Below are positions 1-64,000 of a DNA stretch of 64,000 nucleotides, one piece after another. The translations under genes were made by a program, and so were the position numbers. The stretch is from the IMG/VR virus record IMGVR_UViG_3300028992_000036, one strand, 5' to 3'. The notes under the pieces are model-generated. The model saw nothing but the letters and a program-made list of their open reading frames with translations, was not told where the DNA came from and made no database searches. Source of the stretch: a virus. Taxonomy: Duplodnaviria; Heunggongvirae; Uroviricota; Caudoviricetes. Position 1 is the stretch's first letter. Every line of letters starts with the position of its first letter.

Positions 1-76
1 GTTACCACCAAACGAATCGGAAAATCGATACTGGAAAAAACTCTAACTCGGTGGCCAGTTTTTGTTGACCACTTCA
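1..76 (+). mobile_element. IS3-family (IS911-like) insertion sequence, right end only; element continues beyond window start
   Basis: nt 1-76 is ~93% identical, in inverted orientation, to 55777-55852 (terminal TGAAGTG... plus transposase OrfB C-terminus ...[10 protein letters not shown]). Family name is from memory of IS911/IS3-group transposase motifs, not a search. Confidence 0.6.
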
Positions 77-820
77 ATCTCCGATCTCGCCAAGCAGGAA
101 AATGTTGCCACGAAGGCCAGAGAACATACCTCCTTCGTTACTTTTACCGCTATGGCCAGAAGCGCCGCTACGCCGCCCGCTACCACCATCGCCACTTCCA
201 GATGTACGAACGCGTACCGGCTTGCTAATCAGTTGCTGACGTCCGATAACTTCGTCCATCTGCTCACGAACCTTTTTCAGTCCCTCGGCAGCCTGACTCG
301 TTGTGACACCCCAATTACTGAGTCGCTTCGTCGTGGTATTAAGGCGCGTATTCATGCCACTCACGGACGCAGAGGCTTCTTTGACCTCCGTACCAAAGCG
401 GCTTGCGCTTTTGCTTGCATAGGTCGCCCAATCAGAGAAATCATTTAGCTCTGATTGCACTTTACGTAATGACGCGGTGAGTTTATCTACTGAAGAAGTT
501 GTCGTATCGACGCGCTCAATCAGGGCTTTAAGACCAGAATTGAGGCCGGTGATGTTGCCACGCATTTTACGCGTAGCATCTGAAGCAAGCTCAAAACCGG
601 CAGCTACATCCTGTAGTTTATCTGCTGTAGAATCGAGCTTGCTTTCCAGAACGCCAATGATACGGGCGACCGAACCCAAAGAGCGTTCAAAGGTTTGGAT
701 TTTTTGAGCAGGCTTTGTTACCTGCTCACCAAATCGAGTAAGCAGTTTCCCCGCACGATCGATTGACGCTGTAAACTGTTTGTCTTCCAGCGACAGGATA
801 AACTCTACGTTTTGTGACAT
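74..820 (-). pseudogene. tail tape measure protein, N-terminal ~250 aa only, truncated by the IS end
   Basis: Coiled-coil, Gly/Ser-rich sequence typical of tape-measure N-termini; position after the chaperone pair; stop codon TGA (74-76) is the IS terminal TGA. ATG at 820 with upstream GAGGA; track start 841 is TTG. Confidence 0.55.
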
Positions 821-827
821 TCCCTTG

Positions 828-1214
828 TCATCCTCTGCCAAATATTTGCATCAGTTGCTCTTTGGCGTCAGGGTCTGCCTTATCCTGGCTTGGATCGTAG
901 ACTTTATCTGTTACGACTGGTCTTCCAATCCTGAGTTGCAAACCCTCCATGAACGCCTTCACAGCCTCGCCATCCGCCTGGGACGCACGAGCGACTTGTA
1001 AGTTGCGGACATCCTCTTCCGCACGCAGACGGTCTATATTGCGACTGAGCATCCAGAACATCGTGAGAGGAACGTTCAGTAGCTCTAATGGCGACACGGC
1101 GTAGTGAGCAACTACACGACTGAAATAGAATCCGAGATCTATTGAGACGGTCCTTGTCCCGGATTCATCGCGGGAAATTACTTTGCCCCTTCGCCAGCCG
1201 CTTTTTCGTTTTCT
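828..1214 (-). CDS. tail assembly chaperone -1 frame extension (T-like part of a G/GT pair), putative
   Basis: The -1 frame relative to 1178..1495 is open from 1214 to 828 and overlaps the last ~12 codons of the upstream chaperone; no canonical slippery heptamer seen. Confidence 0.3.
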   Translation of the reverse strand, partial: RKRKSGWRRGKVISRDESGTRTVSIDLGFYFSRVVAHYAVSPLELLNVPLTMFWMLSRNIDRLRAEEDVRNLQVARASQADGEAVKAFMEGLQLRIGRPVVTDKVYDPSQDKADPDAKEQLMQIFGRG

Positions 1215-1495
1215 TCATCAATCACTTCCATAGCGAAGGTGAAGATCTGCTGGAGTTGCGGAACAGTCAGTTTTTCAAGAACTTCATCAGGCACTGAAGG
1301 GATAACCTTACGAACCAGATCTGCATAAGCTGTCACTTGCTCAACAGGAGACATGTTCATGAGATCTTTGCCTTCCATCTGCTTGATGGAAACGAACAAA
1401 CCTACCGTCATTTCAACGATGGGATATTCCTGACCGCCAAATTTGATGCTTTTCTTCGGAGGCAGAATGGAATCGAGATCGAGTAATTTGGTCAT
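1178..1495 (-). CDS. tail assembly chaperone (G-like), acidic C-terminus
   Basis: 105 aa; lies between major tail protein and tape measure; AAGGA RBS 10 nt upstream of ATG 1495. Confidence 0.5.
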   Translation of the reverse strand: MTKLLDLDSILPPKKSIKFGGQEYPIVEMTVGLFVSIKQMEGKDLMNMSPVEQVTAYADLVRKVIPSVPDEVLEKLTVPQLQQIFTFAMEVIDEENEKAAGEGAK

Positions 1496-1550
1496 TGGTT
1501 TAAATCCTTTTAAAAGAGAGGCTCATCCTGAGCCTCTGCTTAGTTACTGA

Positions 1551-2297
1551 TTAATCTGCGGAGTTAATCGTTACTGACTTAGTAGCCTTCTTAGAACCGC
1601 TATTGCTGGTGAAGGAGATGTTTGCAGTACCCTGCGCCACACCGCGCACAAGACCCGTTTGATCTACCGTGGCCTTTTCCTGGTCTTCGGATTCCCAAAC
1701 ACCGGTTTTGTCTGCGGCATCAGCTGGAGTGATTTCGGCTGTCAGTTGCACAGTTTCTCCAGCTTTTACGGTTGGAGATTCCGGTTTGATCGACACGGTT
1801 TTTACCGGTTTAGGGCCGCTCATTCTTCCCAGAACGCCTTCGTCATCAGGGTACGCACTGAACTGAACAGAGAACACACGAACATCATCAGACTGGTAAG
1901 TCATGGTGAAGTTACCTGCGGTCGCAGCTTTCGGGATGGTCAGAACGTAGTCGGTAGTGTCCTGCGGAGTCAGAACCAGCTCTTTGGCTACGTCGATCAG
2001 GTTGACACCCTGTGCGGAAGTGATGGTCACAGCGTTGTCGTCTTCGTTCAGAGTAGACCCCGGCATCAGATCGACCATATTTTTCAACACAGACTCGGCC
2101 AGCGGCGCAGTAATGGTAATGTTACGACCCTGCACCAGCTCGGACATAATTGTCTGCCCGTGCTGGTCGACAGTGACTTTCAGCGTTTCAGTGGCTACTT
2201 CAACCTGAACACCACCTTTGGTGTAACCCAAATCCACACCACCAAACGACACCTTACAGGCACCAAGTTTGATGTTTTTTACATGGGTATTAGACAT
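1551..2297 (-). CDS. major tail protein with C-terminal Ig-like (Big_2-type) domain
   Basis: C-terminal ...VTATDQ..ATVDQTGLV..GTA.I-type Ig repeat; position upstream of chaperones; ATG 2297 with AAGGAG RBS (track start 2333 is further upstream). Confidence 0.6.
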   Translation of the reverse strand: MSNTHVKNIKLGACKVSFGGVDLGYTKGGVQVEVATETLKVTVDQHGQTIMSELVQGRNITITAPLAESVLKNMVDLMPGSTLNEDDNAVTITSAQGVNLIDVAKELVLTPQDTTDYVLTIPKAATAGNFTMTYQSDDVRVFSVQFSAYPDDEGVLGRMSGPKPVKTVSIKPESPTVKAGETVQLTAEITPADAADKTGVWESEDQEKATVDQTGLVRGVAQGTANISFTSNSGSKKATKSVTINSAD

Positions 2298-2371
2298 TGA
2301 TGGAAAACTCCTTTTTCCGTTAATTCTACGCATTCATTGCGCTAATAGTAAGTATATACTTACCGATTAAC

Positions 2372-2755
2372 TTAATTCAATAAATAGCCAGCAAATTCAA
2401 CAGGAATGCCTGCTTCTATTAATGCTCCATCATTTTTGGGATAAATGATTGGCATCGCAATCGGTCGTACCAGTCGAAAATAAACACCACCAGATTCCGT
2501 TTCCTCTACTGGAAACATCTCAATGATTTTATTGGCTTTCTCAACCGTCGTAGTAATTGACGAACCACGCACAATGATTGTGAATGATTCGTGATAAAAG
2601 CCCTGTAGCTCATGATCGATGCTGATACCGGTATTTGGGTTAATAAGCAGGACGCCAGATTTCACATTGGCAGGCAAGTAGTGACAGAAAATGTCAGTCC
2701 CGACCGTGCCAATCTTTGCCTTCTGCATCAAACTTGCAAACGCTTCAATAAACAC
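2372..2755 (-). CDS. neck/tail-completion protein, hypothetical
   Basis: ORF in head-tail joining block; GTG 2755 preceded by GAGAGG and adjacent to the upstream stop. Confidence 0.4.
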   Translation of the reverse strand: MFIEAFASLMQKAKIGTVGTDIFCHYLPANVKSGVLLINPNTGISIDHELQGFYHESFTIIVRGSSITTTVEKANKIIEMFPVEETESGGVYFRLVRPIAMPIIYPKNDGALIEAGIPVEFAGYLLN

Positions 2756-2756
2756 A

Positions 2757-3230
2757 TTAACCTCTCGTAAATCCGGCTTTTCTGGCAGCCTCAAGAATCG
2801 CTTCTGAGAACTGCTTCTCGCTAATTTCCACCGCTCTTTCCAGAAAGTGTGGCCCAACACGGGGTTTAACACCGGCAATTGGTGGGTTTGTCACGTTCTT
2901 CATTCGAGAAAGATAACCGAGTCGGTATTTACCCAGCTCCATGTACTTAGCATAGTCACCTACTTCTACGCCCGGATGCCCCTGACGTGGTTTTGCTCCA
3001 GACACAGAAAGCTCAATACGCAGCCCTGAATAACCTTCTTTAATCACCCTGGCAAAGATGGCTGTCTCCAGAGATCCGGTTTCCAGCGGGGCCATTGCAC
3101 GGCTGAGGCGCTCAACCAAACGCGCCAGCTTTTCCATGTCCCGAATAAGATATCGCTTAAATGCTTTCTGGCTGTTGTTGAGTCTATTCCCCGCACGTTT
3201 GAACTGATGCGCATCGTATTTCAGACCCAT
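2757..3230 (-). CDS. head-tail joining protein, hypothetical
   Basis: 157-aa ORF; ATG 3230 with AGGGG RBS; overlaps upstream stop by 10 nt. Confidence 0.45.
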   Translation of the reverse strand: MGLKYDAHQFKRAGNRLNNSQKAFKRYLIRDMEKLARLVERLSRAMAPLETGSLETAIFARVIKEGYSGLRIELSVSGAKPRQGHPGVEVGDYAKYMELGKYRLGYLSRMKNVTNPPIAGVKPRVGPHFLERAVEISEKQFSEAILEAARKAGFTRG

Positions 3231-3565
3231 ATATTCGCCCCTACTTCAAGATGCCCAGGTCTTCCTCGTAGCCCCCAGCGGCGATGAACACTGGACACCT
3301 TTAATTTTTGACCTTCAAGGATCAGTACATCATCAAGTTGTACAGCCGCTTCTAAAGGGACAACTAACACAGCATCAAACAGCTCCAGACTCGCCTTACC
3401 ACGACTACCAGAGCTATCAGCACGAACTGACGATTTCTCATTACTCTGTTCGAACTTAACCACGCCGACATTCGTCTTCCTGACGAATTGTAATTGCGCC
3501 TCACCGTAAACGTTCTTTGCGCCAAAGCGGTAGATCGCAATTTCTGTTTGCCATGAAATATTCAT
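3221..3565 (-). CDS. head-tail joining protein, hypothetical
   Basis: ATG 3565 preceded by GGGAGAG RBS; track start 3661 is over-extended. Confidence 0.4.
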   Translation of the reverse strand: MNISWQTEIAIYRFGAKNVYGEAQLQFVRKTNVGVVKFEQSNEKSSVRADSSGSRGKASLELFDAVLVVPLEAAVQLDDVLILEGQKLKVSSVHRRWGLRGRPGHLEVGANIWV

Positions 3566-3644
3566 GCTCTCTCCCTGTTGTTGTCGGTCGCTCTCATTAC
3601 TGGCCAAAAAACCTTTCGACCAAAAGTAAATAATGCGACTGGCG

Positions 3645-4478
3645 TTACGCACGGCGAACAATCATACGGTTGTTGATGTAACTGACCAGCAAGCGCCAGG
3701 TACTACGAGCCACATGCACGTTTGCAGCTTTACCGGTACGGTACATGTTGGTTGTTTCACCGATGGACTCTGACAAAATGCCATCCTCTCGTGCTGCGGC
3801 TACATCATTGCCATTTGCGATCTCACACGCTTCGTTGACAACGGCAAGCATCAACGCTTCTTTGAAGTAGTCAGGGAACTCTTCAAACTTCTCCTGCGTC
3901 ATCTTTTCCCAATCGACTAAATCATGCCGGTACGCTCCATCTGCTTCCCACGGAATGTCATACACATTCAGCATATTTTGAGGGCGATCGTATCGGTCAA
4001 AGTCGATACGTAGAATTTTGCGGATTGAGAACGGTAAAGTTTTAATTCGTCTGGTAGCCTCAATGAGACGCTTGCGCATTAAGCCTTCACCATCCGACAG
4101 CAAAGTGTCCCCATTCAGCATATCGATCGCCTGCATTTGAGCATCAGCGACAGTTGCAAACGACTGTTCTGGTATCGACAGTTCAAAACTATTCAGCAGA
4201 ACATACATTTGCCGCTCTTCATGCGTCAGACCCGATGCAACAGCCTTCACAATGACGTACCGCAGATCTCGCTCTTTCTCAGAGAGCTGGTTATATTCAG
4301 CCGACACGACAACCGGAATCGACATTTGACCGCTGGTAATTTCTAGCGGCTCGCCATCAACGAGAATAGCCCCGGTGCTGTCCTTTACTGTGTAGGTGGC
4401 AGATTCGATATCCAGCACGTTGAAGGCAAATGAAAGAGAAACAGCTTCACCGCTACGATACGAGTCGATCTGCGCCAT
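3645..4478 (-). CDS. head-tail connector/adaptor-region protein, hypothetical
   Basis: 277-aa ORF; start overlaps upstream stop (TAATG), indicating translational coupling. Confidence 0.45.
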   Translation of the reverse strand: MAQIDSYRSGEAVSLSFAFNVLDIESATYTVKDSTGAILVDGEPLEITSGQMSIPVVVSAEYNQLSEKERDLRYVIVKAVASGLTHEERQMYVLLNSFELSIPEQSFATVADAQMQAIDMLNGDTLLSDGEGLMRKRLIEATRRIKTLPFSIRKILRIDFDRYDRPQNMLNVYDIPWEADGAYRHDLVDWEKMTQEKFEEFPDYFKEALMLAVVNEACEIANGNDVAAAREDGILSESIGETTNMYRTGKAANVHVARSTWRLLVSYINNRMIVRRA

Positions 4479-4912
4479 TACTCACCGCCTTGTGCTTTCA
4501 GGATGCCGTCAATCATTTCGACAATTCCTTTCGCTTTGACACCAACCTGATTACCAATAACTCGTAGACCGGCAATACCTTCGTTGTCTGCAATTGACTC
4601 CAGCTCTTCTCGTGTGAAAGTCTGGATCTGTTTGGCCGGTTCATCTGGTGTCCCACGTTTCATTGGCACAATGTCAGGCGCTGCTGGCTCGGTAATCAGG
4701 TCTGCTGTCAATTCACCACGATCACTGTATGCGGCAGACGGAGAAACATTTTTGCCCTCTACTGTTGACGCTCGCATTGAAGCACAAATCCTCTGCTGAT
4801 CGATAAAAGGCAACTCCGCTACGGATACCCCGTTCTCGAACTGAACGCCACACAGCATTCCCGAATAACCGGAAAATTGCGGTTCTAATAAAACAATTTT
4901 TGCTGGTTTCAT
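4478..4912 (-). CDS. head-associated protein, hypothetical
   Basis: 144-aa ORF; GGAGAG RBS 10 nt upstream of ATG 4912. Confidence 0.45.
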   Translation of the reverse strand: MKPAKIVLLEPQFSGYSGMLCGVQFENGVSVAELPFIDQQRICASMRASTVEGKNVSPSAAYSDRGELTADLITEPAAPDIVPMKRGTPDEPAKQIQTFTREELESIADNEGIAGLRVIGNQVGVKAKGIVEMIDGILKAQGGE

Positions 4913-4956
4913 AACGCTTTCTCTCCACTTGGGCGGCGAAAGCCGCCCAATATCGG

Positions 4957-5877
4957 TTATTCCTGTGCGGCAGTAACTTCTACAGTTGCTGTCGCTTTGT
5001 GGCTACCATCTTGGGTAGTAACCTCGATTGTGGCAGTACCAGCCGCAACACCAGTTACAACACCGGTTTCGCTGTCAACCGTTGCAAACTCGGTATTTTT
5101 GGATTCCCAAGTAACGGTTTTATTTGTGGCTCCTGCCGGCTCGACATTTGCTGTCAGCTGAACAGTTTTGTTTGCCTCAACGGTTGTGCTATTTGGGTCG
5201 ATTTCGACGCCGGTAACAGCCACAACAGGCGCAGTTACTTCCACCGTTGCAGTTGCCTTTTTGCTGCCATCTTGGGAAACGATCTCAATCGTCGCAGTGC
5301 CAACTTCTACACCAGTAACGTTCCCGCTCTGGTCTACCGTTGCCTTATCTTCATTTTTGGAAGACCAGGTAACAGCCTTATTCGTCGCATTTGACGGCTG
5401 AACATTCGCTTTCAGACTGACTGATTTCCCTTTCTCAACAGACGTTGATTCTGGCGTTACCGTTACGGATTGAACGGCTACCGGATTTACGGTGACTTCC
5501 ACTGAAGCGGAAAGCTGGGTTTCCTGATCAGTTGCAGTAATTTTTACTTTGCCTGGTGCTACGCCAGTTACTAATCCAGTGCCGTTAACGGTTGCAATTT
5601 GGTCATTGGCTGACTTCCAGGTGAATGAACTGGCACTCTTACCCATACTAATACCTGCACTAAGTTGAACAGTTTTCCCAACCAAAACTGACGGTGAAGC
5701 CGGGGTTATGTTTACGGATTGGGAGAGGGGAACCGCCTGCAAACAAGCAGATAGCTGACTTTGTTGCCGCTCGGTTAAAGGTTCATCGGAGATAGAATTG
5801 GTAAATCCGGCACGGCACATATGCCCCGTAAAATCCGAAAATGCCTCTTCCGTAATCTTCATCTTTTGTTCTGGCAT
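4957..5877 (-). CDS. head decoration protein with three tandem Ig-like (Big_2-type) domains
   Basis: Three repeats of ...ATV(D/N)..G.VTGV..G.A.I... ; immediately downstream of major capsid gene; AGGAG RBS. Confidence 0.55.
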   Translation of the reverse strand: MPEQKMKITEEAFSDFTGHMCRAGFTNSISDEPLTERQQSQLSACLQAVPLSQSVNITPASPSVLVGKTVQLSAGISMGKSASSFTWKSANDQIATVNGTGLVTGVAPGKVKITATDQETQLSASVEVTVNPVAVQSVTVTPESTSVEKGKSVSLKANVQPSNATNKAVTWSSKNEDKATVDQSGNVTGVEVGTATIEIVSQDGSKKATATVEVTAPVVAVTGVEIDPNSTTVEANKTVQLTANVEPAGATNKTVTWESKNTEFATVDSETGVVTGVAAGTATIEVTTQDGSHKATATVEVTAAQE

Positions 5878-5889
5878 TTCTCGCTCCTA

Positions 5890-5917
5890 CAAAAAGGGTG
5901 GGCGTATAGCCCACCCT
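5890..5917 (-). terminator. intrinsic terminator/attenuator between capsid and decoration genes
   Basis: GGGTGGGC-gtata-GCCCACCC hairpin followed by a T-run on the minus strand. Confidence 0.5.
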
Positions 5918-5950
5918 TTAACATAGATAACTACTTATCTACTACACTGA

Positions 5951-6826
5951 TTAAATTTTTACATTGGTCAGTGCAGCGATAGCCTTATCGTGCTTATTCG
6001 CCAGAGAGCAGTACCACTTCACACGGGTACGTACTGCGTCTTTGTTCTGTACAGTACCAATGTTTTCAACAACGATACCTGCGTTATCGCCGCCATACAG
6101 ACCAGTAACGCCGTTCTCTTCTGACAGATGCAAGCAGTAGATGCTTGCTTTGCCAGAATCAGTCGGGATGAAGTCGTTGATGATGAACGGAACGCCGTTA
6201 TGACACAGCATCGGACGACCGAAGTTCTCCATCATGATTTCAGACGGACCTACGTTTACTGTACGCAGCAGCGCACGGTAAGCACGAAGGTGCTCTGAAC
6301 GCATCATGATGCAGTCAGCACCAAGATCTTTCACCGCATCGACCAGTTCGTCGAACATAGAGAAAGTCATAGATGCACCGGCGATATCGATCTTCTGATC
6401 TGCGTGCATCAGGCGTGGAATGCCGTCAAACGCTTTGTTGTTGGTGCTGGAGTCACCCAAAATCAGATTGCGACGGAACGCACGAGCCAGACCTTTAACT
6501 TTCTGACGAACCTGAATAGCCAACTGGTTATTGGTGTCGGCCATAGTGGTTGCCAGGAATTTATCAACGTCTACGTCACCAGCCAGAATACGCAGTTTCG
6601 CAACGCATTCTTCGAAGGTTGCTGCACCTTCCGGGATGGTGTCGTTAACGTCGATGAAGGTAGCCTCACTCAGCGTTTTTTCACGGTTGTACAGATATGC
6701 CTTTGAAGTAATTTTCATAAAAGGCAGGATGGCAAACAGGTCATCGCGATCGATGATGGTTTCAATCACGCCCTGTTCAAGTTCGTTGTTAGACAGCTTT
6801 TCAGCTTCTTCACGCAGTAATGGCAT
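5951..6826 (-). CDS. major capsid protein
   Basis: 291 aa, placed scaffold -> capsid -> decoration; followed by an attenuator; AAGGG RBS. Confidence 0.6.
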   Translation of the reverse strand: MPLLREEAEKLSNNELEQGVIETIIDRDDLFAILPFMKITSKAYLYNREKTLSEATFIDVNDTIPEGAATFEECVAKLRILAGDVDVDKFLATTMADTNNQLAIQVRQKVKGLARAFRRNLILGDSSTNNKAFDGIPRLMHADQKIDIAGASMTFSMFDELVDAVKDLGADCIMMRSEHLRAYRALLRTVNVGPSEIMMENFGRPMLCHNGVPFIINDFIPTDSGKASIYCLHLSEENGVTGLYGGDNAGIVVENIGTVQNKDAVRTRVKWYCSLANKHDKAIAALTNVKI

Positions 6827-6851
6827 CTATCAATTCCCTTTGATTTAGATG

Positions 6852-7739
6852 TTACTTAAGTCCAATTTTCCCCAGACCGGAGGCCAACTTATCCATAGTC
6901 GACTTGTTCTTCGGTTGGGATATTGTGTAGGTCGATTTGGAATGTGAGCCTACACCCTGCTTGGCTTCGCTACGCATCAATGCGTCAGCTTCCGGATCTG
7001 CCCGCACAATGCGTTCAATCGCGGATTCAAACGGCAACGGCTTACCTTCACCGTCAACCAGAACAGCTCGTTCTTTATGACCTGCCGGTTTGTCATAACC
7101 CACTACGCTACCGTCTTCACCCACTTCAAAATGAGAACCGTAGATCACGCGGGCTTTTGCCGGAGTCATCAGAACTTTGTCACGTAGGAAGAGAGAGTTA
7201 CTGAAGGAAGCGCCCACGGTCATCTCGACTAATTGAGATTTCAGTGATGCGTTTTCACTTTCCAGTGCTGCATAACGTTCGTCACGCTGTGCCAGCTCTG
7301 CCTGGTGTGCTTCGATCATCTGTTTTTTAACAGCATCGAACTCACCACGACGCTCCAGTTCAGCTTGCTCCGCCTCACGACGTGCGTTTTCTGCGGCCTG
7401 TTCAGCTTCTAAAAGCTGGCGAGCACGCGCCGGGTCGATTTCACCGTACTGAGCAAGCTGATCGGCCAATGTGCGCTCTTTCTCTTTGCGCTTCATGTTC
7501 TCTTTCAGCAGTTCAGCACCAGCTTTCTTGATTTTGCGAAGTTCGGCCAGTAACTCTTCATGAGTCATGCCAGCGTATTCGTCATCACCCTTCGGCTGCT
7601 CTTTTTGTTCACCCTGCTTGTCAGGATCTTGTGTACTCTGCTCATTATCAGCAGCTACACCGCCAGCGCCCCCACGCTCATGCGCTTCAGCAACATCCAT
7701 CAGACCACGACGGGCCAAAAGCATTTGCCACAGTTTCAT
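6852..7739 (-). CDS. scaffolding protein (charged coiled-coil)
   Basis: Highly charged E/K/A/Q-rich helical sequence between portal and capsid; same AAAGGGAATT RBS context as the capsid gene. Confidence 0.55.
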   Translation of the reverse strand: MKLWQMLLARRGLMDVAEAHERGGAGGVAADNEQSTQDPDKQGEQKEQPKGDDEYAGMTHEELLAELRKIKKAGAELLKENMKRKEKERTLADQLAQYGEIDPARARQLLEAEQAAENARREAEQAELERRGEFDAVKKQMIEAHQAELAQRDERYAALESENASLKSQLVEMTVGASFSNSLFLRDKVLMTPAKARVIYGSHFEVGEDGSVVGYDKPAGHKERAVLVDGEGKPLPFESAIERIVRADPEADALMRSEAKQGVGSHSKSTYTISQPKNKSTMDKLASGLGKIGLK

Positions 7740-7760
7740 AAAAATTCCCTTTGTTACTTA

Positions 7761-9335
7761 TCACTCGTTCTCTTGAGTAGATGAGTCCCCATTCCCTCGG
7801 GGTTGATCTTGCCCGCTTTCTTGGGCTGCACCACGATCATAAGTAAGTACTGACTTATTTTCAAGGGTATTTAGATCATTTTTTGGCGGAAAATTCAAGA
7901 GATCTTTATCAAATTCCTTTTTCATCGCCTCAGTAATGTTCGGGAAAATCTTCTCAATAAGCATTTCCATCTGGTGACGACGTACAGAGTCCGGTGCCTG
8001 AAGTAATGACAGTTTCTCGGCAACAGAAAATTCATCTGTAAGGCCACGAATATCGAAACTTTCTGGATACGCAATTAAAGAGTGGTCTTCGTCCAGATCT
8101 ACCCCCATCCATTTCGCAACCAGTAGCATGATTTGGCGTTCAGCCCTTTCCAGACGCTCTGCTTTTGTGACAAGCAAGCTATTTACACGCTGGAAGTCAT
8201 ACATTTTTGCGGCACCAGATGAGTTATCAATTCCCTGTGCGTTGTCCTGCTTCGTTCGCTCACCAGCGACACCAACTGAATGGTAGATTTCGTTAATCAC
8301 CGTCTTAATCGTAGTGATGATCATCTGAGCTTGTTTCGGGTCTGGTGACAAATAAAACGGCTGGTTTCCACCTTCAGAATCGTAGGTGAAGACTCGCTTT
8401 GTGCCCATTTCAAGCACTTTAGTGTGGTTTTCATCACCAGGTAAAAGCGACTGTACCGGTATAGCCAACTGGCTAAATGTCTGATCCTGAATAATGGCAT
8501 CAAGGTTTGACAGATAGTTTGCAACCGCACGATCAAGATAAGCGATATCATCGATCAACGATGGGCTGAAATACGGTGATTCACTTTCTCCAATACAATC
8601 AACAGGAAACACAGGAACTACGCTGAGATTATGCTCACCGCTATCCTCTAAAATAACTTTTGCCTGACGGCGACCTGCTCCACCAGCGCCCTTCTTCACT
8701 TCCTCACGGAACAGATACCACTCGTTTTGTGTCCACAGACGATAACGTTGGTATTCCTGACCTGTAGAAGTAAAAGGATCTGCGTCATCACGAGCGACTT
8801 CCACAATTAACGCCCACAACATATTCCCGTCGTCGTCCCATGCCACATCCAGCATTTGCTGAGGTGAAATCCAGTAGGCGTAGGCGCGAGCATCTTTCTT
8901 TTTCTCGTCAGCTACTGACTCAACATCACCACTCATCGTGCTATCGACAACAACCCATATGCGACCGTAAATAGACGACTGCAAATCAATAGCGGCCATA
9001 AATGAGTCAATAGAGGCATTCTGGCGAGTCGCACGTTTCCAGAAATTGCGGATCTGCTCTGGTGCCTCTTCGATATTTCTATGAATGTCTTCTTTAAAGA
9101 GATATTTGTTGATGAGGTTTACCACCTCACGAGTGTGGTTGAAGCGATAAGCACGCTCAACTCGCTCCTTAAACTCCTGATCTCCCTCTTTAAAGTAACG
9201 AAAGATATTGTCTGTAAACCAACCACGCCCGCCAGCGTAAGTGCTGGCGAGGAAGTCCCAATGTTCTTTTTTCTTTTCGTATTCCGGGTGGCGTCGCGCC
9301 ACCAGATCCTTAATTTGTTTGTCGTTCAATTCCAT
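7761..9335 (-). CDS. portal protein
   Basis: 524 aa, immediately downstream of terminase large subunit, upstream of scaffold. Confidence 0.6.
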   Translation of the reverse strand: MELNDKQIKDLVARRHPEYEKKKEHWDFLASTYAGGRGWFTDNIFRYFKEGDQEFKERVERAYRFNHTREVVNLINKYLFKEDIHRNIEEAPEQIRNFWKRATRQNASIDSFMAAIDLQSSIYGRIWVVVDSTMSGDVESVADEKKKDARAYAYWISPQQMLDVAWDDDGNMLWALIVEVARDDADPFTSTGQEYQRYRLWTQNEWYLFREEVKKGAGGAGRRQAKVILEDSGEHNLSVVPVFPVDCIGESESPYFSPSLIDDIAYLDRAVANYLSNLDAIIQDQTFSQLAIPVQSLLPGDENHTKVLEMGTKRVFTYDSEGGNQPFYLSPDPKQAQMIITTIKTVINEIYHSVGVAGERTKQDNAQGIDNSSGAAKMYDFQRVNSLLVTKAERLERAERQIMLLVAKWMGVDLDEDHSLIAYPESFDIRGLTDEFSVAEKLSLLQAPDSVRRHQMEMLIEKIFPNITEAMKKEFDKDLLNFPPKNDLNTLENKSVLTYDRGAAQESGQDQPRGNGDSSTQENE

Positions 9336-9361
9336 TTGAATAACCTTAGATAATTACCTAC

Positions 9362-10618
9362 CTATCGAGAACCACCAAGAATAACACGGTTTTTGACTGG
9401 ATACCTACGATGTACTGGATAGCCCAATGCGTCTGCACTATGCTCAATGCCACCTGTCTTATCCATATCTCGTGTTCCAGGCTTGTAGATGACTTTTTCC
9501 AGTGAATCAATCAAATGCTTGCACTTCGGATCGATATACAACCGGATATCTCCAGATGCGGTCATCAGCATTCGGTTAACAGCATTAACACGATCCGCAA
9601 TTGGCGGGTGCTTTTTCGAATAATCGACACGTAAGAATCCCTTCTCTTTGAATATGTCGACGTCAGACTCCCCGCGAGCATGTTGGCGATAAGCACCTGC
9701 CGGATCTGGAAATACCGTTATCTGTGATTTCCAGCGCCAGAAGCGTCTCTCAAGCTCATCACAAACCTCTGCCGTGTTAGAGGAAAAGAGCACCAATTCA
9801 TCAATTGCCCATAGCTCACCATTTGGCTGAGGTTGCAAAATTACTGAAGACATCGGGTCAATGTTGAAGTCCTGCCCTACCCATATAGGCAACCGAGGGT
9901 TGAACTGAAGCGGTTTTACATGCACGTTACGATCGAACGGGTAGTAAACGCGCCCGGACATGTTCTCAAAGCTCGCCAGGTACTCCTGAGCGAACGATTT
10001 CGGGTCCATATCGTTCTTAGCAGCTTCAATTTCCGCCGTAGGCACAAACGGAGAATCGGCAGTTACAAACTGCCAGCTCTTCCACTGTCCCTTTCTTTGC
10101 AGCTCTACGTTCTGGCCTATAGTCCACAGTTTGTGAAATTCCGAGAAACCTTTTGGCGTACCAATGATAAGTGCACCGCCGCGTGTCGATGAAAGAGTAG
10201 GTCGTAACACCTTGTACCAGGTGTCAGCCTTCATATCCTGAAATTCATCAAGCACTACAAAATGCAACGCTACGCCGCGCAGAGTGTCAGGCTTATCAGC
10301 ACCTTTGAGGGCGATCTCCGAACCGTTCTTCAACACGATTGTCATCGTGGTGTCGTTCTTTTTCCTAACCCACTTACGAGGCAGAACTTCCTGTAGATCG
10401 TCCCACAAAATCTGGCGAGCCATCTGGTAAGTAGGAGCGACATACCAGACCCTTTGCTTTTTTTCCTTTGCCGCCGCACGAATAATAGTGGAGATCGACA
10501 ACCGGGATTTTCCCCAGCGTCGACCAGCACAAACAACTTTAAATCGATGCGGAGACTGGAAGACTTTCATCTGTCCAGAATGCAGTTGCACAAGACTGAG
10601 CGAGGACGGGATTGCCAT
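9362..10618 (-). CDS. terminase large subunit
   Basis: Walker A VVCAGRRWGKS, Walker B HFVVLDEF, C-terminal nuclease-type region; start overlaps small-subunit stop (TAATG). Confidence 0.8.
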   Translation of the reverse strand: MAIPSSLSLVQLHSGQMKVFQSPHRFKVVCAGRRWGKSRLSISTIIRAAAKEKKQRVWYVAPTYQMARQILWDDLQEVLPRKWVRKKNDTTMTIVLKNGSEIALKGADKPDTLRGVALHFVVLDEFQDMKADTWYKVLRPTLSSTRGGALIIGTPKGFSEFHKLWTIGQNVELQRKGQWKSWQFVTADSPFVPTAEIEAAKNDMDPKSFAQEYLASFENMSGRVYYPFDRNVHVKPLQFNPRLPIWVGQDFNIDPMSSVILQPQPNGELWAIDELVLFSSNTAEVCDELERRFWRWKSQITVFPDPAGAYRQHARGESDVDIFKEKGFLRVDYSKKHPPIADRVNAVNRMLMTASGDIRLYIDPKCKHLIDSLEKVIYKPGTRDMDKTGGIEHSADALGYPVHRRYPVKNRVILGGSR

Positions 10619-11250
10619 TATTCGTCCTCCCCTTCACTTCCATCATCTGTCGCATCAAATTCGCTTAGAGCTTCTTCTTCCAACGTCTCAAGCAATTCGT
10701 CATCGATGATTTCAGGCTCGTCGTCTTCCTGACGTAATTTCGCCACCTGGGAAGGCGTAAGCTCACCAAATACCAGATTCGGAATTTCTTCCTCGTCATT
10801 TTCCGCATGATCCATGCCCAATGCTTTGGACGAAACTTCAAAGCATTTTGCAAGGGTATTACTGGCTCTCTGTAAGCTCTTGAGAGAATCCTCAATCGCC
10901 CCTAAAGGCTTACCCTCACGTTTGGCCGTAGTGACTTCGACCATCACCATCTGCCCCAACGCATACGCCCAGCCGTCATAACGTGTACGACGTTCTTCTA
11001 TCTTTTCCGCACGGGCTTTAGCGCGAAGCTCTGCGTCAGATTTAAGAGACTCACGAACCATCTTCCCAACAGAGTCCGCGCCTTTCTCTAATCCTCGCTT
11101 TTTGAAATGTCTGGAGAGTGTTTCACGACGAATGCCGTACTCTTCCTCCAGCTTTGAGAGTGTATATTCGCCTGACGTCCATTTGGCTTCAGCTTCGGCC
11201 CACTCCGCTGGTGTCAGGCGAGTTTTTACCTCGTCTTTTTCGACCGTCAT
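10618..11250 (-). CDS. terminase small subunit, putative
   Basis: 210 aa, N-terminal HTH-like region, acidic C-terminus, directly upstream of and coupled to the large subunit. Confidence 0.5.
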   Translation of the reverse strand: MTVEKDEVKTRLTPAEWAEAEAKWTSGEYTLSKLEEEYGIRRETLSRHFKKRGLEKGADSVGKMVRESLKSDAELRAKARAEKIEERRTRYDGWAYALGQMVMVEVTTAKREGKPLGAIEDSLKSLQRASNTLAKCFEVSSKALGMDHAENDEEEIPNLVFGELTPSQVAKLRQEDDEPEIIDDELLETLEEEALSEFDATDDGSEGEDE

Positions 11251-11366
11251 AGATCCCTCTAAAACACACAGAGCGCGTCCATGCGCTCTAAAACAACTTG
11301 TTTACTGCATTTTCTAACCAACTTGTTTTCTGGGTTGTTTAATTAGGTCTGGGCATGTCTTATTAA

Positions 11367-11422
11367 GCCTGCTTCCGTATATATTTAATAAGTTACTTAT
11401 TATTTATATATACAGAAGCAGG
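11367..11422. repeat. 56-bp palindromic element (17-18-bp arms, AT-rich loop), copy 1 of 2
   Basis: GCCTGCTTCCGTATATAT ... ATATATACAGAAGCAGG; near-identical copy at 36864-36922 with the same single arm mismatch. Confidence 0.55.
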
Positions 11423-11446
11423 TCTTTAAATAAGCTCCCAGACCGA

Positions 11447-11713
11447 TTACATCACCAGTAACTTCGCTTTGGCTCGACCTAAAGTGGTTAACCCAAGAGT
11501 TCGGCGGTGATAGCGATTGTCACTGCGTTGGCGCGTATGCCCTTTCTCCACAAGCCCCTTTTTTATCAGAGCGCGAATTGAGAACTGGATACTTTGCTTG
11601 GTTGTCTTGTACGGCAAAACTTCAAGCAATTCGTCCAGATCAAGTAGATAACCTCGCTCATAACCGAGATTGAGCGTTTTGATGATGTCCTTTTGTTTAT
11701 CGGTTAACGTCAT
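11447..11713 (-). CDS. small winged-helix DNA-binding protein, putative regulator
   Basis: 88 aa; AAGGA RBS 8 nt upstream; helix-turn-helix-like segment; basic C-terminus. Confidence 0.4.
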   Translation of the reverse strand: MTLTDKQKDIIKTLNLGYERGYLLDLDELLEVLPYKTTKQSIQFSIRALIKKGLVEKGHTRQRSDNRYHRRTLGLTTLGRAKAKLLVM

Positions 11714-11722
11714 GGCAAATCC

Positions 11723-12613
11723 TTATGCCGGTAAAGCAATTTCTAACGGTTTATCCAAAGGTTGTTTGTCGAATGCCAGCAGTGGCAGCGTGTCAGGCAG
11801 TCGACGACCAAAGTCAGGGTTTCGATACACCCCATACAACGGAGACGTAAAGCTCAGGTTGTGAATGTCCTTGAGCAACTTCACAATGCTGGCCTCGTCC
11901 ACCAGACTGTCGGCAATGTCCTGAATCGTCGTGCCACGATTCCGCCCAGCTTTTGCCAGGGAACTGTTCTTGTGGTAGTCCGCCACCAGATCACGCAGTG
12001 CACGGCGACGACGAGACTCGCTCATTGCGAACAACTCTTTGACGATCGCCTCGTTATCACCCGGGTCGGAACGGAAATGGCGCTGGAATACACGCAGTGC
12101 ACTTTCATAGCTCTTCGGTCGCTCAGGGCGGATGAACTTAAACCCTGCTTTCATGGCGAAGGGATTGTATTTGCTCATCGAGGACTGGATCTCAATGATT
12201 GGCCGGTCATGCATCCTGCTAACCAGGTTAATCATTCGATAAGAGACGCCTACGCCACGATACTGAGTATCCACAACTGAGCGACTGATCACCGCAAAGT
12301 TGTTATTCACGTACCGACCCCAGTACTGGTTAGCCACGGTGGTATTAGTGGTTGGTTTCAACTTAGGAAACATGCGGTGGCGAGGTGCCAACAGTAGTTT
12401 CGGGTAAGCCATAACCACGACGCCCACCAGACGGTCATCAAGTTCGCAGCGATAGTAAGTTGGCGCGAAAGGTTTGCCGTCTGTTTTGTAGTGAAGCGAC
12501 TTAAGAGCGTGCCAGTCCTCTACAGTTCCCTTTGTAACAGTCATTCGCTCCAGAAAGTCCAGATGACGCGGAAACTCTTCAGGGCGGTAGCGTTTAATGA
12601 TGATGTCCGTCAT
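11723..12613 (-). CDS. hypothetical protein, coupled to upstream ATPase
   Basis: 296-aa ORF; start overlaps upstream stop (ATGA). Confidence 0.4.
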   Translation of the reverse strand: MTDIIIKRYRPEEFPRHLDFLERMTVTKGTVEDWHALKSLHYKTDGKPFAPTYYRCELDDRLVGVVVMAYPKLLLAPRHRMFPKLKPTTNTTVANQYWGRYVNNNFAVISRSVVDTQYRGVGVSYRMINLVSRMHDRPIIEIQSSMSKYNPFAMKAGFKFIRPERPKSYESALRVFQRHFRSDPGDNEAIVKELFAMSESRRRRALRDLVADYHKNSSLAKAGRNRGTTIQDIADSLVDEASIVKLLKDIHNLSFTSPLYGVYRNPDFGRRLPDTLPLLAFDKQPLDKPLEIALPA

Positions 12614-13275
12614 GAATGGACCTCATCGTGACTACCATTGTGATATTCCACCTTCACGCGTTCTTTGTAGTGCTTGGTGATCTGCATATCCGGGCGCAGC
12701 GCGTTCTTCAGGTCTTCGTGAGTCGTCGCCACCATTACCGTCGCACCAACCTTTCGAGCGGCACGCTGGAGGTTAGACGCCACAACCTGAGCGGTTACAC
12801 GGTCGAGAACAGCGCCGAACTCGTCAGCAGCCCACACTTTAGCGCCTGACTCAATCAGTTTGGCAATCTTGAGACGATATTTCTGGCCGTCTGACATTTC
12901 AGAAGGCTTGCGAACAAACAGATATGCATCGTTCAGACCAGCCATAGATAACAACCCAAGCGCATCACTGGTCGTTTTGCCCAACTGATCGATGACGTTA
13001 ACCTCATTATCGAAGGTAAAATCATCGATGGAGGCTACAGACAGCCCTTCATCCTTCATCTGTCGTTGCAACTCGCGCAGCACAACGGATTTGCCGGAAC
13101 CGGATTGGCCGGTGATGTACACCACATCGCCCTGCTTCACTTCCAGCTCCAGATTGTCGTAAAGCGTCCACTCTTTTTCGTCCAGGCCAAGCCCGAACGA
13201 CTCAGCGATTTCCAACGTGCGCGTGGTTTTATTTACGCGTGTCTGAAACGATACGTTGATGATGTATTTGCTCAT
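12610..13275 (-). CDS. stand-alone ABC-type ATPase
   Basis: Walker A GQSGSGKS, signature-like SDGQKYRL, Walker B VWAADEFG, H-loop TTHED; no transmembrane domain. Confidence 0.6.
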   Translation of the reverse strand: MSKYIINVSFQTRVNKTTRTLEIAESFGLGLDEKEWTLYDNLELEVKQGDVVYITGQSGSGKSVVLRELQRQMKDEGLSVASIDDFTFDNEVNVIDQLGKTTSDALGLLSMAGLNDAYLFVRKPSEMSDGQKYRLKIAKLIESGAKVWAADEFGAVLDRVTAQVVASNLQRAARKVGATVMVATTHEDLKNALRPDMQITKHYKERVKVEYHNGSHDEVHS

Positions 13276-13940
13276 GCAGCCATCTCCCCGGAAGAGATCT
13301 TCTCCGCATATGCCACAAATGCGTCTACCCCGCTTTCTCCCGTCATTTCTTCCATGTGGGCAAGCAAATCACCAACAACAATGGCAGAGCCAGCAGGGAG
13401 CGTTTTAAAGCCCAATACGTCGACAACACGTACTTCTTCCGCTGCAACTTCACGACTGATCTCGGTGTGTTCATCCTTCTGTCGTTTAGTTTCTTCGCCA
13501 AGATCGATAACTAGCGAGTCGGTGTCCATTTCTTCTGTCATACTGCCAACGAGAACATTCAACTCACGCTCTTCAAAGCCGAAAACCTCGATATCGTCCA
13601 GAACAAGCGACTCAAGCTCTTTCTGTAGCTTAATTGCATCGTAATCAATGCTGGCAAGTCGGTTATCTTCAAGGCGCTTCGCACGAACCTCGTCATCACT
13701 GAGATCATCGCGAACAATAACCGGTACGCGCTCAAGTCCAGCAAAAATTGCAGCCTCACGGCGGCCGTGGCCAGTAATAATTACGTCGTTCTTATCGACC
13801 GTAATTGGCTGGTCAAATCCGCGCTTTTTAATGGCTGCGGCTAGATCTCGGATCTGCTGTTCATCATGCTTTTTGGCATTCATCTCATAGGGAATAAGAT
13901 CTGCCGGGTCGCGATATACGATTTCAAACTTTTTGGTCAT
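13272..13940 (-). CDS. ParB-like nuclease domain protein
   Basis: ParB/Srx N-terminal motif ITGHGRREAA; AAGGAG RBS before ATG 13940; coupled to neighbours. Confidence 0.6.
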   Translation of the reverse strand: MTKKFEIVYRDPADLIPYEMNAKKHDEQQIRDLAAAIKKRGFDQPITVDKNDVIITGHGRREAAIFAGLERVPVIVRDDLSDDEVRAKRLEDNRLASIDYDAIKLQKELESLVLDDIEVFGFEERELNVLVGSMTEEMDTDSLVIDLGEETKRQKDEHTEISREVAAEEVRVVDVLGFKTLPAGSAIVVGDLLAHMEEMTGESGVDAFVAYAEKISSGEMAA

Positions 13941-14620
13941 TACATACGCTCCTTGTAGTAGTCGACCAGCCACACCAGAGCCTCACCAGCGTTCTCCATT
14001 TCATTACCGGTGTTAATAGCCTGCTCTTTGATGATGTTTTTTATGGTTTCTGCAACACGATCTGACGCATCGAAAGTTACTTTGAAGCGCATGGTCTGAT
14101 GTTCCGCACCCACACGTTCGGTTTTCTCTCGTTTGTCGGTATCGACAGGCTCATCACTACCACGAGACAACGCCTCCAGTGCTTCAAGGTCGATTGCCGC
14201 CTCTTTTGCTAAAACCATCGAGATTTCGTCGTCATACGGGGCGATTTCAGACAGTTGATAGTCAAGTTCTGACTGAATTTCTTCAATGAAGCGTTGCAAT
14301 GCGATTTGGTCGTCTTCACCGTATCGCTCGTTGTCCACCAGTGACATCTGTTTAGCTACGACATCGCTAATTTTGCCCACAGAAAGCACCGGAACCGTTG
14401 AAATTCCTTGCTCAATAGCAGCACGCCAGCGATGTTCGCCGCCGAGGATTTCAAAAAATCCATCTTCAAGTTCACGAGCCAAAATTGGCTTAAAAAAGCC
14501 CAATTTTTCGATAGAACCTTTCAGTTTTTCAAAATTCTGCGCACCAACCGAATTGGTGTTCCAGGTATTCGGGCGAAGGTTGGCAACATCAACCTGCAAA
14601 ATCGTGATTTTTACATCCAT
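13940..14620 (-). CDS. ParB-like nuclease domain protein
   Basis: Motif LGGEHRWRAA; start ambiguous (ATG 14620 or GTG 14638). Confidence 0.6.
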   Translation of the reverse strand: MDVKITILQVDVANLRPNTWNTNSVGAQNFEKLKGSIEKLGFFKPILARELEDGFFEILGGEHRWRAAIEQGISTVPVLSVGKISDVVAKQMSLVDNERYGEDDQIALQRFIEEIQSELDYQLSEIAPYDDEISMVLAKEAAIDLEALEALSRGSDEPVDTDKREKTERVGAEHQTMRFKVTFDASDRVAETIKNIIKEQAINTGNEMENAGEALVWLVDYYKERM

Positions 14621-14702
14621 TTTATTGCTACAATCCACTAAGTAATCACTTACTTATTATAATAGCCAAATAACATACAAAAGGCACTAAGGAAAGAGGT
14701 TT

Positions 14703-16262
14703 ATGACTGTTCGGATTGTATCTAACGCAGTAAATGCGCTTATTTCTGGCGCAGATGACAAGGTAAAGCAACTGGTGCAGCAAATGTTGAGCTACGAAGT
14801 CGAGACTGGCGACTGGAAGGGCACAAGCACGATGTTCAACTGGAGTAAAAACTCGTTCCCTGCTGGCTTTGCCAAGCCTGTAGCGGCGAACTTGAACAAG
14901 GCGGGCATCAAATGTGTTCATATCCGCAAAGACAAAGCCCCGGCGCTTGGTAAACCAAATCCGGCGGTTAACCCATTCCCATACAATCCTGATTATGCGT
15001 ATCAGGATCAGACTGTGGAAACACTGGTTCGAGAGGGAATGATGATTGCGCAGATCGCTACTGGTGGCGGGAAATCTAACGTTGCCTGCAAAGCAGCTGC
15101 ACGTATCGGTCGAATGACATTATTTTTAACAACCCGCTCTGTTCTGATGTTTCAAATGGCCGAAAACTTCCAGAGATCCATCGACTACCGCGCCGAAAAT
15201 GGCGAACCGTGGTTAAAAGACCAAAAGGTTGGAGTCATTGGCTCGGGTGAGTTCCAGGTATCACGACATATCAACGTCGCTACAGTTCAAACTCTTGCAA
15301 GTTTCCTCGAAGAACCACCACGCGATGCAACACCAGATAAGAAAAGCTACCACCTCAAACGTCGGGAGTTGGTGAAACGCTTCCTTTCAAGTGTCTCTCT
15401 TCTTATTCTGGAAGAGGCGCATGAGTCTTCAGGCTCAAATTTCTATGACATCGCCAGATTATGTGTGAACGCAGACTATCGTCTGGCGCTTACAGCCACG
15501 CCGTTCATGAAGGATTCGACGGAAGCCAACATGCGCCTGATGGCGGTGGCCGGGCGAATTGAAATTAAAGTCACAGAAAAGTACCTGATTGATCGAGGCA
15601 TTCTGGCAAAGCCGTACTTCCTTTATCATAAAGTTGCCTACAAGCCAGACGAGGCCAGAATCAAGGCCGAACTTGCCAACAAACACCTCAATTTTAGAGT
15701 TGGTATGAGCACCGCCTACCAAAAGGCTTATCAGTTGGGGATCGTGTATAATTTGGGACGTAACGAGGCCATTGTTCGCGAAGCATTGCTCTATAAGCAA
15801 CATTCTCTCAATTGTATGACTCTGGTTCGTCTTAAACGCCACGGGCAAATCCTGATGGAAATGATGAAAGAGTCCGGCCTTAGAGTTGACTTCATCTATG
15901 GGGAATCTAACCAGGCGACAAGGCAAGCAAAGCTGAACAGTTTAGCGTCTGGAGAAATAGATGTTTTAATAGGCTCGACTATTCTGGATGTCGGTGTTGA
16001 TGTGCCAAGCGTTGGTGCGGTCATTCTTGCTGGTGGTGGGAAAGCAGAAGTTGAAATGAGGCAGCGTGTCGGTCGTGGCTTACGAGCCAAAAAAAATCAG
16101 GCAAACGTGTGTTTTATCACTGATTTCATTGACATTAGCAACAAATACCTGTTGTCTCACTCTTATGAGCGAAAACACATCATCGACACCACACCTGGCT
16201 TTGCAGAAGGTGTATTGCCTATTGATGGAGCATTCGATTTTGGAGTTCTGAAACGAGATTAG
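14703..16262 (+). CDS. SF2 DNA helicase (ResIII/DEAH-like)
   Basis: Motif I ATGGGKS, motif II LILEEAH, C-terminal helicase motifs; AAGGAAAGAGG RBS. Confidence 0.7.
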   Translation: MTVRIVSNAVNALISGADDKVKQLVQQMLSYEVETGDWKGTSTMFNWSKNSFPAGFAKPVAANLNKAGIKCVHIRKDKAPALGKPNPAVNPFPYNPDYAYQDQTVETLVREGMMIAQIATGGGKSNVACKAAARIGRMTLFLTTRSVLMFQMAENFQRSIDYRAENGEPWLKDQKVGVIGSGEFQVSRHINVATVQTLASFLEEPPRDATPDKKSYHLKRRELVKRFLSSVSLLILEEAHESSGSNFYDIARLCVNADYRLALTATPFMKDSTEANMRLMAVAGRIEIKVTEKYLIDRGILAKPYFLYHKVAYKPDEARIKAELANKHLNFRVGMSTAYQKAYQLGIVYNLGRNEAIVREALLYKQHSLNCMTLVRLKRHGQILMEMMKESGLRVDFIYGESNQATRQAKLNSLASGEIDVLIGSTILDVGVDVPSVGAVILAGGGKAEVEMRQRVGRGLRAKKNQANVCFITDFIDISNKYLLSHSYERKHIIDTTPGFAEGVLPIDGAFDFGVLKRD

Positions 16263-16264
16263 TT

Positions 16265-16543
16265 ATGAGCGAAAAGAAAACAACTTATTGTCAGGTAGCA
16301 TTGTCTGATAAGGCCAATGACAAACTTGGAAAGTTTCAAGTGAAACTAAAAGAAAAAAATATCAAAATGTCTAAGGCTGAAGTCATAAATACCATTCTGG
16401 AACAATTGACAATGGCCGACTTTGACAAGGTTATATCTTCTGTCGGGGCTTCCGCTAAGACTCGTGAGAAAATCATGCGTATCTATGAGAACTCTAATAT
16501 GACAAAGGAAGATCTCGAAACGCTATTAAGCAGATTAAAATAA
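16265..16543 (+). CDS. small putative DNA-binding/regulatory protein
   Basis: 92 aa; begins 3 nt after helicase stop. Confidence 0.35.
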   Translation: MSEKKTTYCQVALSDKANDKLGKFQVKLKEKNIKMSKAEVINTILEQLTMADFDKVISSVGASAKTREKIMRIYENSNMTKEDLETLLSRLK

Positions 16544-16569
16544 TCACGCTATCAATTAGGGAGACAAAG

Positions 16570-17034
16570 ATGAAGTCTCCCATACTGTTCACTTTCTGTT
16601 CTAAAACTATCATGAAATACTCGCTTCTCCCTCTACTAACGTTACCAGTGTTGATGCTTACCGCGTGCCAATCACGCCCAATATCAATCCATGACGCCAA
16701 ACCAGCACCGCAGGCCAAAGTGTTCAAGTATCAAAGCGCAGCGCCAGCTACGTTGGTGGTAATGAGAGACACAGGTTTTGTAGGAGCTGGATGTGATGCT
16801 TCCATTTTCATCAACGGCGAAACTGTCGCAAAACTGGCTACAGGCGAAAAAGCGACTTTCCATTTAAATGCCGGAGAATTAATTGTGGGTGCATCTCTTG
16901 AAGGTGCAGGTTTATGTGCTCTAAACCCCGCTCGTCAAGAGCGAGAAACGACTCTGAAGAATGGAGACACAAAAGCGTTCAGGGTGTTCACCAGCAATTC
17001 TGGTGACATCGACATTCTGCCAACAACTCTGTGA
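16570..17034 (+). CDS. lipoprotein, putative
   Basis: Signal with lipobox LTAC (..LPVLMLTACQ); GGGAGA RBS; alternative start at 16612. Confidence 0.5.
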   Translation: MKSPILFTFCSKTIMKYSLLPLLTLPVLMLTACQSRPISIHDAKPAPQAKVFKYQSAAPATLVVMRDTGFVGAGCDASIFINGETVAKLATGEKATFHLNAGELIVGASLEGAGLCALNPARQERETTLKNGDTKAFRVFTSNSGDIDILPTTL

Positions 17035-17038
17035 TGAC

Positions 17039-17563
17039 ATGACAACCAAAGATATTACCTACGGTATCCAAGCTGAACTCTGGCCGCGAGATTACACTAA
17101 CGTTGAAAAACTACTGATGTTCTGGCGCAGAGAACAAATTCCTGTAAGGGTCACTCTCGAAGATGGCCAGGCGTTTTGCATGTACGTTTATGGCCTCATG
17201 CCATCTCGTAACAAAGTTGACCTTTGCCCAGCCCCTTTTGACAAAGAAAATCGTATAAGGCTCCCACTTGAACGCATTAGTACAATTGAATCAGGTGTGG
17301 TTGACAGTATCGCTCACGATTTCAAAGGTCGACTAACAGTTCACCCTGATTATGTCGATAATCGGCCATCACGCCGCGATTTTTTTGCAATTTGCAACCA
17401 AGCCTACAAAGCAAACAAATCTATAAGGGTGTACATGGCGGATGGCCGTGAAATTGAGGGGGTGTCAGCAGGCGCAGATGCTTGTCAGGTTACACTACGT
17501 GTCGAGAACGGTAGAAAAATAGTTGTTTTGTTCGATTGGGTTGAACGAATTTTGCCTTTTTGA
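17039..17563 (+). CDS. hypothetical protein
   Basis: 174-aa ORF from ATG 17039, directly after the lipoprotein stop. Confidence 0.4.
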   Translation: MTTKDITYGIQAELWPRDYTNVEKLLMFWRREQIPVRVTLEDGQAFCMYVYGLMPSRNKVDLCPAPFDKENRIRLPLERISTIESGVVDSIAHDFKGRLTVHPDYVDNRPSRRDFFAICNQAYKANKSIRVYMADGREIEGVSAGADACQVTLRVENGRKIVVLFDWVERILPF

Positions 17564-17566
17564 GTT

Positions 17567-17875
17567 ATGAAATCGATATTGTTACCACCATTATTTTTAC
17601 TTTGCTCAGTTACGGCAAATGCAATGGACTATAAGCCTGTCATTCAGTCGCTGATGAATGACGTGTGCTCAACGTCTCAGAATGTATCAGTTTGCATGTA
17701 TCAATTTTCGGCAGCCGTAAAAGCAGGAAAAGCGATAGGTGAGAATGTGGAACTGTGTAAGAAAGTGGCAAATGAAGAAAGGGCAATGTTGGATTGCGAA
17801 TCTAGCGAGTCATCGGCACAGTTCGTTGATGCGCTATTTGACACCAATCGTAAGGCTGTAGAGTCTGTTCAATAA
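17567..17875 (+). CDS. small secreted protein, putative
   Basis: N-terminal signal peptide MKSILLPPLFLLCSVTANA; 102 aa. Confidence 0.4.
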   Translation: MKSILLPPLFLLCSVTANAMDYKPVIQSLMNDVCSTSQNVSVCMYQFSAAVKAGKAIGENVELCKKVANEERAMLDCESSESSAQFVDALFDTNRKAVESVQ

Positions 17876-18064
17876 ATCTATAAGGTTAATAACCGGCTAA
17901 GTCCGGCTATTATTTTTCACATCACTTCTTTATATCTACAAATCAAATAACCTAAATATATATAAGGTCTAAAGCCGCAATCGATTATTTATTTAGGGAA
18001 CACCTTCGACGATCTCGCTTTTATTTCTAGGACTTTCATCCCTGCAAAAAATTTTAAAAAAACA

Positions 18065-18092
18065 CTTGCAATCTATTTTCGCGTATCGATAA
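18065..18092 (+). promoter_or_regulatory. sigma70-type promoter candidate for the AT-rich moron
   Basis: TTGCAA - 16 nt - GATAAT, ~70 nt upstream of ATG 18159. Confidence 0.4.
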
Positions 18093-18158
18093 TTGAACTC
18101 GTCGAAAGCGAAGACGCTAACGACAATAAATTTTAAATTTACATAAGGAAAAATTATC

Positions 18159-18809
18159 ATGGCTAACATTATCATTTCTAAAAAATCCATCATTGAAGCT
18201 GCTTCCATTGTATCCGATGAACTGCGCGAAAAAGCAGATCTGGCAACTCAAACATATAACGAACATTATAAAAATGGTACGCACACTAAAGCAGACAAAG
18301 CAAATATGCAAGCTGCGACCACTAAACTTGCTTACTTCATCAACAACGTCGTAAACGCAGTAGAAGACGAAAAATTATGCTCTGTTTTCTACTATGCGAT
18401 TAAAGCAAGCAAACAAGCGCCAGAAGTATTTTTCCGTGATGCAATGACTAATAGTTATTCTCTGGAAAAACTGGTTTATCTGGTTAAATCAATTAAATCT
18501 GGTAAATGCGTTTATTCCATCGCTGATATGTCAGGATCTCGTGTATTCGCTTTAATCGATATGATTAACGACGAGATCGACACGTTCACCAATGGCGCTG
18601 TTTTCGATTTAATGAATGAAGCTAAAAAAGCGTGCGAAATTAAATTGGACGCTGGCTATACTCAAGCCAACCAGTTGATCAATCTTTGCGAACGTCTTGG
18701 ACTTGTTGAGAAAGTCAAAGGAATGGGAAGCGCAAAAGCTGGTACACAGCAATATCGCTTTATCAAGAATGATTTCTACAATTATTTAGCTGATGCTTTT
18801 AAAGCGTAA
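18159..18809 (+). CDS. hypothetical protein in AT-rich moron
   Basis: 216 aa; AAGGAAAAA RBS; markedly lower GC than flanks; followed by a hairpin at 18819-18839. Confidence 0.5.
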   Translation: MANIIISKKSIIEAASIVSDELREKADLATQTYNEHYKNGTHTKADKANMQAATTKLAYFINNVVNAVEDEKLCSVFYYAIKASKQAPEVFFRDAMTNSYSLEKLVYLVKSIKSGKCVYSIADMSGSRVFALIDMINDEIDTFTNGAVFDLMNEAKKACEIKLDAGYTQANQLINLCERLGLVEKVKGMGSAKAGTQQYRFIKNDFYNYLADAFKA

Positions 18810-18859
18810 TTAATGGAATCAAGCGCCCACTATGGGCGCTTTAAAGGAGCTTTAAAAAA

Positions 18860-19063
18860 ATGGTCAGCTATGACAAGATCCGCGCAAAGTATCGCGCAAA
18901 GTATCGCGCTTATAAACTGGAATTAATCGATGATTTGATCGCGCAACGCGACCAATTAAATTTTACGTTTTCTGATTTGCTTAACAGCAAGCGAGATTGC
19001 AAGCGCAAACGTGAATACTTACGTTTAAGCGCATTAATCGGAAAACTTCAAAATTCTATTTAA
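18860..19063 (+). CDS. small basic hypothetical protein
   Basis: 67 aa; AAAGGAG RBS; contains a tandem 12-nt repeat encoding AKYRAKYRA. Confidence 0.4.
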   Translation: MVSYDKIRAKYRAKYRAYKLELIDDLIAQRDQLNFTFSDLLNSKRDCKRKREYLRLSALIGKLQNSI

Positions 19064-19084
19064 TTTTTTTTAAGGAGCTTAATC

Positions 19085-19315
19085 ATGTTTGTTCTTATCG
19101 CTGGCGTTAACGTCCATAATGAATATTATGTTAATCGCATCGCTGGGATCGCTGGTTACGCTGGGCGCGCAGTCGAGCTTATAGATGAAACGACGCGCAA
19201 AATTGACTTATTGAGCGACCAGGAGCGAAAAAAAGCAGACGTGAACGACGCTGATATATTTTTAATGTTAAAAGCGTTTGTAGAAATGGGATTTAAAATC
19301 AGTTTACACAAATAA
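19085..19315 (+). CDS. small hypothetical protein
   Basis: 76 aa; AAGGAG RBS 7 nt upstream. Confidence 0.4.
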   Translation: MFVLIAGVNVHNEYYVNRIAGIAGYAGRAVELIDETTRKIDLLSDQERKKADVNDADIFLMLKAFVEMGFKISLHK

Positions 19316-19320
19316 AATCG

Positions 19321-19346
19321 AGCGCCCACTATGGGCGCTTTTTTTC
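19321..19346 (+). terminator. Rho-independent terminator
   Basis: AGCGCCCACTATGGGCGCT hairpin + TTTTTTT; same hairpin (no T-run) at 18819-18839. Confidence 0.6.
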
Positions 19347-19367
19347 GTTTCCAATACACCTACCATA

Positions 19368-19392
19368 ACGCGCCATCATTGGCGCGTTTTTA
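19368..19392 (+). terminator. second hairpin terminator
   Basis: AACGCGCCA-tcat-TGGCGCGTT followed by TTTTT. Confidence 0.45.
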
Positions 19393-19804
19393 TTGTCTTT
19401 AACTCACTCCAACAACATAAAAATAAGCGCCAAAATAACGCCATAGACGCGCTTTTATATCCTTACCAGTACATGCCCATTACTTAACACATTAACGCGC
19501 TTAAAACGCATTATATTGCGCTATAGAGTATGGTTAATCATTGGCTTTTAGTCTTGCTATGTGATCCGCGTTTATTTGTCGGTGCGGATCGGCATTTTGT
19601 TTTGTTCTGTATCCGCTCGCGTATTATGTGCGCGTGATTTTTCACATAATCACACCACTTAATCACGTATGTGATTATGCTACGAAAGAAATCTGGATGT
19701 CTCAGGCGACGAAAGTCATCATAATTTCCCCCGCTCACCTGTCCGACAACCGCTGGTTGGATTCCACCAGCTTCCCGATGTTTTTTCTACACAAAGGCGA
19801 ATGC

Positions 19805-19921
19805 AGCCGTTTCCCGAAAAAATCCTGGCCGTTCCCCGTCGGCTCATGAATACGTTCCTCGCCGTTTCTGAAAATTTCCCTGCGGCAGCTGGTGGCTATA
19901 GAGAAAGGGCCGTTTCTGGCC
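19805..19921. repeat. iteron-like direct repeats (GCCGTT(T)CCC(C)GAA family), cluster 1
   Basis: 4-5 copies at ~20-22 bp spacing in a convergent intergenic region. Confidence 0.45.
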
Positions 19922-19931
19922 CTCTTCTCAG

Positions 19932-20414
19932 TTACACGCCATCAAGGATGTGGATGCGGTTGCTTGCGTATACATTCAGCATAAAGTTAGCGCAAAACAG
20001 TTTCCATGTATCAACGCCAGCGGTATACGTAATGTTTTTGCATTTAATTGCATTGTTGGCGATCCGCATCCCCTGCGATACTGCTTCATCGTCGGAAAAT
20101 TTGAACGACGATTGAGTTTTAATCCAGACAGAAATCTGCGTAGCGAACTCAATCAGCTTGGACTGGCAGAATCGCCCGGAGCGCACCGGAAAGACGAACG
20201 TTCCGAATCCAGAATTTACCACATATGCTTTCTCAAATACCCGCGAGTAACGACGATTGCCAATGATGTCGCGTGCAATAATGCATTTTTCTTGTGCTGA
20301 CAGTTCTACCGTCTCATTGTCGCGCCATGCACCAAGTACTCGTTTTTCAATGTCAGAGAACGTTACAGCGATATTGCCATGTGCGGGTGCGTTTACAGTA
20401 GCGATAAAATTCAT
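19932..20414 (-). CDS. hypothetical early protein
   Basis: 160 aa; AAGGA RBS; motif A upstream at 20435-20467. Confidence 0.5.
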   Translation of the reverse strand: MNFIATVNAPAHGNIAVTFSDIEKRVLGAWRDNETVELSAQEKCIIARDIIGNRRYSRVFEKAYVVNSGFGTFVFPVRSGRFCQSKLIEFATQISVWIKTQSSFKFSDDEAVSQGMRIANNAIKCKNITYTAGVDTWKLFCANFMLNVYASNRIHILDGV

Positions 20415-20764
20415 GATTAATTCCTTATCGTAAATAACAAATTGTTTTCTTGTTGGTGTTAATTATCGTTGTACGAATAAGGCGTCAAAGTGGAAAGTTG
20501 CGGTAGCCGGACGGGAACAGGTGGGTTTGTCGGTTGCCTGGAGGTAAGAGGTTGGTGTTATTAGCCTGAGGGAAACAGGATGGTCATTTAAGACCACCAA
20601 TGCTGGTGGCCTTAATAATTATCGCCCGATTACGCTAAGGATCTTTTCCTCAACTGATTTGTTGTTGCGACTAAACTGCCTTGCGTATCTGATGACAGAA
20701 GAGGCGTTTTGCTTTCTGACCATCTCGGCTCTTTCCTTCAGGCGTTTCTTGAAATCGCCCATAT

Positions 20765-21139
20765 TTACCACCAGGCGCAGAAGGTCAGTCTGTTATTGTG
20801 AAAGTCGTGGTTCTTAATCAGATCTTCCACAAGCTCTTTCAACTGCCCCACATCATGCCAGTAACCTTCGTCGTACTCCTGACTGCCGAAGAAAAAACCT
20901 TCCCGAGTAGGCAAGTACTCTTCGCAATTGCTTTCGTTTATGTGCATCAAATGAGCTTTCAGAAGACAAATGTCATTCATCGTTAATTCTAAAAGCTCAC
21001 AATTTTCGACTTCACCTACGTTGCGCTCCATCCACCCAACGAGCGCATTGAACTTACGGAAGTAAGCAACCTGCTTTCTGGATGCCTCGTTATTCAGATC
21101 GTTTTTAGGCTGTGTCTCGATATAGATATCAAGTCCCAT
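20765..21139 (-). CDS. small acidic hypothetical early protein
   Basis: ATG 21139 with AAGGAAA RBS; motif A core at 21196-21210. Confidence 0.5.
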   Translation of the reverse strand: MGLDIYIETQPKNDLNNEASRKQVAYFRKFNALVGWMERNVGEVENCELLELTMNDICLLKAHLMHINESNCEEYLPTREGFFFGSQEYDEGYWHDVGQLKELVEDLIKNHDFHNNRLTFCAWW

Positions 21140-21256
21140 GATGGTTTCCTTATTAACTTGCTTCAGTAAAATCATTTTCACAAATCAGATAAGGCAGAAA
21201 ACAAATTGTTATCGGGCTTAATAAAATGGCGCGGTTTACGCGCCATTTAAAGAGGA

Positions 21257-21652
21257 TTAAGCGAATACGCTTTCAGGGATTAAGGTGTCGGCAGGAATGC
21301 CAGAGGTAATGCGCAGGCCGTACTGACCAATCCAGGTAGTGTTGGTATTCAGGCTGGAGGCGAATACGGTGTTAACCATATTCATCATGGTTTCAAACAC
21401 CTCTTCATCAACCTGGCGGAAGTAGTTCTCGATTTTCAGCAGCAGCGGGTCAGTTGCATCGAGAATGGACTGGTATTGAGTCGCGTACTCGCCGCCGGAG
21501 GCATCACCTTTACGCACGATCGTACTGGCCTGGACTTCGGCACCAGTTTCGGTGTTGTACGTAACAACGGTAATTTTTGCCACATTCTTACCTTCGGCGG
21601 TTTCAGAGGCATAGTAAACATCAACTGTCAGTTTTTCGCGTTTAACGGTCAT
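21257..21652 (-). CDS. hypothetical protein
   Basis: 131 aa; GGAGAG RBS; preceded by motif B (21695-21716) and a terminator. Confidence 0.5.
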   Translation of the reverse strand: MTVKREKLTVDVYYASETAEGKNVAKITVVTYNTETGAEVQASTIVRKGDASGGEYATQYQSILDATDPLLLKIENYFRQVDEEVFETMMNMVNTVFASSLNTNTTWIGQYGLRITSGIPADTLIPESVFA

Positions 21653-21716
21653 TTCACTCTCCGTAGTGTCTTGATTATTTTTCTATTTTATAATCGTAGG
21701 TATGTACTTACAATAC

Positions 21717-21744
21717 AAAAAAGCCCCGTAAGGATGGCGGGGCT
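21717..21744 (-). terminator. Rho-independent terminator
   Basis: GCCCCG-taaggatgg-CGGGGC hairpin followed by TTTTTT on the minus strand. Confidence 0.5.
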
Positions 21745-21778
21745 GTCGTACGGTCGACTAATTACCACTTGCACATTA

Positions 21779-22090
21779 TCAGGCTATTGCCATCACTGAT
21801 GCTCTCTGAATTTCTTGCTGGGCCACGCGGTTAACTTCCATCAAAGCCAGTTCGAGCTGATGTTCCGGCCACATTCTTTGAAATGCCATCCAGCCTTTTC
21901 CACGCTGGCGACGAACATTCATTACATAACGAGTAAAGGTGTTTTTATCGAAAGACACCGCTGTTTCACGGAACAGACGAATAGAGGTTCCATTGGCAAC
22001 GATGTCCAGCAAAGTTAATTGAGCAACCAGCGCAGGCTTCTCTTTTCTCTTCTGGTCTTTGTCCAGACCAAGAACCAATGATTTTTTCAT
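21779..22090 (-). CDS. small basic hypothetical early protein
   Basis: ATG 22090 with GGAG RBS; motif A at 22102-22135. Confidence 0.45.
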   Translation of the reverse strand: MKKSLVLGLDKDQKRKEKPALVAQLTLLDIVANGTSIRLFRETAVSFDKNTFTRYVMNVRRQRGKGWMAFQRMWPEHQLELALMEVNRVAQQEIQRASVMAIA

Positions 22091-22244
22091 CACAACTCCG
22101 TAAACAACTTGTTTTCTCAATGGCGTAAATAATACCAGTAAGAAAACGGCTACAAAGCATATTGATCAGGTGTATGAGCGATATGCAGGTTCTTCCCTGC
22201 GGCTACAGATGAAGTTAAGCCAGCATTGCTGGCTTTGGTTGGGT

Positions 22245-22574
22245 TTACTCGAATACTTCAAGAAACTCCTGAACGTCCCAATGCTGGACGAGGTGAAGAT
22301 AGACCTTAGAAATCACGTCATTTTCGCTATCGCATGTGAAGTAGTACTTCTGGCTGCGGTTGTATGTGTCCACACAAAATTCGCTCATATCCATAAAGTC
22401 AGCATCTTCACCCATGTCGCAAATCATCAAAGCAGGTGCATCATCACGAGTCATCAGCTCCAGCACCCATCTTGAATTAATCAGAGTGGAAGACCAACCT
22501 TCCAGCTCATAGAACTGGTCAAACTCTTTTTGAGTTAATTTCTTGATTTGGTTGATGTCGATATTTGCAAACAT
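22245..22574 (-). CDS. small highly acidic hypothetical early protein
   Basis: ATG 22574 with AAGGA RBS; motif A directly upstream (22586-22620); D/E-rich composition. Confidence 0.5.
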   Translation of the reverse strand: MFANIDINQIKKLTQKEFDQFYELEGWSSTLINSRWVLELMTRDDAPALMICDMGEDADFMDMSEFCVDTYNRSQKYYFTCDSENDVISKVYLHLVQHWDVQEFLEVFE

Positions 22575-22929
22575 AAAGCAATCCTTAAACAACATGTTTT
22601 CTTGATGGTGTTATTATCGCAATAACGCACAGGCGAAAAAGGATTTTATTCCGGTGAATATGGTTTTGGCAGTGAGTTTTCAGGTTCAGTACCGAGTATA
22701 CTTTTTACATTATTCTGATTTAGTGGCCGAAGGTGGCTGGTGGGCAGAATAATCCTCTCCCCGAAAACCTACTGAAATCGATTGTGACCCGTTGGCTGTC
22801 TGGCACAATTACGCTGTAGCTGGGCATTCAGAGGGAATCCAGCGGTAAGCAAGTCCGCCTACGTGAGCGCCTCTCTTCTTCCCGCACATTACAGGTGGGT
22901 AGCCGCAACTCTCCCTCTCGCTATACCGG

Positions 22930-23075
22930 TACGCCGCCGTTCCTGAACCGGCATCGAGCCTTTTCCCGAAATCCACACAGGCAACTCGACCGTTTCCCTG
23001 AAAACCTCCAGCCGTTCCCCGAAGGCAACCCAGCCGTTTCTGTAGCGGGATGCAACCTTTTCCCTGTATGGACCG
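22930..23075. repeat. iteron-like direct repeats (CCGTT(T)CCC(T)GAA family), cluster 2
   Basis: About six copies at ~21-bp phase; same family as 19805-19921. Confidence 0.45.
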
Positions 23076-24136
23076 AAGGCTGACCGTAGGGGTGTTACGG
23101 GGGATAAAATCAGGAGTTGAATAAATACGAAAAAGGAGGCGACACCCCTCCTTCCCTCCCCACTTATACATACCTGGCTTCTTCGCTATACATGTTGTGT
23201 TTTATCTGTCTCAACCTCTCTATAGGCGTTAATGCTCACTCCTTCCAGAATGTTCTATACGGCAACTATTTCTGTTGGTGAATTGGGTGTGTTGTTCTCT
23301 CTGTCGGTGTATGTGGTTTCGTTCGTTTTGCGGTGGTTCTTCTATGGGGTGTTCTCGTCGTTTTGGTGATTGTTCTTCTCCGTGTATGGAGTAATGGCAG
23401 GTGGGCGATTCCTTTCGTTGTTGTGTTTGAGTTGTTTGTCTGGAGTGTGTGAAAGGCTTTTGCAGTTATTCGTGTATTGGGTAATGGCATTTCCCGTGAT
23501 TGTTGTGTTTCGTGTCTTTTGGGATTGAGAGAAACCTTGCGGTTACAGGCTTCGTTGGGGTTTCAGTGATTCTGGTGTTCTTCGCTGTTTGGGGAATGGC
23601 GTGTCGTGGGTATCGCGCGTATGAATGTTTTCGGATTGCCTGTGAAAGTTAGGTTGGTTGTCCGGTAGCCTGGGGAGAAGAGGTGGGTCTTTTCGGTAGC
23701 CTGCCATAAAGAGGTTGGTTGTTTTTGGAAATGGCATTTGTGTTATTTAGTTGTTTTGTTATGCCTGAAAATAAGTTGTTTATATGGTTGTGTAACGCAA
23801 CGGGAGCGATTTTGAGCGTGTGTTTTTGTTGGTAGTATGTTGGGTCGTCTGTGGTGAAAATTGGACGCTGTGGCGCTGTCTGCTGCGTAGAGTTACGGGT
23901 ATAAGCAGTGATGTGTGAAAACGTCAATTTTTTAGACCAAATCGGGTGAAAGCGTTGATGTTTCGTTGATCTGTTATTCAGTTGTTTTCTTGATTGTATA
24001 AACAACTATAACTTATTGATATTTAAGGATGTGATTGCGGGTATGGAAGAAGAGTAGTGGCGATCAACGGATTCTTATAGAAAAGAATCAAATTGTGACC
24101 GCCATTATCAACTGATTGATTTGTTTACTTGTGTAG

Positions 24137-24535
24137 TCAGTTCTCGAAATGAATAGGGTCAACGTAATGCCGCTCACCGCTTTTACCATTACACAGCACT
24201 GTAACTTTCGCCTTTTCACTCCAGGCTGAGTATAGAAAGTTCCCATCAGGTTGAACATGGTAACGAGAGAAGTAAACATCGCCGACTGAGGCGTCGAACA
24301 TGTTCCTATCTTTTTCACTTTGGGCAAGCGAGATGGATATCACCGAATTCCCATTTGGGGAAACGATTTTAAATTTATTCCCTATATCCATAACAATATT
24401 GTAACCAGGTAATTGCTTGTGTGTTTCCGGATCTATTTTCATGCATCGTGGGTACACGATAGTGTTAGGCTCTTCAACTGGCGTGGCATTAGCAGAAAGC
24501 ACAAAAAATATTAGTGCCAATGGTGCATATTTCAT
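24137..24535 (-). CDS. small secreted protein, putative
   Basis: Signal peptide MKYAPLALIFFVLSANA; GAGGGA RBS; 132 aa; low GC. Confidence 0.5.
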   Translation of the reverse strand: MKYAPLALIFFVLSANATPVEEPNTIVYPRCMKIDPETHKQLPGYNIVMDIGNKFKIVSPNGNSVISISLAQSEKDRNMFDASVGDVYFSRYHVQPDGNFLYSAWSEKAKVTVLCNGKSGERHYVDPIHFEN

Positions 24536-24735
24536 TTATCCCTCACAATTTCCAATTTTCCAGACCATCGTCTATTTCAGCGTCAGGGTGGAATTGTACC
24601 GCATCAAATCCTACATCGAGCACCTTTCGAATGTTCTTGATGGTTAGACTGGCCCCCTGAATCTCCAGACAACCAGTATCACTTAAATAAGTGATAGTCT
24701 TAATACTAGTTTTTAGACTAGTCATTGGAGAACAG

Positions 24736-25101
24736 ATGATTGATGTCTTAGGGCCGGAGAAACGCAGACGGCGTACCACACAGGAAAAGATCGCAATTGT
24801 TCAGCAGAGCTTTGAACCGGGGATGACGGTCTCCCTCGTTGCCCGGCAACATGGTGTAGCAGCCAGCCAGTTATTTCTCTGGCGTAAGCAATACCAGGAA
24901 GGAAGTCTTACTGCTGTCGCCGCCGGAGAACAGGTTGTTCCTGCCTCTGAACTTGCTGCCGCCATGAAGCAGATTAAAGAACTCCAGCGCCTGCTCGGCA
25001 AGAAAACGATGGAAAATGAACTCCTCAAAGAAGCCGTTGAATATGGACGGGCAAAAAAGTGGATAGCGCACGCGCCCTTATTGCCCGGGGATGGGGAGTA
25101 A
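24736..25101 (+). CDS. insC: IS2 transposase OrfA (InsC)
   Basis: [32 protein letters not shown]... recognised as IS2 InsC. Confidence 0.85.
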
Positions 25102-25964
25102 GCTTAGTCAGCCGTTGTCTCCGGGTGTCGCGTGCGCAGTTGCACGTCATTCTCAGACGAACCGATGACTGGATGGATGGCCGCCGCAGTCGTCACACTG
25201 ATGATACGGATGTGCTTCTCCGTATACACCATGTTATCGGAGAGCTGCCCACGTATGGTTATCGTCGGGTATGGGCGCTGCTTCGCAGACAGGCAGAACT
25301 TGATGGTATGCCTGCGATCAATGCCAAACGTGTTTACCGGATCATGCGCCAGAATGCGCTGTTGCTTGAGCGAAAACCTGCTGTACCGCCATCGAAACGG
25401 GCACATACAGGCAGAGTGGCCGTGAAAGAAAGCAATCAGCGATGGTGCTCTGACGGGTTCGAGTTCTGCTGTGATAACGGAGAGAGACTGCGTGTCACGT
25501 TCGCGCTGGACTGCTGTGATCGTGAGGCACTGCACTGGGCGGTGACTACCGGCGGCTTCAACAGTGAAACAGTACAGGACGTCATGCTGGGAGCGGTGGA
25601 ACGCCGCTTCGGCAACGATCTTCCGTCGTCTCCAGTGGAATGGCTGACGGATAATGGTTCATGCTACCGGGCTAATGAAACACGCCAGTTCGCCCGGATG
25701 TTGGGACTTGAACCGAAGAACACGGCGGTGCGGAGTCCGGAGAGTAACGGAATAGCAGAGAGCTTCGTGAAAACGATAAAGCGTGACTACATCAGTATCA
25801 TGCCCAAACCAGACGGGTTAACGGCAGCAAAGAACCTTACAGAGGCGTTCGAGCATTATAACGAATGGCATCCGCATAGTGCGCTGGGTTATCGCTCGCC
25901 ACGGGAATATCTGCGGCAGCGGGCTTGTAATGGGTTAAGTGATAACAGATGTCTGGAAATATAG
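25059..25964 (+). CDS. insD: IS2 transposase OrfB (InsD), DDE catalytic domain
   Basis: GTG start; [23 protein letters not shown]... recognised as IS2 InsD; overlaps insC in the -1 frame. Confidence 0.85.
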
Positions 25965-26165
25965 GGGCAAATCCAATGGTTTGCTATGTGACACCGTAAT
26001 CACGCAGCTTTTCTTCCCTCCCCTGACTCCCCCATACTCCGTTTCTGTACCCAATTGAGTCCGAGATTGTATGGTGCTCGAAACAGATATTTGGTAGACA
26101 CTCAGAGTCATGCTGTGTAACGAGGGTAGGGCTACTAACTGTCGTCTTATACAATTTGGTGAGTT

Positions 26166-26414
26166 TCAGCATTTTACCACCCCGTTCGGAAACAACTCAT
26201 TCGCCGTAGTTGATATAACCTCCCAATTAACGCCGACATCAGCGTTATGGCATTGTCTGATTTTTTGCATCACCTGTACGCATTGTTCATCAGTGAGATC
26301 TGTCCTTACTTCAGCAATATCTTCTTTGTGCCACATAACCATGAGTAAGGGTTCGTCTTCTGGATAGTTTTTCAGTTTCTCGATGATTTCTTTTGCTGTT
26401 CCAAACATCTTCAT
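26166..26414 (-). CDS. small acidic hypothetical protein with two upstream motif-A copies
   Basis: 82 aa; GGAG RBS; motif A at 26419-26453 and 26467-26486 links it to the phage-like early genes. Confidence 0.45.
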   Translation of the reverse strand: MKMFGTAKEIIEKLKNYPEDEPLLMVMWHKEDIAEVRTDLTDEQCVQVMQKIRQCHNADVGVNWEVISTTANELFPNGVVKC

Positions 26415-26520
26415 CTCCTAAACAATTTGTTTTCTTATATGACTTATTATCTCAATCAACAAAAGGTAGAAAACAAATTGTTTTAGAGTTTGTTAAAGTC
26501 AGAAGGGGTTGTGTCTATAT

Positions 26521-26546
26521 GAAAATGCCCGGCGTGTTGCCGGGCA
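26521..26546 (-). terminator. metG intrinsic terminator
   Basis: GCCCGGC-aacac-GCCGGGC hairpin followed by ATTTT on the minus strand, ~25 nt after the metG stop. Confidence 0.5.
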
Positions 26547-26567
26547 TTGCGAAGAGAGGTTGTTTAA

Positions 26568-28601
26568 TTACTTAACCTGGTGGCCAGGTTTAGCACCAGC
26601 ATCCGGGCTTAACAGGAAGATATCTTTCCCGCCGGGGCCAGCAGCCATCACCATGCCTTCAGAGATACCGAAGCGCATTTTACGTGGTGCCAGGTTAGCC
26701 ACCATAATGGTGTGACGACCAATCAGTGCCTGTGGATCTGGATAAGCGGAACGGATGCCTGAGAAGACATTACGCTTTTCACCACCGAGATCCAGCGTCA
26801 GGCGAAGCAGTTTGTCAGAACCTTCTACAAACTCTGCGTTTTCAATCAGCGCCACGCGCAGGTCAACTTTGGCGAAGTCGTCAAAGGTGATAGTTTCCTG
26901 AATCGGGTCGTCAGCCAGTGGGCCAGTTACCGGTGCGGCTGTGGCTTTCACTTCTTCTTTGGATGCTTCCACCAGTGCTTCAACCTGCTTCATATCGATG
27001 CGGTTATACAGTGCCTTGAACGGATTCACTTTATGGCCCAGCAGCGGTTGCTGGATACCATCCCAGGTCAGTTCTGTATTCAGGAATGCTTCTGCACGTT
27101 CAGTCAGTTTCGGCAGTACCGGTTTCAGGTACGTCATCAGCACGCGGAACAGGTTAATGCCCATAGAGCAAATCGCCTGCAGATCGGCATCGCGTCCTTC
27201 CTGCTTTGCCACCACCCACGGAGCCTGTTCATCAACATAGCGGTTAGCCAGGTCAGCCAGTGCCATGATTTCACGGATAGCTTTGCCAAATTCGCGGCTT
27301 TCCCATGCTTCGCCAATCACTTCAGCGGCATCAGTAAAGGTTTTGTACAGTTGCGGGTCAGCCAGTTCGCTTGCCAGCACGCCGTCAAAACGCTTGTTGA
27401 TAAAGCCTGCATTACGGGAGGCCAGGTTAACCACTTTGTTAACGATATCGGCATTCACACGCTGAACGAAATCTTCCAGGTTGAGATCGATATCATCAAT
27501 GCGCGAAGAGAGTTTCGCAGTGTAGTAGTAACGCAGGCTGTCGGCGTCAAAATGATTCAGCCAGGTGCTGGCTTTAATAAAGGTGCCGCGAGACTTGGAC
27601 ATCTTCGCGCCGTTCACCGTCACATAGCCGTGAACAAACAGGTTGGTCGGCTTGCGGAAGTTGCTGCCTTCCAGCATGGCAGGCCAGAACAGGCTGTGGA
27701 AGTAAACGATATCTTTGCCGATGAAGTGGTACAGCTCGGCGGTGGAGTCTTTCTTCCAGTATTCGTCGAAGCTGGTAGTGTCGCCGCGTTTGTCGCACAG
27801 ATTCTTGAAGGAACCCATGTAGCCAATCGGCGCGTCCAGCCAGACGTAGAAGTATTTGCCCGGTGCGTTCGGAATTTCAAAACCGAAGTAAGGTGCGTCA
27901 CGGGAGATATCCCACTGTTGCAGGCCAGATTCAAACCACTCCTGCATTTTGTTTGCCACCTGCTCCTGCAACGCACCGCTGCGGGTCCATGCCTGCAACA
28001 TTTCGCTGAAAGAAGGCAGATCAAAGAAGAAGTGTTCGGAATCACGCATTACCGGTGTAGCGCCAGAAACCACTGATTTCGGCTCGATCAGTTCCGTCGG
28101 GCTGTATGTCGCGCCGCAGACTTCACAGTTATCGCCGTATTGATCCGGCGCTTTACATTTCGGGCATGTGCCTTTTACAAAACGGTCCGGCAGGAACATG
28201 CCTTTTTCCGGGTCGTACAGCTGAGAGATGGTGCGGTTTTTAATAAAACCGTTCTCTTTCAGGCGAGTATAGATAAGCTCGGACAACTGACGGTTCTCTT
28301 CGCTGTGCGTCGAGTGATAGTTGTCATAGCTGATGTTAAAGCCTGCGAAATCAGTCTGATGTTCCTGACTCATTTCGCCAATCATCTGTTCCGGTGTGAT
28401 ACCAAGCTGCTGTGCTTTCAGCATGATTGGCGTACCGTGGGCATCGTCGGCACAGATGAAATTAACCTCGTGGCCGCGCATTCGCTGGTAACGAACCCAG
28501 ACATCAGCCTGGATGTGCTCCAGCATATGGCCGAGGTGGATTGAGCCGTTAGCGTACGGCAGCGCGCACGTCACCAGAATTTTCTTCGCGACTTGGGTCA
28601 T
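26568..28601 (-). CDS. metG: methionyl-tRNA synthetase
   Basis: Protein from [29 protein letters not shown]... with class I HIGH motif (HLGH) and KMSKS; 677 aa; track ORF over-extended by 43 codons. Confidence 0.95.
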
Positions 28602-28758
28602 AGTAGGCATTACTTCTTTGTAGTGAAAAGGGGCTTGATAGTAACAAAATGGCCTTATGTCTGCCATGTGATAACAGCATTTCTCATAAATGATTAAATG
28701 TCGTAGCTGGAGTACACTACAAGGCGACAATTGCGCAAATTAAAATAAAGGAGACGGG

Positions 28759-29859
28759 ATGAGCGAGTCCAAATCGCCGGATGCCCTGAGAGCAATGGTA
28801 GCCGGTACGCTGGCTAATTTTCAGCACCCAACCCTGAAACACAACCTGACTACGCTTAAAGCGTTACACCATGTTGCGTTGATGGATGACACACTGCATG
28901 TCGAACTAATCATGCCTTTCGTGTGGAATAAGCCTTTTGAAGACCTGAAAGAGCAATGTAGTGGTGATCTGCTCCGTATCACTGGCGCAAAGGCTATTGA
29001 CTGGAAGCTGTCGTACAACATTGCCACGCTTAAGCGCGTCAAAAACCAACCAGGCATTAATGGCGTTAAGAACATTATCGCCGTCAGCTCAGGCAAGGGC
29101 GGCGTGGGTAAATCCTCCACGGCGGTAAACCTGGCACTGGCGTTGGCTGCTGAAGGTGCGAAAGTTGGTATTTTGGATGCCGATATCTATGGTCCATCAA
29201 TTCCAACCATGCTGGGCGCGGAAAACCAACGTCCAACCTCACCGGACGGTACTCACATGGCACCTATCATGTCTCATGGCCTGGCAACCAACTCTATTGG
29301 TTATCTGGTCACCGACGACAATGCAATGGTGTGGCGTGGACCGATGGCCAGCAAGGCGCTGATGCAGATGTTGCAGGAAACACTGTGGCCTGATCTGGAC
29401 TATCTCGTTCTCGATATGCCACCGGGCACTGGTGATATTCAATTGACGCTGGCGCAGAACATTCCTGTAACTGGTGCGGTTGTGGTAACTACGCCGCAAG
29501 ACATCGCGCTGATCGATGCGAAGAAAGGCATTGTGATGTTCGAAAAAGTCGAAGTGCCGGTACTGGGTATCGTTGAAAACATGAGTGTGCATATTTGCAG
29601 TAACTGCGGTCATCACGAGCCAATTTTTGGCACCGGTGGCGCACAGAAACTGGCCGAGAAATACAACACGCAGTTGTTAGGCCAAATGCCACTTCATATC
29701 TCTCTTCGTGAAGATCTGGATAACGGAACACCAACCGTTATTAGTCGTCCAGATAGTGAATTTACGGCTATTTATCGTGACCTCGCAGATCGCGTTGCTG
29801 CCCAAATGTATTGGCAAGGTGAAGTAATACCTGGCGAAATCGCATTCCGCGCAGTGTGA
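28759..29859 (+). CDS. apbC: Fe-S cluster carrier ATPase ApbC/Mrp
   Basis: P-loop [12 protein letters not shown], CxxC region ICSNCGHHE; divergent from metG as in E. coli; GGAG RBS. Confidence 0.9.
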
Positions 29860-29866
29860 TAAAAAG

Positions 29867-29995
29867 GTGGTGCTTTTGCCGTTACGCACCACCCCGTCAG
29901 TAGCTGAACAGGAGGGACAGCTGATAGAAACAGAAGCCACTGGAGCACCTCAAAAACACCATCATACACTAAATCAGTAAGTTGGCAGCATCACC
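29867..29995 (-). mobile_element. IS1 remnant (left terminal ~127 bp incl. IRL and first 22 codons of insA)
   Basis: Reverse complement reads GGTGATGCTGCCAACTTACTGATTTAGTGTATGATGG...; InsA N-terminus [24 protein letters not shown]; ends 8 nt after the apbC stop. Confidence 0.8.
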
Positions 29996-30104
29996 GAGCG
30001 CCAGCGGCGAACATATGAGCTTCGGAAATACTAGACATTCTTAACTCCGTTGTTTTCTAGTTGTGGTTATTTTCACAAATAAGAAAAGATAGAAAACAAT
30101 TTAT

Positions 30105-30135
30105 TTAAGGCCACAACTTATGGCCTTTATTTATT
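30105..30135. terminator. bidirectional hairpin terminator candidate
   Basis: GGCCA-caactta-TGGCC hairpin flanked by T-rich runs on both strands. Confidence 0.4.
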
Positions 30136-30157
30136 CATGCCGAAGGATTTGTAGCGT

Positions 30158-30538
30158 CTAATTGCCGGATAAAATGGGGTGAGGTGCTTGCCAGTAGGCT
30201 CCACCGTTCCATGTGAACCCCATGCGAATAAGAGTGTTTATTGCGGCTTTGGTAGACTCCGATTCGACACTGGCTTTACGAAACTCTTGAACCTCTTTCG
30301 CCAACTTGTATGTAATTGTGCAGGGGACGATTGCAGCCCAGCCTTTCTCATGACTGTTAATGACCATCTGGATGTGACCATCCAGAATAGGTTGATTAGG
30401 CATGTTATTGAAAATGTCTGCCTGTTTTTGAATGTGAAGAAAAAGCCTTGCCAGCGCCATTTGCTCACTACGAGACAAGGGATTATCAAGAGGGCTTTTT
30501 GCAAAAGCTGCTATACGCTGTGCATCAATGCCAAACAT
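30158..30538 (-). CDS. hypothetical protein
   Basis: 126 aa; start overlaps upstream stop (TGATG). Confidence 0.45.
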   Translation of the reverse strand: MFGIDAQRIAAFAKSPLDNPLSRSEQMALARLFLHIQKQADIFNNMPNQPILDGHIQMVINSHEKGWAAIVPCTITYKLAKEVQEFRKASVESESTKAAINTLIRMGFTWNGGAYWQAPHPILSGN

Positions 30539-31242
30539 CAGCGCACCTCACCATCTTTATGGCTGGAGTTAACTTCCGTCATTAAATGTCTGACGTAATC
30601 GACAAGAGAGCCGCCTGGTGGAATCTGGCATTCCTCAACTAACTGGAAGTAGATATCCGCTGCATTACGTGTATTGCTACCCGCGCATATTCTTTCTTCC
30701 CGAAGTGCATGAAGCTCGTTGATCAAACGGTCACACTCTCCGTTACGCTGATCCACAACGGCCTCAAGCTCTGCGACGCGTTCACCTGGCGTCTTACCTT
30801 CTTTGCGTTGGATGGTAACGACGAAATCGCCAATTGCAGGGACGTTGTAATCCAGCTCAAGGTAGTTTTTGGCACCGCTGCGGACGAACTCACCCGCGAA
30901 CATGGTGGCGAACATCGCAGAGGCCACTTCTCCGTTGAAAAGTGACTCCAGATCTAACGGAGTCCCGGCAGCAAGAGCCTCTTTTGCTGTATCCATTGCA
31001 TCCATGAACCGATCAAACTCACTAGCGCGCTTTTCCAGGTCTTTCCATTGCTCGCTCCAACGTTTGGCAACGAAGTCTATGAATGTTTTCGCGGATTCAT
31101 CAAAATTCCCCTCAAACTTAACGATGCCTTTATCAATAATGATCTGGCCTACCGCATCCTCTGCATAACCTTTCAATGTAAACTTGAAAGGAAAATCGGA
31201 ATGGCCTGTGACGTTAAAATGCTCTAACTGGAGGTTGCTCAT
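30538..31242 (-). CDS. hypothetical protein
   Basis: 234 aa; AAGAGA RBS. Confidence 0.45.
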   Translation of the reverse strand: MSNLQLEHFNVTGHSDFPFKFTLKGYAEDAVGQIIIDKGIVKFEGNFDESAKTFIDFVAKRWSEQWKDLEKRASEFDRFMDAMDTAKEALAAGTPLDLESLFNGEVASAMFATMFAGEFVRSGAKNYLELDYNVPAIGDFVVTIQRKEGKTPGERVAELEAVVDQRNGECDRLINELHALREERICAGSNTRNAADIYFQLVEECQIPPGGSLVDYVRHLMTEVNSSHKDGEVR

Positions 31243-31303
31243 GTGTTTTTCTCTTATCGTTTAGTAACTACATTCTTACATAAATTAAGTAAGCATTTAC
31301 CTA

Positions 31304-32989
31304 TCATTTAACGCGTTTGAAAACGTATACGCTGACTGTGATCCCTGTGTCTTCAAACTCGTTGGTAAACGACTTCCCTCTGGCATAAACGTAATTATCC
31401 ATCGTCATCCAGTCCAGTATTGGCGCAGTGCCCGGCAATACTGCTACAAGACGCCCGCCGACTTTCAGATGCCCCAGCGCAGCCAGCGTGTGCTCTCTAT
31501 GACGACCAAGCGAGTACGGCGGGTTCATAACGATTTTGTCGAACTGATAACCTGCGTTGTCCTCAGACCACTTTATGAAGTCGCAGCAAATCGTGTTCGT
31601 ATACCCTTTTCCACGCAGGATATCAGCGAAGAGAGGTGCGATTTCTATGCAGGTAACATCTTCCAGATCGGCGTCAATATAGGCCAGAAGATCCCCACGT
31701 CCGGCTTGAGGCTCCAACAGCTTCTCACCAGGCTTCAATTCAGTGGCTCTTGCAACGTACTCAGCAATCAAGCGTGGGGTAGGGTAGAACTGGTGTGATT
31801 TTGTATCCGGTATTAAACCGGTAGCCACAATCGTATTTAGCGTATGGCCGATGTCATACGGGAACTGCCAGTGCTTTTTCTCCTGCACGCCGCCAATGAA
31901 GCTCAGTGTGCGCTCAAGCTCTTCCACCTGCGACTTCTGGAGAGCTGAATCAGAGAAGTACCATACACCTTTGTCTTTGCTCAATCGCCCGTCACGAAGC
32001 GCAGTGCGAACCGGCACGGAGATCGTCTTCTGGATTAAACCGAACTGCTTTGGTGCCCGTGTTTTTGGCGCAGTTCGGCATGGCGCGGGGATTGCAGCAG
32101 GCATACTGTAAGCCAGCACCTCATTCAACTTCCAGGCCACGTCAGGATGTATTTCAAAGTGAACGTTGCCGTTCTTGAACATCTTCACGCGCATCAGATT
32201 TCCATCGACGTTCATCCAGTCACCGGTCTGGCAGTCGTTTGCCCGATACGCAGCTGATAGCACCTCAGCAGTGCGGTTGATGGTAATAAATTCTTTGTGC
32301 GCGAAGAAATGAAGCAAGACACGCAGATCGTCGATGTAGTCCTCTTTGCGATAGTTCACGCTAACGCTGTCCCGCCAGAAATCAGAAATGCAGTCAGCGA
32401 TTATCAGCCGCTCGCTGAAACCATTTGTCTTATTTGTCTTGTGCACAGGACTCAGCGCCTTAAACAAGCCATACACGCGCTCAGAGAGATATTTGTGCCT
32501 GTCATTCAGCAAATTAAGCATCGTGGGTATGACCGTTTCTGCTTTGAACTCCGGTACACCAACGAACTCTTTAACCTTCATCTGGTAGCCGGTTCTGTCA
32601 GTTTTGATGACTTCCTGTTTGCCCTCTATAAACTGCTCGCGCCACTCATCTCGACGGGAAGCTGGCATGATCAGCAAAACGTTAGTCATGTCCGTGACCT
32701 TCCTCCAGTACTCGGCCCAAATATTCTGTTTCACCCATTCCAGATCGACTTTATCCAACCAACCTCGATTTAAACGCGAGCGATCTTCATCTGGTCGATG
32801 GTTTAGTTTCAGCAGGCGATTAATCATGTTGTGGCGTTCGTCGCCATAAACGAAGTTGTGAACCTGATACATGAAGGCGATCTCTTTCTCGCACTCGGCC
32901 ACAATTTCGTGGATAACGTTCATTTCCTGACGATAATCGATAGCAGTGTTTGAGCTGGCATCGTCGATGATGGAAAGGGCTGTATTCAT
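31304..32989 (-). CDS. orphan N6-adenine DNA methyltransferase with large N-terminal domain of unknown function
   Basis: C-terminal FYPTP, motif I EPQAGRGDL, motif IV NPPY; ~400-aa N-terminal extension; motif A at 33001-33035. Confidence 0.65.
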   Translation of the reverse strand: MNTALSIIDDASSNTAIDYRQEMNVIHEIVAECEKEIAFMYQVHNFVYGDERHNMINRLLKLNHRPDEDRSRLNRGWLDKVDLEWVKQNIWAEYWRKVTDMTNVLLIMPASRRDEWREQFIEGKQEVIKTDRTGYQMKVKEFVGVPEFKAETVIPTMLNLLNDRHKYLSERVYGLFKALSPVHKTNKTNGFSERLIIADCISDFWRDSVSVNYRKEDYIDDLRVLLHFFAHKEFITINRTAEVLSAAYRANDCQTGDWMNVDGNLMRVKMFKNGNVHFEIHPDVAWKLNEVLAYSMPAAIPAPCRTAPKTRAPKQFGLIQKTISVPVRTALRDGRLSKDKGVWYFSDSALQKSQVEELERTLSFIGGVQEKKHWQFPYDIGHTLNTIVATGLIPDTKSHQFYPTPRLIAEYVARATELKPGEKLLEPQAGRGDLLAYIDADLEDVTCIEIAPLFADILRGKGYTNTICCDFIKWSEDNAGYQFDKIVMNPPYSLGRHREHTLAALGHLKVGGRLVAVLPGTAPILDWMTMDNYVYARGKSFTNEFEDTGITVSVYVFKRVK

Positions 32990-33130
32990 AATTACACCAT
33001 TAAATAATTTGTTTTCTGATTGGTGTAATTATCGCAAACTTGAAAAGGCATAAAAGCTGCATTCATAGGCGTTACAGCAGATTTAAGGCGTAAAAATGGG
33101 GGCTGTCGCCCCCTGTCGACTGGTGCTGTA

Positions 33131-33697
33131 TTAGAGTGCGTATTGCGTTTTGTGCGGCTGCTTATTCAAGTCATGGCGATGCGTGAGCTCCCGCATCATG
33201 TCTTCAAGGCGACTCTTTGTGTCGTCGAGCTGGTCGGCCATTGCACCTAAAAGCTGGCGAACGGCCATCGGATCGTCGCTGTTTAGTGATGGCATTTTAG
33301 AACCTGCTTTAGAAGACATAAGGTTGATTGCAGACATCAACATCGTTAGAGAGGATTTAAGCCCGGCAATTTCACGATCTTTGCTGGCAATAATCGTCTC
33401 ACTTTTGTTACCGTCATCAGTTTCTTGAGTCTCGCTCACCATATCCAAAGTCGCTTGCAACTTATCAGCTCTCTCTTTTTCAGCAAGGTAATGAACACCG
33501 AAATGGTGTGCCAAAGCTACAATCTGAGTTGGCTCTTCAAAGGTGGAATTAAAATTAAGTATTGTAAACAGTCTCTCAAATATGGAAACGTCTTCTATTC
33601 CTCGAAGAATGGCTAACATTTTGACCAGTTCATTAGCATCCATTTCTTCGAATAAGGCGTTTTGTTCATCAGCTATCGCTTTGCATTTCTTGCACAT
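33131..33697 (-). CDS. hypothetical protein
   Basis: 188 aa; motif A at 33714-33750. Confidence 0.4.
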   Translation of the reverse strand: MCKKCKAIADEQNALFEEMDANELVKMLAILRGIEDVSIFERLFTILNFNSTFEEPTQIVALAHHFGVHYLAEKERADKLQATLDMVSETQETDDGNKSETIIASKDREIAGLKSSLTMLMSAINLMSSKAGSKMPSLNSDDPMAVRQLLGAMADQLDDTKSRLEDMMRELTHRHDLNKQPHKTQYAL

Positions 33698-33994
33698 GTG
33701 TTTTTCCTAATGCTTAAACAAGTTGTTTTCTTATTGTCTTTATTGTGATGTGGCATAAAAGGGGAGCAAGCTAAACGTAAAGGTGCAAACTCTCTATTTC
33801 GGTCAACGAAACACAAGGGCCATTTGGCCCTTGTCATTAACACTTTGCTTTACGAACTAACGGATAAGCGAAGTAGATCGCCAAACCAATGAGGACGCCA
33901 TCAGAAATGACAGACATCATCTTTCCCGTAAAATCCACCAACACCGCCATCACCAGAAGAGCAATGACGATCACAAGCCGGAATCTCTCAAGCA

Positions 33995-34420
33995 TTAGAG
34001 ATAAGCATCCAGTGACAACTGAAGCGCCTGGGCGATCTTTTTCAGTGCCTGCTCTTCTTGTTCACCAATGCCGTCCTGATCGGCAATATCAAGGCACAGA
34101 CACAGAACATCGACCGCCTCTGGAGTACCCGCAATATCAGACAGCTCACGAATAGCCTGTGCATTAGCAGAACGAGGGGACGCTTCGTAACGAGCACGGA
34201 TATTGGCGCTCATTTGGGCAATTTCACCAGCAAACGGAGAAAACGCAGGCAGAGCTGCAATTGTCTTCTCAAGAATGGCAATTTCTTTTGCGTCACATGT
34301 GCCGTCGGCATAGGAGATCATGTACGCGCCCCACACGGTGGCCTCAACCGCATCACGGTTCTCCATTTTTTTGACTTCGATAACAGCTTTACGAGTTTTC
34401 TTTTTGAAGAAACCTAACAT
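33995..34420 (-). CDS. TerB-like domain protein, putative
   Basis: 141 aa helical protein resembling TerB-like modules; motif A at 34443-34475. Weak assignment. Confidence 0.35.
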   Translation of the reverse strand: MLGFFKKKTRKAVIEVKKMENRDAVEATVWGAYMISYADGTCDAKEIAILEKTIAALPAFSPFAGEIAQMSANIRARYEASPRSANAQAIRELSDIAGTPEAVDVLCLCLDIADQDGIGEQEEQALKKIAQALQLSLDAYL

Positions 34421-34513
34421 GTGCTTTCCTTTTATTATTTGTCAAAACAAGTTGTTTTCTAATTACATAAATTGCTTACGCAGAGATGGTCAATGCATAT
34501 GCACTAACAGCCG

Positions 34514-34702
34514 TCAGAAATAACCAAGTACCGAACCAACTGGAAAAACAAAAATCCCAACTACACGAGCCAAGGTCATGCCAGCCTGAAACTGGAGATC
34601 GCCAGAGCAAACAAGTTTTATAATGTTCGATACCCAACCGGCGGCCATAAGGGCAAGAATTGCCAGCCAAATTTTTCCAAAGTGATTTGAAAACCAGTTC
34701 AT
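34514..34702 (-). CDS. small membrane protein (two predicted TM helices)
   Basis: 62 aa hydrophobic; AAGGCGG RBS; start overlaps upstream stop. Confidence 0.4.
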   Translation of the reverse strand: MNWFSNHFGKIWLAILALMAAGWVSNIIKLVCSGDLQFQAGMTLARVVGIFVFPVGSVLGYF

Positions 34703-34950
34703 ACAACCGCCTTAGTCACAGCATGATCCTGAGTAACTGGATGAACTTGAGGTATCGCATCCACCGCCATCCCATCCAGAGTGACAGGACGCTCCACTGG
34801 AGTGGTGGTAATTGTCGTCGACGAAGGTGTGGTGATGGATGAATCCGGCATCAAAAGGCTCTGACCGGCTGGAACGGCTACCGTCGCCAGTGAAACTATA
34901 ATGAGAACGTAGGCCATTGGTTTCAGCCTCTTTCTTTGAAAATTTTCCAT
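34699..34950 (-). CDS. small membrane-anchored Ser/Thr/Pro-rich protein
   Basis: 83 aa; hydrophobic segment AYVLIIVSLATVAVPAG then STP-rich tail; AAGGA RBS. Confidence 0.4.
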   Translation of the reverse strand: MENFQRKRLKPMAYVLIIVSLATVAVPAGQSLLMPDSSITTPSSTTITTTPVERPVTLDGMAVDAIPQVHPVTQDHAVTKAVV

Positions 34951-35206
34951 TCGAACTGTCCTTGTTGTTTTTCTCCTTCACTAAAGGCCGTGCATTTTTC
35001 GCTTCGCGTGAAGAACCAGAGGCAACAATCGCCCCCACGTTCGCAACAACTGACGCTTGATTATCTAAACGTTCATTCAGCAACCGAACGGTAGTCTCTA
35101 GTTCATCAAGGCGTGACATAACACGACCGCTAAATAATTCGGCCAAAATTTGACGTAAAGAACGAGGACGTTTAGTTACAGAAGTGAAATAGGTTTGACG
35201 TGCCAT
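34712..35206 (-). CDS. hypothetical protein; C-terminal half overlaps 34699..34950 out of frame (possible frameshift or sequencing indel)
   Basis: N-terminal ~85 aa look protein-like; remainder is low-complexity typical of out-of-frame translation. Confidence 0.3.
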   Translation of the reverse strand: MARQTYFTSVTKRPRSLRQILAELFSGRVMSRLDELETTVRLLNERLDNQASVVANVGAIVASGSSREAKNARPLVKEKNNKDSSNGKFSKKEAETNGLRSHYSFTGDGSRSSRSEPFDAGFIHHHTFVDDNYHHSSGASCHSGWDGGGCDTSSSSSYSGSCCD

Positions 35207-35354
35207 GTGGACTCCATCCAGTGTCAGAAAGAGTTGCGGCTGGCGATTGCCAGCCGCCTTTCTCGTTCCATCCTGGAACTGTGTCTTACCGACACATTGT
35301 CATCCTGACGCCGATAAGATACATGATTTAAAATGATAGGTAAACACTTACTTA

Positions 35355-35945
35355 CTATTTATTATAAACAAAACCAATATCTTTCTTGTGAGGCATATCT
35401 GCTGCTGAAAAAGCTGCGATCTTCGCGAGTCGATCACATATTTCATTTTCACGATGCCCGGCGTGACCTTTAACCCACTTCCAGCGAACATTATGTCGAC
35501 TTGCGGCCTCATCCAGACGCTTCCACAGATCAACATTCTTTACCGGTTTTTTGTCAGAAGTCATCCATCCATTGCGTTTCCACCATTTCATCCACTGTGT
35601 CATGCCGTTTTTCAGATACTGGCTATCAGAGTGCAAAATAACGTTGCATGGATATTTCAAACGCTCCAGCCCGATAAGTGCCCCCATCATCTCCATGCGG
35701 TTATTGGTGGTGCTATGAAAACCATCTGAGAACTCGCGTTCCTCACCACGATACTGGAGAACGATACCGTAACCGCCCGGGCCACCCGGATTTTTAAGGC
35801 AAGAGCCATCACTAAAGATTTTCACGGTTTTAAGCTGGGGATTGAACTCTACGACAGGCGTTGTGGGATTGGTGCGGGGGGAATTTTTGTTTTTGGCTTT
35901 TTTGCGAGTTTTTGCTTGCGATCGGGCTGGTGTCTTCGTCGTCAT
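35355..35945 (-). CDS. ribonuclease HI homologue with basic N-terminal extension
   Basis: FSDGSC...[11 protein letters not shown]...HSDSQY...VKGHAGH motifs closely resemble E. coli RnhA; CAGGAG RBS before ATG 35945. Confidence 0.75.
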
Positions 35946-36527
35946 ATAAACTCCTGAATCAAGCGCCGCGCCGATTTTTCCTCGCGCGTGCGCACACGCG
36001 TGCGTGTTAATAATTATTAAAATAAACAAATTACTTCCCAGAACAGGTTTTTATAAACCTGAACTGAACGAACGAAGTGAGTGAAGTTCACCTCGAACGA
36101 AGTGAGAGGTTGTCTTTTCAGGTAATACTCTCCCAGGGAGGTGAGTATAAAAATCTCTCACCAACCTGGTCGTTTCATAACCTGAAAAGTTATGGTCTAA
36201 GTCTACTGCCAGCTTAGACTTGGGAAGTTATGGATGACAGCACCCCAGAACCGAGATCTTCCCACACTTTATGAAGGGGAGTACTGGATTCAACCTCTCG
36301 AAACACCCCAGACTCGACAATCATAAAGTGACCCTTGTCTCTGCTCACTTTGGTTCCCCCTTCCCCGACACCTAAACGGCACCAGTTCTACGCTGGTAGT
36401 GAGCTTTTTTAAACCTGACGCCAGTGACGCTTACCCCCACCCATCAGGTCGAGTCTCCAGTCTACGACTGGAAACTATCAGATCTTAGCACTTACAATTC
36501 ACTTTATGAATAGTTTGTACTTATCTA

Positions 36528-36758
36528 TCATTGTGATTGATTATTTTCTCTACCATGTAGTTGAACATTCAAGGCAAACACCTCATTGATCAACTCACCT
36601 AAAAGCTGTTCAACAAGTTCGCGATGCTCGCCAAGATGCAAGCACTTAATTGCCCATTCGTACAAGTTGAAAGCCTGCTCACGATCTTTCATCATTTCAC
36701 GAGCCTGGGCCAGAAAATCGCTCTCTACGAGCGCAACGACATTAGTCGGGTATGACAT
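36528..36758 (-). CDS. small hypothetical protein
   Basis: 76 aa from ATG 36758 with AAGGA RBS. Confidence 0.4.
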   Translation of the reverse strand: MSYPTNVVALVESDFLAQAREMMKDREQAFNLYEWAIKCLHLGEHRELVEQLLGELINEVFALNVQLHGRENNQSQ

Positions 36759-36863
36759 GTTGGTTTCCTTAAAGTGGTTCATAAAATCGATTTTAAAGCG
36801 TCTGGGAAGGGGTTCTAGTGGATTCTGTTGTGATGTTCAGGTCTGGAGTCTCTGATACAAAAC

Positions 36864-36922
36864 AGCCTGCTTCCGTATATTAATAATTAATATGTAGTTA
36901 TTTATATATACAGAAGCAGGCT
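36864..36922. repeat. palindromic element, copy 2 of 2
   Basis: AGCCTGCTTCCGTATAT ... ATATATACAGAAGCAGGCT; same arms and same mismatch as copy 1. Confidence 0.55.
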
Positions 36923-36943
36923 AATTACAGACGCCAGAACAAA

Positions 36944-37537
36944 CTAAGCAGCCTTCTTTGATGGTCTTTTTTTCCTGATCACATTCGCAGGATCATACCC
37001 TCCCAGACTTTTCATGACGTCCAAAGGGATCTTGCTTATAGAGTGCCCAGCGTCCTGACAGAATCCTCGAAAAACAACGAGCATACTGCCACCTGGGTTG
37101 ATGTTTACTTCTACCTGACCCAGATTTACGTCAGGCTCGACAAACGCTACGCGGCCACCAGACAGAATAATCGTCTCATTCGCACACTCTGTTGCACGCT
37201 CATACCACTTTGTATCTAGGGATTGAGGAATTAGCATCACTGTTGTAACTCCGCGAGCCTGCTCACGTATAGCCGCATCAATCCAGGGGTAGATTTTGGA
37301 GTAGGGTGGATTGAGGAAGGCAATTGTACCTGGCTGTCCCCATTCAGATTTCAAAGCATCACGCTCAACGCCTATGAAATTAGGCAGCTTTGCATTGTCC
37401 TTGTTGCAGGCAACGTCAACATCAAATGTCACTCCAAGATAACGTTGAATGGCAGAAAACAGCCAGTCAGGTGTTCTCCAGAGGTCACGAAGAGAGTTGT
37501 CACGCTTTCGCTGTTTGATTTTTTCGGCTGCAATCAT
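36944..37537 (-). CDS. phage-type Dam-family N6-adenine DNA methyltransferase
   Basis: NPPYS motif in a short ~197-aa protein typical of small phage Dam-like methylases; motif B immediately upstream. Confidence 0.7.
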   Translation of the reverse strand: MIAAEKIKQRKRDNSLRDLWRTPDWLFSAIQRYLGVTFDVDVACNKDNAKLPNFIGVERDALKSEWGQPGTIAFLNPPYSKIYPWIDAAIREQARGVTTVMLIPQSLDTKWYERATECANETIILSGGRVAFVEPDVNLGQVEVNINPGGSMLVVFRGFCQDAGHSISKIPLDVMKSLGGYDPANVIRKKRPSKKAA

Positions 37538-37596
37538 CTTCTTTCTCGATAGGTAAGTAAATACCTATTTTTGCATTTGATTTTATGTCTGGCAAT

Positions 37597-37646
37597 CAAA
37601 TAAAACGCGCCAGAAATGCAAACGAGAAGCTCTCTGGCGCGTTTTT
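37597..37646. terminator. bidirectional intrinsic terminator
   Basis: CGCGCCAGA ... TCTGGCGCG stem with T-runs on both strands. Confidence 0.5.
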
Positions 37647-37720
37647 GTGGTGCTGGGTATGTGATTGGCTTACCCAGTACTATAAAGCTCTCTATGGGCT
37701 TTATTTTAAGTAGGGGAACG

Positions 37721-38530
37721 TCATCCAATAGTGTACTCCGCGACAAACTTCTTAACGATCGGTGATTCTTCGTTCAATGTTAGATTTCCACCGTCTCTAA
37801 CGGCAATTCCTGTCGCTGGAAATACAGCCATCATTTGCCCAGCCTGAGTTGACGCAGTGTTAAGCGGATACGGTTTTTCTGGATTGCTCATTAAAGCAAT
37901 CTTAATACTATTACTTGTAGCCTTCTTTTCTGTGAGAAGGTGTCTCATGGAAATTACCGTGTAAACACTAATATCTGGACCTCCGCTAAACCAATTAAGA
38001 AGGTTTAATATCTTATCCTTTGCTTTGACAGGCGCGTTATCGTAAGCGTCTAAGAAAATATCTTTTTCTAAGCCCGCTTTATTGAAAAACGAATCATCTT
38101 TATCACTTAAAGTAAAACGAGGACCTCTTGCAGTACGAGCTTTTTTATTTGTATTGCTATCATTTGACTGTTGAACTTTTAATTCATCATTAACCTCAAC
38201 ACACTCTTCAACCTCAATAAATCCCAATTGTTCTGGCTCGTTTTCGGCAGCTTCAACACTTTCAGCGTTAATTACGTTTATAGGCTCATGCGCTAACTCC
38301 AACTCATTTAAAGCAGAGCTGAAATCACCTGCTTTTTCTTCATTGAAAAGTTCTTCGGCAACATCATCAGAACTCATGGCTACGCCAGCATCTAGGCCGA
38401 GCAGCAGATCGTCAATATCATCAGTATTTTCAACCTGTGCAGCTTTTTTTACTGGTTCATCAAGTGATTGCAACATGGCTGTCAGCTCGTCCAGATCATC
38501 ATTTGTCATTACATTTTCAACCGAACTCAT
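37721..38530 (-). CDS. acidic hypothetical protein
   Basis: 269 aa, N-terminal half D/E-rich; GAAGGAG RBS. Confidence 0.45.
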   Translation of the reverse strand: MSSVENVMTNDDLDELTAMLQSLDEPVKKAAQVENTDDIDDLLLGLDAGVAMSSDDVAEELFNEEKAGDFSSALNELELAHEPINVINAESVEAAENEPEQLGFIEVEECVEVNDELKVQQSNDSNTNKKARTARGPRFTLSDKDDSFFNKAGLEKDIFLDAYDNAPVKAKDKILNLLNWFSGGPDISVYTVISMRHLLTEKKATSNSIKIALMSNPEKPYPLNTASTQAGQMMAVFPATGIAVRDGGNLTLNEESPIVKKFVAEYTIG

Positions 38531-38688
38531 GTAAGTCTCCTTCTGTTTGGTTACATTTGCGTTTCGATGGCTGCATTTTGACTAAACCTATCAGGCGGAA
38601 AAGTATTAAATACAGGCAGAAAATGATTGAAAGGCGACTGTTCTTTAAAAAAAAGCCTACTTTAAACTTTTTAAAGTAGGCTTTTGTT

Positions 38689-39246
38689 TTACACAATTTC
38701 AGAGGGTAATTTAAAAAATCCGTACTTATTACGTGCCTTAAAGAAGCATTGCATCATTAAGTTTGTGTCATATAAGGCACTATGTGCTTTGGCATGATCG
38801 TATATAAAGCCAAGAGAGAAGGCCAACTCTTCAAGGCGGGGACGTTTACCGTCTTCTGTGGCCCACAATCCCGATAACATAGTATCTATAACAGGAACTT
38901 CTGGCAGTCTTACTCCATACCCTGAAAACTCGTGTCGAATAAATGGTATATCAAATGCTTCGCCGTTATGAGCAACCCACACACTACATGCCCCCATATA
39001 AGCGCCAATTTCGCTGGCATGATTTGACAACAAAGGTTCAGCTGCGAGCTGTTCCAATGAAATGCCATGAACGGCTTGAGCTTTCGGATCTATGTTTCTG
39101 CGAGGGTTAAAACGCATCTCCAGACTATCAATATGTCTCTGTGTCTCCAGTTCATAGCGGGTAATTGCGATTTCAATAATTTTATGACCAGCAAGGAAAT
39201 CCAGTCCCGTAGACTCGATATCGATGCCTGCAACAATCGTTGTCAT
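38689..39246 (-). CDS. DnaQ-like 3'-5' exonuclease (DEDDh)
   Basis: Exo I GIDIESTG, Exo III HSALYD; AAGGAG RBS. Confidence 0.7.
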   Translation of the reverse strand: MTTIVAGIDIESTGLDFLAGHKIIEIAITRYELETQRHIDSLEMRFNPRRNIDPKAQAVHGISLEQLAAEPLLSNHASEIGAYMGACSVWVAHNGEAFDIPFIRHEFSGYGVRLPEVPVIDTMLSGLWATEDGKRPRLEELAFSLGFIYDHAKAHSALYDTNLMMQCFFKARNKYGFFKLPSEIV

Positions 39247-39255
39247 CAGAACTCC

Positions 39256-39675
39256 TTACAACTTCTTAGCGCCCTTAAGTAGTGCGCTACGTACAAATTG
39301 AGCCGCTTTTTTCAAAGTTTCTTCACTGGTTTCACAGACAATCGGATCTTTCCACTTACCTGACACAGTGTTGAGAATATTGATTTGGTTGCTATCCAGA
39401 CAAACAGAGATATAAAGCACTGTGCCACCAGCCAGCATCAAATGCATAGGAAACAGAGGCTTTTTACTGCCTTCACTGAACTGAGACATGGCGATGTTAA
39501 TGGCTTCACCCACTTGTGTACCAACAAGCCCCTGCGCAGTTTCGAATATGGCACGAATAGCCAGACGAGCCTCTCGATCGCTCATAAGCGACCGGGAATG
39601 TTCGTCCGCTACACGAATCAAAGCCTCTGTTGTTTTCCGATCCAGTTCATCTTCAAGCAACATTTCACTAAACAT
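39256..39675 (-). CDS. hypothetical protein
   Basis: 139 aa; AAGGA RBS. Confidence 0.45.
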   Translation of the reverse strand: MFSEMLLEDELDRKTTEALIRVADEHSRSLMSDREARLAIRAIFETAQGLVGTQVGEAINIAMSQFSEGSKKPLFPMHLMLAGGTVLYISVCLDSNQINILNTVSGKWKDPIVCETSEETLKKAAQFVRSALLKGAKKL

Positions 39676-39736
39676 TTTTTATCCTTAACCCATTTTGAGA
39701 GTTTTATTGTCGCAATGTCGAAGAGGCGAACAATTT

Positions 39737-40381
39737 CTAATGAACGGTCACTCGGCCACAGAACCGGTTTTCTATCTTTTCTACAGCGTTATCTAGCATT
39801 CTCATCACTGATCTGGCTCTTGCTTCAACCGTGCGATATCGGTTGGAAACGACGAAGGTTTGCAGATCTCCCCTTTGCGGATGCAGGTGAATTTTTGTCA
39901 GTTCCCCGCACATCAACGCATCAATACGAGCGACATACAGACGGTCTAATGATGCTCGTTGTGATCGCAAGTAATCTCGCTCTGAGAGAGCGACTCCCGG
40001 GCGTAAGCCAGCAATGGCGTTAAAGTTTGAAATAGCAGTTTTGTGGCAAAACTTTTCGATATCGAGGGCTAACTCAATACACCGATCTTCATTTGTATGG
40101 CCGACCAAATCCAACGTGTAGGCCATAACATCAGCAGGTGTGCGATCGATAACAAAGCCTTCAACACCACGCGTAAGTAGCTCTATATGCTTTGCTATTT
40201 CCATTTGAATCTGAAGCCGCTCATATAGAGGCATAGAATCACCTACTCGAACACCGAGGCGGCTCATCAAACTTCCGACACCAGCATCCACGTAAGGGAT
40301 TCCGTAATGTTTGTCGATATATTTAGCCAGGGTTGTTTTCCCACTGCCCTGAGCACCAGTGATCCCAATCCGGTAATCCAT
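39737..40381 (-). CDS. P-loop NTPase, putative (deoxy)nucleotide kinase
   Basis: Walker A GITGAQGSGKTT near the N-terminus; coupled to DHFR (TAATG). Confidence 0.5.
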   Translation of the reverse strand: MDYRIGITGAQGSGKTTLAKYIDKHYGIPYVDAGVGSLMSRLGVRVGDSMPLYERLQIQMEIAKHIELLTRGVEGFVIDRTPADVMAYTLDLVGHTNEDRCIELALDIEKFCHKTAISNFNAIAGLRPGVALSERDYLRSQRASLDRLYVARIDALMCGELTKIHLHPQRGDLQTFVVSNRYRTVEARARSVMRMLDNAVEKIENRFCGRVTVH

Positions 40382-40857
40382 TACGACCTTCTGTATACGA
40401 TCTGCGAAAAGCCAGGCTCTTCCTCGCTGGCTCGTTGGGTATAAGCTGTTTCAACAGGCACAAAGCCTAAGTTACGCATCATGCTTGCCGGGAAGAATGC
40501 ATCGGCGTTTGGTACATCAATGCCGATGTGGGAGAGCCAAATCTCTTCAACATGCGGCATGAATAGCGAGTAAATTTGTTCCCCGCCAATCACCCACACA
40601 GGCTCTGGTAATCGCAACACATCATCCACACCAGCAGGGTAGAATCCATTTGGTACAAAGCCATGAGAGCGCGTCAAAACGAGGTTATGACGCTCTGGAA
40701 GAGGGCGTTTGAGACTTTCCATCGTTTTACGCCCCATAACGACAGTGGCGTTTTTGGTGAGTCTCTTAAATAGCTTCAGATCGGTAGAACAACGCCAGGG
40801 GAGTTCATTCGCTATGCCGATCTCATAGTTACGGCCAACAGCAGCGATCATCTTCAT
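40381..40857 (-). CDS. dihydrofolate reductase
   Basis: DHFR pattern ..IAAV..IG....LPW....DL..FK..T....VVMGRKT.ES...PLP.R.N.VLTR ... VIGGEQIY; 158 aa. Confidence 0.8.
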   Translation of the reverse strand: MKMIAAVGRNYEIGIANELPWRCSTDLKLFKRLTKNATVVMGRKTMESLKRPLPERHNLVLTRSHGFVPNGFYPAGVDDVLRLPEPVWVIGGEQIYSLFMPHVEEIWLSHIGIDVPNADAFFPASMMRNLGFVPVETAYTQRASEEEPGFSQIVYRRS

Positions 40858-41267
40858 TTGCTCACCTCATAGATGACCGGTCGATGGTGAGAGTCGGCTA
40901 AAGCGGCACGGAGTCGAGGATCGTGCACCAGCGCAGCGATAAGCAGATCGCCTTTATGCTCCGCTAATGTGCGCTTAATATGCTTCTCATAACTGGTGCC
41001 ATTCGGTACGAGATGAAGCCAGTCATAATCAACGCCAAAATCTTTCAGCCATCGTTTAGTTGGCGCTTCAAGAGTTTCAGAGCGGCTACTGATAAGCACC
41101 ACTTCAGCCCCTGAGCGAGCAAAACCACGCAACATACGGCTGGTGGGGAAAATGAGTTCATCACCGGCAATGAATTGGCCTGCATCCGAGTCAGATACAG
41201 ATTTACGATGGCTGGTATTTGCCAGCACACCTTCAATTTCGCATAAGACATACATACCTCTTGCCAT
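40854..41267 (-). CDS. hypothetical protein
   Basis: ATG 41267 two nt after the thyA stop; track start over-extended. Confidence 0.4.
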   Translation of the reverse strand: MARGMYVLCEIEGVLANTSHRKSVSDSDAGQFIAGDELIFPTSRMLRGFARSGAEVVLISSRSETLEAPTKRWLKDFGVDYDWLHLVPNGTSYEKHIKRTLAEHKGDLLIAALVHDPRLRAALADSHHRPVIYEVSK

Positions 41268-41268
41268 A

Positions 41269-42372
41269 TCACACCGCCACTGGAACCTTGATCCACGGTA
41301 GAGGGGCATAGCCAAGAATAAGAATCTCGTCCCATTTGAAATCATCCAGCTCAGACCATTCATTAGGGAATATAACGACCGGATCTGAATGCTCTGGAGC
41401 CTGTCGTTGCATTAGCTCACACACACCTTCCATGTGGTTGTTGTACAAATGCACGTCAAAGCCAAAATGCACAAATGCACCGGCCATGTGACCCGTAATC
41501 TTCGCGAGAAAATGAGTGAGAATGCCATAGCCAGCAATATTGAATGGCATACCAACAAAAGTGTCTACGCTACGCTGTACGAGGCAGGAGTTGAGGATGC
41601 GTTTGGGGATTCCAAGTTCATCCAGTTCAGTTTCAGTAACACTGCCGTCCATCTCCAGATCGTATAGCATCTTGGTGTAGATAGACTCATAACCGAGGCG
41701 ACTGTGTTGAAGACCAATGTCAGTTGCCATCGTTAAACGGGTTTCAAAATCCAGTTCACGACTCCACAAAGAGAAGACAAAGTGGCAAGGTGGCAGTTTC
41801 ATATCCTCAAGCTCGCCTACGTTCCATGCGTTAAGCATGATGCGACGATCGGTAGGGTTCGTGCGCAGTGTATCGACAATACGCTGTAGCTGATCGATTT
41901 CACGGGACAGCACTACGCGATCTTCACTGATACCCAGGTATCCCTCGACTTTGTACCCGCGTTCACGGAAAGTAGCGATCTTGCTCAGATATTCACTATG
42001 GCTCACGATGCGGGTATCTTCCCATCGACGCCACTGCTTACCGTAAACCGGCCCCAAATCGCCATTCTCATCGGCCCATGCATCCCAAATCTTAACGCCG
42101 TTATCCTTGAGAAATTGGATGTTGCCCGTGCCTTTCAGATACCACTCAAGTTCGACAAGCAGTGGCTTAAGATTTACCGCCTTTCCAGAAATAAGCGGCA
42201 CAGTCCCACCAGTAAGCATGTAGTAAGAGGGAACGTAGCAGGTGCTTAAAGTACCAGTGCCTGTGCGATCATCAGCCTGCACGCCGCTTTTAAGCACCGT
42301 CTCAATAACTTTTGCATACGATGCGTTTGTTACCTGACCGTTCGTATGCTCACGATTCAAAAGGAGTGACAC
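41269..42372 (-). CDS. thyA: thymidylate synthase with two insertions relative to canonical ThyA
   Basis: DRTGTGT, WADENGDLGPVYGKQWR, AWNVGEL, catalytic PPCH, PFNIAGY (Asn suggests dUMP specificity), C-terminal PLPWIKVPVAV; ~367 aa vs ~264 in E. coli; GTG 42372 with GAGG RBS. Confidence 0.8.
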   Translation of the reverse strand: MSLLLNREHTNGQVTNASYAKVIETVLKSGVQADDRTGTGTLSTCYVPSYYMLTGGTVPLISGKAVNLKPLLVELEWYLKGTGNIQFLKDNGVKIWDAWADENGDLGPVYGKQWRRWEDTRIVSHSEYLSKIATFRERGYKVEGYLGISEDRVVLSREIDQLQRIVDTLRTNPTDRRIMLNAWNVGELEDMKLPPCHFVFSLWSRELDFETRLTMATDIGLQHSRLGYESIYTKMLYDLEMDGSVTETELDELGIPKRILNSCLVQRSVDTFVGMPFNIAGYGILTHFLAKITGHMAGAFVHFGFDVHLYNNHMEGVCELMQRQAPEHSDPVVIFPNEWSELDDFKWDEILILGYAPLPWIKVPVAV

Positions 42373-42543
42373 AAAAACCTCACAAAGATAAGTGACCACT
42401 TATTCATTAAGTGAGTTTACATTTATTGAGGGAACAAGGCCAGATAGATAAAAAAATGGTGGCCATAGGCCACCAAAAACGAATAGTTGTTTCAGAAATT
42501 TAACGCGCCAGCGCAATATACACAGATAGATAACTACCTACAA

Positions 42544-43413
42544 TTATTTTTTGATCATTCCGTACATTGCTGAGGCTTTAGCTTGCTCAACAAAGGAGGA
42601 TAAATCGACATCACTATAGGTTGGAGACTTCAGAATCTTTCCATCGGAAATTCGAAAACCGATCATCTTATCGGTGCCATCAGCATGGCGAAATCCCAGG
42701 TCAGAAGAGTCGTATTTGCAGTTGGCCACAGCATGGCGACGCTCTTCGGCATCTGCAGGCCATAATTTTGTCATGTTGGACCGATGAATTTCGCCAACCA
42801 GCTCGACGACATTGATACCGAGAAAATCAGCCAGTCGATAAGTCATCATGCACGCCACATAGATTTTGTTCATTACACGGCGCAGTTCCTGAATCAGCTC
42901 AGAATCCTTAACAGTCTTCTTCTCAAGTTTATCTGCCAGCTCTTCGAGCATACATGACGCCTCACGAGCTTCCTGAAATGGCATTGCCATATCATCGAAA
43001 ACAGTGTTACCAGGCACAAAAATTGTCTGCATAAAGCGATCAATGCTCTGTTCCTGCGTGTAATAAGTCATGCCGGTAGAAATACCACCTTTGATGGCGA
43101 CCATCGTACCAACACCAACGTATAAAAAGTCGGCCATTGCATCCAGCAGTTGCTCAATATCCCCATTCATTGCGGCTGGAATACCTTCCACTACAGCTTC
43201 TTCATGAATCAGGCTTGCACGGAGACGAAGCAGCTCTGGTGTCGGCATAACGCGTCTCGGATGCTGGAAGAGTTCATGAAACTGATCGACCATCTTGTAA
43301 ATACTTTCAGTGGCTACACCATGGCCTTCATGCAATTCATATGGTTCTGGCTTAAATCCAATGAGTCGATCGGTGGCAAGTTTCAGGTGGTCAGTCAGTT
43401 TGGTAAAGTTCAT
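42544..43413 (-). CDS. MazG-like nucleotide pyrophosphohydrolase, putative (tandem repeat)
   Basis: Two EExxE...D-type helical segments; weak assignment; GAAGGA RBS. Confidence 0.35.
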   Translation of the reverse strand: MNFTKLTDHLKLATDRLIGFKPEPYELHEGHGVATESIYKMVDQFHELFQHPRRVMPTPELLRLRASLIHEEAVVEGIPAAMNGDIEQLLDAMADFLYVGVGTMVAIKGGISTGMTYYTQEQSIDRFMQTIFVPGNTVFDDMAMPFQEAREASCMLEELADKLEKKTVKDSELIQELRRVMNKIYVACMMTYRLADFLGINVVELVGEIHRSNMTKLWPADAEERRHAVANCKYDSSDLGFRHADGTDKMIGFRISDGKILKSPTYSDVDLSSFVEQAKASAMYGMIKK

Positions 43414-43490
43414 GCTAGTTTTGTTCCTTCTTAATTCTTGTGATCCATTGTGGCCCAGCGTTGCCAGGCCACATAATGCTTTGTATCGGT

Positions 43491-44633
43491 TTACAGGTCT
43501 GCAAACTGGCTTAGAGAAGCCTTATCCACGGTAGAATCGATCTGACCTACCAGATATGTGCTTTGCTCTGCCTCTTGTGGTGCAATTTGCAGTGTGTCGG
43601 TTAACAACCACTTGTTCATCCAGACCAGCGGGTCAGTGGTAACTTCTGGAAATAAAGCCTTCAGGCCAAGACGATTCATAGCCAGATTGGTGCGGTATTT
43701 TACATAGGTTTTGAGAATATCCGCGTTTAAACCAATCATCGAACCGTCTTTGAAGAGATAGTCTGCCCAGTTCATTTCTTGTTCGGCGACTGATTTCATG
43801 GTGTCGTAAATGACGTTTTCTTCATCAGCAGCAATCTCTTTCCACAATAAACCTTCGCGACCGGTACGCATGAAGCGGATCATGCGTTCAGTTCCTTCGC
43901 AATGCAGAGCTTCATCACGGGCAATAAAGCGCATAATTTTGGTGTTACCCTCAAGCAACTTCCGTTCACCAAAGGCAAACGTACATGCAAAACTTACGTA
44001 GAAACGGATCGCCTCAAGCGCATTAATGGACACCAACGTGCGGAAAAGCTGACGATGCAAAGGGTATGGCTCCCAGCCATATTCATTTACGTACAGACGC
44101 TCAAATTCCTTCTCACCTAACGACTGGCGCTCGCAGGTCATCCCATAAAGCCTGTCATATTCAGCAGAGATACTGATCGCTCGGTTGATGATTTCTTCAT
44201 CCGTAACAATACCGTCAAAAACAATGCTCGGATCGTCCACCATGCCACGAATAATGTGGGTGTAGCTGCGGCTATGGATAGTCTCAGAGAAAGACCACGT
44301 TTCAACCCACGTTTCCAGTTCAGGAATAGAGATAAGCGGCAGCAGCGTTGCATTTGGGCTACGTCCCTGAACTGAATCGAGTAACGTTTGATAACGGAGA
44401 TTGCTCAGAAAAATGTGACGTTCGTGGTCCCGCAGCTTCGTGTTGAAGTCGATACGATCGCTCGAAATATCAACTTCTTCCGGCCGCCAGAAGAAAGACA
44501 ATTGACGTTCAATCAACTTTTCAAAATCACGGTATTTTTGCTGATCGTAACGTGCCACGTTGACAGATTGTCCGAGGAACATAGGCTCTTTGGTTGCATC
44601 ATTAGCACCCAAACGGAACGTTGAATATGACAT
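43491..44633 (-). CDS. nrdB: ribonucleotide reductase class Ia beta subunit
   Basis: Strong similarity to E. coli NrdB pattern ([40 protein letters not shown]-terminal ...QIDS.VD); ATG 44633 with AAGGA RBS. Confidence 0.85.
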
Positions 44634-44738
44634 GTGTTTTTCCTTTTTCTTTTTTATGTGTTTAAACAAGTTGTTATCTTATTTGTTTAAACAAGGCTTA
44701 CAAATCAAAGAGAAGGTGGGGATACACCCCACCATATG

Positions 44739-47054
44739 TCAGATTTTGCAGGCTCCGTCGCACTCATCTTCTGGCTCGACGGCTACAGCTTGCGTCAGTG
44801 GATTCTGCGGTTCGTCGTCATCACGCTTTCCTGCCCCATCTCTGGTGTTGTGGTAGTAAAGCGTTTTAACTCCCATCTTGTAGGCGAGAAGCACATCTGA
44901 CAGTAGCGTCATCATTGGGACTTTATCGCCTTCAAAGCGAGAAGGGTCATAGTTGGTATTGGCTGAAATAGCCTGGTCAAAGAACTTCTGGATGATCGCC
45001 ACCTTTGTCAGATAGCCGCGGTTGTCCGGCATATCCCACAGGTATTCATACTGTTCCTTCAGTTTTTCAAACTCAGGCACGACCATCTTGACGATGCCGT
45101 CCTTAGAAGATTTCACTGACACCGGGCCACGAGGCGGTTCGATGCCGTTGGTGGAATTAGTGATCTGGCTGGAAGTCTCGCATGGCATTTGTGCCGTCAG
45201 TGTGGAGTTGCGAAGGCCGTATTTTGCAATACGTTCACGCAGTTCTTCCCACGGCATCTTTAACTCAAAGTTGGTTTCGCCACTTTCGTCTAATGAAGAA
45301 CGGTAATGGTCGATCGGCAACTGACCAATTGCGTACTTGGTCTGCTCAAACCAGTCACACTCACCTTTTGCTTCAGCAAGTCGGCAGCTGGCATCAAGAA
45401 GGTAATACTGGATAGCTTCGAACGTTTCATGCACCAGTTTATTGCCAGCGGTATCAGAATAACGAACGCCATTTTTTGCCAGGTAATAAGCAAAGTTGGT
45501 TACACCAATTCCCAAGCTACGACGAGCTTTGGCAGGCACTTCGGCTGCCTCCATCGGATAGTCTTGATAATCCAGTAACGAATCCAGTGCAGCAACGGCA
45601 TAGAACGCCACCTCTTTAAGAGACTCCAGTGAACGGATGGCTCCGAGGTTAAAAGCGGATAAAGTGCATAGCGCGATCTCACCGTTCGGGTCGTCGGTAA
45701 ATGCCAGTGGACGGGTGGGTAGGGTGATCTCCATACACAGGTTTGACTGGCGGACAGGTGCAAGAGCAGGAATGAAAGCGCCATGCTCATTAATATGATC
45801 GACGTTCGCAATATAAATTCGGCCCGTGGACGCTCGTTCCTGCATCAGAGATGAGAACAGCTCAATGGCAGGTACTGACTTCTTGCGAATTGAATCATCG
45901 GCTTCGTATTTATGGTACAGCTTTTCAAACAGATCCTGGTCTGTGAAGAAGGCTTCGTACATATCAGGCACATCATGCGGGCTGAACAGAGTGATGTTCT
46001 CGCTTCTGACGAGTCGACGGTACATCAGACGGTTACTCATGACACCGTAATCAAGATGGCGAACGCGGTTTTCATCGATACCACGGTTATTTTTCACCAC
46101 CAGCAGACTTTCAACTTCAAGATGCCAAATCGGGTAAAACGCTGTTGCTGCGCCACCACGGACACCACCTTGCGAGCAAGATTTAACAGCAGTCTGGAAA
46201 TGCTTCAGGAATGGAATAACTCCGGTATGGGTGGCTTCACCATTGCGGATCTCGCTGCCCAGCGCACGGATACGGCCAAAACCAATACCAATTCCAGCAC
46301 GACGTGAAACGTAGTCGATAATTGCGGCTGAAGCTGCACTAATCCCTTTCAGACTATCGCCAGACTCAATCAGCACACAACTGGAGAACTGACGGGTTGG
46401 AGTACGGACGCCGGCCATGATTGGTGTGGGCAGAGACAGTTTGAACGTACTTGTAACGTCATAGAAACCTTTGACCATCTCCATACGTGTTTTGCCAGCG
46501 CAGTCGTCTTCCCAATTCTGGAACAGACACATGCCCACCAGCATATAGATATGTTGCGGCCCCTCATGAATCTCACCAGTAACACGGTTTTGAACGAGGT
46601 ATTTGCTTTGCAATTGCACCGTAGCCGCATAGCCAAAAAGATCGTCACGTTTAGGCTTAATGTAATTGCCGAGTTCTTCGATCTCTTCAAATGAATAATG
46701 TGTCAGCAAATCCTTGTCATAAACGCCCTTGCTAACGTTCTTGATAATGTGTTGGTAGAAGTTCGGATAGTCGTAACGACCGAAGGCATCTTTGCGGATT
46801 TTAAAAATGTTCAGGCGGGCAGCCACCTGCGAGTAATTTGGTGCATCTGGTGAGATCAAATCAGCGGCAGATTTAACCAAAGCCTCATGCAACTGGCTGG
46901 TGGTAATCCCATCAAAAATGCTGGCCGCAGCTCCCATTGCTACAGCGGATGCGCTTACACCACGAATGCCTTCTACGCCATACATTACGACGCGGTTGTA
47001 TTTTTCTTCGGATAACGGCTCTGTTTGGCCGTTACGTTTTACGATGCTTATCAT
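44739..47054 (-). CDS. nrdA: ribonucleotide reductase class Ia alpha subunit
   Basis: Near-collinear with E. coli NrdA (LVQNRVTGEI, PTPIMSGVRTPTRQFSSCVLIE, SQGGVRGGAAT, NLC.EI.LPT, C-terminal CxGACKI). Confidence 0.9.
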   Translation of the reverse strand: MISIVKRNGQTEPLSEEKYNRVVMYGVEGIRGVSASAVAMGAAASIFDGITTSQLHEALVKSAADLISPDAPNYSQVAARLNIFKIRKDAFGRYDYPNFYQHIIKNVSKGVYDKDLLTHYSFEEIEELGNYIKPKRDDLFGYAATVQLQSKYLVQNRVTGEIHEGPQHIYMLVGMCLFQNWEDDCAGKTRMEMVKGFYDVTSTFKLSLPTPIMAGVRTPTRQFSSCVLIESGDSLKGISAASAAIIDYVSRRAGIGIGFGRIRALGSEIRNGEATHTGVIPFLKHFQTAVKSCSQGGVRGGAATAFYPIWHLEVESLLVVKNNRGIDENRVRHLDYGVMSNRLMYRRLVRSENITLFSPHDVPDMYEAFFTDQDLFEKLYHKYEADDSIRKKSVPAIELFSSLMQERASTGRIYIANVDHINEHGAFIPALAPVRQSNLCMEITLPTRPLAFTDDPNGEIALCTLSAFNLGAIRSLESLKEVAFYAVAALDSLLDYQDYPMEAAEVPAKARRSLGIGVTNFAYYLAKNGVRYSDTAGNKLVHETFEAIQYYLLDASCRLAEAKGECDWFEQTKYAIGQLPIDHYRSSLDESGETNFELKMPWEELRERIAKYGLRNSTLTAQMPCETSSQITNSTNGIEPPRGPVSVKSSKDGIVKMVVPEFEKLKEQYEYLWDMPDNRGYLTKVAIIQKFFDQAISANTNYDPSRFEGDKVPMMTLLSDVLLAYKMGVKTLYYHNTRDGAGKRDDDEPQNPLTQAVAVEPEDECDGACKI

Positions 47055-47061
47055 GTATCAC

Positions 47062-47092
47062 CAAATAAAGAGGGCCACTATATTTAGTGGCC
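47062..47092 (-). terminator. hairpin terminator/attenuator in nrdA leader
   Basis: GGGCCACTA-aata-TAGTGGCCC followed by TCTTTATTT on the minus strand, 15 nt upstream of the nrdA ATG. Confidence 0.45.
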
Positions 47093-47127
47093 CATGTTAA
47101 TAGATAAGCACTTACCTATCAATGAGA

Positions 47128-47697
47128 TCAAATGAGAGACTTGAGAACATCGCGCACCTGGCGAAACTGATCTGTTTGCATACCGGTATGGATGGCAGCC
47201 ACCGCATCAGCCAAATGTTCGTTTTTGTTCACGAGAACATCCTGTCCAGATTGCTTACGACGCAGCCACGGTGCTTTAGGGTGTTTTTTCGTAGCCCACT
47301 GGATAATCTCTTCTTTCGATGTAGTAAGTTTATTGCCAACAAAATGCTTGATTTCGTTTGGAGTGACCTGGATCAATGGCTTATCCACACACGCAAGTAC
47401 ACCGATACAAATACCGTAAGACGTCTGCGAACGAGAGTTTTGGCTCCCAACCGGTAGTTCACAAAAAACCATATTCGCCTTATCAATGATTGGCTTCGCA
47501 ACACGCCATATTTCACTGGCACGGCGCAGATCGTCACTGTTCACACGAACGGTCTTTTTGTTACTCCCCGCTTTAGTCTCAACAAGAGTAAGGCCGTGAA
47601 TCTCAAGTTCGTCCGTTTCAAGGTCTAAAGTGCCCACAGCAAGCCCAAAGTTGCTCATAGAGGGATCAACACCAACTACGCTGATTTTTTTACTCAT
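47128..47697 (-). CDS. RuvC-like Holliday junction resolvase
   Basis: N-terminal VVGVDPSMSNFGLAV and C-terminal HLADAVAAIHTG resemble RuvC catalytic motifs; AAGGAG RBS. Confidence 0.65.
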   Translation of the reverse strand: MSKKISVVGVDPSMSNFGLAVGTLDLETDELEIHGLTLVETKAGSNKKTVRVNSDDLRRASEIWRVAKPIIDKANMVFCELPVGSQNSRSQTSYGICIGVLACVDKPLIQVTPNEIKHFVGNKLTTSKEEIIQWATKKHPKAPWLRRKQSGQDVLVNKNEHLADAVAAIHTGMQTDQFRQVRDVLKSLI

Positions 47698-47706
47698 ATA
47701 GTCTCC

Positions 47707-48450
47707 TTACCATGTTCCCCATAGAGGGTTTTCCAATAATCTCGCCTCCAACGAATTGGCTACTATTGCCGTTTGCAACGTTGGTTGGGGATAGTTTGCA
47801 AAGTCTGAATACTCATTTTCCTGCGTGACACGTTTATCTACGGCATGTTTAACGCCACTTGCTATGAAATGACGCATGATGCCCAACAGCCTCCGACTGT
47901 CTGCACTATCGTTTGCTAAAACATGAGGGAGCTGAAGTTCGATTTCTACCATTTCTCCATACTTACCAACAAACTGTAGTTTGTCCGCACTGTACTTTTT
48001 ATCCCTCCTTTGGATAAGGAAACCAGTAAAAGCATCACCTGGCGATGCCAAACTATCCACCCGCTTATTGGCAAGTCGAATAAGGTTCGTGAAAGCCATA
48101 CAGTGATGCGCACCCATTCCCCCAAAGAACCCTTCGCTATTAATGTTAAGATCTTCAGTTTCATGGGATGCAATAAACCCAGGCCCGACGTTGGGAAGAT
48201 ATCCCCCCTCAACAAAAGGATTAATCAGGATCGGCGCAATACATCCAGGTGGTAGTGATTTCAAACTTTGCATCAATGGTGTCTCGGATATTAGACCAAG
48301 CAACGCGGCGAATTGTACTCCGTCAATATTGTTGCTGCCCCATAGAATACGTGGAGCCGCACCATTGGAAGTATGCCCATTGATCAGTTTTATCGACTGC
48401 ATCACTGCAAATACCTGCAAAAACTGCGAGCGGCTTAATTTAAACGACAT
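47707..48450 (-). CDS. hypothetical protein
   Basis: 247 aa; AGAGGGG RBS; overlaps upstream gene end by 10 nt. Confidence 0.45.
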   Translation of the reverse strand: MSFKLSRSQFLQVFAVMQSIKLINGHTSNGAAPRILWGSNNIDGVQFAALLGLISETPLMQSLKSLPPGCIAPILINPFVEGGYLPNVGPGFIASHETEDLNINSEGFFGGMGAHHCMAFTNLIRLANKRVDSLASPGDAFTGFLIQRRDKKYSADKLQFVGKYGEMVEIELQLPHVLANDSADSRRLLGIMRHFIASGVKHAVDKRVTQENEYSDFANYPQPTLQTAIVANSLEARLLENPLWGTW

Positions 48451-50356
48451 AGCTGCGCCCCTCTTTAACTTCCAGCGTAATAGTTTCCCGGAACCATGAC
48501 TTCATCTCTTTATGGGAGATAATCAGCACAGTACCTCGCTCGCGAGCTTTGGACTCCAGAATACCCATGAGGCGTTCAAGACCGGCTGTATCGAGTGCAT
48601 CGTCAATTTCGTCGCCGATAAACAAATCGATGTTTTTACTCGCCCGGTTACTAACCAGATCCTGCAATGCCAAAGAACACGCAATGCGAACCTTCCGCTT
48701 CTCACCACCAGAGAGGGTTTGGAACGACTTACTTGAACCTTTCTTCTGCACACTAATGTTGAATTTGTCGCGATACTCACCTTTTTTAGTGACATCCATC
48801 GTCGACCACTCAGCAGTAATATTCCCGTCAGACAACGTATTGAGATACTCGGCAGTGCGTGTATTCAGGAAAGGCGTAACAGACGTCAAAATATGAGAAC
48901 GCACCCCGGCAGGAGAGTAGACCTGACGAGCTTTTTCCAATAGCAACGTTTGTTCCTGAATAGCCTTCAACTCATCTTTTAAGGACTTGAAGGTAGACTT
49001 ACTGGATACCAGGTTATCTTCGTGTCTGGCGATAAGAGCAATAAACGGATTAATCTCTTTTGATATACGATCGACCTCAGTACGAGCACGAGTCACAAGA
49101 GACTCAATAGCAACAACCTCCTTCTCACGATGACGCAAAGATGAGAGTTGTTTCGTAAGCTCTTCAATCCGGGCAATGATAGCCGTTACATCAGGTGTCG
49201 TTTTAACAAGGGCAGACTCAATGCTTAACGCTTTCTCAAGATTCGTTTTGTGTTTAGCCATTGCCTCTGCAAGTGTCTTCGCCTGACCAATTTCCTGACG
49301 TGCTTGTTCAATGAAATTCTCCTTCACCGTTGATAGATCTTCTTCGCAGTAGGCTTTGCCACAAGTAGGGCATGGTGATCCCACTTTAGTACCAACCTCT
49401 TCTGCTTTGGTCTTAAAATTACGCGCGCGGCTCATTGCATCAGCCTGACTATTTTCTGTAGCTTTGATGCTTGCCCGAATATCAGTTATCGCACCACGAA
49501 CTTTGAGCAACTTGGCGTCATGTTCTTCTTTTGAGGCTAACTTTTTGCGCTCACTTTCGATTGCCTTCTCGGTATCACGGATCTGTTCGGGAAGAGTGCG
49601 GATCTCAAGTTCAACTTCCGTTAACTCAACTTCGGCACTGGCCAGCCCAGCCAGGGCATCGTCATAACGTTTAGAACGCTCTTGCTCCCATGATTCAGAG
49701 GAGGCTTTCGCTGACTCAATTTCTGACTGTGTTGCCTCAATGGTCGAGATTGTCGACTCCAATTTGGTTTTAACCACATCCATACGTGCGGCAGCTGCAT
49801 TAGCTCGCTCACGAGCAATAGCGTAGGCGCGTGTCAGTCTGTCAACGCCAGCGGCTTCTTCTACGATGGTTTTGAGGTTTTTGTCGGACATTCCAGGTAA
49901 ATCTGGCATAGCTTCTTGGCTCGCATAGATGGAAGCCATGAAAACCTCTTTAGATGCACCGATCAGACGCTCGACGAACTCTTGCGTCAGCGCATCTTTG
50001 CCTTTCGTCATATCGCCGTCTTCACCACGAACGATAAGCCGATTTTTGAACTCTTTGTGTTTACGGTGACGAATGATCGCATATCTCTTGCCTTCATCCT
50101 CGATGGTTACTGCAACACGACAGTTCTTTTCATGGTCGGTAGACAACACATCGTCCCCCTTCACACCATGAGCTGTTTCGCCATAAAGACACCACATCAG
50201 GCTATTCATTAGCGTTGACTTTCCAGAGCCATTACTTGATGCGGAACTATCATCACTATTAACACCCTGAATGAGCACTAAACCACGCTGATCTAACTCG
50301 ACCTCCGCGCTGGCGATAGCCATAAAATTCTCAACCTGGAGCTTTAAAAACTTCAT
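48440..50356 (-). CDS. SbcC/Rad50-like recombination ATPase
   Basis: Walker A NGSGKST, long coiled-coil with central CPTCG hook-like motif, C-terminal LSGGEKRK and Walker B DEIDDALD. Confidence 0.8.
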   Translation of the reverse strand: MKFLKLQVENFMAIASAEVELDQRGLVLIQGVNSDDSSASSNGSGKSTLMNSLMWCLYGETAHGVKGDDVLSTDHEKNCRVAVTIEDEGKRYAIIRHRKHKEFKNRLIVRGEDGDMTKGKDALTQEFVERLIGASKEVFMASIYASQEAMPDLPGMSDKNLKTIVEEAAGVDRLTRAYAIARERANAAAARMDVVKTKLESTISTIEATQSEIESAKASSESWEQERSKRYDDALAGLASAEVELTEVELEIRTLPEQIRDTEKAIESERKKLASKEEHDAKLLKVRGAITDIRASIKATENSQADAMSRARNFKTKAEEVGTKVGSPCPTCGKAYCEEDLSTVKENFIEQARQEIGQAKTLAEAMAKHKTNLEKALSIESALVKTTPDVTAIIARIEELTKQLSSLRHREKEVVAIESLVTRARTEVDRISKEINPFIALIARHEDNLVSSKSTFKSLKDELKAIQEQTLLLEKARQVYSPAGVRSHILTSVTPFLNTRTAEYLNTLSDGNITAEWSTMDVTKKGEYRDKFNISVQKKGSSKSFQTLSGGEKRKVRIACSLALQDLVSNRASKNIDLFIGDEIDDALDTAGLERLMGILESKARERGTVLIISHKEMKSWFRETITLEVKEGRSYVV

Positions 50357-50585
50357 ATAACACCTTTGATACCGTGTGTTAGCTTTTGACCTTCTTTCAA
50401 TCTGAACTCCGTATGCGCCGGGAAGGATCTGCGCCTCAATACGCCTTTTCTGGTTAACCTTCCAAGATAAAACGCTACGGGATTTCCTTGTGGCGGGTAG
50501 GGCTTGTGAAACATCACCGTCTGGCCTCGTTCAAGTCTTTTCATCGTGATGGCAAAGTCTCGAAAGCTCCCATAACGACTTTGCC

Positions 50586-51671
50586 TCACACAGCCTCCGA
50601 ACTCTCCGCTTCGGTGAGGATTTCCTGACACAAAATATCCAACTTGCTCAGATCAAATCCGCCGTCAGTATCGTGGACAATCTTGCAATAAGCAGATACC
50701 GACTCTCCCAGGCTATCGATTTTGCTGGTTTCCGTTGTGCTTGCTGTCCCTTCCATCATTGATGACTTACGGATGAAGTTGCACACGACACCTTTTGCAC
50801 CCATTGTTTTGAGGATGTTCTGGTACTTAATGCCTTCTTCATCGTTCTCAATTACGGCGCGGAAACGCACGTAGTTGCCGCGAATTTGGTCATCGGCAAC
50901 ATAATCTTCCAGGTTAATGAATTTAGGCGCACTGGTTTCGTAGTGACTGAAACTGCCGTCCGGGTTTACGATCATGTAACCAGCCAGAGATCCAACATCT
51001 CCCCAATTTTGATGGGTCAGCGCACCGACACTGATAACTCCAGGAATGACCTCTTTGTGGTTGTGGTAATGCCCACTAAGCACGAGACGAAAGCCGATAT
51101 CCTTTAACTCCTGCGCATCGATACCGACGTCAGGCATTGTTGGAATGGCTTTGTTAATGGATGTATGGATAACAACGTCATGGTTATCACCTTCTACGCT
51201 CTTACGTAATGCTTTCAGATCGCTGATAAGCTCCGCATGATTGTTACGCCAGCTAATCAGGTGGACAGTCACATCACCAATTTTTATTGAGTGTGGGCGC
51301 TTGCCACATACGATTACCACGCCGATAGAACTCAGCGATGCTGCTGCGTTGGCGCTATATACTGAATCGTTGGTTTCAAGATCGTGATTACCGGCCAGCA
51401 TTACTACTGTCAGATCAAGCTCGTTGATAATCCACTTGTACGTTTCAGTTACGTAATGCAAAACAGAAGGGGACACAGTTCCTCGGACGTGAAATGTATC
51501 ACCGGCAACCAACATGTACTTACAACCGGCCTTCTTCATGGCGATGGCTGCTTCTTTCGTTGCTTCCAACTGTATTTCAAGTCTGGAGTTAAGCCCCTCT
51601 GCGTTCGTCGTGGAGAACGCATCCCATTTGTGGTAGTGGCAGTCAGAAATGACGCCGTATGGCAAAGTCAT
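50586..51671 (-). CDS. SbcD/Mre11-like nuclease
   Basis: Calcineurin-like phosphoesterase motifs DCHYH, GDTFH, GNHD, GHYH; AAAGGAAA RBS. Confidence 0.8.
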   Translation of the reverse strand: MTLPYGVISDCHYHKWDAFSTTNAEGLNSRLEIQLEATKEAAIAMKKAGCKYMLVAGDTFHVRGTVSPSVLHYVTETYKWIINELDLTVVMLAGNHDLETNDSVYSANAAASLSSIGVVIVCGKRPHSIKIGDVTVHLISWRNNHAELISDLKALRKSVEGDNHDVVIHTSINKAIPTMPDVGIDAQELKDIGFRLVLSGHYHNHKEVIPGVISVGALTHQNWGDVGSLAGYMIVNPDGSFSHYETSAPKFINLEDYVADDQIRGNYVRFRAVIENDEEGIKYQNILKTMGAKGVVCNFIRKSSMMEGTASTTETSKIDSLGESVSAYCKIVHDTDGGFDLSKLDILCQEILTEAESSEAV

Positions 51672-51925
51672 GTGTTTTTCCTTTGTGGTTATTTTGATAC
51701 AAATTTTAAGAGCAATGAGAAGGTAAACAACTATGCATAACGGTATGTTAGGAATGAAACGAGCGTCTTAATATACAAAACTTATAAGTAAGTATATACC
51801 TATTTATTGTGGCGCAACTTTGCTTGTCTGTATGACTAAAAATAAGACAGGATCACTGTAGAACGCTATGAGAGCTATTTTGAGGAGGCGTAGATTCTAT
51901 CTACGCCAATATACGATCTGGAGGG

Positions 51926-52570
51926 TTACAGCGCGTCAGTGGGCTTTTTACGCGCTGCGTTTATGCTTATGACGCCAGCTTTTGGACGTGGGTCAACAAG
52001 GTTAAGCTCTTCTTCGCTGTGGTATTCGAGGTCGAACTCACGTTTTACATGTCTGATGTAGATTGCGGTGAGCAGGCTATCTTTGGTCAGAAAGTGTCCG
52101 TAGGATTTGCGGATCACTTCTTCTACCTTCTCGATTTTCTCACCACCCATACAGAGATGATTAAACCGGCTGTGTTTCCGCAACATTTCGTCTACTGGGC
52201 CTGAGTAAACCTTGTCTACTTTCCCAAAACGGATGATTTTCCCTGTGTCTGCGGATACGAGGCAAATCAGCTTGTCTGGTGATAAACGATCTCGCCACGT
52301 CACACCTGAACGGAGTGTGTTGAAGTAGGGAGCATCCAATCCGATGATCGGTTTACGAAATGCGAGTAATGGAACGTACCTGATGCAACTGTTTAAATGA
52401 AAATTCACACCAGCCTTATCAAGTTTAATTCTGGTTTCGTAGATCGGGCACTTCGCCGCTATACCGCAGATGTCACAAAGCAACTTCTGCTTATTCAGGT
52501 TGGAATTTGATTCGATAGTGTAGGAGCCGTCTTCAAGACGACGAACCCAGCGCGTGCGTTTTAGATCCAT
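51926..52570 (-). CDS. hypothetical protein divergent from repA
   Basis: 214-aa ORF; no clear RBS. Confidence 0.35.
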   Translation of the reverse strand: MDLKRTRWVRRLEDGSYTIESNSNLNKQKLLCDICGIAAKCPIYETRIKLDKAGVNFHLNSCIRYVPLLAFRKPIIGLDAPYFNTLRSGVTWRDRLSPDKLICLVSADTGKIIRFGKVDKVYSGPVDEMLRKHSRFNHLCMGGEKIEKVEEVIRKSYGHFLTKDSLLTAIYIRHVKREFDLEYHSEEELNLVDPRPKAGVISINAARKKPTDAL

Positions 52571-52769
52571 ATGTCATTTTTCTGTGATTGTTAGCCGAGG
52601 CAACGATAACCCACCAGGTGCGCCGAAGGTAGTAAATGCCTGTTTTAATTATTCACATATCCACAGGATAGATCCTAATAAAGAGATCCATAGATAGATC
52701 CTTATATAGATCAAATAAGATCCCCGATCGCTGTAAGCCGCGCCACGACTGGTCTGAAGTCATGTTCAT

Positions 52770-52871
52770 GTATGCTGTCAGCGGTAATTGATAGTCTGTC
52801 AGCGGTTCACCGTATGCTGCCAACTGTTTTTGGTATTCTGTCAGCGGCAAATCAAGTATGCTGTCAGCGGT
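52770..52871. repeat. replication iterons, upstream set (5 copies, ~21-22 bp phase)
   Basis: (G)TATGCTGTCAGCGGT-type direct repeats at 52770, 52791, 52811, 52832, 52856. Confidence 0.7.
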
Positions 52872-52891
52872 TGAATGACAAAGGTGTCCAC

Positions 52892-53986
52892 ATGTCCACA
52901 AAAAATAAAAAAGGTAAAAATAACAAAGAAGTAGAAGATAACATCGACAACTTTGAAGAAGGTTCCCTTGAATTGTACACAGGGGAACTTGTCCCTAATA
53001 GCAACAATACAGTCCAACCAATTGCGTTGATGCGACTGGGGTTGTTCGTCCCCACGCTTAAGGGAACAAAATACAGTAAACGTAACAAGCCAAATGAGAT
53101 CGATGCTTCAAAGGAGCTTGTCCAGCTCGAAGTAGCCCGTTCTGAAGGCTATTCCGATATCAAGATAACCGGTCCTCGTCTCGACATGGATCATGATTTC
53201 AAAACGTGGGTGGGCGTTGTGCGTTCGCTGGCAGAATACGGCGAACCTAACGGTCGTGTCGAGTTAAGCATCACGAAATTTGCGAAGTTTTGTGGCTATC
53301 CATCGTCACAGATCCGCAAAACACTCCGCGACCGGCTTACAAACAGTCTTTTGAAGATCATGCGTACAACTCTGTCTTTCCAGAGAACGTATGAAGAAAA
53401 GAACGTCGACGGCTCTAACAAGATCTCGCTTCTGATGGTGCACCTCATCAATAGCGTGGACTACAACGAGCAGAAAGATACGGTGGTGTTCTATGCAGAA
53501 CCGAAGCTGGCCGAACTATATCGCTTTGACCATAAGGTTCTTTTGCAGTTAAAGGTTATCAATAAGCTACCACGCAAAGAAACAGCACAGGCTCTGTACA
53601 CCTTCATCGAAAGTCTTCCAACCAAGCCTGCGCCGGTATCGCTTGCTCGATTGCGTGCGCGACTCAATTTGAGTAGCAGGAATGTCAGCTCGCAGAATCA
53701 GACTATACGTAACGGCTTAAAAGCTCTCCAAGATTTGGGCTATCTCGAATACAGCGAGATTAAGCGTGGGCGGTCGATCTATATCCAGATTCACAGCCGC
53801 AATCCAAAACTCAAAGTCGCACCGCCAAAACCTGAAGACATCGAACCCAAAAAACCAGATGAGAAAGCCGGGGAAATTGATGCCAAACAGAACATTATCA
53901 ATAAGATAACCGAACTTTCGCAGAATTTGACGCCTGAAAATATCAAGATGATTGAGATCCTTTCCAATAGTCTCAAACTGCTTTGA
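52892..53986 (+). CDS. repA: plasmid-type replication initiator RepA
   Basis: 364 aa from ATG 52892 (AAAGGTG RBS), flanked by iteron arrays; iteron-binding initiator layout. Confidence 0.7.
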   Translation: MSTKNKKGKNNKEVEDNIDNFEEGSLELYTGELVPNSNNTVQPIALMRLGLFVPTLKGTKYSKRNKPNEIDASKELVQLEVARSEGYSDIKITGPRLDMDHDFKTWVGVVRSLAEYGEPNGRVELSITKFAKFCGYPSSQIRKTLRDRLTNSLLKIMRTTLSFQRTYEEKNVDGSNKISLLMVHLINSVDYNEQKDTVVFYAEPKLAELYRFDHKVLLQLKVINKLPRKETAQALYTFIESLPTKPAPVSLARLRARLNLSSRNVSSQNQTIRNGLKALQDLGYLEYSEIKRGRSIYIQIHSRNPKLKVAPPKPEDIEPKKPDEKAGEIDAKQNIINKITELSQNLTPENIKMIEILSNSLKLL

Positions 53987-54518
53987 TATGCTGTCAGCGG
54001 TGAAATGTATGCTATCAGCGGCTATTTTTCTGAAAAGTATGCTGTGAACGGTTAAAGATATGCTACCAGCGGTATAGTGAGATGAACGTATGCTGTGAGC
54101 GGTAAATCATCTATCACCACTCAATGCTCTGCCATACCTCCCCAGTGGTTACTAACCTCGAAGAGTGCATTCCATATAGGTTTGCGCTCACTAACATTCT
54201 ATTGCTATTGCGCTGATTGCTTGTAGTGAAAGGCATTTGTTGCCTGCTACTCCCTGATAGAATGTATGCTGTCAGCGGTGTTTTATTGAGGAATTTTTGT
54301 TTGGATATGCTATCAGCGGTAATTAATGGTATATGTCAGACCTTCGTATGCTGCCAGCGGTAATTTTGTTCTGGTTATACCCATACCGGGACACATTATT
54401 CATGCAATGTCTTAAGTATGCTGTCAGCGGTAAAAAATCGAGTAAAGTATGCTGTGAGCGGTGAGATAGACTCTCGATATGCTATCAGCGGTAGTTGATT
54501 GTGTATGCTGTCAGCGGT
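53986..54518. repeat. replication/incompatibility iterons, downstream set (~12 copies in two groups)
   Basis: TATGCT(G/A)T(C/G)AGCGGT-type direct repeats from the repA stop to 54518. Confidence 0.7.
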
Positions 54519-54565
54519 GACGACTATGAAATATGACTGCGGAACGTGCCGCAGTCAGTTTGCAT

Positions 54566-54778
54566 TTAGTGTATTTTCTTTAACAGACCCCAAAGTGTTC
54601 CGGCTTTTGTAGTCAGTTTTCCTGTTTCTGGATCGTACATACGCCATTCACGCCGCTGGTGGACGATATACCCATCTTCACGTTCCAGACGCTCAAGAAT
54701 GCCAGGCTGCTTGAAACCCTTAGCACGCCAGTAGCCGCTTGTTTTCTCGATTTCCAGACCTGCCAGTGTTAATGCCAT
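54566..54778 (-). CDS. small hypothetical protein
   Basis: 70 aa; start overlaps upstream stop (TAATG). Confidence 0.4.
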   Translation of the reverse strand: MALTLAGLEIEKTSGYWRAKGFKQPGILERLEREDGYIVHQRREWRMYDPETGKLTTKAGTLWGLLKKIH

Positions 54779-55113
54779 TACCCAACCTCCTTGCAGTCAT
54801 CGAAAAGGTAGCTGTCGTTCTTCGCGTGAACGCCGTATACATCACCCGATTTGTTGTAAACGAACCTATCTTTACCTACGCCAGATAGTTCGCCGTTACG
54901 TTTAGTGAGAAACGGGGAAGACAGGACGCGATCATCGCGTACCACATAAAACTGTTCGCCACGGTCCACAACCATCGCGCCGTAATTAGCTTTAACGGCG
55001 TTGCGGATCAGGCCGTTTTTCGCTTCGACCACAAACATTTCGCACTCATAGACATGTGTGTCCGCAAAGACGGGGAGAGTGAGCAGCGCCAGTACCAGGG
55101 CTGTTTTCTTCAT
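54778..55113 (-). CDS. small secreted protein, putative
   Basis: Signal peptide MKKTALVLALLTLPVFA; AAGGAG RBS. Confidence 0.5.
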   Translation of the reverse strand: MKKTALVLALLTLPVFADTHVYECEMFVVEAKNGLIRNAVKANYGAMVVDRGEQFYVVRDDRVLSSPFLTKRNGELSGVGKDRFVYNKSGDVYGVHAKNDSYLFDDCKEVG

Positions 55114-55289
55114 GCCACGACTCCTTTGAAAACGCCTAATGCTGAGTCGAAGACCAGTACTACGGCCAGCGCATTGATCATCACATCATTAACAGGCGCC
55201 AGCGCTTTACGGATTGCCCCTGTGAAGATGCAGTCGAGCACAAAGGCTATCGAGATAATAAGTAACGTGATATCTAATAAAATTTTCAC
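55110..55289 (-). CDS. 59-aa hydrophobic small membrane protein (below ORF-track cutoff), putative
   Basis: GTG start; MKILLDITLLIISIAFVLDCIFTGAIRK...; stop overlaps downstream ATG (ATGA); motif B-like sequence directly upstream. Confidence 0.3.
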   Translation of the reverse strand: MKILLDITLLIISIAFVLDCIFTGAIRKALAPVNDVMINALAVVLVFDSALGVFKGVVA

Positions 55290-55328
55290 GATAGGTAAAT
55301 GCTAACTTATATATTTTTGCTGTAAATA

Positions 55329-55604
55329 TCACTCAAAAGTGCTGATACCCAAAATGCGCTCAAGATGGGCCGCGTCTTCATCGCTTACCAGCATTGTGTC
55401 GTCTACGTACCAGCAGCTACCGTTGTGCCAACAAACACCGTCATCATCGATATAAATAGAATCCGCATCCATTCCTGTGTATTCAACTAGATTGCGTTCA
55501 ATTGCCGCTTGAATTTCTTCATCGTTCAGCCCGTCGCACTTGATCATGAACAACGGGTAAACGTCATAGTCGGTACTAGATGAAATGCGAACCAAAGTCT
55601 TCAT
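55329..55604 (-). CDS. small acidic hypothetical protein
   Basis: ATG 55604 with AAGGAG RBS; motif B at 55621-55638. Confidence 0.4.
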   Translation of the reverse strand: MKTLVRISSSTDYDVYPLFMIKCDGLNDEEIQAAIERNLVEYTGMDADSIYIDDDGVCWHNGSCWYVDDTMLVSDEDAAHLERILGISTFE

Positions 55605-55783
55605 GTGTTTTCTCCTTGTTGGTAAGTACTTATCTATCTTAATGGGCGCTATAAGGCGCACAATCATTGTGTTCAGGCTGGTGGAAAGAACTTCTCCAGC
55701 GTGTGGTTGATAGCCTTATCAATGTGCATCAGGTGCCAGACGACCATATCTTTGCTTCCAATGCCGCGAGTGTAGATGAAGTG

Positions 55784-56289
<506 letters not shown>

Positions 56290-56480
56290 TGGCTCGGTCA
56301 CGGCGAACTGCCGTTCAAGGTAGTTAGGGATAGCAACATGTTCATGACCACCACGTTTATACCGGTGAGTCGGCTGCTGACAGCTGACCAGCCCCAGCTC
56401 CTTGGCAATTTGACGTCCTTTCAGGCCTGGTGACCCACCTAATAACTCTGAGACTGCCTTCAGCAAACCATCACTCCTTT

Positions 56481-59400
56481 CTACCTACCCACCATTCGTT
56501 GCATACTTTGCGTCCACGAGGCTTTAAATGCTGAATCTCCTGCGAACAACTTGTAGAGCTCAAGTTCATCTTTACGGCGTTGCAGCATGATTTCCTTGAG
56601 CATTTTTTCGAAGGCCAAATTTCGATTATGGGGATCTGGGTTGTTTTTGTATTTCGATTCGAAGTCAGGGTGATTGCGGATACTTTCAGCGATGTTCACG
56701 AACTTAACCTTTTGCTCTTCAGGTGTGGCACTCCAGCCCTGGAACCATCGCTCATTAAATGTGCGAATGATTTCATCCAGCGGGTCAGTTTCTTTTTCAC
56801 CGCCATGCACCCCACGTGGGTTCGGATTTTGAGGATCAAGCTCCGCTTCTTGGTCACTAAGTTTAATGCTGTGGTTAAGCTTCACACGTTGCAAACCGTA
56901 TGAACTCAGATCGACAGAATCGAGAAGCTCATCAATAGCATCAGCATCGGGATCTTCCACTTTCAATTTCGGTATTAAAAACTTCAGGAACCAAAACAGT
57001 TTTTCCCAGCTGACCATTTCATAAGGCATGATAGAAGCCATCTGCCCATAGATTTTAACGAACTGTTTGGCTTTAATCTTAAAGTCCACTTTAGCTTCAG
57101 CTTCAAGATCTAGTTCATGGTCAAACCGCGCTGCGGCAATATCAATGATTGGACTGAGTGTTTGGGCGTCTTCATTCTTGAAATAACGCGTCACAAAGTC
57201 TTCAACTTCATACCACTCGTACACACCGACATCGTCCATTTCATCTTTCAACTCGTGCAGTACGTTTATATCTGTAGCTTGGGACAATGACGTTGCTGTA
57301 TAGAAAGGATCGAATGCTGATTGAATATCTTCAACCGAGTTGAAAAAATCCAGGATAAACAAGTCTTCTGTTTTCTTCCCTAGCTTAGGTGCACTGCGAT
57401 TGAGCCTAGATAGCGCCTGAACACACAAGACACTGGCGAGCTTCTTATCTACATACATGGCGCAAAGCTTAGGCTGGTCAAACCCAGTCAGATACTTGTT
57501 AGCAACCACTAAAAGTCGATACTCATCGGTATCAAACATATCTTTGGTATCTGACTCGGCAAAACCATTAATATCTGCTTCGGTATATTCAATACCATCA
57601 ACTTCTTTGGTTCCTGAGAAAGCAATGGCAACTTTAAACGGGTTTCCTTGCTCCTCAAGTATTCGCCTTATCGCTTTGTAGTATCGAATGGCCGCCTCAA
57701 TATTTTGAGTGACCACCATTCCTTTACCTTTACCTTTGAGCTTTTTCGTATTCACGACATGCGGAACAAAATGCTCCAGCATAATCTCTGCCTTGATATC
57801 AATTGTTTGCTGGCTTCGTTCTACATAAGCTCTGAGTTTTTTCTGCGCCTTTTTGGTATCAAACTCAGGGTTATCAGCAATTGATTTCTCAATCTCATAA
57901 TAACTTTTGTACGTCGTATAATTTGCCAGCACATCCAAGATGAAGCCTTCTTCAATGGCTTGTTTCATCGAATACAAGTGAAACGGCTTGTAAGAGCCAT
58001 CTTCTTGGCGTTGACCAAATTTCTCCAAAGTGCTGTTTTTTGGTGTCGCTGTAAATGCCAGGTACGACGCATTCCCGCGCATCTTACGCGATCTCATCGC
58101 CTGAAGGATTTTATCCTGAGCATCTTCTGCCTCTTCGACTTCAGACTTGCCCATCGCTCGGTTCATATTGTCATGCGCCGAACCAGACTGTGAGCTGTGT
58201 GCTTCATCGATGATCACTGCAAAGCGCTTGTCACTAAGATCGGCGATACCATCAATAATGAACGGGAATTTCTGAATCGTCGTTATAATAATCTTTTTGC
58301 CATTCTCCAGCGCCTGCTTAAGCTCAGAAGACTTATTCGCTGGGGCAATAATGTTCTTTACTTCAGAAAACTCTTTAATGTTATCCCGCAGCTGCTTGTC
58401 CAATAGGCGTCTATCGGTGACCACAATCACAGAGTCAAACAACGGCTGCTCCAAGCTTTTTCCGCCTGCCACATCAGACGAAGCAGGATAGGTTTCAATT
58501 AGCTGATAAGCTGCCCAGGTAATCGAGTTAGACTTACCTGAACCGGCTGAGTGTTGAATTAAGTAAGTCTGACCGACACCGTGCTGGGCGGCATGGTCTA
58601 CTAATTTTCTCACCACATCCAATTGATGGTATCGAGGAAAGAACAGGGTTCGCTTGGGTAATGGATCTTTGCTTGACCCATCCAGACGCACAAAATGCTG
58701 AATAATATTCGCCAAGCTGTCTTTAGTGAATACTTCTTGCCATAGGTATGCCGTTTTATGGCCAGATGGATTCGGCGGGTTGCCTTGTCCAAGATTGTGA
58801 CCTTTATTGAACGGCAAGAAGAATGTACTGCTACCTGATAACTTGGTGGTCATATACACTTCGTCGGTATCGACCGCCATATGCACTAGGCAGCGGCCAA
58901 AGGTCAGCAATGGCTGAGTTGCATCCCGATCATCTCGATACTGCTTTTGGCCGTGATAACGTGCTGTTTGCCCGGTCCATGCGTTCTTCAACTCCAGCGT
59001 TATCAAGGGTATTCCGTTGATAAACAATACCATGTCGATTTCTTGTAGGGGATTTACCATGGAATAGCGCACTTGGCGAGTACAACTAAACACGTTATCT
59101 GCAAAGTTTTGCTTTACCTTCTCACTACTACTTGCCAAAGGGGCTGGATAGAGCAAATTGAAATGAGCATCGTCTACGCTTAGCCCTTTCTTAAGTAAAT
59201 GAAGAATGCCATGCTTCTTAATCAGTCGGTCAAATCGTTCGAGTAACTTACGTTGCCAATCTGAGGGGTTGTTCTTTTGCAGTTTGGCCAACTCTACTTC
59301 TTGTGTCTTTTGCAGAAATTGCCAGAAAAAACGTTCATCAATGGCATATTGCATATTAAAGTCACTAGCAGCACCAATGAAGTATCCAGCACCCAGTGAC

Positions 59401-59498
59401 TGCTGACTCAGCCCCTCTTTGAGCTCTTCAGTACTGATCCCAGCCAGACATTTCTCAATGGCCGACTCTAATGCTTGTTCATTGGTTTGACTGACCAT
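56481..59498 (-). CDS. hsdR: type I restriction enzyme R subunit
   Basis: N-terminal nuclease motif D..(13)..ELK, helicase motif [13 protein letters not shown] box VIIDEAHSS; 1005 aa; AAGGGA RBS. Confidence 0.85.
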
Positions 59499-59512
59499 AA
59501 TTGTAAGTTCCC

Positions 59513-60676
59513 TTAATCAAAATTCTTCTGTTTCATTGCCTCAGCCGCTTTTTGCAGCGGTCCTTTTAAGGCTTTTTCTAACTTTGTCATCTGCTCTAAG
59601 TGCCACGCAACCGCTTGGGGCCAAGTCTCTTTGTTAAACCCGTCAGCTTTGGTCGAAAACTGGATACGGCAAGATTTCTTCTCATCCAGCCTCATCCACT
59701 CAAGTTCTGCACCAAAAGTATGCTCAATGTCTTGTTTGGACTGACTCAACAAATCAAAAAGGTATTTATTCTCTTCGGTAACCCCACGGCTGATCCAAAG
59801 CTCTACTCGAAGCTCTTTTTGCAGAAATATCAGGTTATACGGACATCCACTTAGCCCTGAGCCTGCTGATAACCAATGATCTTTGCTTGGGCTAATGTTG
59901 TTATAGAGTTGGCAAGAGCTTTTCTGAAACGCCTCTAAGGCACGCTCCCAGTACTCGCGACGCACGGTATGGCGGTTTTTTAGTACCACTTCGGTGGTTT
60001 TTTCTTCCGCTTCCTTGGCATTAATGCCGATCATCAACTCTTTCGCTTCTGGCGTTGGAATGATCTGGTCAATATTAATCAGTAGCTGTTCACCCAGTGA
60101 ATAAGGCGTGATTTTGAAGCAGGCAATGCTAATGCCTTGACCCAATAACCACAGCGCGGTGCTGGTCACTTCTTTGCGAAAGTTTGCCGCAACTAACATA
60201 ATGCGCTGGCTGTTACCCAGGTTGAGCTTTAACTCATCGAGATCGGGCGCATCCAAAAACTCACATATTCTAGCAGAGGCACTTGCAGGGGTATTAAACA
60301 AGTCAACCTCTCCTGTTACAGGCTCATAGCGGTCTAAGTACTGCTGGTAAATTTCAACGATTTGCGCTTTGGTTAAACTTGCGCAGTAGGAGGCATATTT
60401 AAGCGCCTGCCACACCACATCGCGGCCACTGTCGTCCAGCTTGTTTTCAATAATGACCAAGTTGCCATCTTTATCCAGTGCCAGTAAATCTAAGCGTTCA
60501 CGGGTGTCATCAAAGCCATCGAACTCTTTTTGAATAATCAGCAGCTCTTCACCCAGTGCGGAAGGCTCGTGTGCCAACCATTCCTGAAGATTTTTGCGCT
60601 CAGTAAAGCCCAACTCACTGAATCTCTTCGTCTTAACCGGACTAATCCTGTTGGTCTGATGATTTACCGTGAACAT
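59513..60676 (-). CDS. PD-(D/E)xK-like domain protein embedded between hsdS and hsdR
   Basis: N-terminal DLLALDKDGNLVIIENK (D..E.K) nuclease-like motif; no P-loop; 9-14 nt gaps to hsdS and hsdR. Confidence 0.5.
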   Translation of the reverse strand: MFTVNHQTNRISPVKTKRFSELGFTERKNLQEWLAHEPSALGEELLIIQKEFDGFDDTRERLDLLALDKDGNLVIIENKLDDSGRDVVWQALKYASYCASLTKAQIVEIYQQYLDRYEPVTGEVDLFNTPASASARICEFLDAPDLDELKLNLGNSQRIMLVAANFRKEVTSTALWLLGQGISIACFKITPYSLGEQLLINIDQIIPTPEAKELMIGINAKEAEEKTTEVVLKNRHTVRREYWERALEAFQKSSCQLYNNISPSKDHWLSAGSGLSGCPYNLIFLQKELRVELWISRGVTEENKYLFDLLSQSKQDIEHTFGAELEWMRLDEKKSCRIQFSTKADGFNKETWPQAVAWHLEQMTKLEKALKGPLQKAAEAMKQKNFD

Positions 60677-60685
60677 ATTCGCTTC

Positions 60686-62014
60686 CTATTGCTCAACCAT
60701 TTCTGGGGTGATCTTGATTTTTCCTGTCACGGCGCTGTTGATCAGGGTGGTTTTATATTCTTTAAGCTTTTCGATTTGTATTTTTTGATACTCTATAGCT
60801 CGCTCAACATCACCATTTAATCTGTTAATGTACGTAATAATTCCATCTCGTTCATTTTTAGAAGGGGGGAAAGGCACAAAAATGCTATTAAGATTCCCCA
60901 CTGTAAGCTGATTAATTGTTGATGTAAGAAATGTCCCTGATAACATTTTGAAAACATCACTATTTAGAATGCAAAATAAATACTCATTGTGTTTAGATCT
61001 GAATACCGTAGTAAAGGCCCCGAAGCTGTTTCCCTCATCAGCGTCAGATACAAATGCACACTTGCCAATTAGGTCTCGACTTCCATTCCTGGAGCATATC
61101 AAAATATCACCTTTTTTAAGCTTTAAGTGCTCAGGAATAAAGCAATTGACATAAACATTTTCCTTTTCACCATACTTAAACTTCCCTTCGTATAAGTTTG
61201 ATGATCGCGCAACTAGAGTTCCGCCTTTTTCATCACTTAAATCATTTGGCGAATAAGTTAACCCAATGATCGATTTACCAAGATATTTTAACCTCTTAAC
61301 GTCCCAATGCGCTGGAATCTTACCAATCCAATCCACACCGGAGTCTTTCATTGGCACATTGGGATCAAGCCCTTGGGTCACCGCCTGTTGGATGATGATC
61401 TGCTTACGCTCTTTCAGCAGGCTAATTTGCTGCTCTTTGATCGAAATCGCTTCGTCGATTAGAGCGGTTTTCTTGTCGAGGAAGCAGGCAATTAGAAGTT
61501 GTTCCTCGGTTGGTGGCAAAAATACCAAGGCTCGTTTTAATTGAGGCCAATATAGGTTTCTCTGAATTGTTCCTACACCTTTTGAGCTAACTAAGTAATT
61601 AGCCACCATTGCCCCATCTCTGAACAGATAGTTACCAAAGCGGGGAACTATATCTTCCGATAAAGAAAGAACTAAGTAAGCTGGGCTGACTATTCCTCGG
61701 TAATCAGAAACACCGACTGAACCACGCCAAGCTTGCTGATTATTTAAAACAAAGTCACCTGGATCTACCAACTGATACTTAGTCAGATCCGAACTGGTTG
61801 TATTTGTACGTTTTGCATCAACGTCATCGAATTTTATTACTCCTTTGTCCAAATAGACTGATAGAAGCTCTTCATTTTCATTATTAGAAATAGATTTTAA
61901 TTTTGATTTTGCGCACAAAGGAAATGAATTCCAGTGAACTGGTATGGCCCCTATCCATTCAACACCTGAATCTTTATAAGCCTCATATTTCGGCATTTCA
62001 GAAATCTTCATCAT
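60686..62014 (-). CDS. hsdS: type I restriction-modification specificity subunit
   Basis: Two target-recognition domains each beginning KDSGV(E/D)WIG.IP.HW, separated by conserved helical spacer. Confidence 0.8.
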   Translation of the reverse strand: MMKISEMPKYEAYKDSGVEWIGAIPVHWNSFPLCAKSKLKSISNNENEELLSVYLDKGVIKFDDVDAKRTNTTSSDLTKYQLVDPGDFVLNNQQAWRGSVGVSDYRGIVSPAYLVLSLSEDIVPRFGNYLFRDGAMVANYLVSSKGVGTIQRNLYWPQLKRALVFLPPTEEQLLIACFLDKKTALIDEAISIKEQQISLLKERKQIIIQQAVTQGLDPNVPMKDSGVDWIGKIPAHWDVKRLKYLGKSIIGLTYSPNDLSDEKGGTLVARSSNLYEGKFKYGEKENVYVNCFIPEHLKLKKGDILICSRNGSRDLIGKCAFVSDADEGNSFGAFTTVFRSKHNEYLFCILNSDVFKMLSGTFLTSTINQLTVGNLNSIFVPFPPSKNERDGIITYINRLNGDVERAIEYQKIQIEKLKEYKTTLINSAVTGKIKITPEMVEQ

Positions 62015-62020
62015 AACGAC

Positions 62021-64000
62021 TTACCCCTGAACCTTTTTTACTTCCGCACCAAGAATCTGCGCAATCAAACCTTCGGCTTTTTGTTCTAGGTTGATGATGT
62101 CGGTTGCGACCTCTTCTAAACTACGCAGCGGTTTATGACGGTAGAAATACTTATTGAAGCTGATTTCATAGCCAATTTTTACCGTATCTAGGTTTATCCA
62201 TGCTTCATCGACATGAGGCTTCACTTCATCTAGGAAGTACTGGTAAATGCTTTGCTTTAATGGAACAGATTCTGTATCTCGCAGGTCTGAATTGGTCTCG
62301 TAAGTGATATACTCGCCTTTTTTACCGCCTTCTGCTGAAGGAACGGGGTAATAACCAAAATCTGGCAAGTCAGCGACTTCACACTCATAGCGCTCCAGCA
62401 GGTCGTTTAATTTATCACCCGTTAATTTAACTACCTTTTTAACCACTTTCTTGGCGGTTTCGTCATACCAGCTCACCGCGTGAAGAATGGCATTTTTCTC
62501 AGGTGCTGAAAGCTTAATAGCATGGGCTTTTAGCGATTTATCAACTTGGGTTTTAAAGCTATTGAAGTCATCAAATTCAATGCTACCGATGTCAGCCATC
62601 AGCGTTTGTGCAGTTTCAAGCAATGCTTTTAGCGCCAGCCAGTGTTTCACATCAAGCAGTTTGGCCTTAGCCTTAGCATTGAGACTGATGTCGTTATCTT
62701 CACACCAAGAAAGAATGTCTTTCTCGATGGATTTTAAGAAGCTCTTTTTCTGATCTGACCCGTAGCCAGTTTTTTCGTAAACACGTTCGCCGTGCTCTGC
62801 GTACACGTACTCCATCACTTCACTAAGTTGCTTATCAAAACGCAGTGGGGCTATGGCATCTTGAGTAAACTTGGCTTTGCGGCGATCTGGGCGCTCGATA
62901 GTGACTTTGTAGTAGCCAAAATCGTCATTGCTGAATACCTTACTGGCGATGCCAACAGGATCATTGTTTGCATCCAGTGCTCTTTCAACATCCTTACACG
63001 CGAGGTAAGTATCGGTAATTTCCGTGATGTGCTCAGGCGCAAATTCGCAGTTTTTGTTACCTAAGTTCTTGCGCAACTTACGGTAGAGCAAGCTGGCATC
63101 AATTAATTGCACCTTACCTTTACGCGCCTCAGGTTTATTGTTGTTCAACACCCAAATGTAAGTGGTAATGCCAGTGTTATAGAACAGGTTATTAGGTAAC
63201 TGAACGATGGCATCTAGCATGTCGTTTTCAATGATGAAGCGACGAATATTACTTTCGCCACCGCCCGCATCACCGGTAAAGAGCGATGAGCCGTTATGAA
63301 CAGAGGCAATCCGGCTGCCTAATGGACTTACGCTCGGATCTTTCATCTTGTTGACCATCTCCATTAAGAAAAGCAGCTGGCCATCACTCGAACGTGGCGT
63401 GGCATCCACCACTTCGAGATTTCCCCAATAGTCTTTCAGGCTAACCTTAAAACGCGGGTCAATCACATCGCTGCCGTCTTTAATGTACTTCTGTTCAGAC
63501 GCCCAACTCTTACCGTATGGCGGGTTAGACAACATAAAGTCAAAGCGAGAAGCCGCAAACTCGTCGGTAGACAAGGTTGAGCCTACCTTGATGTTCTCAG
63601 GGTTGTTACCTTTGATCATCATGTCCGATTTACAAATCGCGTAGGTCTCGTCATTGATCTCTTTGCCGTAAAGGTAAATATCTCGGCTGTCGTTCGGGTA
63701 TTTCTCTTCAATGAAGTTTTGAGATTCAGTGAGCATACCACCGCTACCACACGCAGGGTCGTAAACGGTCATGGTCAATGGTAGCTGCTCTTTCACTGGG
63801 TCAAAAACCAAGTGTGTCATCAGCTCAATCACTTCCCTAGGTGTAAAGTGCTCACCGGCTTCTTCGTTATTCTCCTCGTTGAACTTACGGATCAACTCTT
63901 CGAACACGTACCCCATACCCAGGTTAGTAAGGGCTGGCATCTTGTTGCCATCTGGGTCTTCGATCGTTTCATGAGTTAAGTTGATGTAAGGGGAAACAAA
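62021..64000 (-). CDS. hsdM: type I restriction-modification methyltransferase subunit, N-terminus beyond window end
   Basis: Motif I DPACGSGGML, motif IV NPPYG; reading frame stays open upstream of the first Met to nt 64000. Confidence 0.85.
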   Translation of the reverse strand, partial: FVSPYINLTHETIEDPDGNKMPALTNLGMGYVFEELIRKFNEENNEEAGEHFTPREVIELMTHLVFDPVKEQLPLTMTVYDPACGSGGMLTESQNFIEEKYPNDSRDIYLYGKEINDETYAICKSDMMIKGNNPENIKVGSTLSTDEFAASRFDFMLSNPPYGKSWASEQKYIKDGSDVIDPRFKVSLKDYWGNLEVVDATPRSSDGQLLFLMEMVNKMKDPSVSPLGSRIASVHNGSSLFTGDAGGGESNIRRFIIENDMLDAIVQLPNNLFYNTGITTYIWVLNNNKPEARKGKVQLIDASLLYRKLRKNLGNKNCEFAPEHITEITDTYLACKDVERALDANNDPVGIASKVFSNDDFGYYKVTIERPDRRKAKFTQDAIAPLRFDKQLSEVMEYVYAEHGERVYEKTGYGSDQKKSFLKSIEKDILSWCEDNDISLNAKAKAKLLDVKHWLALKALLETAQTLMADIGSIEFDDFNSFKTQVDKSLKAHAIKLSAPEKNAILHAVSWYDETAKKVVKKVVKLTGDKLNDLLERYECEVADLPDFGYYPVPSAEGGKKGEYITYETNSDLRDTESVPLKQSIYQYFLDEVKPHVDEAWINLDTVKIGYEISFNKYFYRHKPLRSLEEVATDIINLEQKAEGLIAQILGAEVKKVQG

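What the first reader, a model, noticed from the sequence alone, without database searches (positions are those of the whole stretch)
1..841. Tape-measure gene truncated by an IS end that supplies its stop codon
The tape-measure-like ORF ends at TGA 74-76, which is the terminal TGA of an IS911-like end. Tape-measure proteins are normally several hundred to over a thousand residues, so only the N-terminal ~250 aa remain and the virion module is probably defective. An inverted partial copy of the same IS lies at 55777, bracketing ~55.7 kb.
Basis: seen in the sequence. Interest (0 to 1): 0.5.

Follow-up and report, generated by a model that had tools for sequence, protein, structure and literature searches.

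The report
IS911 insertion truncating phage-plasmid tape-measure gene
A common jumping gene (IS911-type insertion sequence) has landed in the tail-length "tape-measure" gene of an E. coli SSU5-like phage-plasmid and cut it to 16% of its length, which probably stops virus particle production; this is ordinary decay of a mobile element.

Summary
Window 77-820 (- strand) is codons 1-248 of a tape-measure gene that has 1,523 codons in near-identical E. coli SSU5-like phage-plasmids such as pSJC33-2. Similarity to those plasmids stops exactly at 76|77. Window 1-76 is the right end of a 1,250-bp IS911-type element, and its terminal TGA (76..74, - strand) falls in frame as the stop codon.

No other tape-measure sequence is in the window. 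All other phage and plasmid genes checked are intact at 97-100% amino-acid identity apart from a divergent hsdS (75%), so the hit looks recent.

The same truncated gene, at 100% DNA identity, is on 21 public metagenome contigs. All of them end 28-125 nt inside the IS, so the IS body and the other junction are unassembled. Whether the remaining 1,275 codons lie beyond the IS could not be determined.

The inverted partial copy at 55777-56403 is real. It is an older remnant (about 95.6% identical) shared with about 35 plasmids, including pSJC33-2, whose tape-measure gene is intact. The window is collinear with pSJC33-2, so the "bracketing" means nothing structurally.

Loss of tail assembly is inferred, not tested. 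This is a routine IS knockout and of low interest.

The parts
1..76 (+). Right end of an IS911-type (IS3 family) insertion sequence. It holds the last 14 codons of the transposase orfB (2-43), its stop TAA (44-46), and the terminal inverted repeat ending ...GACCACTTCA at 76. The IS body lies to the left, outside the window, and the transposase is antisense to the tape-measure gene.
   Evidence: 100% identity over 77 nt to the IS in phage SEN22 and 97.4% to the annotated IS911 in Sf6. The SEN22 copy is 1,250 bp, has a 3-bp direct repeat AAT and carries the A AAA AAG frameshift motif. Its orfB matches the IS3-family transposase model. Contig L006 extends the identity to 125 nt.
74..76 (-). In-frame TGA stop codon, formed by the first three bases of the IS terminal repeat (TGAAGTGG...).
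   Evidence: Translation ends ...GEIGD*. The intact gene reads on as ...GEIGDAARTVTDIMFGW....
77..820 (-). Codons 1-248 of the tape-measure gene (ATG at 820..818). The mechanical ORF can be extended to a TTG at 841. This is 16% of the 1,523-codon gene and ends just before the Pfam TMP_3 domain.
   Evidence: 99.6-99.9% identity to nt 1-744 / aa 1-248 of the pSJC33-2 tape-measure gene. Nothing else in the window matches the gene. In the full-length protein, PF20155 covers residues 264-451 and PF09718 covers 1150-1215; the fragment reaches no curated cut-off.
77..79 (.). ATC, the presumed 3-bp target site. It should be duplicated at the unseen left junction.
   Evidence: Inference only. The same IS isoform in SEN22 has a 3-bp duplication. 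The other junction was not found.
55777..56403 (-). Older, inverted remnant of an IS911-family element. It keeps the 3' half of orfB and the right terminal repeat (IS positions 617-1249) and has no left end. It includes the masked run 56253-56289.
   Evidence: blastn gives 89.1% over 633 nt with the 37 Ns counted as mismatches, about 95.6% without them. rve integrase-core domains are detected, and there is a partial, sub-cut-off match to the IS3-family transposase model (145.5 bits against a cut-off of 160). The remnant is also present in pSJC33-2 and about 35 PLSDB plasmids.

Best explanation
The window is part of an E. coli SSU5-like phage-plasmid, an element that replicates as a plasmid and can form long-tailed (siphovirus) particles. 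A 1.25-kb IS911-type insertion sequence transposed into its tape-measure gene between codons 248 and 249, in the orientation antisense to the gene.

IS3-family ends begin 5'-TGA, and here that TGA falls in frame. Translation therefore stops immediately, giving a 248-residue N-terminal fragment. The fragment lacks both recognised tape-measure domains and the C-terminal 84% of the protein.

Without a full tape-measure protein, tail assembly should fail. The element would then persist only as a plasmid; its RepB, ParB-like and other genes are intact.

The contig starts inside the IS because the IS is a multi-copy repeat that short-read assemblers cannot cross.

Shown: the junction, the identity of both partners, the truncation, and the intactness of neighbouring genes. 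Inferred: that a complete IS with the rest of the gene lies upstream, that a 3-bp target duplication exists, and that virion production is lost.
For: - The junction is exact at 76|77 against 406 related plasmids. Intact relatives read straight through it.
- Window 1-76 matches the IS911-type right end.
- Only codons 1-248 of 1,523 are present in the window.
- The tape-measure gene is about 1,523-1,527 aa in the best 120 database clusters. It spans about 4.57 kb uninterrupted in 203 of 233 complete E. coli genomes that carry it.
- The close relative Cyrano (97.6% DNA identity) makes virions with 259-nm tails from a 1,525-aa tape-measure protein (PMC9928086).
- 66 of 68 other pSJC33-2 genes lying wholly in the window align full-length, at 97-100% amino-acid identity (hsdS 75%), so the lesion is recent.
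- The same junction occurs at 100% identity on 21 contigs from three assembly sources. Each ends 28, 97 or 125 nt into the IS, depending on the assembler, which is the signature of a repeat.
- Another plasmid, pM160133_p3, has a different IS (IS629-like, 3-bp duplication) 92 nt further into the same gene. Independent IS hits in this gene therefore occur.
- Gene inactivation by transposases that turns phage-plasmids into plain plasmids is described in PMC10879196.
Against: - The IS body, its left end and the rest of the tape-measure gene were never seen.
- Searches for the predicted left junction found nothing. Exact look-ups of five predicted remainder proteins also found nothing.
- A deletion or rearrangement next to the IS therefore cannot be excluded.
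- No expression or particle data exist.
- An intact copy of the phage-plasmid in the same host, or in another population member, could complement the defect.
Confidence: 0.85

Rival explanations
1. The IS insertion was accompanied or followed by an adjacent deletion or rearrangement. The remaining 1,275 tape-measure codons, and perhaps the downstream tail genes, are then gone or moved, and the element is a more deeply degraded phage-plasmid.
For: No remainder is in the window. The predicted simple-insertion left junction is absent from the DNA collections scanned. Five predicted remainder ORFs are not in the 15-billion-protein collection.
Against: Those negatives are weak. The right junction, which certainly exists in JGI, ENA and Logan assemblies, was also missed by the same DNA scans. 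The exact look-ups fail on a single residue difference or a different start codon. Every other gene examined is intact, which fits a single recent event.
Confidence: 0.2
2. The two inverted IS copies act together, so that the 55.7-kb segment, or the complementary arc of the plasmid, is a composite transposon or has been inverted by recombination between the copies.
For: Two related IS right ends face each other across 55.7 kb.
Against: - The window is collinear with pSJC33-2 from 77 to 64000, so there is no inversion.
- The right copy is a 627-nt remnant with no left end and no complete transposase.
- It differs from the left copy by 2 indels and 3 substitutions in the terminal 76 nt, including a deletion in the terminal TGAAGTGG.
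- It pre-exists in about 35 plasmids, including pSJC33-2, which has an intact tape-measure gene.
Confidence: 0.02
3. The junction is an assembly chimera between the plasmid and a chromosomal IS, and the tape-measure gene is really intact.
For: The contig ends inside a repeat, which is where mis-joins arise.
Against: The identical junction was assembled independently by MEGAHIT (ENA), the JGI pipeline and Logan in at least five runs or samples. A unitig that runs from unique sequence into a repeat end reflects real reads that span the junction.
Confidence: 0.02

Closest known systems
IS911 (IS3 family) insertions in phage genomes, e.g. IS911 in Shigella phage Sf6 and the IS911-type copy in Salmonella phage SEN22
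   Same: The terminal sequence matches: 97.4% to the Sf6 copy and 100% to the SEN22 copy. It is the same element type, 1,250 bp with a 3-bp duplication in SEN22. In both cases the insertion lies in a temperate-phage genome.
   Different: The target here is the tape-measure gene of a phage-plasmid. Only 76 nt of the IS are visible (125 nt in a sister contig).
pM160133_p3 (NZ_CP022167.1), a sister E. coli SSU5-like phage-plasmid with an IS629-like element in the same tape-measure gene
   Same: It has the same plasmid backbone (reported as 100.0% identity over window 77-6000, though one search shows one residue difference). The same gene is interrupted by an IS3-family element only 92 nt away from this site, and the gene is absent from the PLSDB gene table for that plasmid.
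   Different: It is a different IS (TGAACCGCCCCGGG... ends) at a different site, from an independent event. There the whole IS and both gene halves are assembled.
Escherichia phage Cyrano (pLF82) and Salmonella phage SSU5, functional SSU5-like phage-plasmids
   Same: The structural gene module is collinear, at 97.6% (Cyrano) and 81% (SSU5) DNA identity. Cyrano has a 1,525-aa tape-measure protein and 259-nm tails.
   Different: Their tape-measure genes are intact and virions are produced. Here only 248 codons remain in frame.
Defective phage-plasmids that have become plain plasmids (P1-like cases, Pfeifer and Rocha 2024, PMC10879196)
   Same: Loss of a phage function by gene inactivation while replication and partition functions remain.
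   Different: That study concerns P1-like elements with many lost genes. This is an SSU5-like element with a single visible lesion, which would be the first step of that path.

Membership tests
IS3 family, IS911 group | Terminal inverted repeat beginning 5'-TG (TGAAGTGG...) with near-identity to a curated IS911 end | tested here: met
   Window 76..1 (- strand) reads TGAAGTGGTCAACAAAAACTGGCCACC.... It is 97.4% identical to the feature annotated 'insertion sequence:IS911' in Sf6 and 100% identical to the SEN22 copy.
IS3 family, IS911 group | About 1,250-bp body with orfA/orfB, an A AAA AAG -1 frameshift site and a DDE (rve) transposase | not testable with these tools
   The body lies outside the window, and all 21 public contigs stop at most 125 nt into it. 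These features are present in the identical-ended SEN22 copy. The last 14 orfB codons in window 2-43 match that copy.
IS3 family, IS911 group | 3-bp target-site duplication | not testable with these tools
   The left junction was not found. The SEN22 copy has the duplication AAT.
Phage tail tape-measure protein | Homology to a full-length protein carrying tape-measure domains (PF20155 TMP_3, PF09718 Tape_meas_lam_C) | tested here: met
   The fragment equals residues 1-248 of a 1,523-aa protein (99.6% identity). That protein scores 95.5 bits on PF20155 (cut-off 41) and 49.1 bits on PF09718 (cut-off 23). The fragment itself contains neither domain.
Phage tail tape-measure protein | Position in the tail module, after the tail tube and two small chaperone-like ORFs and before the minor tail proteins | tested here: met
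   In pSJC33-2 the gene lies between two small ORFs (74 and 105 aa; window 831-1052 and 1181-1495) and the genes for phage tail protein, minor tail protein L, C40 peptidase, tail assembly protein and a 1,574-aa tail protein.
SSU5-like phage-plasmid | Collinear genome with phage head/tail/packaging genes plus plasmid replication (RepB) and partition functions, related to SSU5 | tested here: met
   The window is 99.3-100% identical and collinear with pSJC33-2 up to 61480, and 98.7% over 62055-64000. The 6-kb structural-gene query (window 1-6000) is 97.6% identical to Cyrano and 81% to SSU5. Portal, terminase, capsid, ParB-like and RepB genes are all intact.
Composite transposon or IS-mediated inversion | Two transposition-competent IS copies bounding a segment that is mobile or rearranged relative to relatives | tested here: not met
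   The right copy is a 627-nt remnant that predates the event. The segment is collinear with a relative that lacks the left IS.

The most novel reading that the evidence does not exclude
The gene is split rather than destroyed. The 1,267-codon remainder (from Met257) lies just beyond the IS. It would be transcribed by read-through or from an outward-facing promoter at the IS end and translated from its internal ATG. The resulting N-terminally shortened tape-measure protein would still nucleate tails, giving infectious particles with tails about 17% shorter. This would be a natural version of the classical lambda gpH deletion experiments (recalled from memory, not checked here).
Probability: 0.03. 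Interest if true: 0.45.

Novelty: already known. Interest (0 to 1): 0.12.

Why it matters
The finding matters mainly for annotation. This copy of a widespread E. coli phage-plasmid should be labelled as carrying a tape-measure pseudogene and as probably unable to make virions.

It is also a small, clean example of the first step by which a phage-plasmid may become a plain plasmid: one IS hit with everything else intact. The same allele was recovered at 100% identity from several gut or environmental metagenome assemblies. It does not open any new question.

Tried and rejected
**Finding the source record or a contig that crosses the IS**
- The 300-nt junction query found no record covering both sides in PLSDB or in 5,426 complete E. 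coli genomes.
- The exact 32-nt junction found no match in the GTDB representative genomes, IMG/VR or the JGI metagenome collection.

**Finding the left junction**
- The pattern CAGTAACCGTTCTGGCTGC-N2-6-TGAAGTG found nothing in the metagenome or viral contigs.
- Five predicted products of the remainder (starts at Met257, 271, 274 and 277; D895 and N895 variants) are not in the protein collection.
- A sample of 40 of the 2,182 members of the tape-measure cluster showed no product of about 1,267 aa.
- These negatives are weak for the reasons given under the rival explanations.

**Readings rejected**
- Composite transposon or inversion: rejected on collinearity and on the prior existence of the remnant.
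- Assembly chimera: rejected because independent assemblies agree.

**Other searches**
- tRNA and Rfam scans of the window found nothing.

Full report
**What is at the coordinates**

The - strand ORF 74..841 translates to a 255-aa product ending ...GNIFLLGEIGD*, with its stop at 76..74. RefSeq annotators of near-identical plasmids start the gene at the ATG that corresponds to window 820, which gives 248 codons.

The first 76 bases of the window, read on the - strand, are TGAAGTGGTCAACAAAAACTGGCCACCGAGTTAGAG.... On the + strand they encode the last 14 codons and the TAA stop of a transposase orfB (positions 2-46), followed by the terminal inverted repeat.

**What the element is**

The 6-kb query (window 1-6000) matches 406 plasmids over at least 80% of its length. 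Nearly all are about 100-115 kb and from E. coli, and they are typed non-mobilizable with replicon rep_cluster_488. The same query matches Escherichia phage Cyrano at 97.6% and Salmonella phage SSU5 at 81%.

The window is collinear with the complete plasmid pSJC33-2 (NZ_CP080257.1, 113,446 bp):

| Window | pSJC33-2 | Identity |
|---|---|---|
| 77-23703 | 32935-56558 | 99.8% |
| 23651-24645 | 56536-57529 | 99.3% |
| 25976-56252 | 57524-87799 | 99.97% |
| 56290-61480 | 87841-93031 | 100% |
| 62055-64000 | 93608-95553 | 98.7% |

It is therefore part of an SSU5-like phage-plasmid. The window carries the head, packaging and proximal tail genes, ParB-like genes, nucleotide-metabolism genes, repB and a type I restriction-modification operon.

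**The junction**

Every related plasmid aligns from window 77 onward and none aligns across 76|77. pSJC33-2 reads ...GTTCTGGCTGC|ATCTCCGATCTCGCC... where the window reads ...GACCACTTCA|ATCTCCGATCTCGCC....

In pSJC33-2 the gene is a 4,572-nt, 1,523-aa tape-measure gene. The window holds only nt 1-744 / aa 1-248 of it (one substitution, S92G), and blastn and tblastn find no other piece in the 64 kb.

The full-length protein carries PF20155 (TMP_3) at residues 264-451 and PF09718 at 1150-1215. The fragment stops 16 residues before the first of these and reaches no curated Pfam cut-off.

Tape-measure proteins of this family are uniformly 1,520-1,527 aa among the best 120 clusters, partial contig-edge products aside. 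The gene is uninterrupted in 203 of the 233 complete E. coli genomes that carry it.

**The IS**

Window 1-77 is 100% identical to the right end of a mobile element in Salmonella phage SEN22, and window 1-76 is 97.4% identical to the annotated IS911 of Shigella phage Sf6. The SEN22 copy has these features:
- It is 1,250 bp long.
- It starts TGAAGTGGTTTACTGAATTTGG and ends ...GTTGACCACTTCA.
- It is flanked by a 3-bp duplication, AAT.
- It contains the A AAA AAG frameshift motif.
- Its orfB matches the IS3-family transposase model at 313 bits against a cut-off of 160.

The sister contig L006 extends the identity to 125 nt. So the stop codon is the terminal TGA of an IS911-type element inserted antisense to the gene. 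Because these ends begin TGA, one insertion frame in three gives an immediate stop. That detail needs no special explanation.

**Is the junction real, and what lies upstream?**

The exact 248-aa product is on 21 public contigs (ENA ERR525811; Logan ERR525812, SRR29931317 and SRR29931322; JGI 3300045988). The five loci fetched are 100% identical to the window over up to 10,820 nt.

All of them end inside the IS, 28 nt (Logan), 97 nt (JGI) or 125 nt (MEGAHIT k127) from its tip. The window has 76 nt. That pattern is what a multi-copy repeat produces.

The protein's longest contig is 67,174 nt, and it occurs only in metagenome-derived sources. The window is therefore probably the first 64 kb of a contig that begins in the IS.

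I tried to find the predicted left junction and the predicted product of the remainder, without success. These negatives are weak, because the DNA collections also failed to return the right junction, which demonstrably exists.

The working model is a complete IS with the remaining 1,275 codons immediately beyond it. I put that at about 0.65-0.7, and an IS-associated deletion at about 0.2. Both leave the element without a functional tape-measure gene.

**The second IS copy**

Positions 55777-56403 match IS positions 617-1249 in inverted orientation. Identity is 89.1% with the 37 masked Ns counted as mismatches, and about 95.6% without them. The copy has rve integrase domains but no left end and no orfA.

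In the terminal 76 nt it differs from the left copy by two 1-nt deletions and three substitutions. It is also present in pSJC33-2. Together with 127 nt of its left flank, it recurs at 95.7-100% identity in 29 listed PLSDB records, and about 35 records cover at least 80% of the query. These come from E. coli, E. fergusonii and Enterobacter sp.

pSJC33-2 has an intact tape-measure gene. The remnant is therefore an older scar next to the restriction-modification island, unrelated to the tape-measure insertion. With collinearity throughout, there is no inversion and no composite transposon.

**Consequence (inferred)**

By established knowledge of siphovirus tail assembly (stated from memory: lambda gpH and relatives), the C-terminal part of the tape-measure protein is built into the tail-tip initiator, and the tube polymerises along the protein. 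A 248-residue N-terminal fragment should not support tail formation.

The relative Cyrano makes virions with 259-nm tails from a 1,525-aa tape-measure protein (PMC9928086). This allele should yield tailless heads at best. There may also be polarity on the downstream tail genes.

Of the other 68 pSJC33-2 genes that lie wholly in the window, 66 align full-length, at 97-100% amino-acid identity apart from a divergent hsdS specificity subunit (75%). Two small hypothetical genes align over 82 of 99 and 108 of 109 residues. The insertion therefore looks recent, and the element should persist as a plasmid. This is the kind of transposase-mediated inactivation discussed for phage-plasmids in PMC10879196.

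An independent IS629-like insertion 92 nt further into the same gene in pM160133_p3 shows that such hits recur.

**Verdict**

The "bracketing" is coincidental. The feature is an ordinary IS knockout of a known gene in a known family of elements, so novelty is "already known" and interest is low.

Noticed in passing
window 24645-25975 (direct repeats 24640-24644 and 25976-25980): A complete 1,331-bp IS2 with a 5-bp target duplication, ATGGT. It is absent from pSJC33-2. Its two ORFs match the NCBIfam models for IS2 TnpA (276 bits, cut-off 229) and IS2 TnpB (726 bits, cut-off 597). It lies in a stretch with no gene in the PLSDB gene table, so this plasmid copy has acquired at least two ISs relative to its closest complete relative.
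   Followed up: yes
window 26571-29856, with an IS1 fragment at about 29866-30003: The phage-plasmid carries metG (methionine-tRNA ligase) and apbC. They are arranged as in the chromosome but are only about 90% identical to the E. coli chromosomal locus, and a roughly 130-nt IS1 fragment lies next to them. This looks like a chromosomal segment captured from another enterobacterium. It is shared with pSJC33-2 and pM160133_p3. A 52-nt repeat (21174, 26446, 30069) flanks the segment.
   Followed up: partly
window 52771-52847 and 53987-54512: Iteron-like repeats (TATGCTGTCAGCGG and variants) lie on both sides of repB (52772-53983). This is presumably the plasmid replication origin and its copy-control sites.
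   Followed up: no
window 55650-56484: The IS911-family remnant lies between small hypothetical genes and the type I restriction-modification operon. The operon comprises hsdR (56484-59498), a DUF4268 gene, hsdS (60689-62014, only 75% amino-acid identity to pSJC33-2) and hsdM. The junction plus remnant also occurs about 2.7 kb from the record start in plasmids of very different sizes (52-231 kb) and species, which suggests a shared rep-proximal module. A - strand reading frame open from 55776 to its stop at about 55678 looks like the 3' end of a gene cut by the remnant.
   Followed up: partly
window 56253-56289: A run of 37 Ns lies inside the IS remnant, where pSJC33-2 has 41 nt. The 56,282-nt JGI contig that carries the same junction would end at about this position. 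The run could therefore be a masked stretch or could mark an assembly weak point.
   Followed up: no
window 11366-11422 and 36864-36920; 18812-18842 and 19311-19341: Two families of repeated palindromic elements lie in intergenic positions: AGCCTGCTTCCGTATATA...TATATACAGAAGCAGG, and a GC-rich hairpin GCGCCCACTATGGGCGC followed by Ts. They are probably terminators or regulatory hairpins.
   Followed up: no
L001 (NZ_CP022167.1) 6599-7908: The sister plasmid pM160133_p3 has a 1,310-bp IS629-like element with a 3-bp duplication (CGA) in the same tape-measure gene, 92 nt downstream (in the gene's sense) of the site hit here. This is an independent knockout of the same gene.
   Followed up: yes

What the first reader, a model, noticed from the sequence alone, without database searches (positions are those of the whole stretch)
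11367..11422. Two copies of a long palindromic element sharing the same arm mismatch
The 17-18-bp arms GCCTGCTTCCGTATATAT / ATATATACAGAAGCAGG around an AT-rich loop occur at 11367-11422 and again at 36864-36922, each just downstream of a gene end. Both copies carry the identical C/T mismatch, so this is a conserved functional element rather than a chance hairpin. Candidates are a protein-binding site, a processing site or a recombination or packaging signal.
Basis: seen in the sequence. Interest (0 to 1): 0.6.

Follow-up and report, generated by a model that had tools for sequence, protein, structure and literature searches.

The report
Conserved palindromic terminator-like hairpins in phage-plasmid
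The two palindromes are real copies of a conserved hairpin element that sits at the operon boundaries of SSU5-like phage-plasmids and most likely stops transcription running from one gene module into the next; it is a useful regulatory landmark, not a new kind of system.

Summary
The window is an E. coli SSU5-like phage-plasmid. Both palindromes are at the stated coordinates, far beyond chance, and each is the core of a ~100-bp imperfect palindrome. The complete relative Cyrano carries three copies: before terS (A), after the Dam methylase (B) and after the parA operon (C, outside this window). About 800 plasmids from eight enterobacterial genera carry the element.

Best reading: hairpin terminators/insulators at module boundaries. 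Each copy starts within a few bases of the upstream stop codon on the transcribed strand. Copies B and C carry a U-tract on that strand only. Published RNA-seq of Cyrano shows a 20- to 1000-fold drop across copy C. A sister clade has a diverged palindrome plus U8 at site A. Copy A lacks a U-tract and shows only a 2-4-fold drop.

The shared "mismatch" is a G·U wobble on the transcribed strand. It is polymorphic among relatives (C-G, U-G, U-A, C·A), so it is not itself a conserved feature. Copies exchange sequence by gene conversion.

The arm sequence is conserved more strictly than a plain terminator needs. A trans-acting factor (centromere-like, roadblock or antiterminator target) is not excluded. 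A cos site, a telomere-resolution site and a known RNA family are rejected.

The parts
11343..11448 (-). Copy A, whole extended imperfect palindrome (about 100 bp), between the 88-aa ORF and terS
   Evidence: nhmmer profile hit 11343-11448, E = 4e-28; inverted repeat I1 with arms 11346-11384 / 11406-11444; fold -38.7 kcal/mol, z = -9.2
11368..11422 (-). Copy A core: arms CCTGCTTCTGTATATAT / ATATATACGGAAGCAGG (as read on the - strand) around a self-complementary AT-rich centre; no U-tract follows it
   Evidence: 0 of 38 unique type-A variants have at least 5 T in the 9 nt after the stem on the sense strand
36838..36943 (-). Copy B, whole extended element, between the Dam methylase gene and an 84-aa ORF
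   Evidence: nhmmer hit 36838-36943, E = 2e-20; fold -30.6 kcal/mol, z = -5.2
36864..36922 (-). Copy B core, with stem extended by AG/CU
   Evidence: I5
36855..36863 (-). U-rich tail of copy B on the transcribed strand (GUUUUGUAU, directly after the stem)
   Evidence: 20 of 27 unique type-B variants have at least 5 T in 9 nt on the sense strand, against 0 of 27 on the antisense strand
11346..11353 (.). Outer box GGTCTGGG of copy A; its inverted partner CCCAGACC is at 11437-11444
   Evidence: the box recurs in most variants but the spacers do not covary
36840..36848 (.). Outer box GGTCTGGAG of copy B; its inverted partner CCAGAAC is at 36934-36940
11447..11713 (-). 88-aa ORF (SSU5_130 / CYRAN_123 homologue), last gene of the ParB_N-ParB_N-ABC operon; its stop codon abuts copy A
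10618..11250 (-). terS-like DNA-binding protein, first gene of the late operon, 117 nt downstream of the copy A core
36944..37537 (-). Dam-family adenine methyltransferase gene; its stop codon lies 21-23 nt before copy B
36528..36782 (-). 84-aa ORF (CYRAN_80 homologue), first gene downstream of copy B
11259..11290 (-). Separate small GC hairpin plus U-rich tail (AGAGCGC-ATGGAC-GCGCUCU GUGUGUUUUAG) immediately before the terS ribosome-binding site; a possible second stop or attenuator at site A
   Evidence: -13 kcal/mol, z = -2.3; conserved in SSU5 and in the K. oxytoca clade

Best explanation
The two palindromes are copies A and B of a family-specific hairpin module. Complete relatives carry three copies, at the boundaries between co-directional gene modules of SSU5-like phage-plasmids: ParB-like operon | late operon (A); nucleotide-metabolism/Dam block | next block (B); parA partition operon plus cargo | helicase-primase replication module (C).

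Transcribed from the - strand of this window, each copy folds into a long hairpin. The base is a 17-19-bp stem, extended by AU pairs.

At B and C a U-rich tract follows the stem, so the module works as a factor-independent terminator. It insulates lytic modules from operons that are transcribed in the plasmid state.

Copy A has the hairpin but no U-tract. It is leaky, and is backed up by a second small hairpin with a U-tract just before terS.

The shared C/T 'mismatch' is a neutral G·U wobble on the RNA strand. Copies are kept alike by gene conversion and by some sequence-level constraint on the arms.

Shown: anatomy, position, strand-specific U-tracts, conservation, and the transcript drop across copy C in a relative.
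Inferred: that the drop is termination at the hairpin, and that copies A and B behave in the same way.
For: 1. Position and strand. In Cyrano all three copies begin 0-2 nt after the upstream stop codon and score best on the gene strand. The same holds for both window copies.

2. Strand-specific U-tract, maintained although the flanks differ. Counting at least 5 T in the 9 nt after the stem among unique variants: sense B 20/27 and C 27/31; antisense B 0/27 and C 11/31.

3. Experiment in a relative that is 98-99% identical to the window over the regions compared. In the LF82/Cyrano RNA-seq table, log2(FPKM+5) is 5.7-10.4 for CYRAN_30 and 2.3-4.2 for CYRAN_31 in all 10 samples. That is roughly a 20- to 1000-fold drop across a 193-bp gap (PMC9928086 supplementary file). 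The element is the only strong structure in that gap (-45.5 kcal/mol, z = -8.4) and the scan finds no other terminator there. At site A the drop is only about 2-4-fold (CYRAN_123 against CYRAN_1), which matches the missing U-tract.

4. Homologous sites in the K. oxytoca/michiganensis clade (TerS 61% identical). Site A is a diverged palindrome followed by U8. Site C contains a nested canonical terminator.

5. The parA-C29 operon always lies upstream of copy C in the same orientation, with 0-2 variable cargo genes inserted before the element.

6. Pair position 9 runs C-G, U-G, U-A. Sense-strand wobbles outnumber C·A mismatches 36 to 11 among 59 unique cores.
Against: - Copy A has no U-tract in any of 38 variants.
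- Neither window copy is called by the simple terminator scan; the stems and loops are longer than its definition allows.
- Covariation is almost absent. Most arm positions never vary, the RNAalifold covariation term is -0.13, and only one pair shows compensatory change. The hairpin is therefore supported by symmetry and energy, not by covariation.
- The outer flanks do not covary: self against cross duplex energy is -12.2 against -12.0 kcal/mol, p = 0.88.
- In one lineage of copy B the mismatches fall on the sense strand (C·A, U·C).
- The arms are identical at sites whose interiors differ, and the core is as conserved as first and second codon positions. A plain terminator does not need this.
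- The RNA-seq evidence is per gene, from a relative, and for copy C, which lies outside this window. It cannot separate termination from a protein roadblock or from processing followed by decay.
Confidence: 0.55

Rival explanations
1. The arms are a sequence-specific target of a plasmid- or phage-encoded factor, and that is the primary function. Possible forms are dispersed centromere sites for the ParA/119-aa-partner system (as in the N15 prophage), a transcription roadblock, or a hairpin recognised by an antiterminator or RNA-binding protein that opens the three 'gates' on induction.
For: - The arm sequence is invariant at most positions in 59 unique cores and is shared by sites whose interiors differ.
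- The core is as conserved as first and second codon positions while neighbouring third positions vary.
- All three sites in the K. oxytoca clade carry the same altered arm (TATCCAGAGCAAGG-type), and there the ParA partner protein is only about 50% identical.
- Copy C lies directly downstream of the parA operon, in some genomes 34 nt after the partner gene.
- No repeat array that could serve as a centromere is seen upstream of parA.
- The layout is two kinds of inverted boxes around an AT-rich centre that matches the IHF consensus at 7 of 9 positions by eye. From memory, this resembles P1 parS.
Against: - No binding protein is identified. The 119-aa partner has no recognisable domain.
- The strand-specific U-tracts and the tight placement after stop codons are not predicted by a DNA-binding site.
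- Sixty-two Yersinia pMT1-type plasmids keep copy A but lack the ParA partner.
- The ParB_N genes beside copy A are at background in the plasmid state.
- The concerted change between clades can also come from gene conversion, which is directly seen: cores of A and C are identical in three genomes.
Confidence: 0.2
2. A selfish or merely recombinogenic palindromic repeat (REP/ERIC/MITE-like). It spread to three intergenic sites, persists through gene conversion, marks recombination breakpoints, and has no dedicated function.
For: - It is a multi-copy extragenic imperfect palindrome.
- Cores at different sites are identical in some genomes, and the same doubly substituted arm (CCTGCGTCTG) appears in inverted position at another site.
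- The left flank of copy C is a boundary where variable cargo begins.
- Many assemblies break at the element.
Against: - The sites are syntenic and fixed across eight genera, with no presence/absence polymorphism among close relatives in the loci examined.
- There are only three sites per 108 kb, none in coding DNA.
- 1042 of 1044 hits in E. coli complete genomes are on plasmids, so there is essentially no spread to host chromosomes.
- The strand-specific U-tracts point to selection for function.
Confidence: 0.08
3. A promoter module. The AT-rich interior carries TATAAATA, the T4 late-promoter -10 motif (from memory), on the sense strand. It would start transcription of the downstream operon from inside the palindrome, with the arms as activator sites. 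The element would then be a coupled terminator-promoter cassette.
For: - TATAAATA occurs only 3 times in 64 kb, and two of these are in the two elements on the gene strand.
- It is exact on the sense strand in 38 of 59 unique cores, against 11 of 59 on the antisense strand.
- Every copy lies 84-120 nt upstream of the first gene of a module.
- The genome encodes T4-like replication and recombination proteins.
Against: - The motif is not conserved in whole lineages (TATAACTA, TATTAAATA).
- With one mismatch allowed, both strands score alike, 54 against 49, as expected for any AT-rich palindrome.
- No gp55/gp33-like factor is annotated, and I did not search for one.
- No sigma-70-like promoter is found on the gene (-) strand in or next to the window copies.
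- CYRAN_31 is silent in all 10 RNA-seq samples.
Confidence: 0.07
4. A packaging signal (pac or cos) recognised by the terminase small subunit encoded just downstream of copy A.
For: - Copy A lies immediately upstream of terS-terL, the classical position of cos sites.
- The SSU5 and Cyrano GenBank records are linearised inside the loop of copy A.
- Copy A alone lacks the U-tract.
Against: - Two further copies lie about 30 and 47 kb away next to unrelated genes. With cos cutting these would fragment the genome.
- The large terminase is nearest to T4 gp17 and P74-26 TerL, which suggests headful packaging rather than lambda-type cos cutting; that packaging-type reading is from memory.
- Record and contig ends at a repeated palindrome are what assemblers produce, and several IMG/VR contigs also end at copies B and C.
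- The related plasmids are circular records.
- No virion-end data exist. Virome coverage of Cyrano was at contamination level.
Confidence: 0.05

Closest known systems
Rho-independent (intrinsic) transcription terminators
   Same: A stable stem-loop directly after a stop codon on the transcribed strand. Copies B and C have a U-rich tail on that strand only. Transcript level falls steeply across copy C in a relative.
   Different: - The stem is very long (about 25 pairs with an AU-rich upper half).
- The same sequence is used at three sites and conserved across genera.
- There are flanking CCAGAC boxes.
- Copy A has no U-tract.
- The simple terminator scan does not call the window copies.
Bacterial extragenic palindromic repeats (REP/BIME including the IHF-binding RIP type, ERIC/IRU, Neisseria Correia elements); comparison from memory
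   Same: Multi-copy imperfect palindromes of 50-130 bp in transcribed intergenic DNA just after genes. Those elements are reported to attenuate transcription or stabilise the upstream mRNA. The centre here is AT-rich with a partial IHF-like match.
   Different: - The sequence is unrelated.
- There are only three fixed, syntenic sites.
- The element is confined to one phage-plasmid family and essentially absent from host chromosomes.
- There are no signs of transposition.
Dispersed centromere palindromes of the plasmid-prophage N15, and the P1 parS architecture (from memory)
   Same: A few palindromic sites are scattered over a phage-plasmid genome, some next to phage operons. One lies beside the partition operon. 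The layout is two box types in inverted orientation around an AT-rich, possibly bent centre.
   Different: - No similarity to sopC or parS sequences.
- No binding shown.
- The ParB_N genes nearby are silent in the plasmid state.
- The strand-specific U-tracts are unexplained by a centromere.
Mycobacteriophage L5-type 'stoperators' (from memory)
   Same: Repeated sites in short intergenic regions, oriented with transcription, that stop elongation into lytic genes in the lysogen.
   Different: Stoperators are 13-bp asymmetric repressor sites in 20-30 copies. Here there are three 55-100-bp palindromes with hairpin potential and U-tracts. The dispersed 13-bp AAACAANTTGTTT box seen in this window is the closer formal analogue.

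Membership tests
Intrinsic terminator | Stable GC-containing stem-loop in the RNA of the transcribed strand | tested here: met
   - strand folds -38.7 (copy A) and -30.6 (copy B) kcal/mol, z = -9.2 and -5.2; consensus of 14 pairs in 37 variants
Intrinsic terminator | U-rich tract immediately 3' of the stem on the transcribed strand | tested here: inconclusive
   Copy B: GUUUUGUAU, met; 20 of 27 type-B and 27 of 31 type-C variants meet it. Copy A: CUUAAUAAG, not met; 0 of 38 type-A variants meet it
Intrinsic terminator | Lies downstream of a gene in the same orientation | tested here: met
   Stop codons lie 21-24 nt before the cores and 0-5 nt before the outer box
Intrinsic terminator | Transcripts end there (fall in RNA level or a mapped 3' end) | tested here: inconclusive
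   Per-gene RNA-seq of the relative Cyrano shows a 20- to 1000-fold drop across copy C and a 2-4-fold drop across copy A; copy B is uninformative because the upstream gene is silent. No 3'-end mapping exists, and there are no data for this exact genome
Known RNA family (Rfam) | Match to a curated covariance model at its gathering score | tested here: not met
   No hit in the window at gathering thresholds. Around copy A only sub-threshold generic hairpin matches (14 eukaryotic microRNA precursors and the oskar OES element)
cos site (cohesive-end packaging site) | Single site per genome next to the terminase genes | tested here: not met
   Three copies in the complete relative, two in this window
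cos/pac site | Virion DNA ends or terminase cleavage at the site | not testable with these tools
   The only indirect clues are that the SSU5 and Cyrano records are cut in the loop of copy A and that TerL is nearest to T4 gp17 and P74-26 TerL
ParB-parS / dispersed centromere | Sequence bound by the plasmid's centromere-binding protein and required for stability | not testable with these tools
   Copy C is adjacent to parA and its 119-aa partner. The partner has no recognisable domain. Yersinia plasmids keep copy A without the partner
Protelomerase target (telRL of N15-type linear prophages) | Palindrome at the ends of a linear, hairpin-ended plasmid prophage | tested here: not met
   Related replicons are deposited as circular. 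Three internal copies. I did not search for a protelomerase gene
REP/ERIC/MITE-like mobile palindromic repeat | Many copies at variable sites, including host chromosomes, with presence/absence polymorphism | tested here: not met
   Three fixed syntenic sites. 1042 of 1044 places in 5426 E. coli genomes are on plasmids
T4-type late promoter | TATAAATA at -10, conserved, with a gp55-type factor encoded | tested here: inconclusive
   Exact on the sense strand in both window copies and in 38 of 59 cores, but replaced in whole lineages. I did not search for the factor

The most novel reading that the evidence does not exclude
The three hairpins are switchable, sequence-specific 'gates', not passive terminators. 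Their invariant arms would be recognised by a phage-plasmid-encoded factor, either the uncharacterised 119-aa partner of ParA acting at DNA or an RNA-binding antiterminator.

One element would then do two jobs. In the plasmid state it would insulate the lytic modules, and possibly serve as a dispersed centromere as in N15. On induction it would be opened in concert, turning the almost entirely co-directional genome into long read-through transcripts.
Probability: 0.2. Interest if true: 0.7.

Novelty: new member of a known kind. Interest (0 to 1): 0.4.

Why it matters
SSU5-like phage-plasmids are common. The element is found in about 5% of complete E. coli genomes and in hundreds of Klebsiella, Enterobacter and Salmonella plasmids. 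The family includes Yersinia pestis pMT1 and Salmonella Typhi pHCM2 (the Yersinia hits were seen here; naming these two plasmids rests on the literature), and members carry resistance genes such as CTX-M-15.

How these elements keep lytic genes silent while plasmid-maintenance genes stay on is not known. A conserved element at exactly the three module boundaries gives concrete sites to mutate. It marks where cargo genes are inserted, just upstream of copy C. It also explains why assemblies of these replicons break at fixed points.

If the arms prove to be a protein or RNA-factor target, the element would be the handle for the lysogeny-lysis switch or for the partition of this family.

Tried and rejected
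1. Rfam at gathering thresholds over the window, and an E-value search around copy A, gave nothing but sub-threshold generic hairpin matches.

2. A search for further copies in the window, by pattern with mismatches and by nhmmer profile, found only the two. The hit at 57574 is a chance match inside coding DNA.

3. The first IMG/VR scan with a 15-mer was too unspecific. It was replaced by two-arm patterns and by protein-anchored loci.

4. The idea that the G·U wobble always lies on the transcribed strand is rejected as a rule. One type-B lineage has C·A and U·C on the sense strand.

5. The idea that the roughly 100-bp outer stem is a conserved RNA helix is rejected. Own flanks pair no better than swapped flanks (p = 0.88), and the left flank of copy C is variable cargo DNA.

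6. Covariation support for the core helix is essentially absent, because the arms hardly vary.

7. My first crude ORF analysis suggested divergent upstream genes at copy C. The marker-based analysis corrected this: parA and its partner are always upstream and co-oriented.

8. CCCAGAC as a genome-wide motif is not enriched: 7 hits against 4.7 expected.

9. A repeat array upstream of parA as an alternative centromere was not found.

10. Literature searches for the sequence, for SSU5/pHCM2/pMT1 palindromes and for packaging ends found no description of the element. The SSU5 genome announcement is not held.

Full report
**What the window is.** The region around copy 1 is 98.5-99.1% identical to Escherichia phage CMS-2020a and PhiR41_1, 87% to Salmonella phage SSU5 and about 80% to Klebsiella relatives. 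The region around copy 2 behaves the same way. The window is therefore part of an E. coli SSU5-like phage-plasmid of about 108 kb. The genes flanking both palindromes lie on the - strand.

**Check of the observation.**
- The arm 15-mer with up to three mismatches occurs 6 times against 1.4 expected, and no shuffle reaches that.
- The - strand RNA folds at -38.7 and -30.6 kcal/mol (z = -9.2 and -5.2).
- The common 'mismatch' is C:A on the + strand but U·G on the - strand, which is the transcribed one.
- The AT-rich 'loop' is itself mostly self-complementary.
- Each core sits inside a roughly 100-bp imperfect palindrome bounded by GGTCTGG(G) and CCCAGAC(C) boxes.
- A profile built from 31 variants finds only these two copies in the window.

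**Context.**
- Copy A (11368-11422) lies between an 88-aa ORF and terS-terL. The 88-aa ORF closes an operon encoding two ParB_N proteins and ABC-type ATPases.
- Copy B (36866-36920) lies between a Dam-family methylase and an 84-aa ORF.
- The complete relative Cyrano has a third copy, C, after the parA operon and 107 nt before the helicase-primase module.
- In Cyrano all three copies start 0-2 nt after the upstream stop codon and score best on the gene strand.
- The SSU5 and Cyrano GenBank records are both cut open inside the loop of copy A.

**Distribution.**
- The element is found in 800 PLSDB plasmids, mostly 100-115 kb: Klebsiella, Escherichia, Enterobacter, Yersinia, Salmonella, Citrobacter, Cronobacter and Shigella. 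There are one to four copies each.
- It is in 260 of 5426 complete E. coli genomes, and 1042 of 1044 places are on plasmids.
- It matches no Rfam family.
- I found no description of it in the searchable literature.

**Variation.** I collected 225 instances from IMG/VR and assigned them to sites A, B and C by neighbouring marker proteins.
- In 55 unique site-A loci the core is as conserved as first and second codon positions of the flanking genes, while third positions vary.
- Among 59 unique cores most arm positions never change. Only pair 9 varies in a way that mostly keeps pairing: C-G 15, U-G 28, U-A 8, C·A 8.
- RNAalifold gives the expected 14-pair stem but almost no covariation term.
SSU5 has C-G and PhiR41_1 has U-A. 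In some genomes copy A is perfect while copy B has U-G.
- Copies exchange sequence. The whole 55-bp cores of A and C are identical in three genomes, and the doubly substituted arm CCTGCGTCTG appears as the left arm of A and, inverted, as the right arm of B.
- The outer flanks do not covary.

**Evidence for termination.**
- A T-rich run follows the stem on the sense strand in 20 of 27 type-B and 27 of 31 type-C variants, although the flanks differ. On the antisense strand the figures are 0 of 27 and 11 of 31. No type-A variant has a sense-strand run. In this window copy B is followed by GUUUUGUAU and copy A by CUUAAUAAG.
- Published RNA-seq of LF82/Cyrano gives log2(FPKM+5) of 5.7-10.4 for CYRAN_30 and 2.3-4.2 for CYRAN_31 in all ten samples. 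After removing the pseudo-count this is a 20- to 1000-fold drop across the 193-bp gap that holds copy C.
- That gap contains no other predicted terminator, and the element folds at -45.5 kcal/mol.
- Across copy A the drop is about 2-4-fold when the upstream gene is expressed. Copy B cannot be judged because the methylase is silent.
- In the K. oxytoca/michiganensis clade (TerS 61% identical) site A carries a diverged version of the palindrome followed by U8. Sites B and C carry palindromes with altered arms and nested GC hairpins, one of which is a canonical terminator.
- Moellerella and Xenorhabdus relatives have only AT- and U-rich DNA at site A.
- The parA gene and its 119-aa partner always lie upstream of copy C in the same orientation, with zero to two variable cargo genes inserted before the element.

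**What a plain terminator does not explain.**
- The arms are the same at sites whose interiors differ.
- The arms are altered in concert in the sister clade.
- Copy A keeps the hairpin without a U-tract.
- The exact octamer TATAAATA is biased to the sense strand: 38 against 11 of 59 cores, and 2 of only 3 occurrences in the window. It is lost in some lineages.

A sequence-specific factor therefore remains a serious rival or an added layer. Candidates are weak:
- The ParA partner has no recognisable fold.
- Yersinia plasmids keep copy A without the partner.
- The ParB_N genes beside copy A are at background in the plasmid state.

A cos site is contradicted by the three copies and by a T4/P74-26-like TerL. 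The record breaks at copy A are most simply assembly breaks at a repeated palindrome, because IMG/VR contigs also end at the other copies.

**Verdict.** The element is most likely a family-specific terminator/insulator hairpin module: efficient at C, probably efficient at B, and leaky at A, where a second small hairpin with a U-rich tail sits just before terS. It is a new, undescribed member of a known kind. There is a moderate chance that its conserved arms also serve a trans-acting factor.

Noticed in passing
window 11291-11303, 11316-11328, 20435, 21199, 22102, 22587, 23769, 26420, 26471, 30094, 33002, 33716, 34445, 44664 (start positions); also L128 29260-29272 upstream of parA: A dispersed 13-bp palindrome AAACAANTTGTTT gives 19 hits with up to 2 mismatches against 6.4 expected (0 of 100 shuffles). 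In a greedy ORF call, 15 of the 19 hits are intergenic; the one exception among the hits with up to 1 mismatch (22587) overlaps a short ORF that the call dropped. Most lie 9-41 nt upstream of a start codon. It looks like an operator or a 5'-UTR box used genome-wide. A FljA-like (Flag1_repress) protein is encoded in relatives and could be its partner; I did not test this.
   Followed up: partly
window 11259-11290 (- strand): A small GC hairpin with a U-rich tail (AGAGCGC..GCGCUCU GUGUGUUUUAG) ends a few bases before the terS ribosome-binding site. It is conserved in SSU5 and in the K. oxytoca clade with a G-U change. The layout (conserved boxes, then a terminator, then the first late gene) resembles late-operon control by antitermination.
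   Followed up: partly
window 26415-26488: A 21-nt inverted repeat, 90% complementary, whose arms each contain an AAACAA(A/T)TTGTTT box. It lies in the intergenic region between a short + strand ORF (26110-26367) and a long - strand ORF (26568-28667).
   Followed up: no
SSU5 NC_018843.1 ends (L002 5260-5300, L003 1-20); Cyrano OV696614.1 ends: Both deposited linear records start and end inside the loop of copy A (...GTGACTTATTA | AATATATACGGAAGCAGG). This is probably an assembly break at the palindrome, or a re-orientation to match SSU5, but physical ends were never excluded.
   Followed up: partly
IMG/VR loci L145/L240, L155/L080, L151/L248; L180/L074: In three genomes the 55-bp cores of copies A and C are identical although the flanks differ. 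In another genome the same doubly substituted arm sits on opposite sides of copies A and B. This is evidence for gene conversion between palindromes in either orientation.
   Followed up: yes
type-C loci, for example L009, L084, L220 against L119, L225, L252 (upstream of the element): The distance between the ParA partner gene and copy C ranges from 34 nt to about 2 kb, because different cargo genes (DUF2971 protein and others) are inserted just upstream of the element. This makes it an insertion hotspot at the edge of the variable plasmid region.
   Followed up: partly
K. oxytoca pCAV1099-111 (L210-L212): record positions 20676-20775, 56250-56440, 108530-108640: The sister clade has its own version of the element at the same three sites, with arms of the TATCCAGAGCAAGG type. 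Sites B and C share a 50-nt direct repeat and contain nested GC hairpins.
   Followed up: partly
window 38647-38689 and 19310-19350: Canonical-looking terminators elsewhere in the window: A8-GCCTACTTTAAA / TTTAAAGTAGGC-T4 (bidirectional in appearance) and CGAGCGCCCA / TGGGCGC-T7. The genome therefore also uses ordinary terminators.
   Followed up: no
Cyrano RNA-seq table (PMC9928086 supplementary file 2): CYRAN_81, a 44-aa ORF two genes downstream of copy B, is strongly expressed in the lysogen (about 117 against a background of 10), while CYRAN_79/80 are low. This implies a promoter between copy B and CYRAN_81.
   Followed up: no

What the first reader, a model, noticed from the sequence alone, without database searches (positions are those of the whole stretch)
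11723..14638. Translationally coupled ParB-ParB-ABC-ATPase-X operon ahead of the terminase genes
Two ParB/Srx-type nuclease-domain proteins (motifs GHGRREAA and GGEHRWRAA), a 221-aa stand-alone ABC ATPase with no membrane partner and a 296-aa unknown protein overlap one another by ATGA or TAATG junctions. A small wHTH gene and the terminase follow. This four-gene composition is not a standard packaging or partition module and may be a DNA-targeting, packaging-accessory or anti-defence system.
Basis: partly seen in the sequence, partly recalled or inferred. Interest (0 to 1): 0.65.

Follow-up and report, generated by a model that had tools for sequence, protein, structure and literature searches.

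The report
ParB-assisted ABC–GNAT DNA-acylation module (predicted)
Just upstream of its DNA-packaging genes, this SSU5-type phage-plasmid carries a conserved operon of two ParB-like proteins and a two-piece ATPase/acyltransferase enzyme that most likely adds an acyl mark to phage DNA, an activity predicted on paper but never tested.

Summary
On the minus strand, ParB1 (14620-13940), ParB2 (13940-13272), an ABC ATPase (13275-12610) and protein X (12613-11723) are joined by TAATG, ATGA and ATGA junctions. A small wHTH gene, a roughly 100-bp palindrome, TerS-like, TerL and portal genes follow.

The window is 99% identical to Escherichia phage Cyrano and 85% to Salmonella phage SSU5. X is not an unknown protein. 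It has a GNAT acyltransferase fold with an intact acyl-CoA loop and is strongly basic.

The ABC ATPase and X are one enzyme in two pieces. They are fused in a single chain in archaeal proviruses and many phage contigs, and adjacent or fused in Planctomycetota prophages.

That fused gene sits beside or is fused to PolB, PolA or PolIII-alpha polymerases, directly after TerL, or next to ParB, formyltransferase or ASCH genes.

The whole block is conserved at 40-47% identity in Pseudomonas, Rhizobium and Stenotrophomonas phages and in marine contigs, so plasmid partition is unlikely.

Best reading: a ParB-assisted, ATP-dependent acylation of DNA bases. Aravind's group already predicted this for ABC-GNAT genes; I found no experiment. 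The chemistry, the target and the ParB role are inferred.

The parts
13940..14620 (-). ParB1: a 226-aa ParB/Srx-fold protein (an alternative GTG start lies at 14638). It has an N-terminal NTP-binding domain with GGEHRWRAA (window 14417-14443) and VDNERYG (14318-14338), then an acidic linker and a conserved C-terminal segment of about 55 aa whose fold is unresolved.
   Evidence: - PF02195: 49.9 bits against a cut-off of 26.3.
- phrog_723: E = 2e-79.
- Spo0J (1vz0): E = 2.7e-9, aligning GGEHRWRAA with GERRYRAA and LVDNER with LVENLQRE.
- pI 4.55.
- AF2 model: pLDDT 57 overall, roughly 60-85 across residues 5-100, so the C-terminal domain is not interpretable.
13272..13940 (-). ParB2: a 222-aa paralogous ParB/Srx-fold protein, 28% identical to ParB1. 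Its motif is GHGRREAA (13749-13772), in which the catalytic Glu of GERRxRA is replaced by His. EDNRLAS lies at 13650-13670.
   Evidence: - PF02195: 35.0 bits against 26.3.
- phrog_930: E = 1e-112.
- phrog_498, a 'DNA methyltransferase' family with an N-terminal ParB domain: E = 5e-32.
- PADLOC MTase_II PDLC03229: E = 3e-17.
- Start codon within TAATG.
- pI 4.53.
12610..13275 (-). ABC-type ATPase subunit, 221 aa, soluble. Motifs: Walker A 13087-13110, Q-loop 12979-12993, signature 12874-12894, Walker B 12817-12837, H-loop 12715-12726. It is the ATPase half of a split ABC-GNAT enzyme.
   Evidence: - PF00005: 50.1 bits.
- phrog_293: E = 6e-59, and phrog_11143 matches both the ABC protein and X.
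- 181 PDB nucleotide-binding-domain hits.
- 42-48% identical to the N-terminal half of fused archaeal ABC-GNAT proteins.
- 30% identical (E = 1e-18) to the ABC gene of Tenacibaculum phage pT24, the phage Iyer et al. 2021 name as carrying the ABC-GNAT system.
- No TM segment.
11723..12613 (-). X: a 296-aa GNAT-fold acyltransferase subunit. The GNAT core covers residues ~20-165 plus beta-7 at 257-267, with a helical insert at ~166-256. Motifs: acyl-CoA loop RSVVDTQYRGVGVSYR (12236-12283), LHYK (12485-12496), IEIQSSMSKYNPFAMKAGF (12140-12196). The protein is basic (pI 9.8).
   Evidence: - AF2: pLDDT 85.3, pTM 0.77.
- Foldseek against viral structures: the top hit is a Mom protein, E = 7e-5.
- phrog_886: E = 1e-164.
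- Invariant residues across 29 homologues down to 41% identity: H41, Y42, K43, R78, H79, R111, D115, T116, R119, G122, E141, S144, S147, Y260, G261, N265, P266.
- Fused to the ABC domain in many proteins.
- pI.
11447..11713 (-). Small, basic winged-HTH-like protein (88 aa, pI 10.1). It is the last gene of the operon and is conserved with it across the lineage. Its role is unknown; it may be a regulator or a site-specific DNA binder.
   Evidence: - phrog_900: E = 2e-44.
- Weak wHTH matches: LexA_DNA_bind 0.05, Sta1/Lrs14 0.003-0.007, CARF3-associated 1e-4.
- Homologues occupy the same position in marine contigs and in phage nickie (E = 7e-20, 2e-16, 8e-7).
11346..11444 (.). Roughly 100-bp imperfect palindrome with a perfect core AATAAGT-T-ACTTATT (11387-11401), lying between wHTH and the TerS-like gene. 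It is a candidate cos or packaging-initiation site. It marks the module's boundary and is not shown to be part of it.
   Evidence: - Inverted repeats I1 and I17; sequence.
- The linear GenBank records of SSU5 and Cyrano both end at window position ~11385/6, next to the core.
- Whether that is a physical end or a convention was not established.
9362..11250 (-). Context only: the TerS-like gene (11250-10618) and TerL (10618-9362), which overlap in ATAATG, followed by the portal gene (9335-7761).
   Evidence: - phrog_867: E = 2e-100.
- Terminase_6N, Terminase_3 and Terminase_6C.
- phrog_2 and phrog_10250.
14703..16262 (+). Context only: a divergently transcribed SF2 helicase (annotated as UvsW-like helicase in Cyrano), 82 bp from the ParB1 start. 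The divergent helicase is annotated or called in every relative whose gene table was inspected.
   Evidence: - ResIII, DEAD and Helicase_C domains; phrog_16 E = 2e-93.
- The same divergent helicase is present in SSU5, Cyrano, nickie, RHEph10 and marine contigs.

Best explanation
The operon encodes a phage DNA-modification machine.

**The enzyme.** The ABC ATPase and the basic GNAT protein X form one two-subunit enzyme.
- ATP binding should dimerise the ABC domains. That would bring two GNAT subunits onto double-stranded DNA or present a base to them.
- The GNAT site would then transfer an acyl group from an acyl-CoA-type donor to an exocyclic amine of a base. Candidates are N4 of cytosine, or N6 of adenine as with Mom.

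**The ParB proteins.** ParB1 and ParB2 carry only the NTP-binding ParB/Srx domain and a short C-terminal domain. They would act as loading or activating cofactors on double-stranded DNA, in the way that:
- ParB-like proteins activate phage thymine dioxygenases, and
- the ParB domain serves ParB-methyltransferase fusions.

**Timing and purpose.** The operon lies immediately upstream of, and co-oriented with, the terminase and head genes, so the mark may be put on replicated DNA before packaging. The likely purpose is protection from host restriction.

**Shown:** gene structure, domain identities, intact catalytic motifs, the ABC-GNAT fusion, and the recurrent DNA-centred gene contexts.

**Inferred:** that DNA is the substrate, the chemistry of the mark, the role of the ParBs, and the biological purpose.
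For: 1. **X is a GNAT with an intact acyl-CoA loop and is strongly basic.**
   - The R/Q-x-x-G-x-G/A acyl-CoA loop is conserved, with R119 and G122 invariant.
   - pI is 9.8.
2. **ABC and X are one enzyme.**
   - They overlap by ATGA.
   - A profile search with X finds many 450-500-aa single chains with an N-terminal ABC domain followed by X.
   - The window's ABC protein is 42-48% identical to the ABC part of archaeal fusions.
3. **The contexts of the fused gene centre on DNA.**
   - It is fused to PolB in 1260- and 1310-aa chains. The 1260-aa fusion is indexed in 35 blocks of the assembly collection.
   - It lies immediately after an intein-containing PolB (L203), before a UDG-PolA gene (L215) and before PolIII-alpha (L155).
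   - It sits between DnaB/DHH and RNase H/gyrase genes (L152).
   - It lies directly downstream of TerL in 55 of 80 viral contigs.
4. **ParB recurs with it.**
   - 9 of 22 bacterial loci, mostly Planctomycetota, have a ParB gene on the same strand near ABC-X. In L101, L110, L113 and L116 the order is ABC, X, ParB, small gene, TerL.
   - Gordonia phage AnClar has ParB, HNH, ABC-GNAT, Formyl_trans_N, terminase.
   - S. pyogenes phage Javan511 has ParB_N, ABC, an 89-aa ORF, ASCH, DUF5681, TerL.
5. **In a Mu-like phage it sits in a similar right-of-tail-fibre position to mom.** In phiE255, ABC-GNAT plus Formyl_trans_N follows the tail-fibre genes, as the DNA-modifying GNAT Mom does in Mu.
6. **ParB2 matches N-terminal ParB domains of DNA methyltransferase families** (phrog_498 E = 5e-32; PADLOC MTase_II E = 3e-17), although its best PHROG matches are ParB-like families.
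7. **Literature.**
   - Phage ParB-like proteins lacking a DNA-binding domain activate a DNA thymine dioxygenase on dsDNA, and terminases co-occur in 19% of those neighbourhoods (PMC13229309).
   - ParB-fold/acetyltransferase fusions exist (PMC12704722).
   - Iyer et al. predicted an acyl modification of a DNA base for GNAT-plus-ABC-ATPase genes and named phage pT24 (PMC7824862). pT24 is a homologue here.
   - ASCH proteins hydrolyse N4-acylcytosine (PMC6972931).
Against: - No data show that SSU5-type virion DNA is modified. I found no experimental paper on this family.
- X has no detectable sequence relationship to Mom (hhalign probability 0.3%). The fold match is generic to GNATs.
- Both ParBs are very acidic (pI 4.5), and no DNA-binding domain could be identified. 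The ParB1 model is poor outside residues 5-100.
- ParB is absent from the 80 viral contigs that carry the fused gene, so it is not an obligatory partner.
- The commonest neighbour is TerL, which fits a packaging role equally well.
- GNATs acetylate proteins and small molecules far more often than nucleic acids.
Confidence: 0.45

Rival explanations
1. Packaging accessory. The ParB proteins and the ABC-GNAT enzyme help the terminase. They might mark or clear the concatemer near the cos/pac site, for example by acetylating and displacing nucleoid proteins. Alternatively they might act in the way HNH proteins assist cos cleavage in HK97-like phages.
For: - The operon ends 196 bp upstream of the TerS-like gene, across a cos-like palindrome.
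- The fused gene lies directly after TerL in 55 of 80 viral contigs, with gaps of a few bases.
- Planctomycetota prophages have the order ABC, X, ParB, small gene, TerL.
- Gordonia phage AnClar has ParB, HNH, ABC-GNAT, formyltransferase, terminase at its cohesive ends.
- In a Nitrososphaeria provirus the gene follows the portal gene.
Against: - The same gene is fused or adjacent to PolB, PolA and PolIII-alpha, and sits inside replication modules with no terminase within the flanking sequence inspected (about 6-9 kb).
- In the Mu-like phage phiE255 it lies after the tail fibres, not beside the terminase.
- DNA-modification genes are themselves often next to terminases (19% for 5mYOX).
- No similarity to TerS, HNH or any known packaging factor was found.
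Confidence: 0.2
2. Protein or small-molecule acetyltransferase used for host takeover or anti-defence. Precedents are the phiKMV Rac acetylation of RNA polymerase and AcrVA5 acetylation of Cas12a (the latter from my own knowledge). The ABC ATPase would act as a regulatory or substrate-handling module.
For: - Phage GNATs that modify host proteins are known (PMC7824862).
- In relatives, accessory ORFs are inserted inside the operon. One is a DUF2829 gene in RHEph10, which I recall as the family of the anti-Thoeris protein Tad2.
Against: - The block is a strictly syntenic core of a large phage lineage at 40-47% identity. It is not a variable accessory island.
- Fusion to DNA polymerases and pairing with ParB, formyltransferase and ASCH genes are not expected for a host-protein modifier.
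Confidence: 0.15
3. RNA or tRNA acetyltransferase analogous to TmcA/NAT10, in which an ATPase plus a GNAT makes N4-acetylcytidine. The target would be host or phage tRNA.
For: - ATPase-plus-GNAT is the TmcA logic (established knowledge).
- Relatives such as nickie carry tRNA genes close to the block.
- An ASCH gene lies near the ParB-ABC pair in Javan511, and ASCH proteins are reported to erase ac4C on tRNA.
Against: - The ATPase is an ABC type, not the TmcA helicase type.
- Fusions to DNA polymerases and ParB partners point to DNA.
Confidence: 0.07
4. Plasmid partition. The two ParBs would be centromere-binding proteins that keep the prophage plasmid segregating, as Pfeifer et al. 2021 assumed for the duplicated ParB genes of related Acinetobacter phage-plasmids.
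For: - The element is an SSU5-type phage-plasmid.
- The proteins carry PF02195.
- The duplicated ParBs were read as partition genes in PMC7969092.
Against: - There is no ParA in the operon.
- Scores are below the TIGR00180 cut-off (43 bits against 58.45).
- Neither Pfam nor PDB searches detected a canonical central HTH domain.
- The same block occurs in isolated phages that Pfeifer et al. did not place in a phage-plasmid group (nickie, RHEph10), in a contig that carries an integrase (L085), and in Planctomycetota chromosomal loci.
Confidence: 0.03

Closest known systems
GNAT-plus-ABC-ATPase phage DNA-modification system, a computational prediction (Iyer et al. 2013 NAR 41:7635, as summarised in Iyer et al. 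2021, PMC7824862; example phage: Tenacibaculum phage pT24)
   Same: - It is the same two-domain enzyme, in a phage context.
- pT24's ABC gene is 30% identical to the window's (E = 1e-18).
- The ORF that follows it in pT24 starts with the same acyl-CoA loop.
   Different: - Here the enzyme is split into two translationally coupled genes.
- It is preceded by two ParB paralogues and followed by a wHTH gene.
- It sits at the replication/packaging boundary of a phage-plasmid of about 100-110 kb.
- The 2013 paper could not be read, so I do not know whether it covers this architecture.
- Nothing has been tested experimentally.
Mom of phage Mu (a GNAT-fold DNA adenine N6-methylcarbamoylase)
   Same: - Phage-encoded, and in Mu it is the last gene, at the right end of the genome.
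- In the Mu-like phage phiE255, ABC-GNAT follows the tail-fibre genes as mom does in Mu.
   Different: - No sequence relationship (hhalign probability 0.3%).
- Mom has no ATPase partner and no ParB partner.
- X has an extra helical insert of about 90 residues.
ParB-dependent phage thymine dioxygenases (5mYOX176/ParB176; O'Toole et al. 2026, PMC13229309)
   Same: - A short phage ParB-like protein, with an NTP-binding domain and a C-terminal domain but no obvious DNA-binding domain, is encoded next to a DNA-modifying enzyme.
- It is needed for activity on dsDNA.
- Terminases are frequent neighbours.
   Different: - The enzyme here is an ABC-GNAT, not an Fe/2OG dioxygenase.
- There are two ParB paralogues here.
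- No functional test of ParB dependence exists.
ParB-methyltransferase fusions of phages and plasmids (phrog_498; PADLOC MTase_II PDLC03229)
   Same: ParB2, and to a lesser degree ParB1, match the ParB domain of these fusions (E = 5e-32 and 3e-17).
   Different: - There is no methyltransferase domain here.
- Homologues of ParB2 are nevertheless mis-annotated as 'DNA methyltransferase' or 'DNA modification methylase'.
TmcA/NAT10 RNA cytidine acetyltransferases
   Same: An ATPase and a GNAT work together on a nucleic-acid base (analogy from established knowledge).
   Different: - The ATPase class differs: helicase-like in TmcA, ABC here.
- TmcA acts on RNA.
- No homology beyond the GNAT fold was detected.
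ParABS partition systems and ABC transporters (the labels in current annotation)
   Same: A ParB N-terminal domain in the first case, and an ABC nucleotide-binding domain in the second.
   Different: - No ParA, and no centromere-type ParB architecture.
- No membrane domain anywhere in the operon.

Membership tests
ABC-ATPase/GNAT predicted DNA-acylation system (Iyer et al. 2013/2021) | A GNAT domain physically coupled to an ABC ATPase domain | tested here: met
   - ATGA overlap of the two genes.
- Single-chain ABC+X fusions in many viruses.
- phrog_11143 matches both proteins.
ABC-ATPase/GNAT predicted DNA-acylation system (Iyer et al. 2013/2021) | Homology to the named example (Tenacibaculum phage pT24) | tested here: met
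   - pT24 is a tblastn hit of the fused protein P0184 (H82).
- The window's ABC protein against pT24 gp038: 30% identity, E = 1e-18.
- pT24 gp037 aligns to X's acyl-CoA loop only weakly (hhalign probability 31%).
- The accession quoted in the paper (QAX98348.1) was not matched to these ORFs.
ABC-ATPase/GNAT predicted DNA-acylation system (Iyer et al. 2013/2021) | Acyl transfer to a DNA base | not testable with these tools
   This needs nucleoside mass spectrometry or in vitro reconstitution. I found no published experiment.
GNAT superfamily | GNAT fold | tested here: met
   - AF2 pLDDT 85.3.
GNAT superfamily | Acyl-CoA pyrophosphate-binding loop R/Q-x-x-G-x-G/A after beta-4 | tested here: met
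   - The loop is RGVGVS at residues 119-124, with R119 and G122 invariant in 29 homologues.
- The fused forms have RGIGLG/A/S.
GNAT superfamily | Pfam model above the gathering score | tested here: not met
   - Acetyltransf_10 scores 14.4 bits against a cut-off of 23.6.
- More distant fused members reach E of about 1e-5 to 7e-5 (Acetyltransf_1 above its cut-off; Acetyltransf_10 and Acetyltransf_7 just below theirs).
Mom family | Sequence-profile similarity to Mu Mom | tested here: not met
   hhalign probability is 0.3%. Only the fold is shared.
ParB-CTPase (ParB/Srx) fold | PF02195 above the gathering score | tested here: met
   - ParB1 scores 49.9 bits and ParB2 35.0 bits, against a cut-off of 26.3.
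- PDB hits to Spo0J, ParB and Noc.
ParB-CTPase (ParB/Srx) fold | Intact GERRxRA and ENxxR nucleotide-binding and hydrolysis motifs | tested here: inconclusive
   - ParB1 has GGEHRWRAA (Glu and the second Arg are kept) and DNER.
- ParB2 has GHGRREAA (Glu replaced by His) and DNR.
- Which nucleotide is bound was not testable.
ParABS partition system | A cognate ParA ATPase encoded alongside | tested here: not met
   The only ATPase in the operon is an ABC type. ParA elsewhere in the element was not searched.
ParABS partition system | Canonical ParB architecture (TIGR00180, central HTH) | tested here: not met
   - 43 bits against a cut-off of 58.45 for both proteins.
- The proteins are only 222-226 aa, and no HTH was detected.
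ParABS partition system | Restricted to replicons that need segregation | tested here: not met
   The same block occurs in isolated phages that Pfeifer et al. did not place in a phage-plasmid group (nickie, RHEph10), in a contig that carries an integrase, and in chromosomal Planctomycetota loci.
ABC transporter | A nucleotide-binding domain with all motifs | tested here: met
   Walker A, Q-loop, signature, Walker B, D-loop and H-loop are all present.
ABC transporter | A transmembrane-domain partner | tested here: not met
   No hydrophobic segment occurs in any operon protein. The conserved partner is the GNAT protein.
TmcA/NAT10-type acetyltransferase | A helicase-type ATPase domain joined to the GNAT | tested here: not met
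   The ATPase is an ABC type. The resemblance is an analogy only.

The most novel reading that the evidence does not exclude
The module writes a previously unobserved acyl mark on phage DNA, for example N4-acetyl- or N4-acyl-cytosine. The writer would be an ATP-driven ABC-GNAT enzyme that needs ParB-fold cofactors to act on duplex DNA. That would make it the first ATP-dependent DNA acyltransferase and, after Mom, the second class of GNAT DNA modifier. It is spread across bacterial and archaeal tailed viruses and carried by common Enterobacteriaceae phage-plasmids.
Probability: 0.35. Interest if true: 0.8.

Novelty: new member of a known kind. Interest (0 to 1): 0.55.

Why it matters
- **A possible new DNA modification.** If the prediction holds, a large and widespread group of viruses carries a DNA modification that nobody has observed chemically. 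That group includes SSU5/pHCM2-type phage-plasmids of E. coli, Klebsiella and Salmonella, soil and plant-pathogen phages, and Planctomycetota and archaeal proviruses.
- **New enzymology and a second ParB case.** It would add an ATP-dependent acyl 'writer' to the DNA-modification toolbox. It would also give a second, independent case in which ParB-fold proteins serve DNA-modifying enzymes.
- **Phage-plasmid host range.** It could explain how these phage-plasmids cross restriction barriers.
- **Annotation.** Current labels are wrong and hide the system: 'ABC transporter', 'ABC transporter ATP-binding subunit', 'partition protein', 'DNA methyltransferase', 'tRNA-methyltransferase'.
- **Tractability.** The system is easy to study, because SSU5 and Cyrano grow on laboratory Salmonella and E. 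coli.

Tried and rejected
- **Sequence searches with X against the PDB found nothing.** A single sequence and a 29-sequence profile gave only noise (AlkD E of about 1; a myosin chimera E = 0.26). NCBIfam and PADLOC also have no model for X.
- **Literature searches mostly returned nothing.** Queries on SSU5 with ParB/ABC/terminase, on 'ABC-type ATPase fused to', on COG2401, and on ParB-like with large terminase and GNAT gave no papers.
- **The first viral-contig scan with the X alignment was uninformative.** It returned only near-identical SSU5-like loci.
- **The afdb50 fold library was unavailable**.
- **Modelling ParB1 largely failed.** The homologue search listed only relatives at 85% identity or more, so the alignment was shallow. 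The model is unreliable beyond residue ~100. My guess that the conserved C-terminal segment is ribbon-helix-helix-like is therefore unsupported, and I dropped it.
- **Mom family membership is rejected** by hhalign.
- **The second copy of the palindrome core is probably not a shared operator.** The copy upstream of parB1 (14644-14658, two mismatches) overlaps a TATAAT-like element, and SSU5 has no match within 3 mismatches to the core at the corresponding position.
- **Two key papers are not in the library.** Iyer et al. 2013 and Krishnan et al. 2020 could not be read.
- **Contig ends after the fused gene are ambiguous.** They may be physical termini, att junctions or provirus-trimming boundaries. 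I could not decide among these.

Full report
**What is there**

The window is an SSU5-type phage-plasmid. The region 11400-14700 is 99.3% identical to Escherichia phage Cyrano and 85% to Salmonella phage SSU5, with 81% matches in Klebsiella phage-plasmids.

On the minus strand the genes are:

| Gene | Coordinates | Size |
|---|---|---|
| ParB1 | 14620-13940 (a GTG at 14638 is the ORF-list start) | 226 aa |
| ParB2 | 13940-13272 | 222 aa |
| ABC ATPase | 13275-12610 | 221 aa |
| X | 12613-11723 | 296 aa |
| wHTH | 11713-11447 | 88 aa |

The junctions are TAATG, ATGA and ATGA, then a 9-nt gap before wHTH. Each internal start has a Shine-Dalgarno sequence. A 196-bp spacer follows, and then the TerS-like gene (phrog_867), TerL and the portal gene. 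An SF2 helicase is transcribed divergently, 82 bp from ParB1. Every gene has a strong full-length PHROG match (E from 6e-59 to 1e-164).

**Domain identities**

- **The two ParBs.**
  - Both pass the Pfam ParB_N threshold.
  - Both align to the CTP-binding N-domain of Spo0J, ParB and Noc.
  - ParB1 keeps the Glu and second Arg of GERRxRA (GGEHRWRAA). ParB2 has His in place of the Glu (GHGRREAA).
  - Both are 222-226 aa, very acidic (pI 4.5) and below the TIGR00180 cut-off.
  - They also match N-terminal ParB domains of DNA methyltransferase families (ParB2 phrog_498 5e-32), though other ParB-like PHROG families score higher.
  - The AF2 model of ParB1 is usable only for residues 5-100.
- **The ABC protein.** It has every nucleotide-binding-domain motif and no membrane partner.
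- **X.**
  - It gave nothing by sequence against the PDB.
  - The acyl-CoA loop is invariant across 29 homologues.
  - A helical segment of about 90 residues is inserted before the last strand.
  - The protein is basic, pI 9.8.

**ABC and X are one enzyme**

- A profile of X finds 869 proteins. Many are 450-500-aa chains in which X follows an ABC domain.
- The window's ABC protein is 42-48% identical to the ABC half of Bathyarchaeia fusions.
- The Cyrano annotation already calls X 'MK0520, ABC-type ATPase fused to a predicted acetyltransferase domain'.

**Conservation of the block**

The whole arrangement is kept at 40-47% identity of X. It runs: helicase, then divergently ParB1, ParB2, ABC, X, wHTH, then TerS-like, TerL and portal.

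- It occurs in marine contigs and in an integrase-carrying contig.
- It occurs in Pseudomonas phage nickie, Rhizobium phage RHEph10 and Stenotrophomonas phages.
- Small variable ORFs are inserted between the conserved genes.
- Because it occurs in isolated phages that Pfeifer et al. did not place in a phage-plasmid group, and in a contig that carries an integrase, plasmid partition is unlikely. Pfeifer et al. 2021 assumed partition for duplicated ParBs in related elements.

**Contexts of the fused gene elsewhere**

- Planctomycetota prophages: HTH, ABC, X, ParB, small gene, TerL.
  - ParB is present in 9 of 22 bacterial loci.
- Viral contigs:
  - In 55 of 80, the gene lies directly after TerL.
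  - In 27 of 80, the contig ends within 500 bp downstream of the gene.
  - In none does the contig end within 500 bp upstream.
- DNA polymerases and replication modules:
  - fused to PolB
  - immediately after an intein-containing PolB (L203)
  - before UDG-PolA (L215)
  - before PolIII-alpha (L155)
  - between DnaB/DHH and RNase H/gyrase genes.
- Gordonia phage AnClar: ParB, HNH, ABC-GNAT, Formyl_trans_N, terminase.
- Mu-like phiE255: ABC-GNAT plus Formyl_trans_N after the tail fibres, which is where Mu carries mom.
- S. pyogenes Javan511: ParB_N, ABC, an 89-aa ORF, ASCH, DUF5681, TerL.

The common denominator is DNA and enzymes that move along it.

**Literature**

- Iyer et al. [quoted passage not shown] They cite their 2013 paper and name phage pT24. 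pT24 is a homologue here.
- O'Toole et al. 2026 show that short phage ParB-like proteins activate a thymine dioxygenase on dsDNA. Terminases are frequent neighbours in those loci.
- Kaljevic et al. 2025 report ParB-fold fusions to methyltransferases and acetyltransferases.
- ASCH proteins hydrolyse N4-acylcytosine.
- I found no experimental work on this family.

**Interpretation**

The best-supported reading (0.45) is a ParB-assisted, ATP-dependent acylation of DNA bases. It may be applied to replicated DNA before packaging, with protection from restriction as the likely purpose. The rivals are:

| Rival reading | Confidence |
|---|---|
| Packaging accessory role | 0.2 |
| Protein or small-molecule acetylation | 0.15 |
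| TmcA-like RNA acetylation | 0.07 |
| Plasmid partition | 0.03 |

The weaknesses of the best reading:

- There is no chemical evidence of modified DNA.
- X has no sequence link to Mom.
- The ParBs are acidic and have no identified DNA-binding domain.
- ParB is absent from most contexts of the fused gene.
- TerL is the commonest neighbour.

**Verdict**

This is a real, deeply conserved, mis-annotated module. It belongs to a kind that has been predicted computationally but never tested. Here it appears in a split form with two ParB paralogues and a wHTH gene. Interest is moderate to high, because a simple experiment on a culturable phage could reveal a new DNA modification.

Noticed in passing
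window 11251-11446: The spacer between wHTH and the TerS-like gene holds three features. First, a ~100-bp imperfect palindrome (11346-11444) with a perfect core AATAAGT-T-ACTTATT. Second, two direct repeats AACAAGTTG (within 11290-11327). Third, a terminator-like hairpin (11269-11290) ending about 10 nt before the TerS ribosome-binding site. The linear GenBank records of SSU5 and Cyrano both end at ~11385/6, next to the core. This could be cosN/cosB plus a regulated terminator, or the shared end could be a convention.
   Followed up: partly
window 14644-14658: A two-mismatch copy of the palindrome core (AATCACTTACTTATT) lies in the 82-bp divergent region between parB1 and the helicase gene. 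It overlaps a TATAAT-like element. SSU5 has no match within 3 mismatches to the core at the corresponding position, so it is probably promoter sequence rather than a shared operator.
   Followed up: partly
L002 1235-1489; L148 4168-4329 and 5646-5981; L149 3505-3687, 4336-4755, 5393-5895: In relatives, small variable ORFs are inserted between the conserved ParB1, ParB2, ABC and X genes. RHEph10 gp080 is a DUF2829 protein, which I recall as the family of the anti-Thoeris protein Tad2. The gene junctions of this operon seem to be insertion slots for accessory genes.
   Followed up: no
L153-L232 (viral contigs): The fused ABC-GNAT gene points outward at a contig end. In 27 of 80 contigs the contig stops within 500 bp downstream of the gene; in none does it stop within 500 bp upstream. 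In Bathyarchaeota locus L088, the ORFs annotated just downstream (an EMC3/TMCO1-like membrane protein and a cytidylate-kinase-like protein) look cellular. In L175, an integrase lies about 4 kb downstream. The ends could be genome termini, att junctions or provirus trimming.
   Followed up: partly
L150/L151 9001-12783; L156 3448-7380; L203 2336-7365: A single chain joins PolB to ABC-GNAT (1260 and 1310 aa); the 1260-aa fusion is indexed in 35 blocks of the assembly collection. Elsewhere, a PolB containing a LAGLIDADG intein overlaps the start of ABC-GNAT by one base. One ABC-GNAT protein (P0163) itself carries an intein in its ABC domain.
   Followed up: partly
L234 2312-2962 (Gordonia phage AnClar gp3); L236 5089-5703 (phiE255 gp30): A Formyl_trans_N protein immediately follows the fused ABC-GNAT in two unrelated phages. 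This suggests a two-step pathway in those lineages. AnClar gp3 is annotated 'tRNA-methyltransferase', which the Pfam match does not support.
   Followed up: partly
L235 3486-6014 (Streptococcus phage Javan511): A 172-aa ParB_N protein annotated 'DNA modification methylase' overlaps an ABC gene annotated 'iron siderophore transporter'. An 89-aa ORF and an ASCH-domain gene follow, just before the terminase. ASCH proteins are N4-acylcytosine amidohydrolases, which hints at the chemistry. No GNAT partner was identified in this locus.
   Followed up: partly
L095 8734-9492: In a Bathyarchaeota contig, a PAPS-reductase-family gene lies shortly downstream of the fused ABC-GNAT, after a 111-aa ORF. This is the DndC/IbrA-like family, which is often linked to ParB-associated DNA modification.
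   Followed up: no
P0154 (665 aa): One fused ABC-GNAT protein, judged archaeal from its TFIIB domain, carries a C-terminal TFIIB-repeat domain.
   Followed up: no
window 11723-13940 and homologues: There is a systematic annotation error in public records. X is labelled 'ABC transporter ATP-binding subunit' (PHROG 886). ParB2 homologues are labelled 'DNA methyltransferase'. The ParBs are labelled 'partition protein'.
   Followed up: yes

What the first reader, a model, noticed from the sequence alone, without database searches (positions are those of the whole stretch)
16265..17875. Lipoprotein and secreted-protein cluster downstream of the helicase
A 92-aa putative regulator, a lipobox protein, a 174-aa unknown and a 102-aa signal-peptide protein follow the helicase on the plus strand. 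Phage-encoded lipoproteins in such positions often mediate superinfection exclusion by blocking receptors.
Basis: inference. Interest (0 to 1): 0.45.

Follow-up and report, generated by a model that had tools for sequence, protein, structure and literature searches.

The report
Orphan FljA regulator plus envelope cassettes
The four small genes behind the helicase of this E. coli phage-plasmid are two conserved core genes, one of them a relative of the Salmonella flagellin-silencing protein FljA, interleaved with two swappable genes for exported cell-envelope proteins whose role (possibly exclusion of other phages) remains untested.

Summary
The four ORFs are real and tightly packed behind the helicase. 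The window is an SSU5/pHCM2/pMT1-type E. coli phage-plasmid, and the queried 4.4-kb stretch (14500-18900) is 100% identical to known plasmids.

The cluster is not one functional unit:
- **Core genes.** orf92 and the 174-aa "unknown" occur in about 820-830 plasmids each.
- **Accessory cassettes.** The lipoprotein occurs in 421 plasmids and the 102-aa secreted protein in 259.
- **It is an orphan FljA.** The window has no flagellin gene. The gene is kept under purifying selection in plasmids of Klebsiella and Y. pestis, which lack flagella. Its conserved target is therefore probably not only fliC.
- **The lipoprotein** (lipobox LTAC) sits in a hot spot that held at least one exported protein in 75 of 78 related loci, from several families and in both orientations.

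Superinfection exclusion is plausible for the envelope cassettes but has no direct support. They match no known exclusion protein, and SSU5 uses LPS core as its receptor. The "regulator" label for orf92 is unsupported. Interest is moderate.

The parts
14703..16262 (+). DEAD/ResIII-type helicase, the first gene of the operon (context for the finding)
   Evidence: Pfam ResIII, DEAD and Helicase_C hits; phrog_16 DNA helicase. Annotated as DEAD/DEAH box helicase in the plasmid CP057685, which is identical over 14500-18900.
16265..16543 (+). orf92, a core gene of unknown function. Its start lies 2 nt after the helicase stop.
   Evidence: phrog_1466, E 5e-46. tblastn finds it in 822 plasmids, including Klebsiella and Y. 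pestis. No Pfam, NCBIfam or PDB match, and hhalign to ribbon-helix-helix repressors gave probability 0.8%.
16559..16581 (+). Hairpin GGGAGAC-(9 nt)-GTCTCCC between orf92 and the lipoprotein gene, possibly a partial terminator or processing site
   Evidence: Predicted free energy -12.3 kcal/mol. SSU5 (11 bp plus a U run, z -3.2) and pMT1 (8 bp, z -2.9) have hairpins of different sequence at the same position. The alternative ATG at 16570 lies in the loop.
16612..17034 (+). Accessory lipoprotein of 140 aa. Lipobox LTAC, with Cys19 as the acylated N-terminus. Gln at +2 predicts outer-membrane sorting. The mature domain is all-beta, with two further conserved Cys.
   Evidence: phrog_890 'lipoprotein', E 9e-52. 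Lipobox and hydropathy. Cys19, Cys61 and Cys102 conserved. Found in 421 plasmids. The AF2 model is all-beta but poor (pLDDT 59). Weak DUF2846 hit at 18 bits, below the 34.3 cut-off.
17039..17563 (+). FljA-family protein of 174 aa: a tandem Sm/Hfq-like, predicted RNA-binding translational repressor. It is a core gene. Its start lies 4 nt after the lipoprotein stop and has no Shine-Dalgarno sequence, so translational coupling is inferred.
17567..17875 (+). orf102, an accessory small periplasmic protein. It has a 19-aa signal peptide (ANA|MD) and an 83-aa mature part with four Cys.
   Evidence: phrog_9536, E 6e-55, which matches only the mature part. The leader varies while the mature part is conserved. 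Found in 259 plasmids. It is a clean insertion relative to SSU5, pMT1 and Cyrano. No PDB or Pfam match.
17888..17917 (+). Terminator-like hairpin (AATAACCGG-CTAAGT-CCGGCTATT followed by a T run) that closes the operon
   Evidence: Conserved in all six family members aligned. Fold z-score -2.1.

Best explanation
The segment is the distal part of the helicase operon of an SSU5/pHCM2/pMT1-type phage-plasmid. It is a mosaic of two conserved core genes and two swappable cassettes.

Core genes. orf92 has unknown function. The 174-aa gene encodes an orphan FljA-family protein built from two Sm/Hfq-like domains. By analogy with its characterised relatives (Salmonella FljA and pBSSB1 FljA-z66), it most likely binds the 5' leader of an mRNA and blocks its translation.

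Likely target. The gene has no partner flagellin gene. It is also kept under purifying selection in plasmids of Klebsiella and Y. pestis, which have no flagella. I therefore infer that its conserved target is a transcript of the element itself, or another non-flagellar RNA. Repression of host fliC mRNA is a possible extra activity in flagellated hosts such as E. coli.

Accessory cassettes. One is a lipoprotein predicted to be processed by signal peptidase II and sorted to the outer membrane. The other is a small disulfide-bonded periplasmic protein. Both occupy a recombination hot spot that almost always carries some exported protein, so they most likely modify or protect the host envelope. 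Superinfection exclusion is the leading but unproven possibility.

Shown here: gene reality, family membership, predicted fold, export signals, the core/accessory split, and the hot-spot structure. Inferred: RNA binding, the identity of the target, the time of expression, and any exclusion phenotype.
For: - **Element identity.** 100% identity to pRHB17-C18_2 over 14500-18900 and 79% to SSU5.
- **FljA membership.** PF03614 at 282 bits over the full profile; 36% identity, E 1e-37, to a protein that sources name FljA.
- **Family size.** Only 26 clusters at 50% identity among 1.84 billion proteins. Among 50,697 phage records, full-length copies occur only in SSU5-like phages.
- **Core status.** 831 plasmids carry it, including 341 Klebsiella and 62 Yersinia, all listed examples being Y. 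pestis. The order helicase-orf92-[slot]-FljA-phrog_1513 is kept even in a group with 33-37% identical FljA.
- **Selection.** dN/dS is about 0.09-0.12 across hosts and 0.25 between two Klebsiella alleles.
- **Orphan status.** tblastn of FliC against the 64-kb window gives a best E of 0.2.
- **Relatives act on fliC after transcription, and across species.** See PMC2652032.
- **Cassette behaviour.** Counts; orf102 indel and Cyrano mosaic; 75 of 78 loci carry an exported protein in the slot, and the cassette genes fall into three exported-protein PHROG groups, on either strand.
- **The lipoprotein can stand alone.** A 61% identical copy sits in a degraded integrase islet on a chromosome.
Against: - No expression data, RNA target or phenotype is available.
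- The only activity ever shown for this family is fliC repression, so a purely flagellar role, exerted only in flagellated hosts, cannot be excluded.
- No fliC-leader-like sequence was found in the window, but no alternative operator was identified either.
- The Hfq likeness rests on a predicted model, and the Pfam Hfq score (19.6 bits) is below its 27-bit cut-off.
- The lipoprotein model is poor (pLDDT 59), so its fold assignment is unreliable.
- The 78-locus survey took the 80 loci most similar to the query and was not dereplicated, and export was judged by simple sequence rules.
- That Klebsiella and Y. pestis are non-flagellate, and that hosts such as S. Typhi CT18 and E. coli LF82 are motile, comes from general knowledge and was not tested here.
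Confidence: 0.65

Rival explanations
1. One reading: the four genes form a superinfection-exclusion cluster in which the lipoprotein, helped by the secreted protein, blocks the phage receptor or DNA entry in the way T5 Llp or phi80/N15 Cor block FhuA.
For: A lipobox and a signal peptide are present. Both genes are accessory and lie in a hot spot that nearly always carries an exported protein, which is typical of exclusion or moron cargo.
Against: - Two of the four genes are core cytoplasmic genes.
- No match to any exclusion or defence family in Pfam, PHROGs or PADLOC.
- SSU5's receptor is LPS core oligosaccharide, not a protein (PMC4138488).
- The same lipoprotein family also occurs alone on a chromosome and on unrelated plasmids of Xanthomonas, Vibrio and Cupriavidus.
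Confidence: 0.25
2. Flagellin shut-off model: the FljA-like protein works exactly like Salmonella FljA. It binds the host fliC mRNA leader and stops flagellin synthesis, either in lysogens (giving protection from flagellotropic phages, evasion of TLR5, or energy saving) or during lytic growth. Together with the envelope proteins it would form a surface-remodelling module.
For: Full-length FljA family membership. FljA-z66 on a plasmid made a motile E. coli non-motile and acts after transcription (PMC2652032). Most hosts of the family (E. coli, Salmonella, Enterobacter, Citrobacter, Cronobacter) are flagellated.
Against: - The gene is intact and under purifying selection in 341 Klebsiella and 62 Y. 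pestis plasmids, whose hosts make no flagella.
- No partner flagellin gene is present.
- Identity to FljA is only 36%.
- From general knowledge, carriers such as S. Typhi CT18 (pHCM2) and E. coli LF82 (Cyrano) are motile, so repression cannot be constitutive in lysogens.
- No paper in the library links SSU5-like elements to motility.
Confidence: 0.25
3. Lectin model: the lipoprotein is a LecB/PA-IIL-like carbohydrate-binding beta-sandwich that binds LPS core or another envelope glycan. This would mask the LPS-core receptor used by SSU5-type phages.
Against: - The model is low-confidence (pLDDT 59, pTM 0.51).
- A profile search of PDB sequences found nothing.
- The search of viral structures found nothing at E <= 0.001.
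- The Ca2+- and sugar-binding residues were not examined.
- A lipoprotein in the inner leaflet of the outer membrane would not face the LPS core.
Confidence: 0.08
4. The ORFs are chance reading frames or decaying remnants with no function.
For: None beyond the absence of functional annotation for three of the four.
Against: Each is conserved in 259-831 plasmids. pN is far below pS for all four. All four match PHROG families over their full length or full mature part.
Confidence: 0.01

Closest known systems
Salmonella enterica FljA (fljBA operon, phase-1 flagellin repressor; Pfam PF03614)
   Same: Same family, matched over the full length (282 bits). 36% identity. Conserved motifs ITYG..E.WPRDY and PSRRDFF.IC...DWV.RI. 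Similar size (174 against 179 aa).
   Different: It is not linked to a flagellin gene or to an invertase switch. It is a core gene of a phage-plasmid family, present also in hosts without flagella. Its target RNA is unknown. It forms a separate deep branch of the family.
FljA-z66 of the S. Typhi linear plasmid pBSSB1 and the fljA-like genes of E. coli flagellin islands
   Same: An FljA homologue carried on a mobile element, shown to act after transcription and across species on fliC (PMC2652032).
   Different: Those genes sit directly downstream of a flagellin gene and serve antigen switching. Here there is no flagellin gene in 64 kb.
Hfq / Sm-like RNA-binding proteins
   Different: There are two domains in one chain instead of a single-domain hexamer. 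The sequence score is below the Hfq family cut-off. Oligomeric state and RNA-binding faces are unknown.
Phage exclusion lipoproteins (T5 Llp; Cor of phi80, N15 and HK022) and lambda-type morons such as Bor
   Same: A small phage-borne lipoprotein predicted to go to the outer membrane, accessory, and located in a variable slot.
   Different: No sequence relationship was detected with any annotated exclusion family. The known receptor of SSU5 is LPS core rather than FhuA or another protein. No phenotype is known.
T4 Spackle (small periplasmic exclusion protein). This resemblance is recalled from memory and is only a lead.
   Same: orf102 is likewise a protein of about 100 aa with a cleavable signal peptide and a small Cys-containing mature part.
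   Different: A profile search of all PDB sequences found no similarity at E <= 10.

Membership tests
FljA / Flag1_repress (PF03614) | Full-length match to the family profile above the curated cut-off | tested here: met
   E 1.5e-84, 282.4 bits against a cut-off of 24; residues 5-171 on profile positions 1-170 of 170.
FljA / Flag1_repress (PF03614) | Direct similarity to the experimentally studied Salmonella FljA | tested here: met
   36% identity over 171 residues, E 1e-37, to P0082, which NCBI names 'phase 1 flagellin gene repressor FljA'.
FljA / Flag1_repress (PF03614) | Encoded next to, and co-transcribed with, an alternative flagellin gene (fljB type) | tested here: not met
   tblastn of E. 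coli FliC against the whole window gives a best E of 0.2. The neighbours are a lipoprotein gene and orf102.
FljA / Flag1_repress (PF03614) | Binds the fliC mRNA 5' leader and blocks its translation | not testable with these tools
   This needs RNA-binding and reporter assays. No fliC-leader-like sequence occurs in the window, which says nothing about binding to the host mRNA.
Sm/Hfq-like fold | N-terminal helix followed by a five-stranded bent sheet, with structural similarity to Hfq or Sm proteins | tested here: met
Sm/Hfq-like fold | Sequence match to the Hfq family above its cut-off | tested here: not met
   Pfam Hfq 19.6 bits against a cut-off of 27; NCBIfam Hfq 13 bits against 61.7.
Bacterial lipoprotein (Lgt/LspA substrate) | Positively charged N-region, hydrophobic core, lipobox [LVI][ASTVI][GAS]C, and an invariant Cys | tested here: met
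   MK-YSLLPLLTLPVLM-LTAC; Kyte-Doolittle 2.53; Cys19 invariant in 12 homologues. Acylation itself cannot be tested here.
Known phage superinfection-exclusion and defence proteins (Llp, Cor, Sie and other annotated families) | Sequence membership in an annotated exclusion or defence family | tested here: not met
   PHROGs returns only phrog_890 ('lipoprotein', category other), phrog_9536 and phrog_27673 (both unknown function). No PADLOC hit for the lipoprotein, the FljA-like protein or orf102. Pfam returns only a sub-threshold DUF2846 hit.
Known phage superinfection-exclusion and defence proteins (Llp, Cor, Sie and other annotated families) | Reduces adsorption or DNA entry of the same or related phages | not testable with these tools
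   This needs plating and adsorption assays. Context: the SSU5 receptor is LPS core oligosaccharide (PMC4138488).
DUF2846 (PF11008) | Profile match above the gathering score | tested here: not met
   18.1 bits against a cut-off of 34.3, covering only residues 45-92. One homologue gives 13.9 bits.
PA-IIL/LecB-type lectin fold (lipoprotein) | Structural match, plus Ca2+- and sugar-binding residues | tested here: inconclusive
   hhalign probability 0.8%, E 0.07. No Pfam, NCBIfam or PDB hit.
Sec-type signal peptide (orf102) | N-region Lys, hydrophobic core, small residues at -3 and -1, and a leader less conserved than the mature part | tested here: met
   MKSILLPPLFLLCSVTANA|MD; Kyte-Doolittle 2.57. 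Ala at -1 is invariant, the leader varies, and the mature N-terminus is conserved. Judged by sequence rules only, because no SignalP was available.

The most novel reading that the evidence does not exclude
The FljA family is at root a phage-plasmid protein: a tandem-Sm (Hfq-like) translational regulator that controls an RNA of the SSU5-type element itself. On this reading, the Salmonella and E. coli phase-variation repressor FljA is a domesticated offshoot of it, just as the Hin invertase derives from phage invertases. The phage-plasmid protein would then have a non-flagellar RNA target, and in flagellated hosts it might also silence flagellin on infection or induction.
Probability: 0.3. Interest if true: 0.65.

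Novelty: new variant of a known kind. Interest (0 to 1): 0.4.

Why it matters
FljA is a textbook component of Salmonella flagellar phase variation, yet its fold and evolutionary origin are little discussed.

Three results here bear on that:
- The family is very small.
- By count of carriers in plasmid and phage collections, it sits mostly in SSU5/pHCM2/pMT1-type phage-plasmids, including Y. pestis pMT1/pFra and hundreds of Klebsiella plasmids.
- It is predicted to be a tandem Hfq-like protein.

Together these give a concrete hypothesis that can be tested at the bench: a phage-borne RNA-binding translational regulator with a target beyond fliC.

The adjacent slot nearly always carries some exported protein, drawn from several families. 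That makes it a defined place to look for exclusion or envelope-modifying functions in a clinically widespread plasmid family. The element is present in 164 of 5,426 complete E. coli genomes, always on a plasmid.

The sequence itself is already in databases and is partly annotated. SSU5 gp121 is labelled 'putative repressor of phase 1 flagellin'. The advance is therefore one of interpretation rather than discovery.

Tried and rejected
- **fliC-leader-like operator in the window.** blastn-short with the E. coli K-12 fliC promoter and leader gave a best score of 24.3 bits, no better than shuffled queries. Rejected as uninformative.
- **Rfam scan of the whole window.** No family reached its gathering score.
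- **orf92 as a ribbon-helix-helix regulator.** The strand-helix-helix pattern looked suggestive by eye, but hhalign gave 0.8% probability and a PDB profile search found nothing significant.
- **Lipoprotein fold.**
  - The AF2 model from 12 close homologues was poor (pLDDT 59).
  - Foldseek against viral structures gave nothing at E <= 0.001.
  - The afdb50 library was unavailable.
  - A PDB sequence-profile search found nothing.
- **orf102.** No Pfam, NCBIfam, PADLOC or PDB match.
- **The 154-aa lipoprotein ORF starting at 16570.** It seemed to have a good Shine-Dalgarno sequence. It was rejected because that 'SD' and the ATG are the stem and loop of a positionally conserved hairpin, and homologues start at the MK(H/Y) methionine.
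- **Literature.** No paper in the library mentions FljA together with SSU5, phage-plasmid or pMT1, and no paper retrieved links pHCM2's FljA-like gene, or SSU5-like elements, to flagellin or motility. The moron table for phage Cyrano is an image and could not be read.
- **Coordinate mapping.** Mapping window coordinates onto CP057685 works around the locus but is about 1.3 kb off at metG. The window is therefore not collinear with that plasmid throughout.
Full report
**What the window is.** The region 14500-18900 is 100% identical to E. coli plasmid pRHB17-C18_2 and 98.5% identical to 'Escherichia phage CMS-2020a'. It is 79% identical to Salmonella phage SSU5. Related plasmids number 770 by megablast and are mostly non-mobilisable replicons of about 105-115 kb from Klebsiella, Escherichia, Enterobacter, Yersinia and Salmonella. 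The window therefore comes from an SSU5/pHCM2/pMT1-type phage-plasmid. Annotation of the identical plasmid shows the locus lying divergently from a ParB-ParB-ABC ATPase block, followed by terminase, portal and capsid genes.

**Checking the observation.** Four + strand ORFs follow the helicase (14703-16262):

| Gene | Coordinates | Length |
|---|---|---|
| orf92 | 16265-16543 | 92 aa |
| lipoprotein | 16612-17034 | 140 aa |
| FljA-like | 17039-17563 | 174 aa |
| orf102 | 17567-17875 | 102 aa |

- The spacers are 2, 68, 4 and 3 nt.
- A conserved terminator-like hairpin (17888-17917) closes the set.
- All four genes show pN far below pS against relatives, and each matches a PHROG over its full length or its full mature part. 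They are real genes.
- The lipobox is LTAC at residues 16-19, the Cys is invariant in homologues, and the residue at +2 is Gln.
- The longer 154-aa reading from ATG 16570 is unlikely. That ATG sits in the loop of a hairpin (16559-16581). SSU5 and pMT1 have hairpins of different sequence at the same position, and homologues start at the MK(H/Y) methionine.
- orf102 has a classical cleavable leader (…TANA|MD). The leader diverges between homologues while the mature part, with its Cys residues, is conserved.

**The '174-aa unknown' is an FljA homologue.**
- It matches Pfam PF03614 ('Repressor of phase-1 flagellin') end to end at E 1.5e-84.
- It is 36% identical (E 1e-37) to a 179-aa protein that NCBI names FljA of Salmonella.
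- The family is very small. A full HMMER pass over 1.84 billion representative proteins found 26 clusters, and only a handful of these are full-length.
- Among 50,697 phage records, full-length copies occur only in SSU5-like phages.
- GenBank already labels the SSU5 copy 'putative repressor of phase 1 flagellin', and one source names a Typhi protein on a 106.7-kb, pHCM2-sized contig 'repressor of fliC'. The homology is therefore known at the annotation level. I found no paper that discusses it.

**Predicted fold.**
- An AlphaFold2 model built on 24 family members is confident (pLDDT 87.3, pTM 0.83). It consists of two modules, each with one helix followed by five strands.
- Pfam also gives a sub-threshold Hfq hit at residues 120-162.
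- The two halves align in register by hhalign (E 6e-4).
- A tandem Sm-like architecture fits the published post-transcriptional action of FljA and FljA-z66 on fliC mRNA (PMC2652032).
- I found no paper stating this fold, although that search was a loose two-of-three-term query of which only the top 12 papers were seen. Structure databases may already show it.

**Core genes and accessory genes.** tblastn against 72,556 plasmids gave the following counts.

| Gene | Plasmid records | Status |
|---|---|---|
| FljA-like | 831 (341 Klebsiella, 229 Escherichia, 92 Enterobacter, 62 Yersinia, 60 Salmonella) | core |
| orf92 | 822 | core |
| lipoprotein | 421 | accessory |
| orf102 | 259 | accessory |

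- All the Yersinia records listed in the outputs are Y. pestis pMT1/pFra-type plasmids.
- The order ParB-ParB | helicase-orf92-[slot]-FljA-[orf102 present or absent]-phrog_1513 holds in Klebsiella plasmids and in Y. pestis pFra. It also holds in a divergent Klebsiella group whose FljA-like protein is only 33-37% identical.
- dN/dS for the FljA-like gene is about 0.09-0.12 between hosts and 0.25 between two Klebsiella alleles.
- Klebsiella and Y. pestis make no flagella (general knowledge). No flagellin gene is present in the 64-kb window. The conserved function is therefore unlikely to be fliC repression alone.
- From general knowledge, S. Typhi CT18 (carrying pHCM2) and E. coli LF82 (carrying Cyrano) are motile. 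This argues against constitutive flagellin shut-off in lysogens.
- I could not identify the alternative target. The window has no fliC-leader-like sequence and no Rfam match.

**The accessory cassettes.**
- Relative to SSU5, pMT1 and Cyrano, orf102 is a clean insertion of about 311 bp between the FljA stop and the terminator.
- Phage Cyrano is 98% identical to the window up to 16518 and 97% identical after 19068. Between these points the slot is replaced and the FljA allele is only 78% identical, so this is a recombination hot spot.
- I surveyed 78 IMG/VR loci that carry both orf92 and FljA. The slot held at least one predicted exported protein in 75 of them:
  - the window's lipoprotein family (phrog_890), on the + strand in 32 loci;
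  - the same family at 27% identity on the opposite strand in 10 loci;
  - a 266-aa lipoprotein in 8 loci and a 118-aa secreted protein in 9 loci, both related to phrog_2320;
  - a secreted protein of about 197 aa (phrog_18942) in 16 loci;
  - an empty slot in 3 loci.
- orf102 was present in 22 of the 78 loci.
- This sample is biased towards relatives of the query and was not dereplicated.
- None of these proteins matches an annotated exclusion or defence family.
- A 61% identical copy of the lipoprotein stands alone in a decayed integrase islet on an enterobacterial chromosome, so the protein works independently of FljA.

**Interpretation.**
The hot-spot behaviour of these genes is what one expects of moron or exclusion cargo.
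- The cluster is nevertheless heterogeneous. Its most informative member is a core, cytoplasmic, FljA-family protein predicted to bind RNA.
- Receptor blocking of the Llp/Cor type lacks an obvious protein receptor, because SSU5 uses LPS core (PMC4138488).
- My probabilities are:
  - about 0.8 that the 174-aa protein is a post-transcriptional regulator;
  - about 0.4 that host fliC mRNA is among its targets in flagellated hosts;
  - about 0.45 that its conserved target is a transcript of the element itself;

**Novelty and score.**
- The sequence is already in databases and is partly annotated. The element is common: 164 of 5,426 complete E. coli genomes carry it, always on a plasmid, and 84 of them have this exact four-gene layout.
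- What appears to be new is interpretive: an orphan FljA as a core phage-plasmid gene maintained in non-flagellate hosts, its tandem Hfq-like model, and the exported-protein hot spot beside it.
- I rate it a new variant of a known kind, with interest 0.4.

Noticed in passing
window 17876-18158: The non-coding stretch between orf102 and the phrog_1513 gene contains blocks that are invariant in all six family members aligned. These include a Klebsiella group whose neighbouring FljA-like and orf92 proteins are only 33-37% identical. The blocks are: the terminator hairpin; TATATAAGG; TTTATTTAGGGAACACCTTCGA (unique in the window); TTTATTTCTAAGACTTT; a sigma70-like promoter TTGCAA-16-GATAAT at 18066-18093; and CGAAAG in the predicted 5' leader. 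This is a candidate operator or regulatory region, possibly a target of orf92 or of the FljA-like protein.
   Followed up: partly
window 16559-16581; L002 3551-3572; L006 3021-3040: A hairpin occupies the same position between orf92 and the lipoprotein gene in the window, in SSU5 and in pMT1, but with a different sequence in each. The SSU5 version has an 11-bp stem followed by a U run. It may partly terminate transcription after the core helicase-orf92 unit.
   Followed up: partly
window 26568-28730 (- strand): The phage-plasmid carries a full-length methionine-tRNA ligase gene (metG; NF001100, 1019 bits). The coding part is residues 47-720 of the listed ORF.
   Followed up: partly
window 18812-18842 and 19311-19341: A 31-nt direct repeat (90% identical) contains the terminator hairpin AGCGCCCACTATGGGCGCT. 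It lies after the phrog_1513 gene and again after the small genes downstream. The same element occurs in relatives.
   Followed up: no
L001 (phage Cyrano) against window 16518-19068: Cyrano and the window are 97-98% identical on both flanks. Between them the slot content differs entirely and the FljA alleles are only 78% identical, so a recombination exchange covers slot plus FljA. Cyrano's slot lipoprotein has Asp at +2, which predicts retention in the inner membrane. The window's has Gln at +2.
   Followed up: partly
L041, L046, L076, L081 and similar loci (slot between orf92 and FljA): A further slot cassette encodes a protein of about 197 aa with a signal peptide (…FSANA|LSD), assigned to phrog_18942 of unknown function. 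It is often accompanied by cytoplasmic proteins of 179-199 aa (phrog_13473) and 162 aa.
   Followed up: partly
L002 4113-4559 (SSU5 gp121): The SSU5 RefSeq annotation starts the FljA-like gene at an internal Met, giving 148 aa. The full 174-aa frame begins 4 nt after the lipoprotein stop, as it does in the window.
   Followed up: yes
window 11723-14638 (- strand): Two tandem ParB-like genes, an ABC-type ATPase gene and a 296-aa ORF lie divergently from the helicase operon, only 64 bp away. The structural genes lie beyond them. This is an unusual partition-like block whose role was not examined.
   Followed up: no
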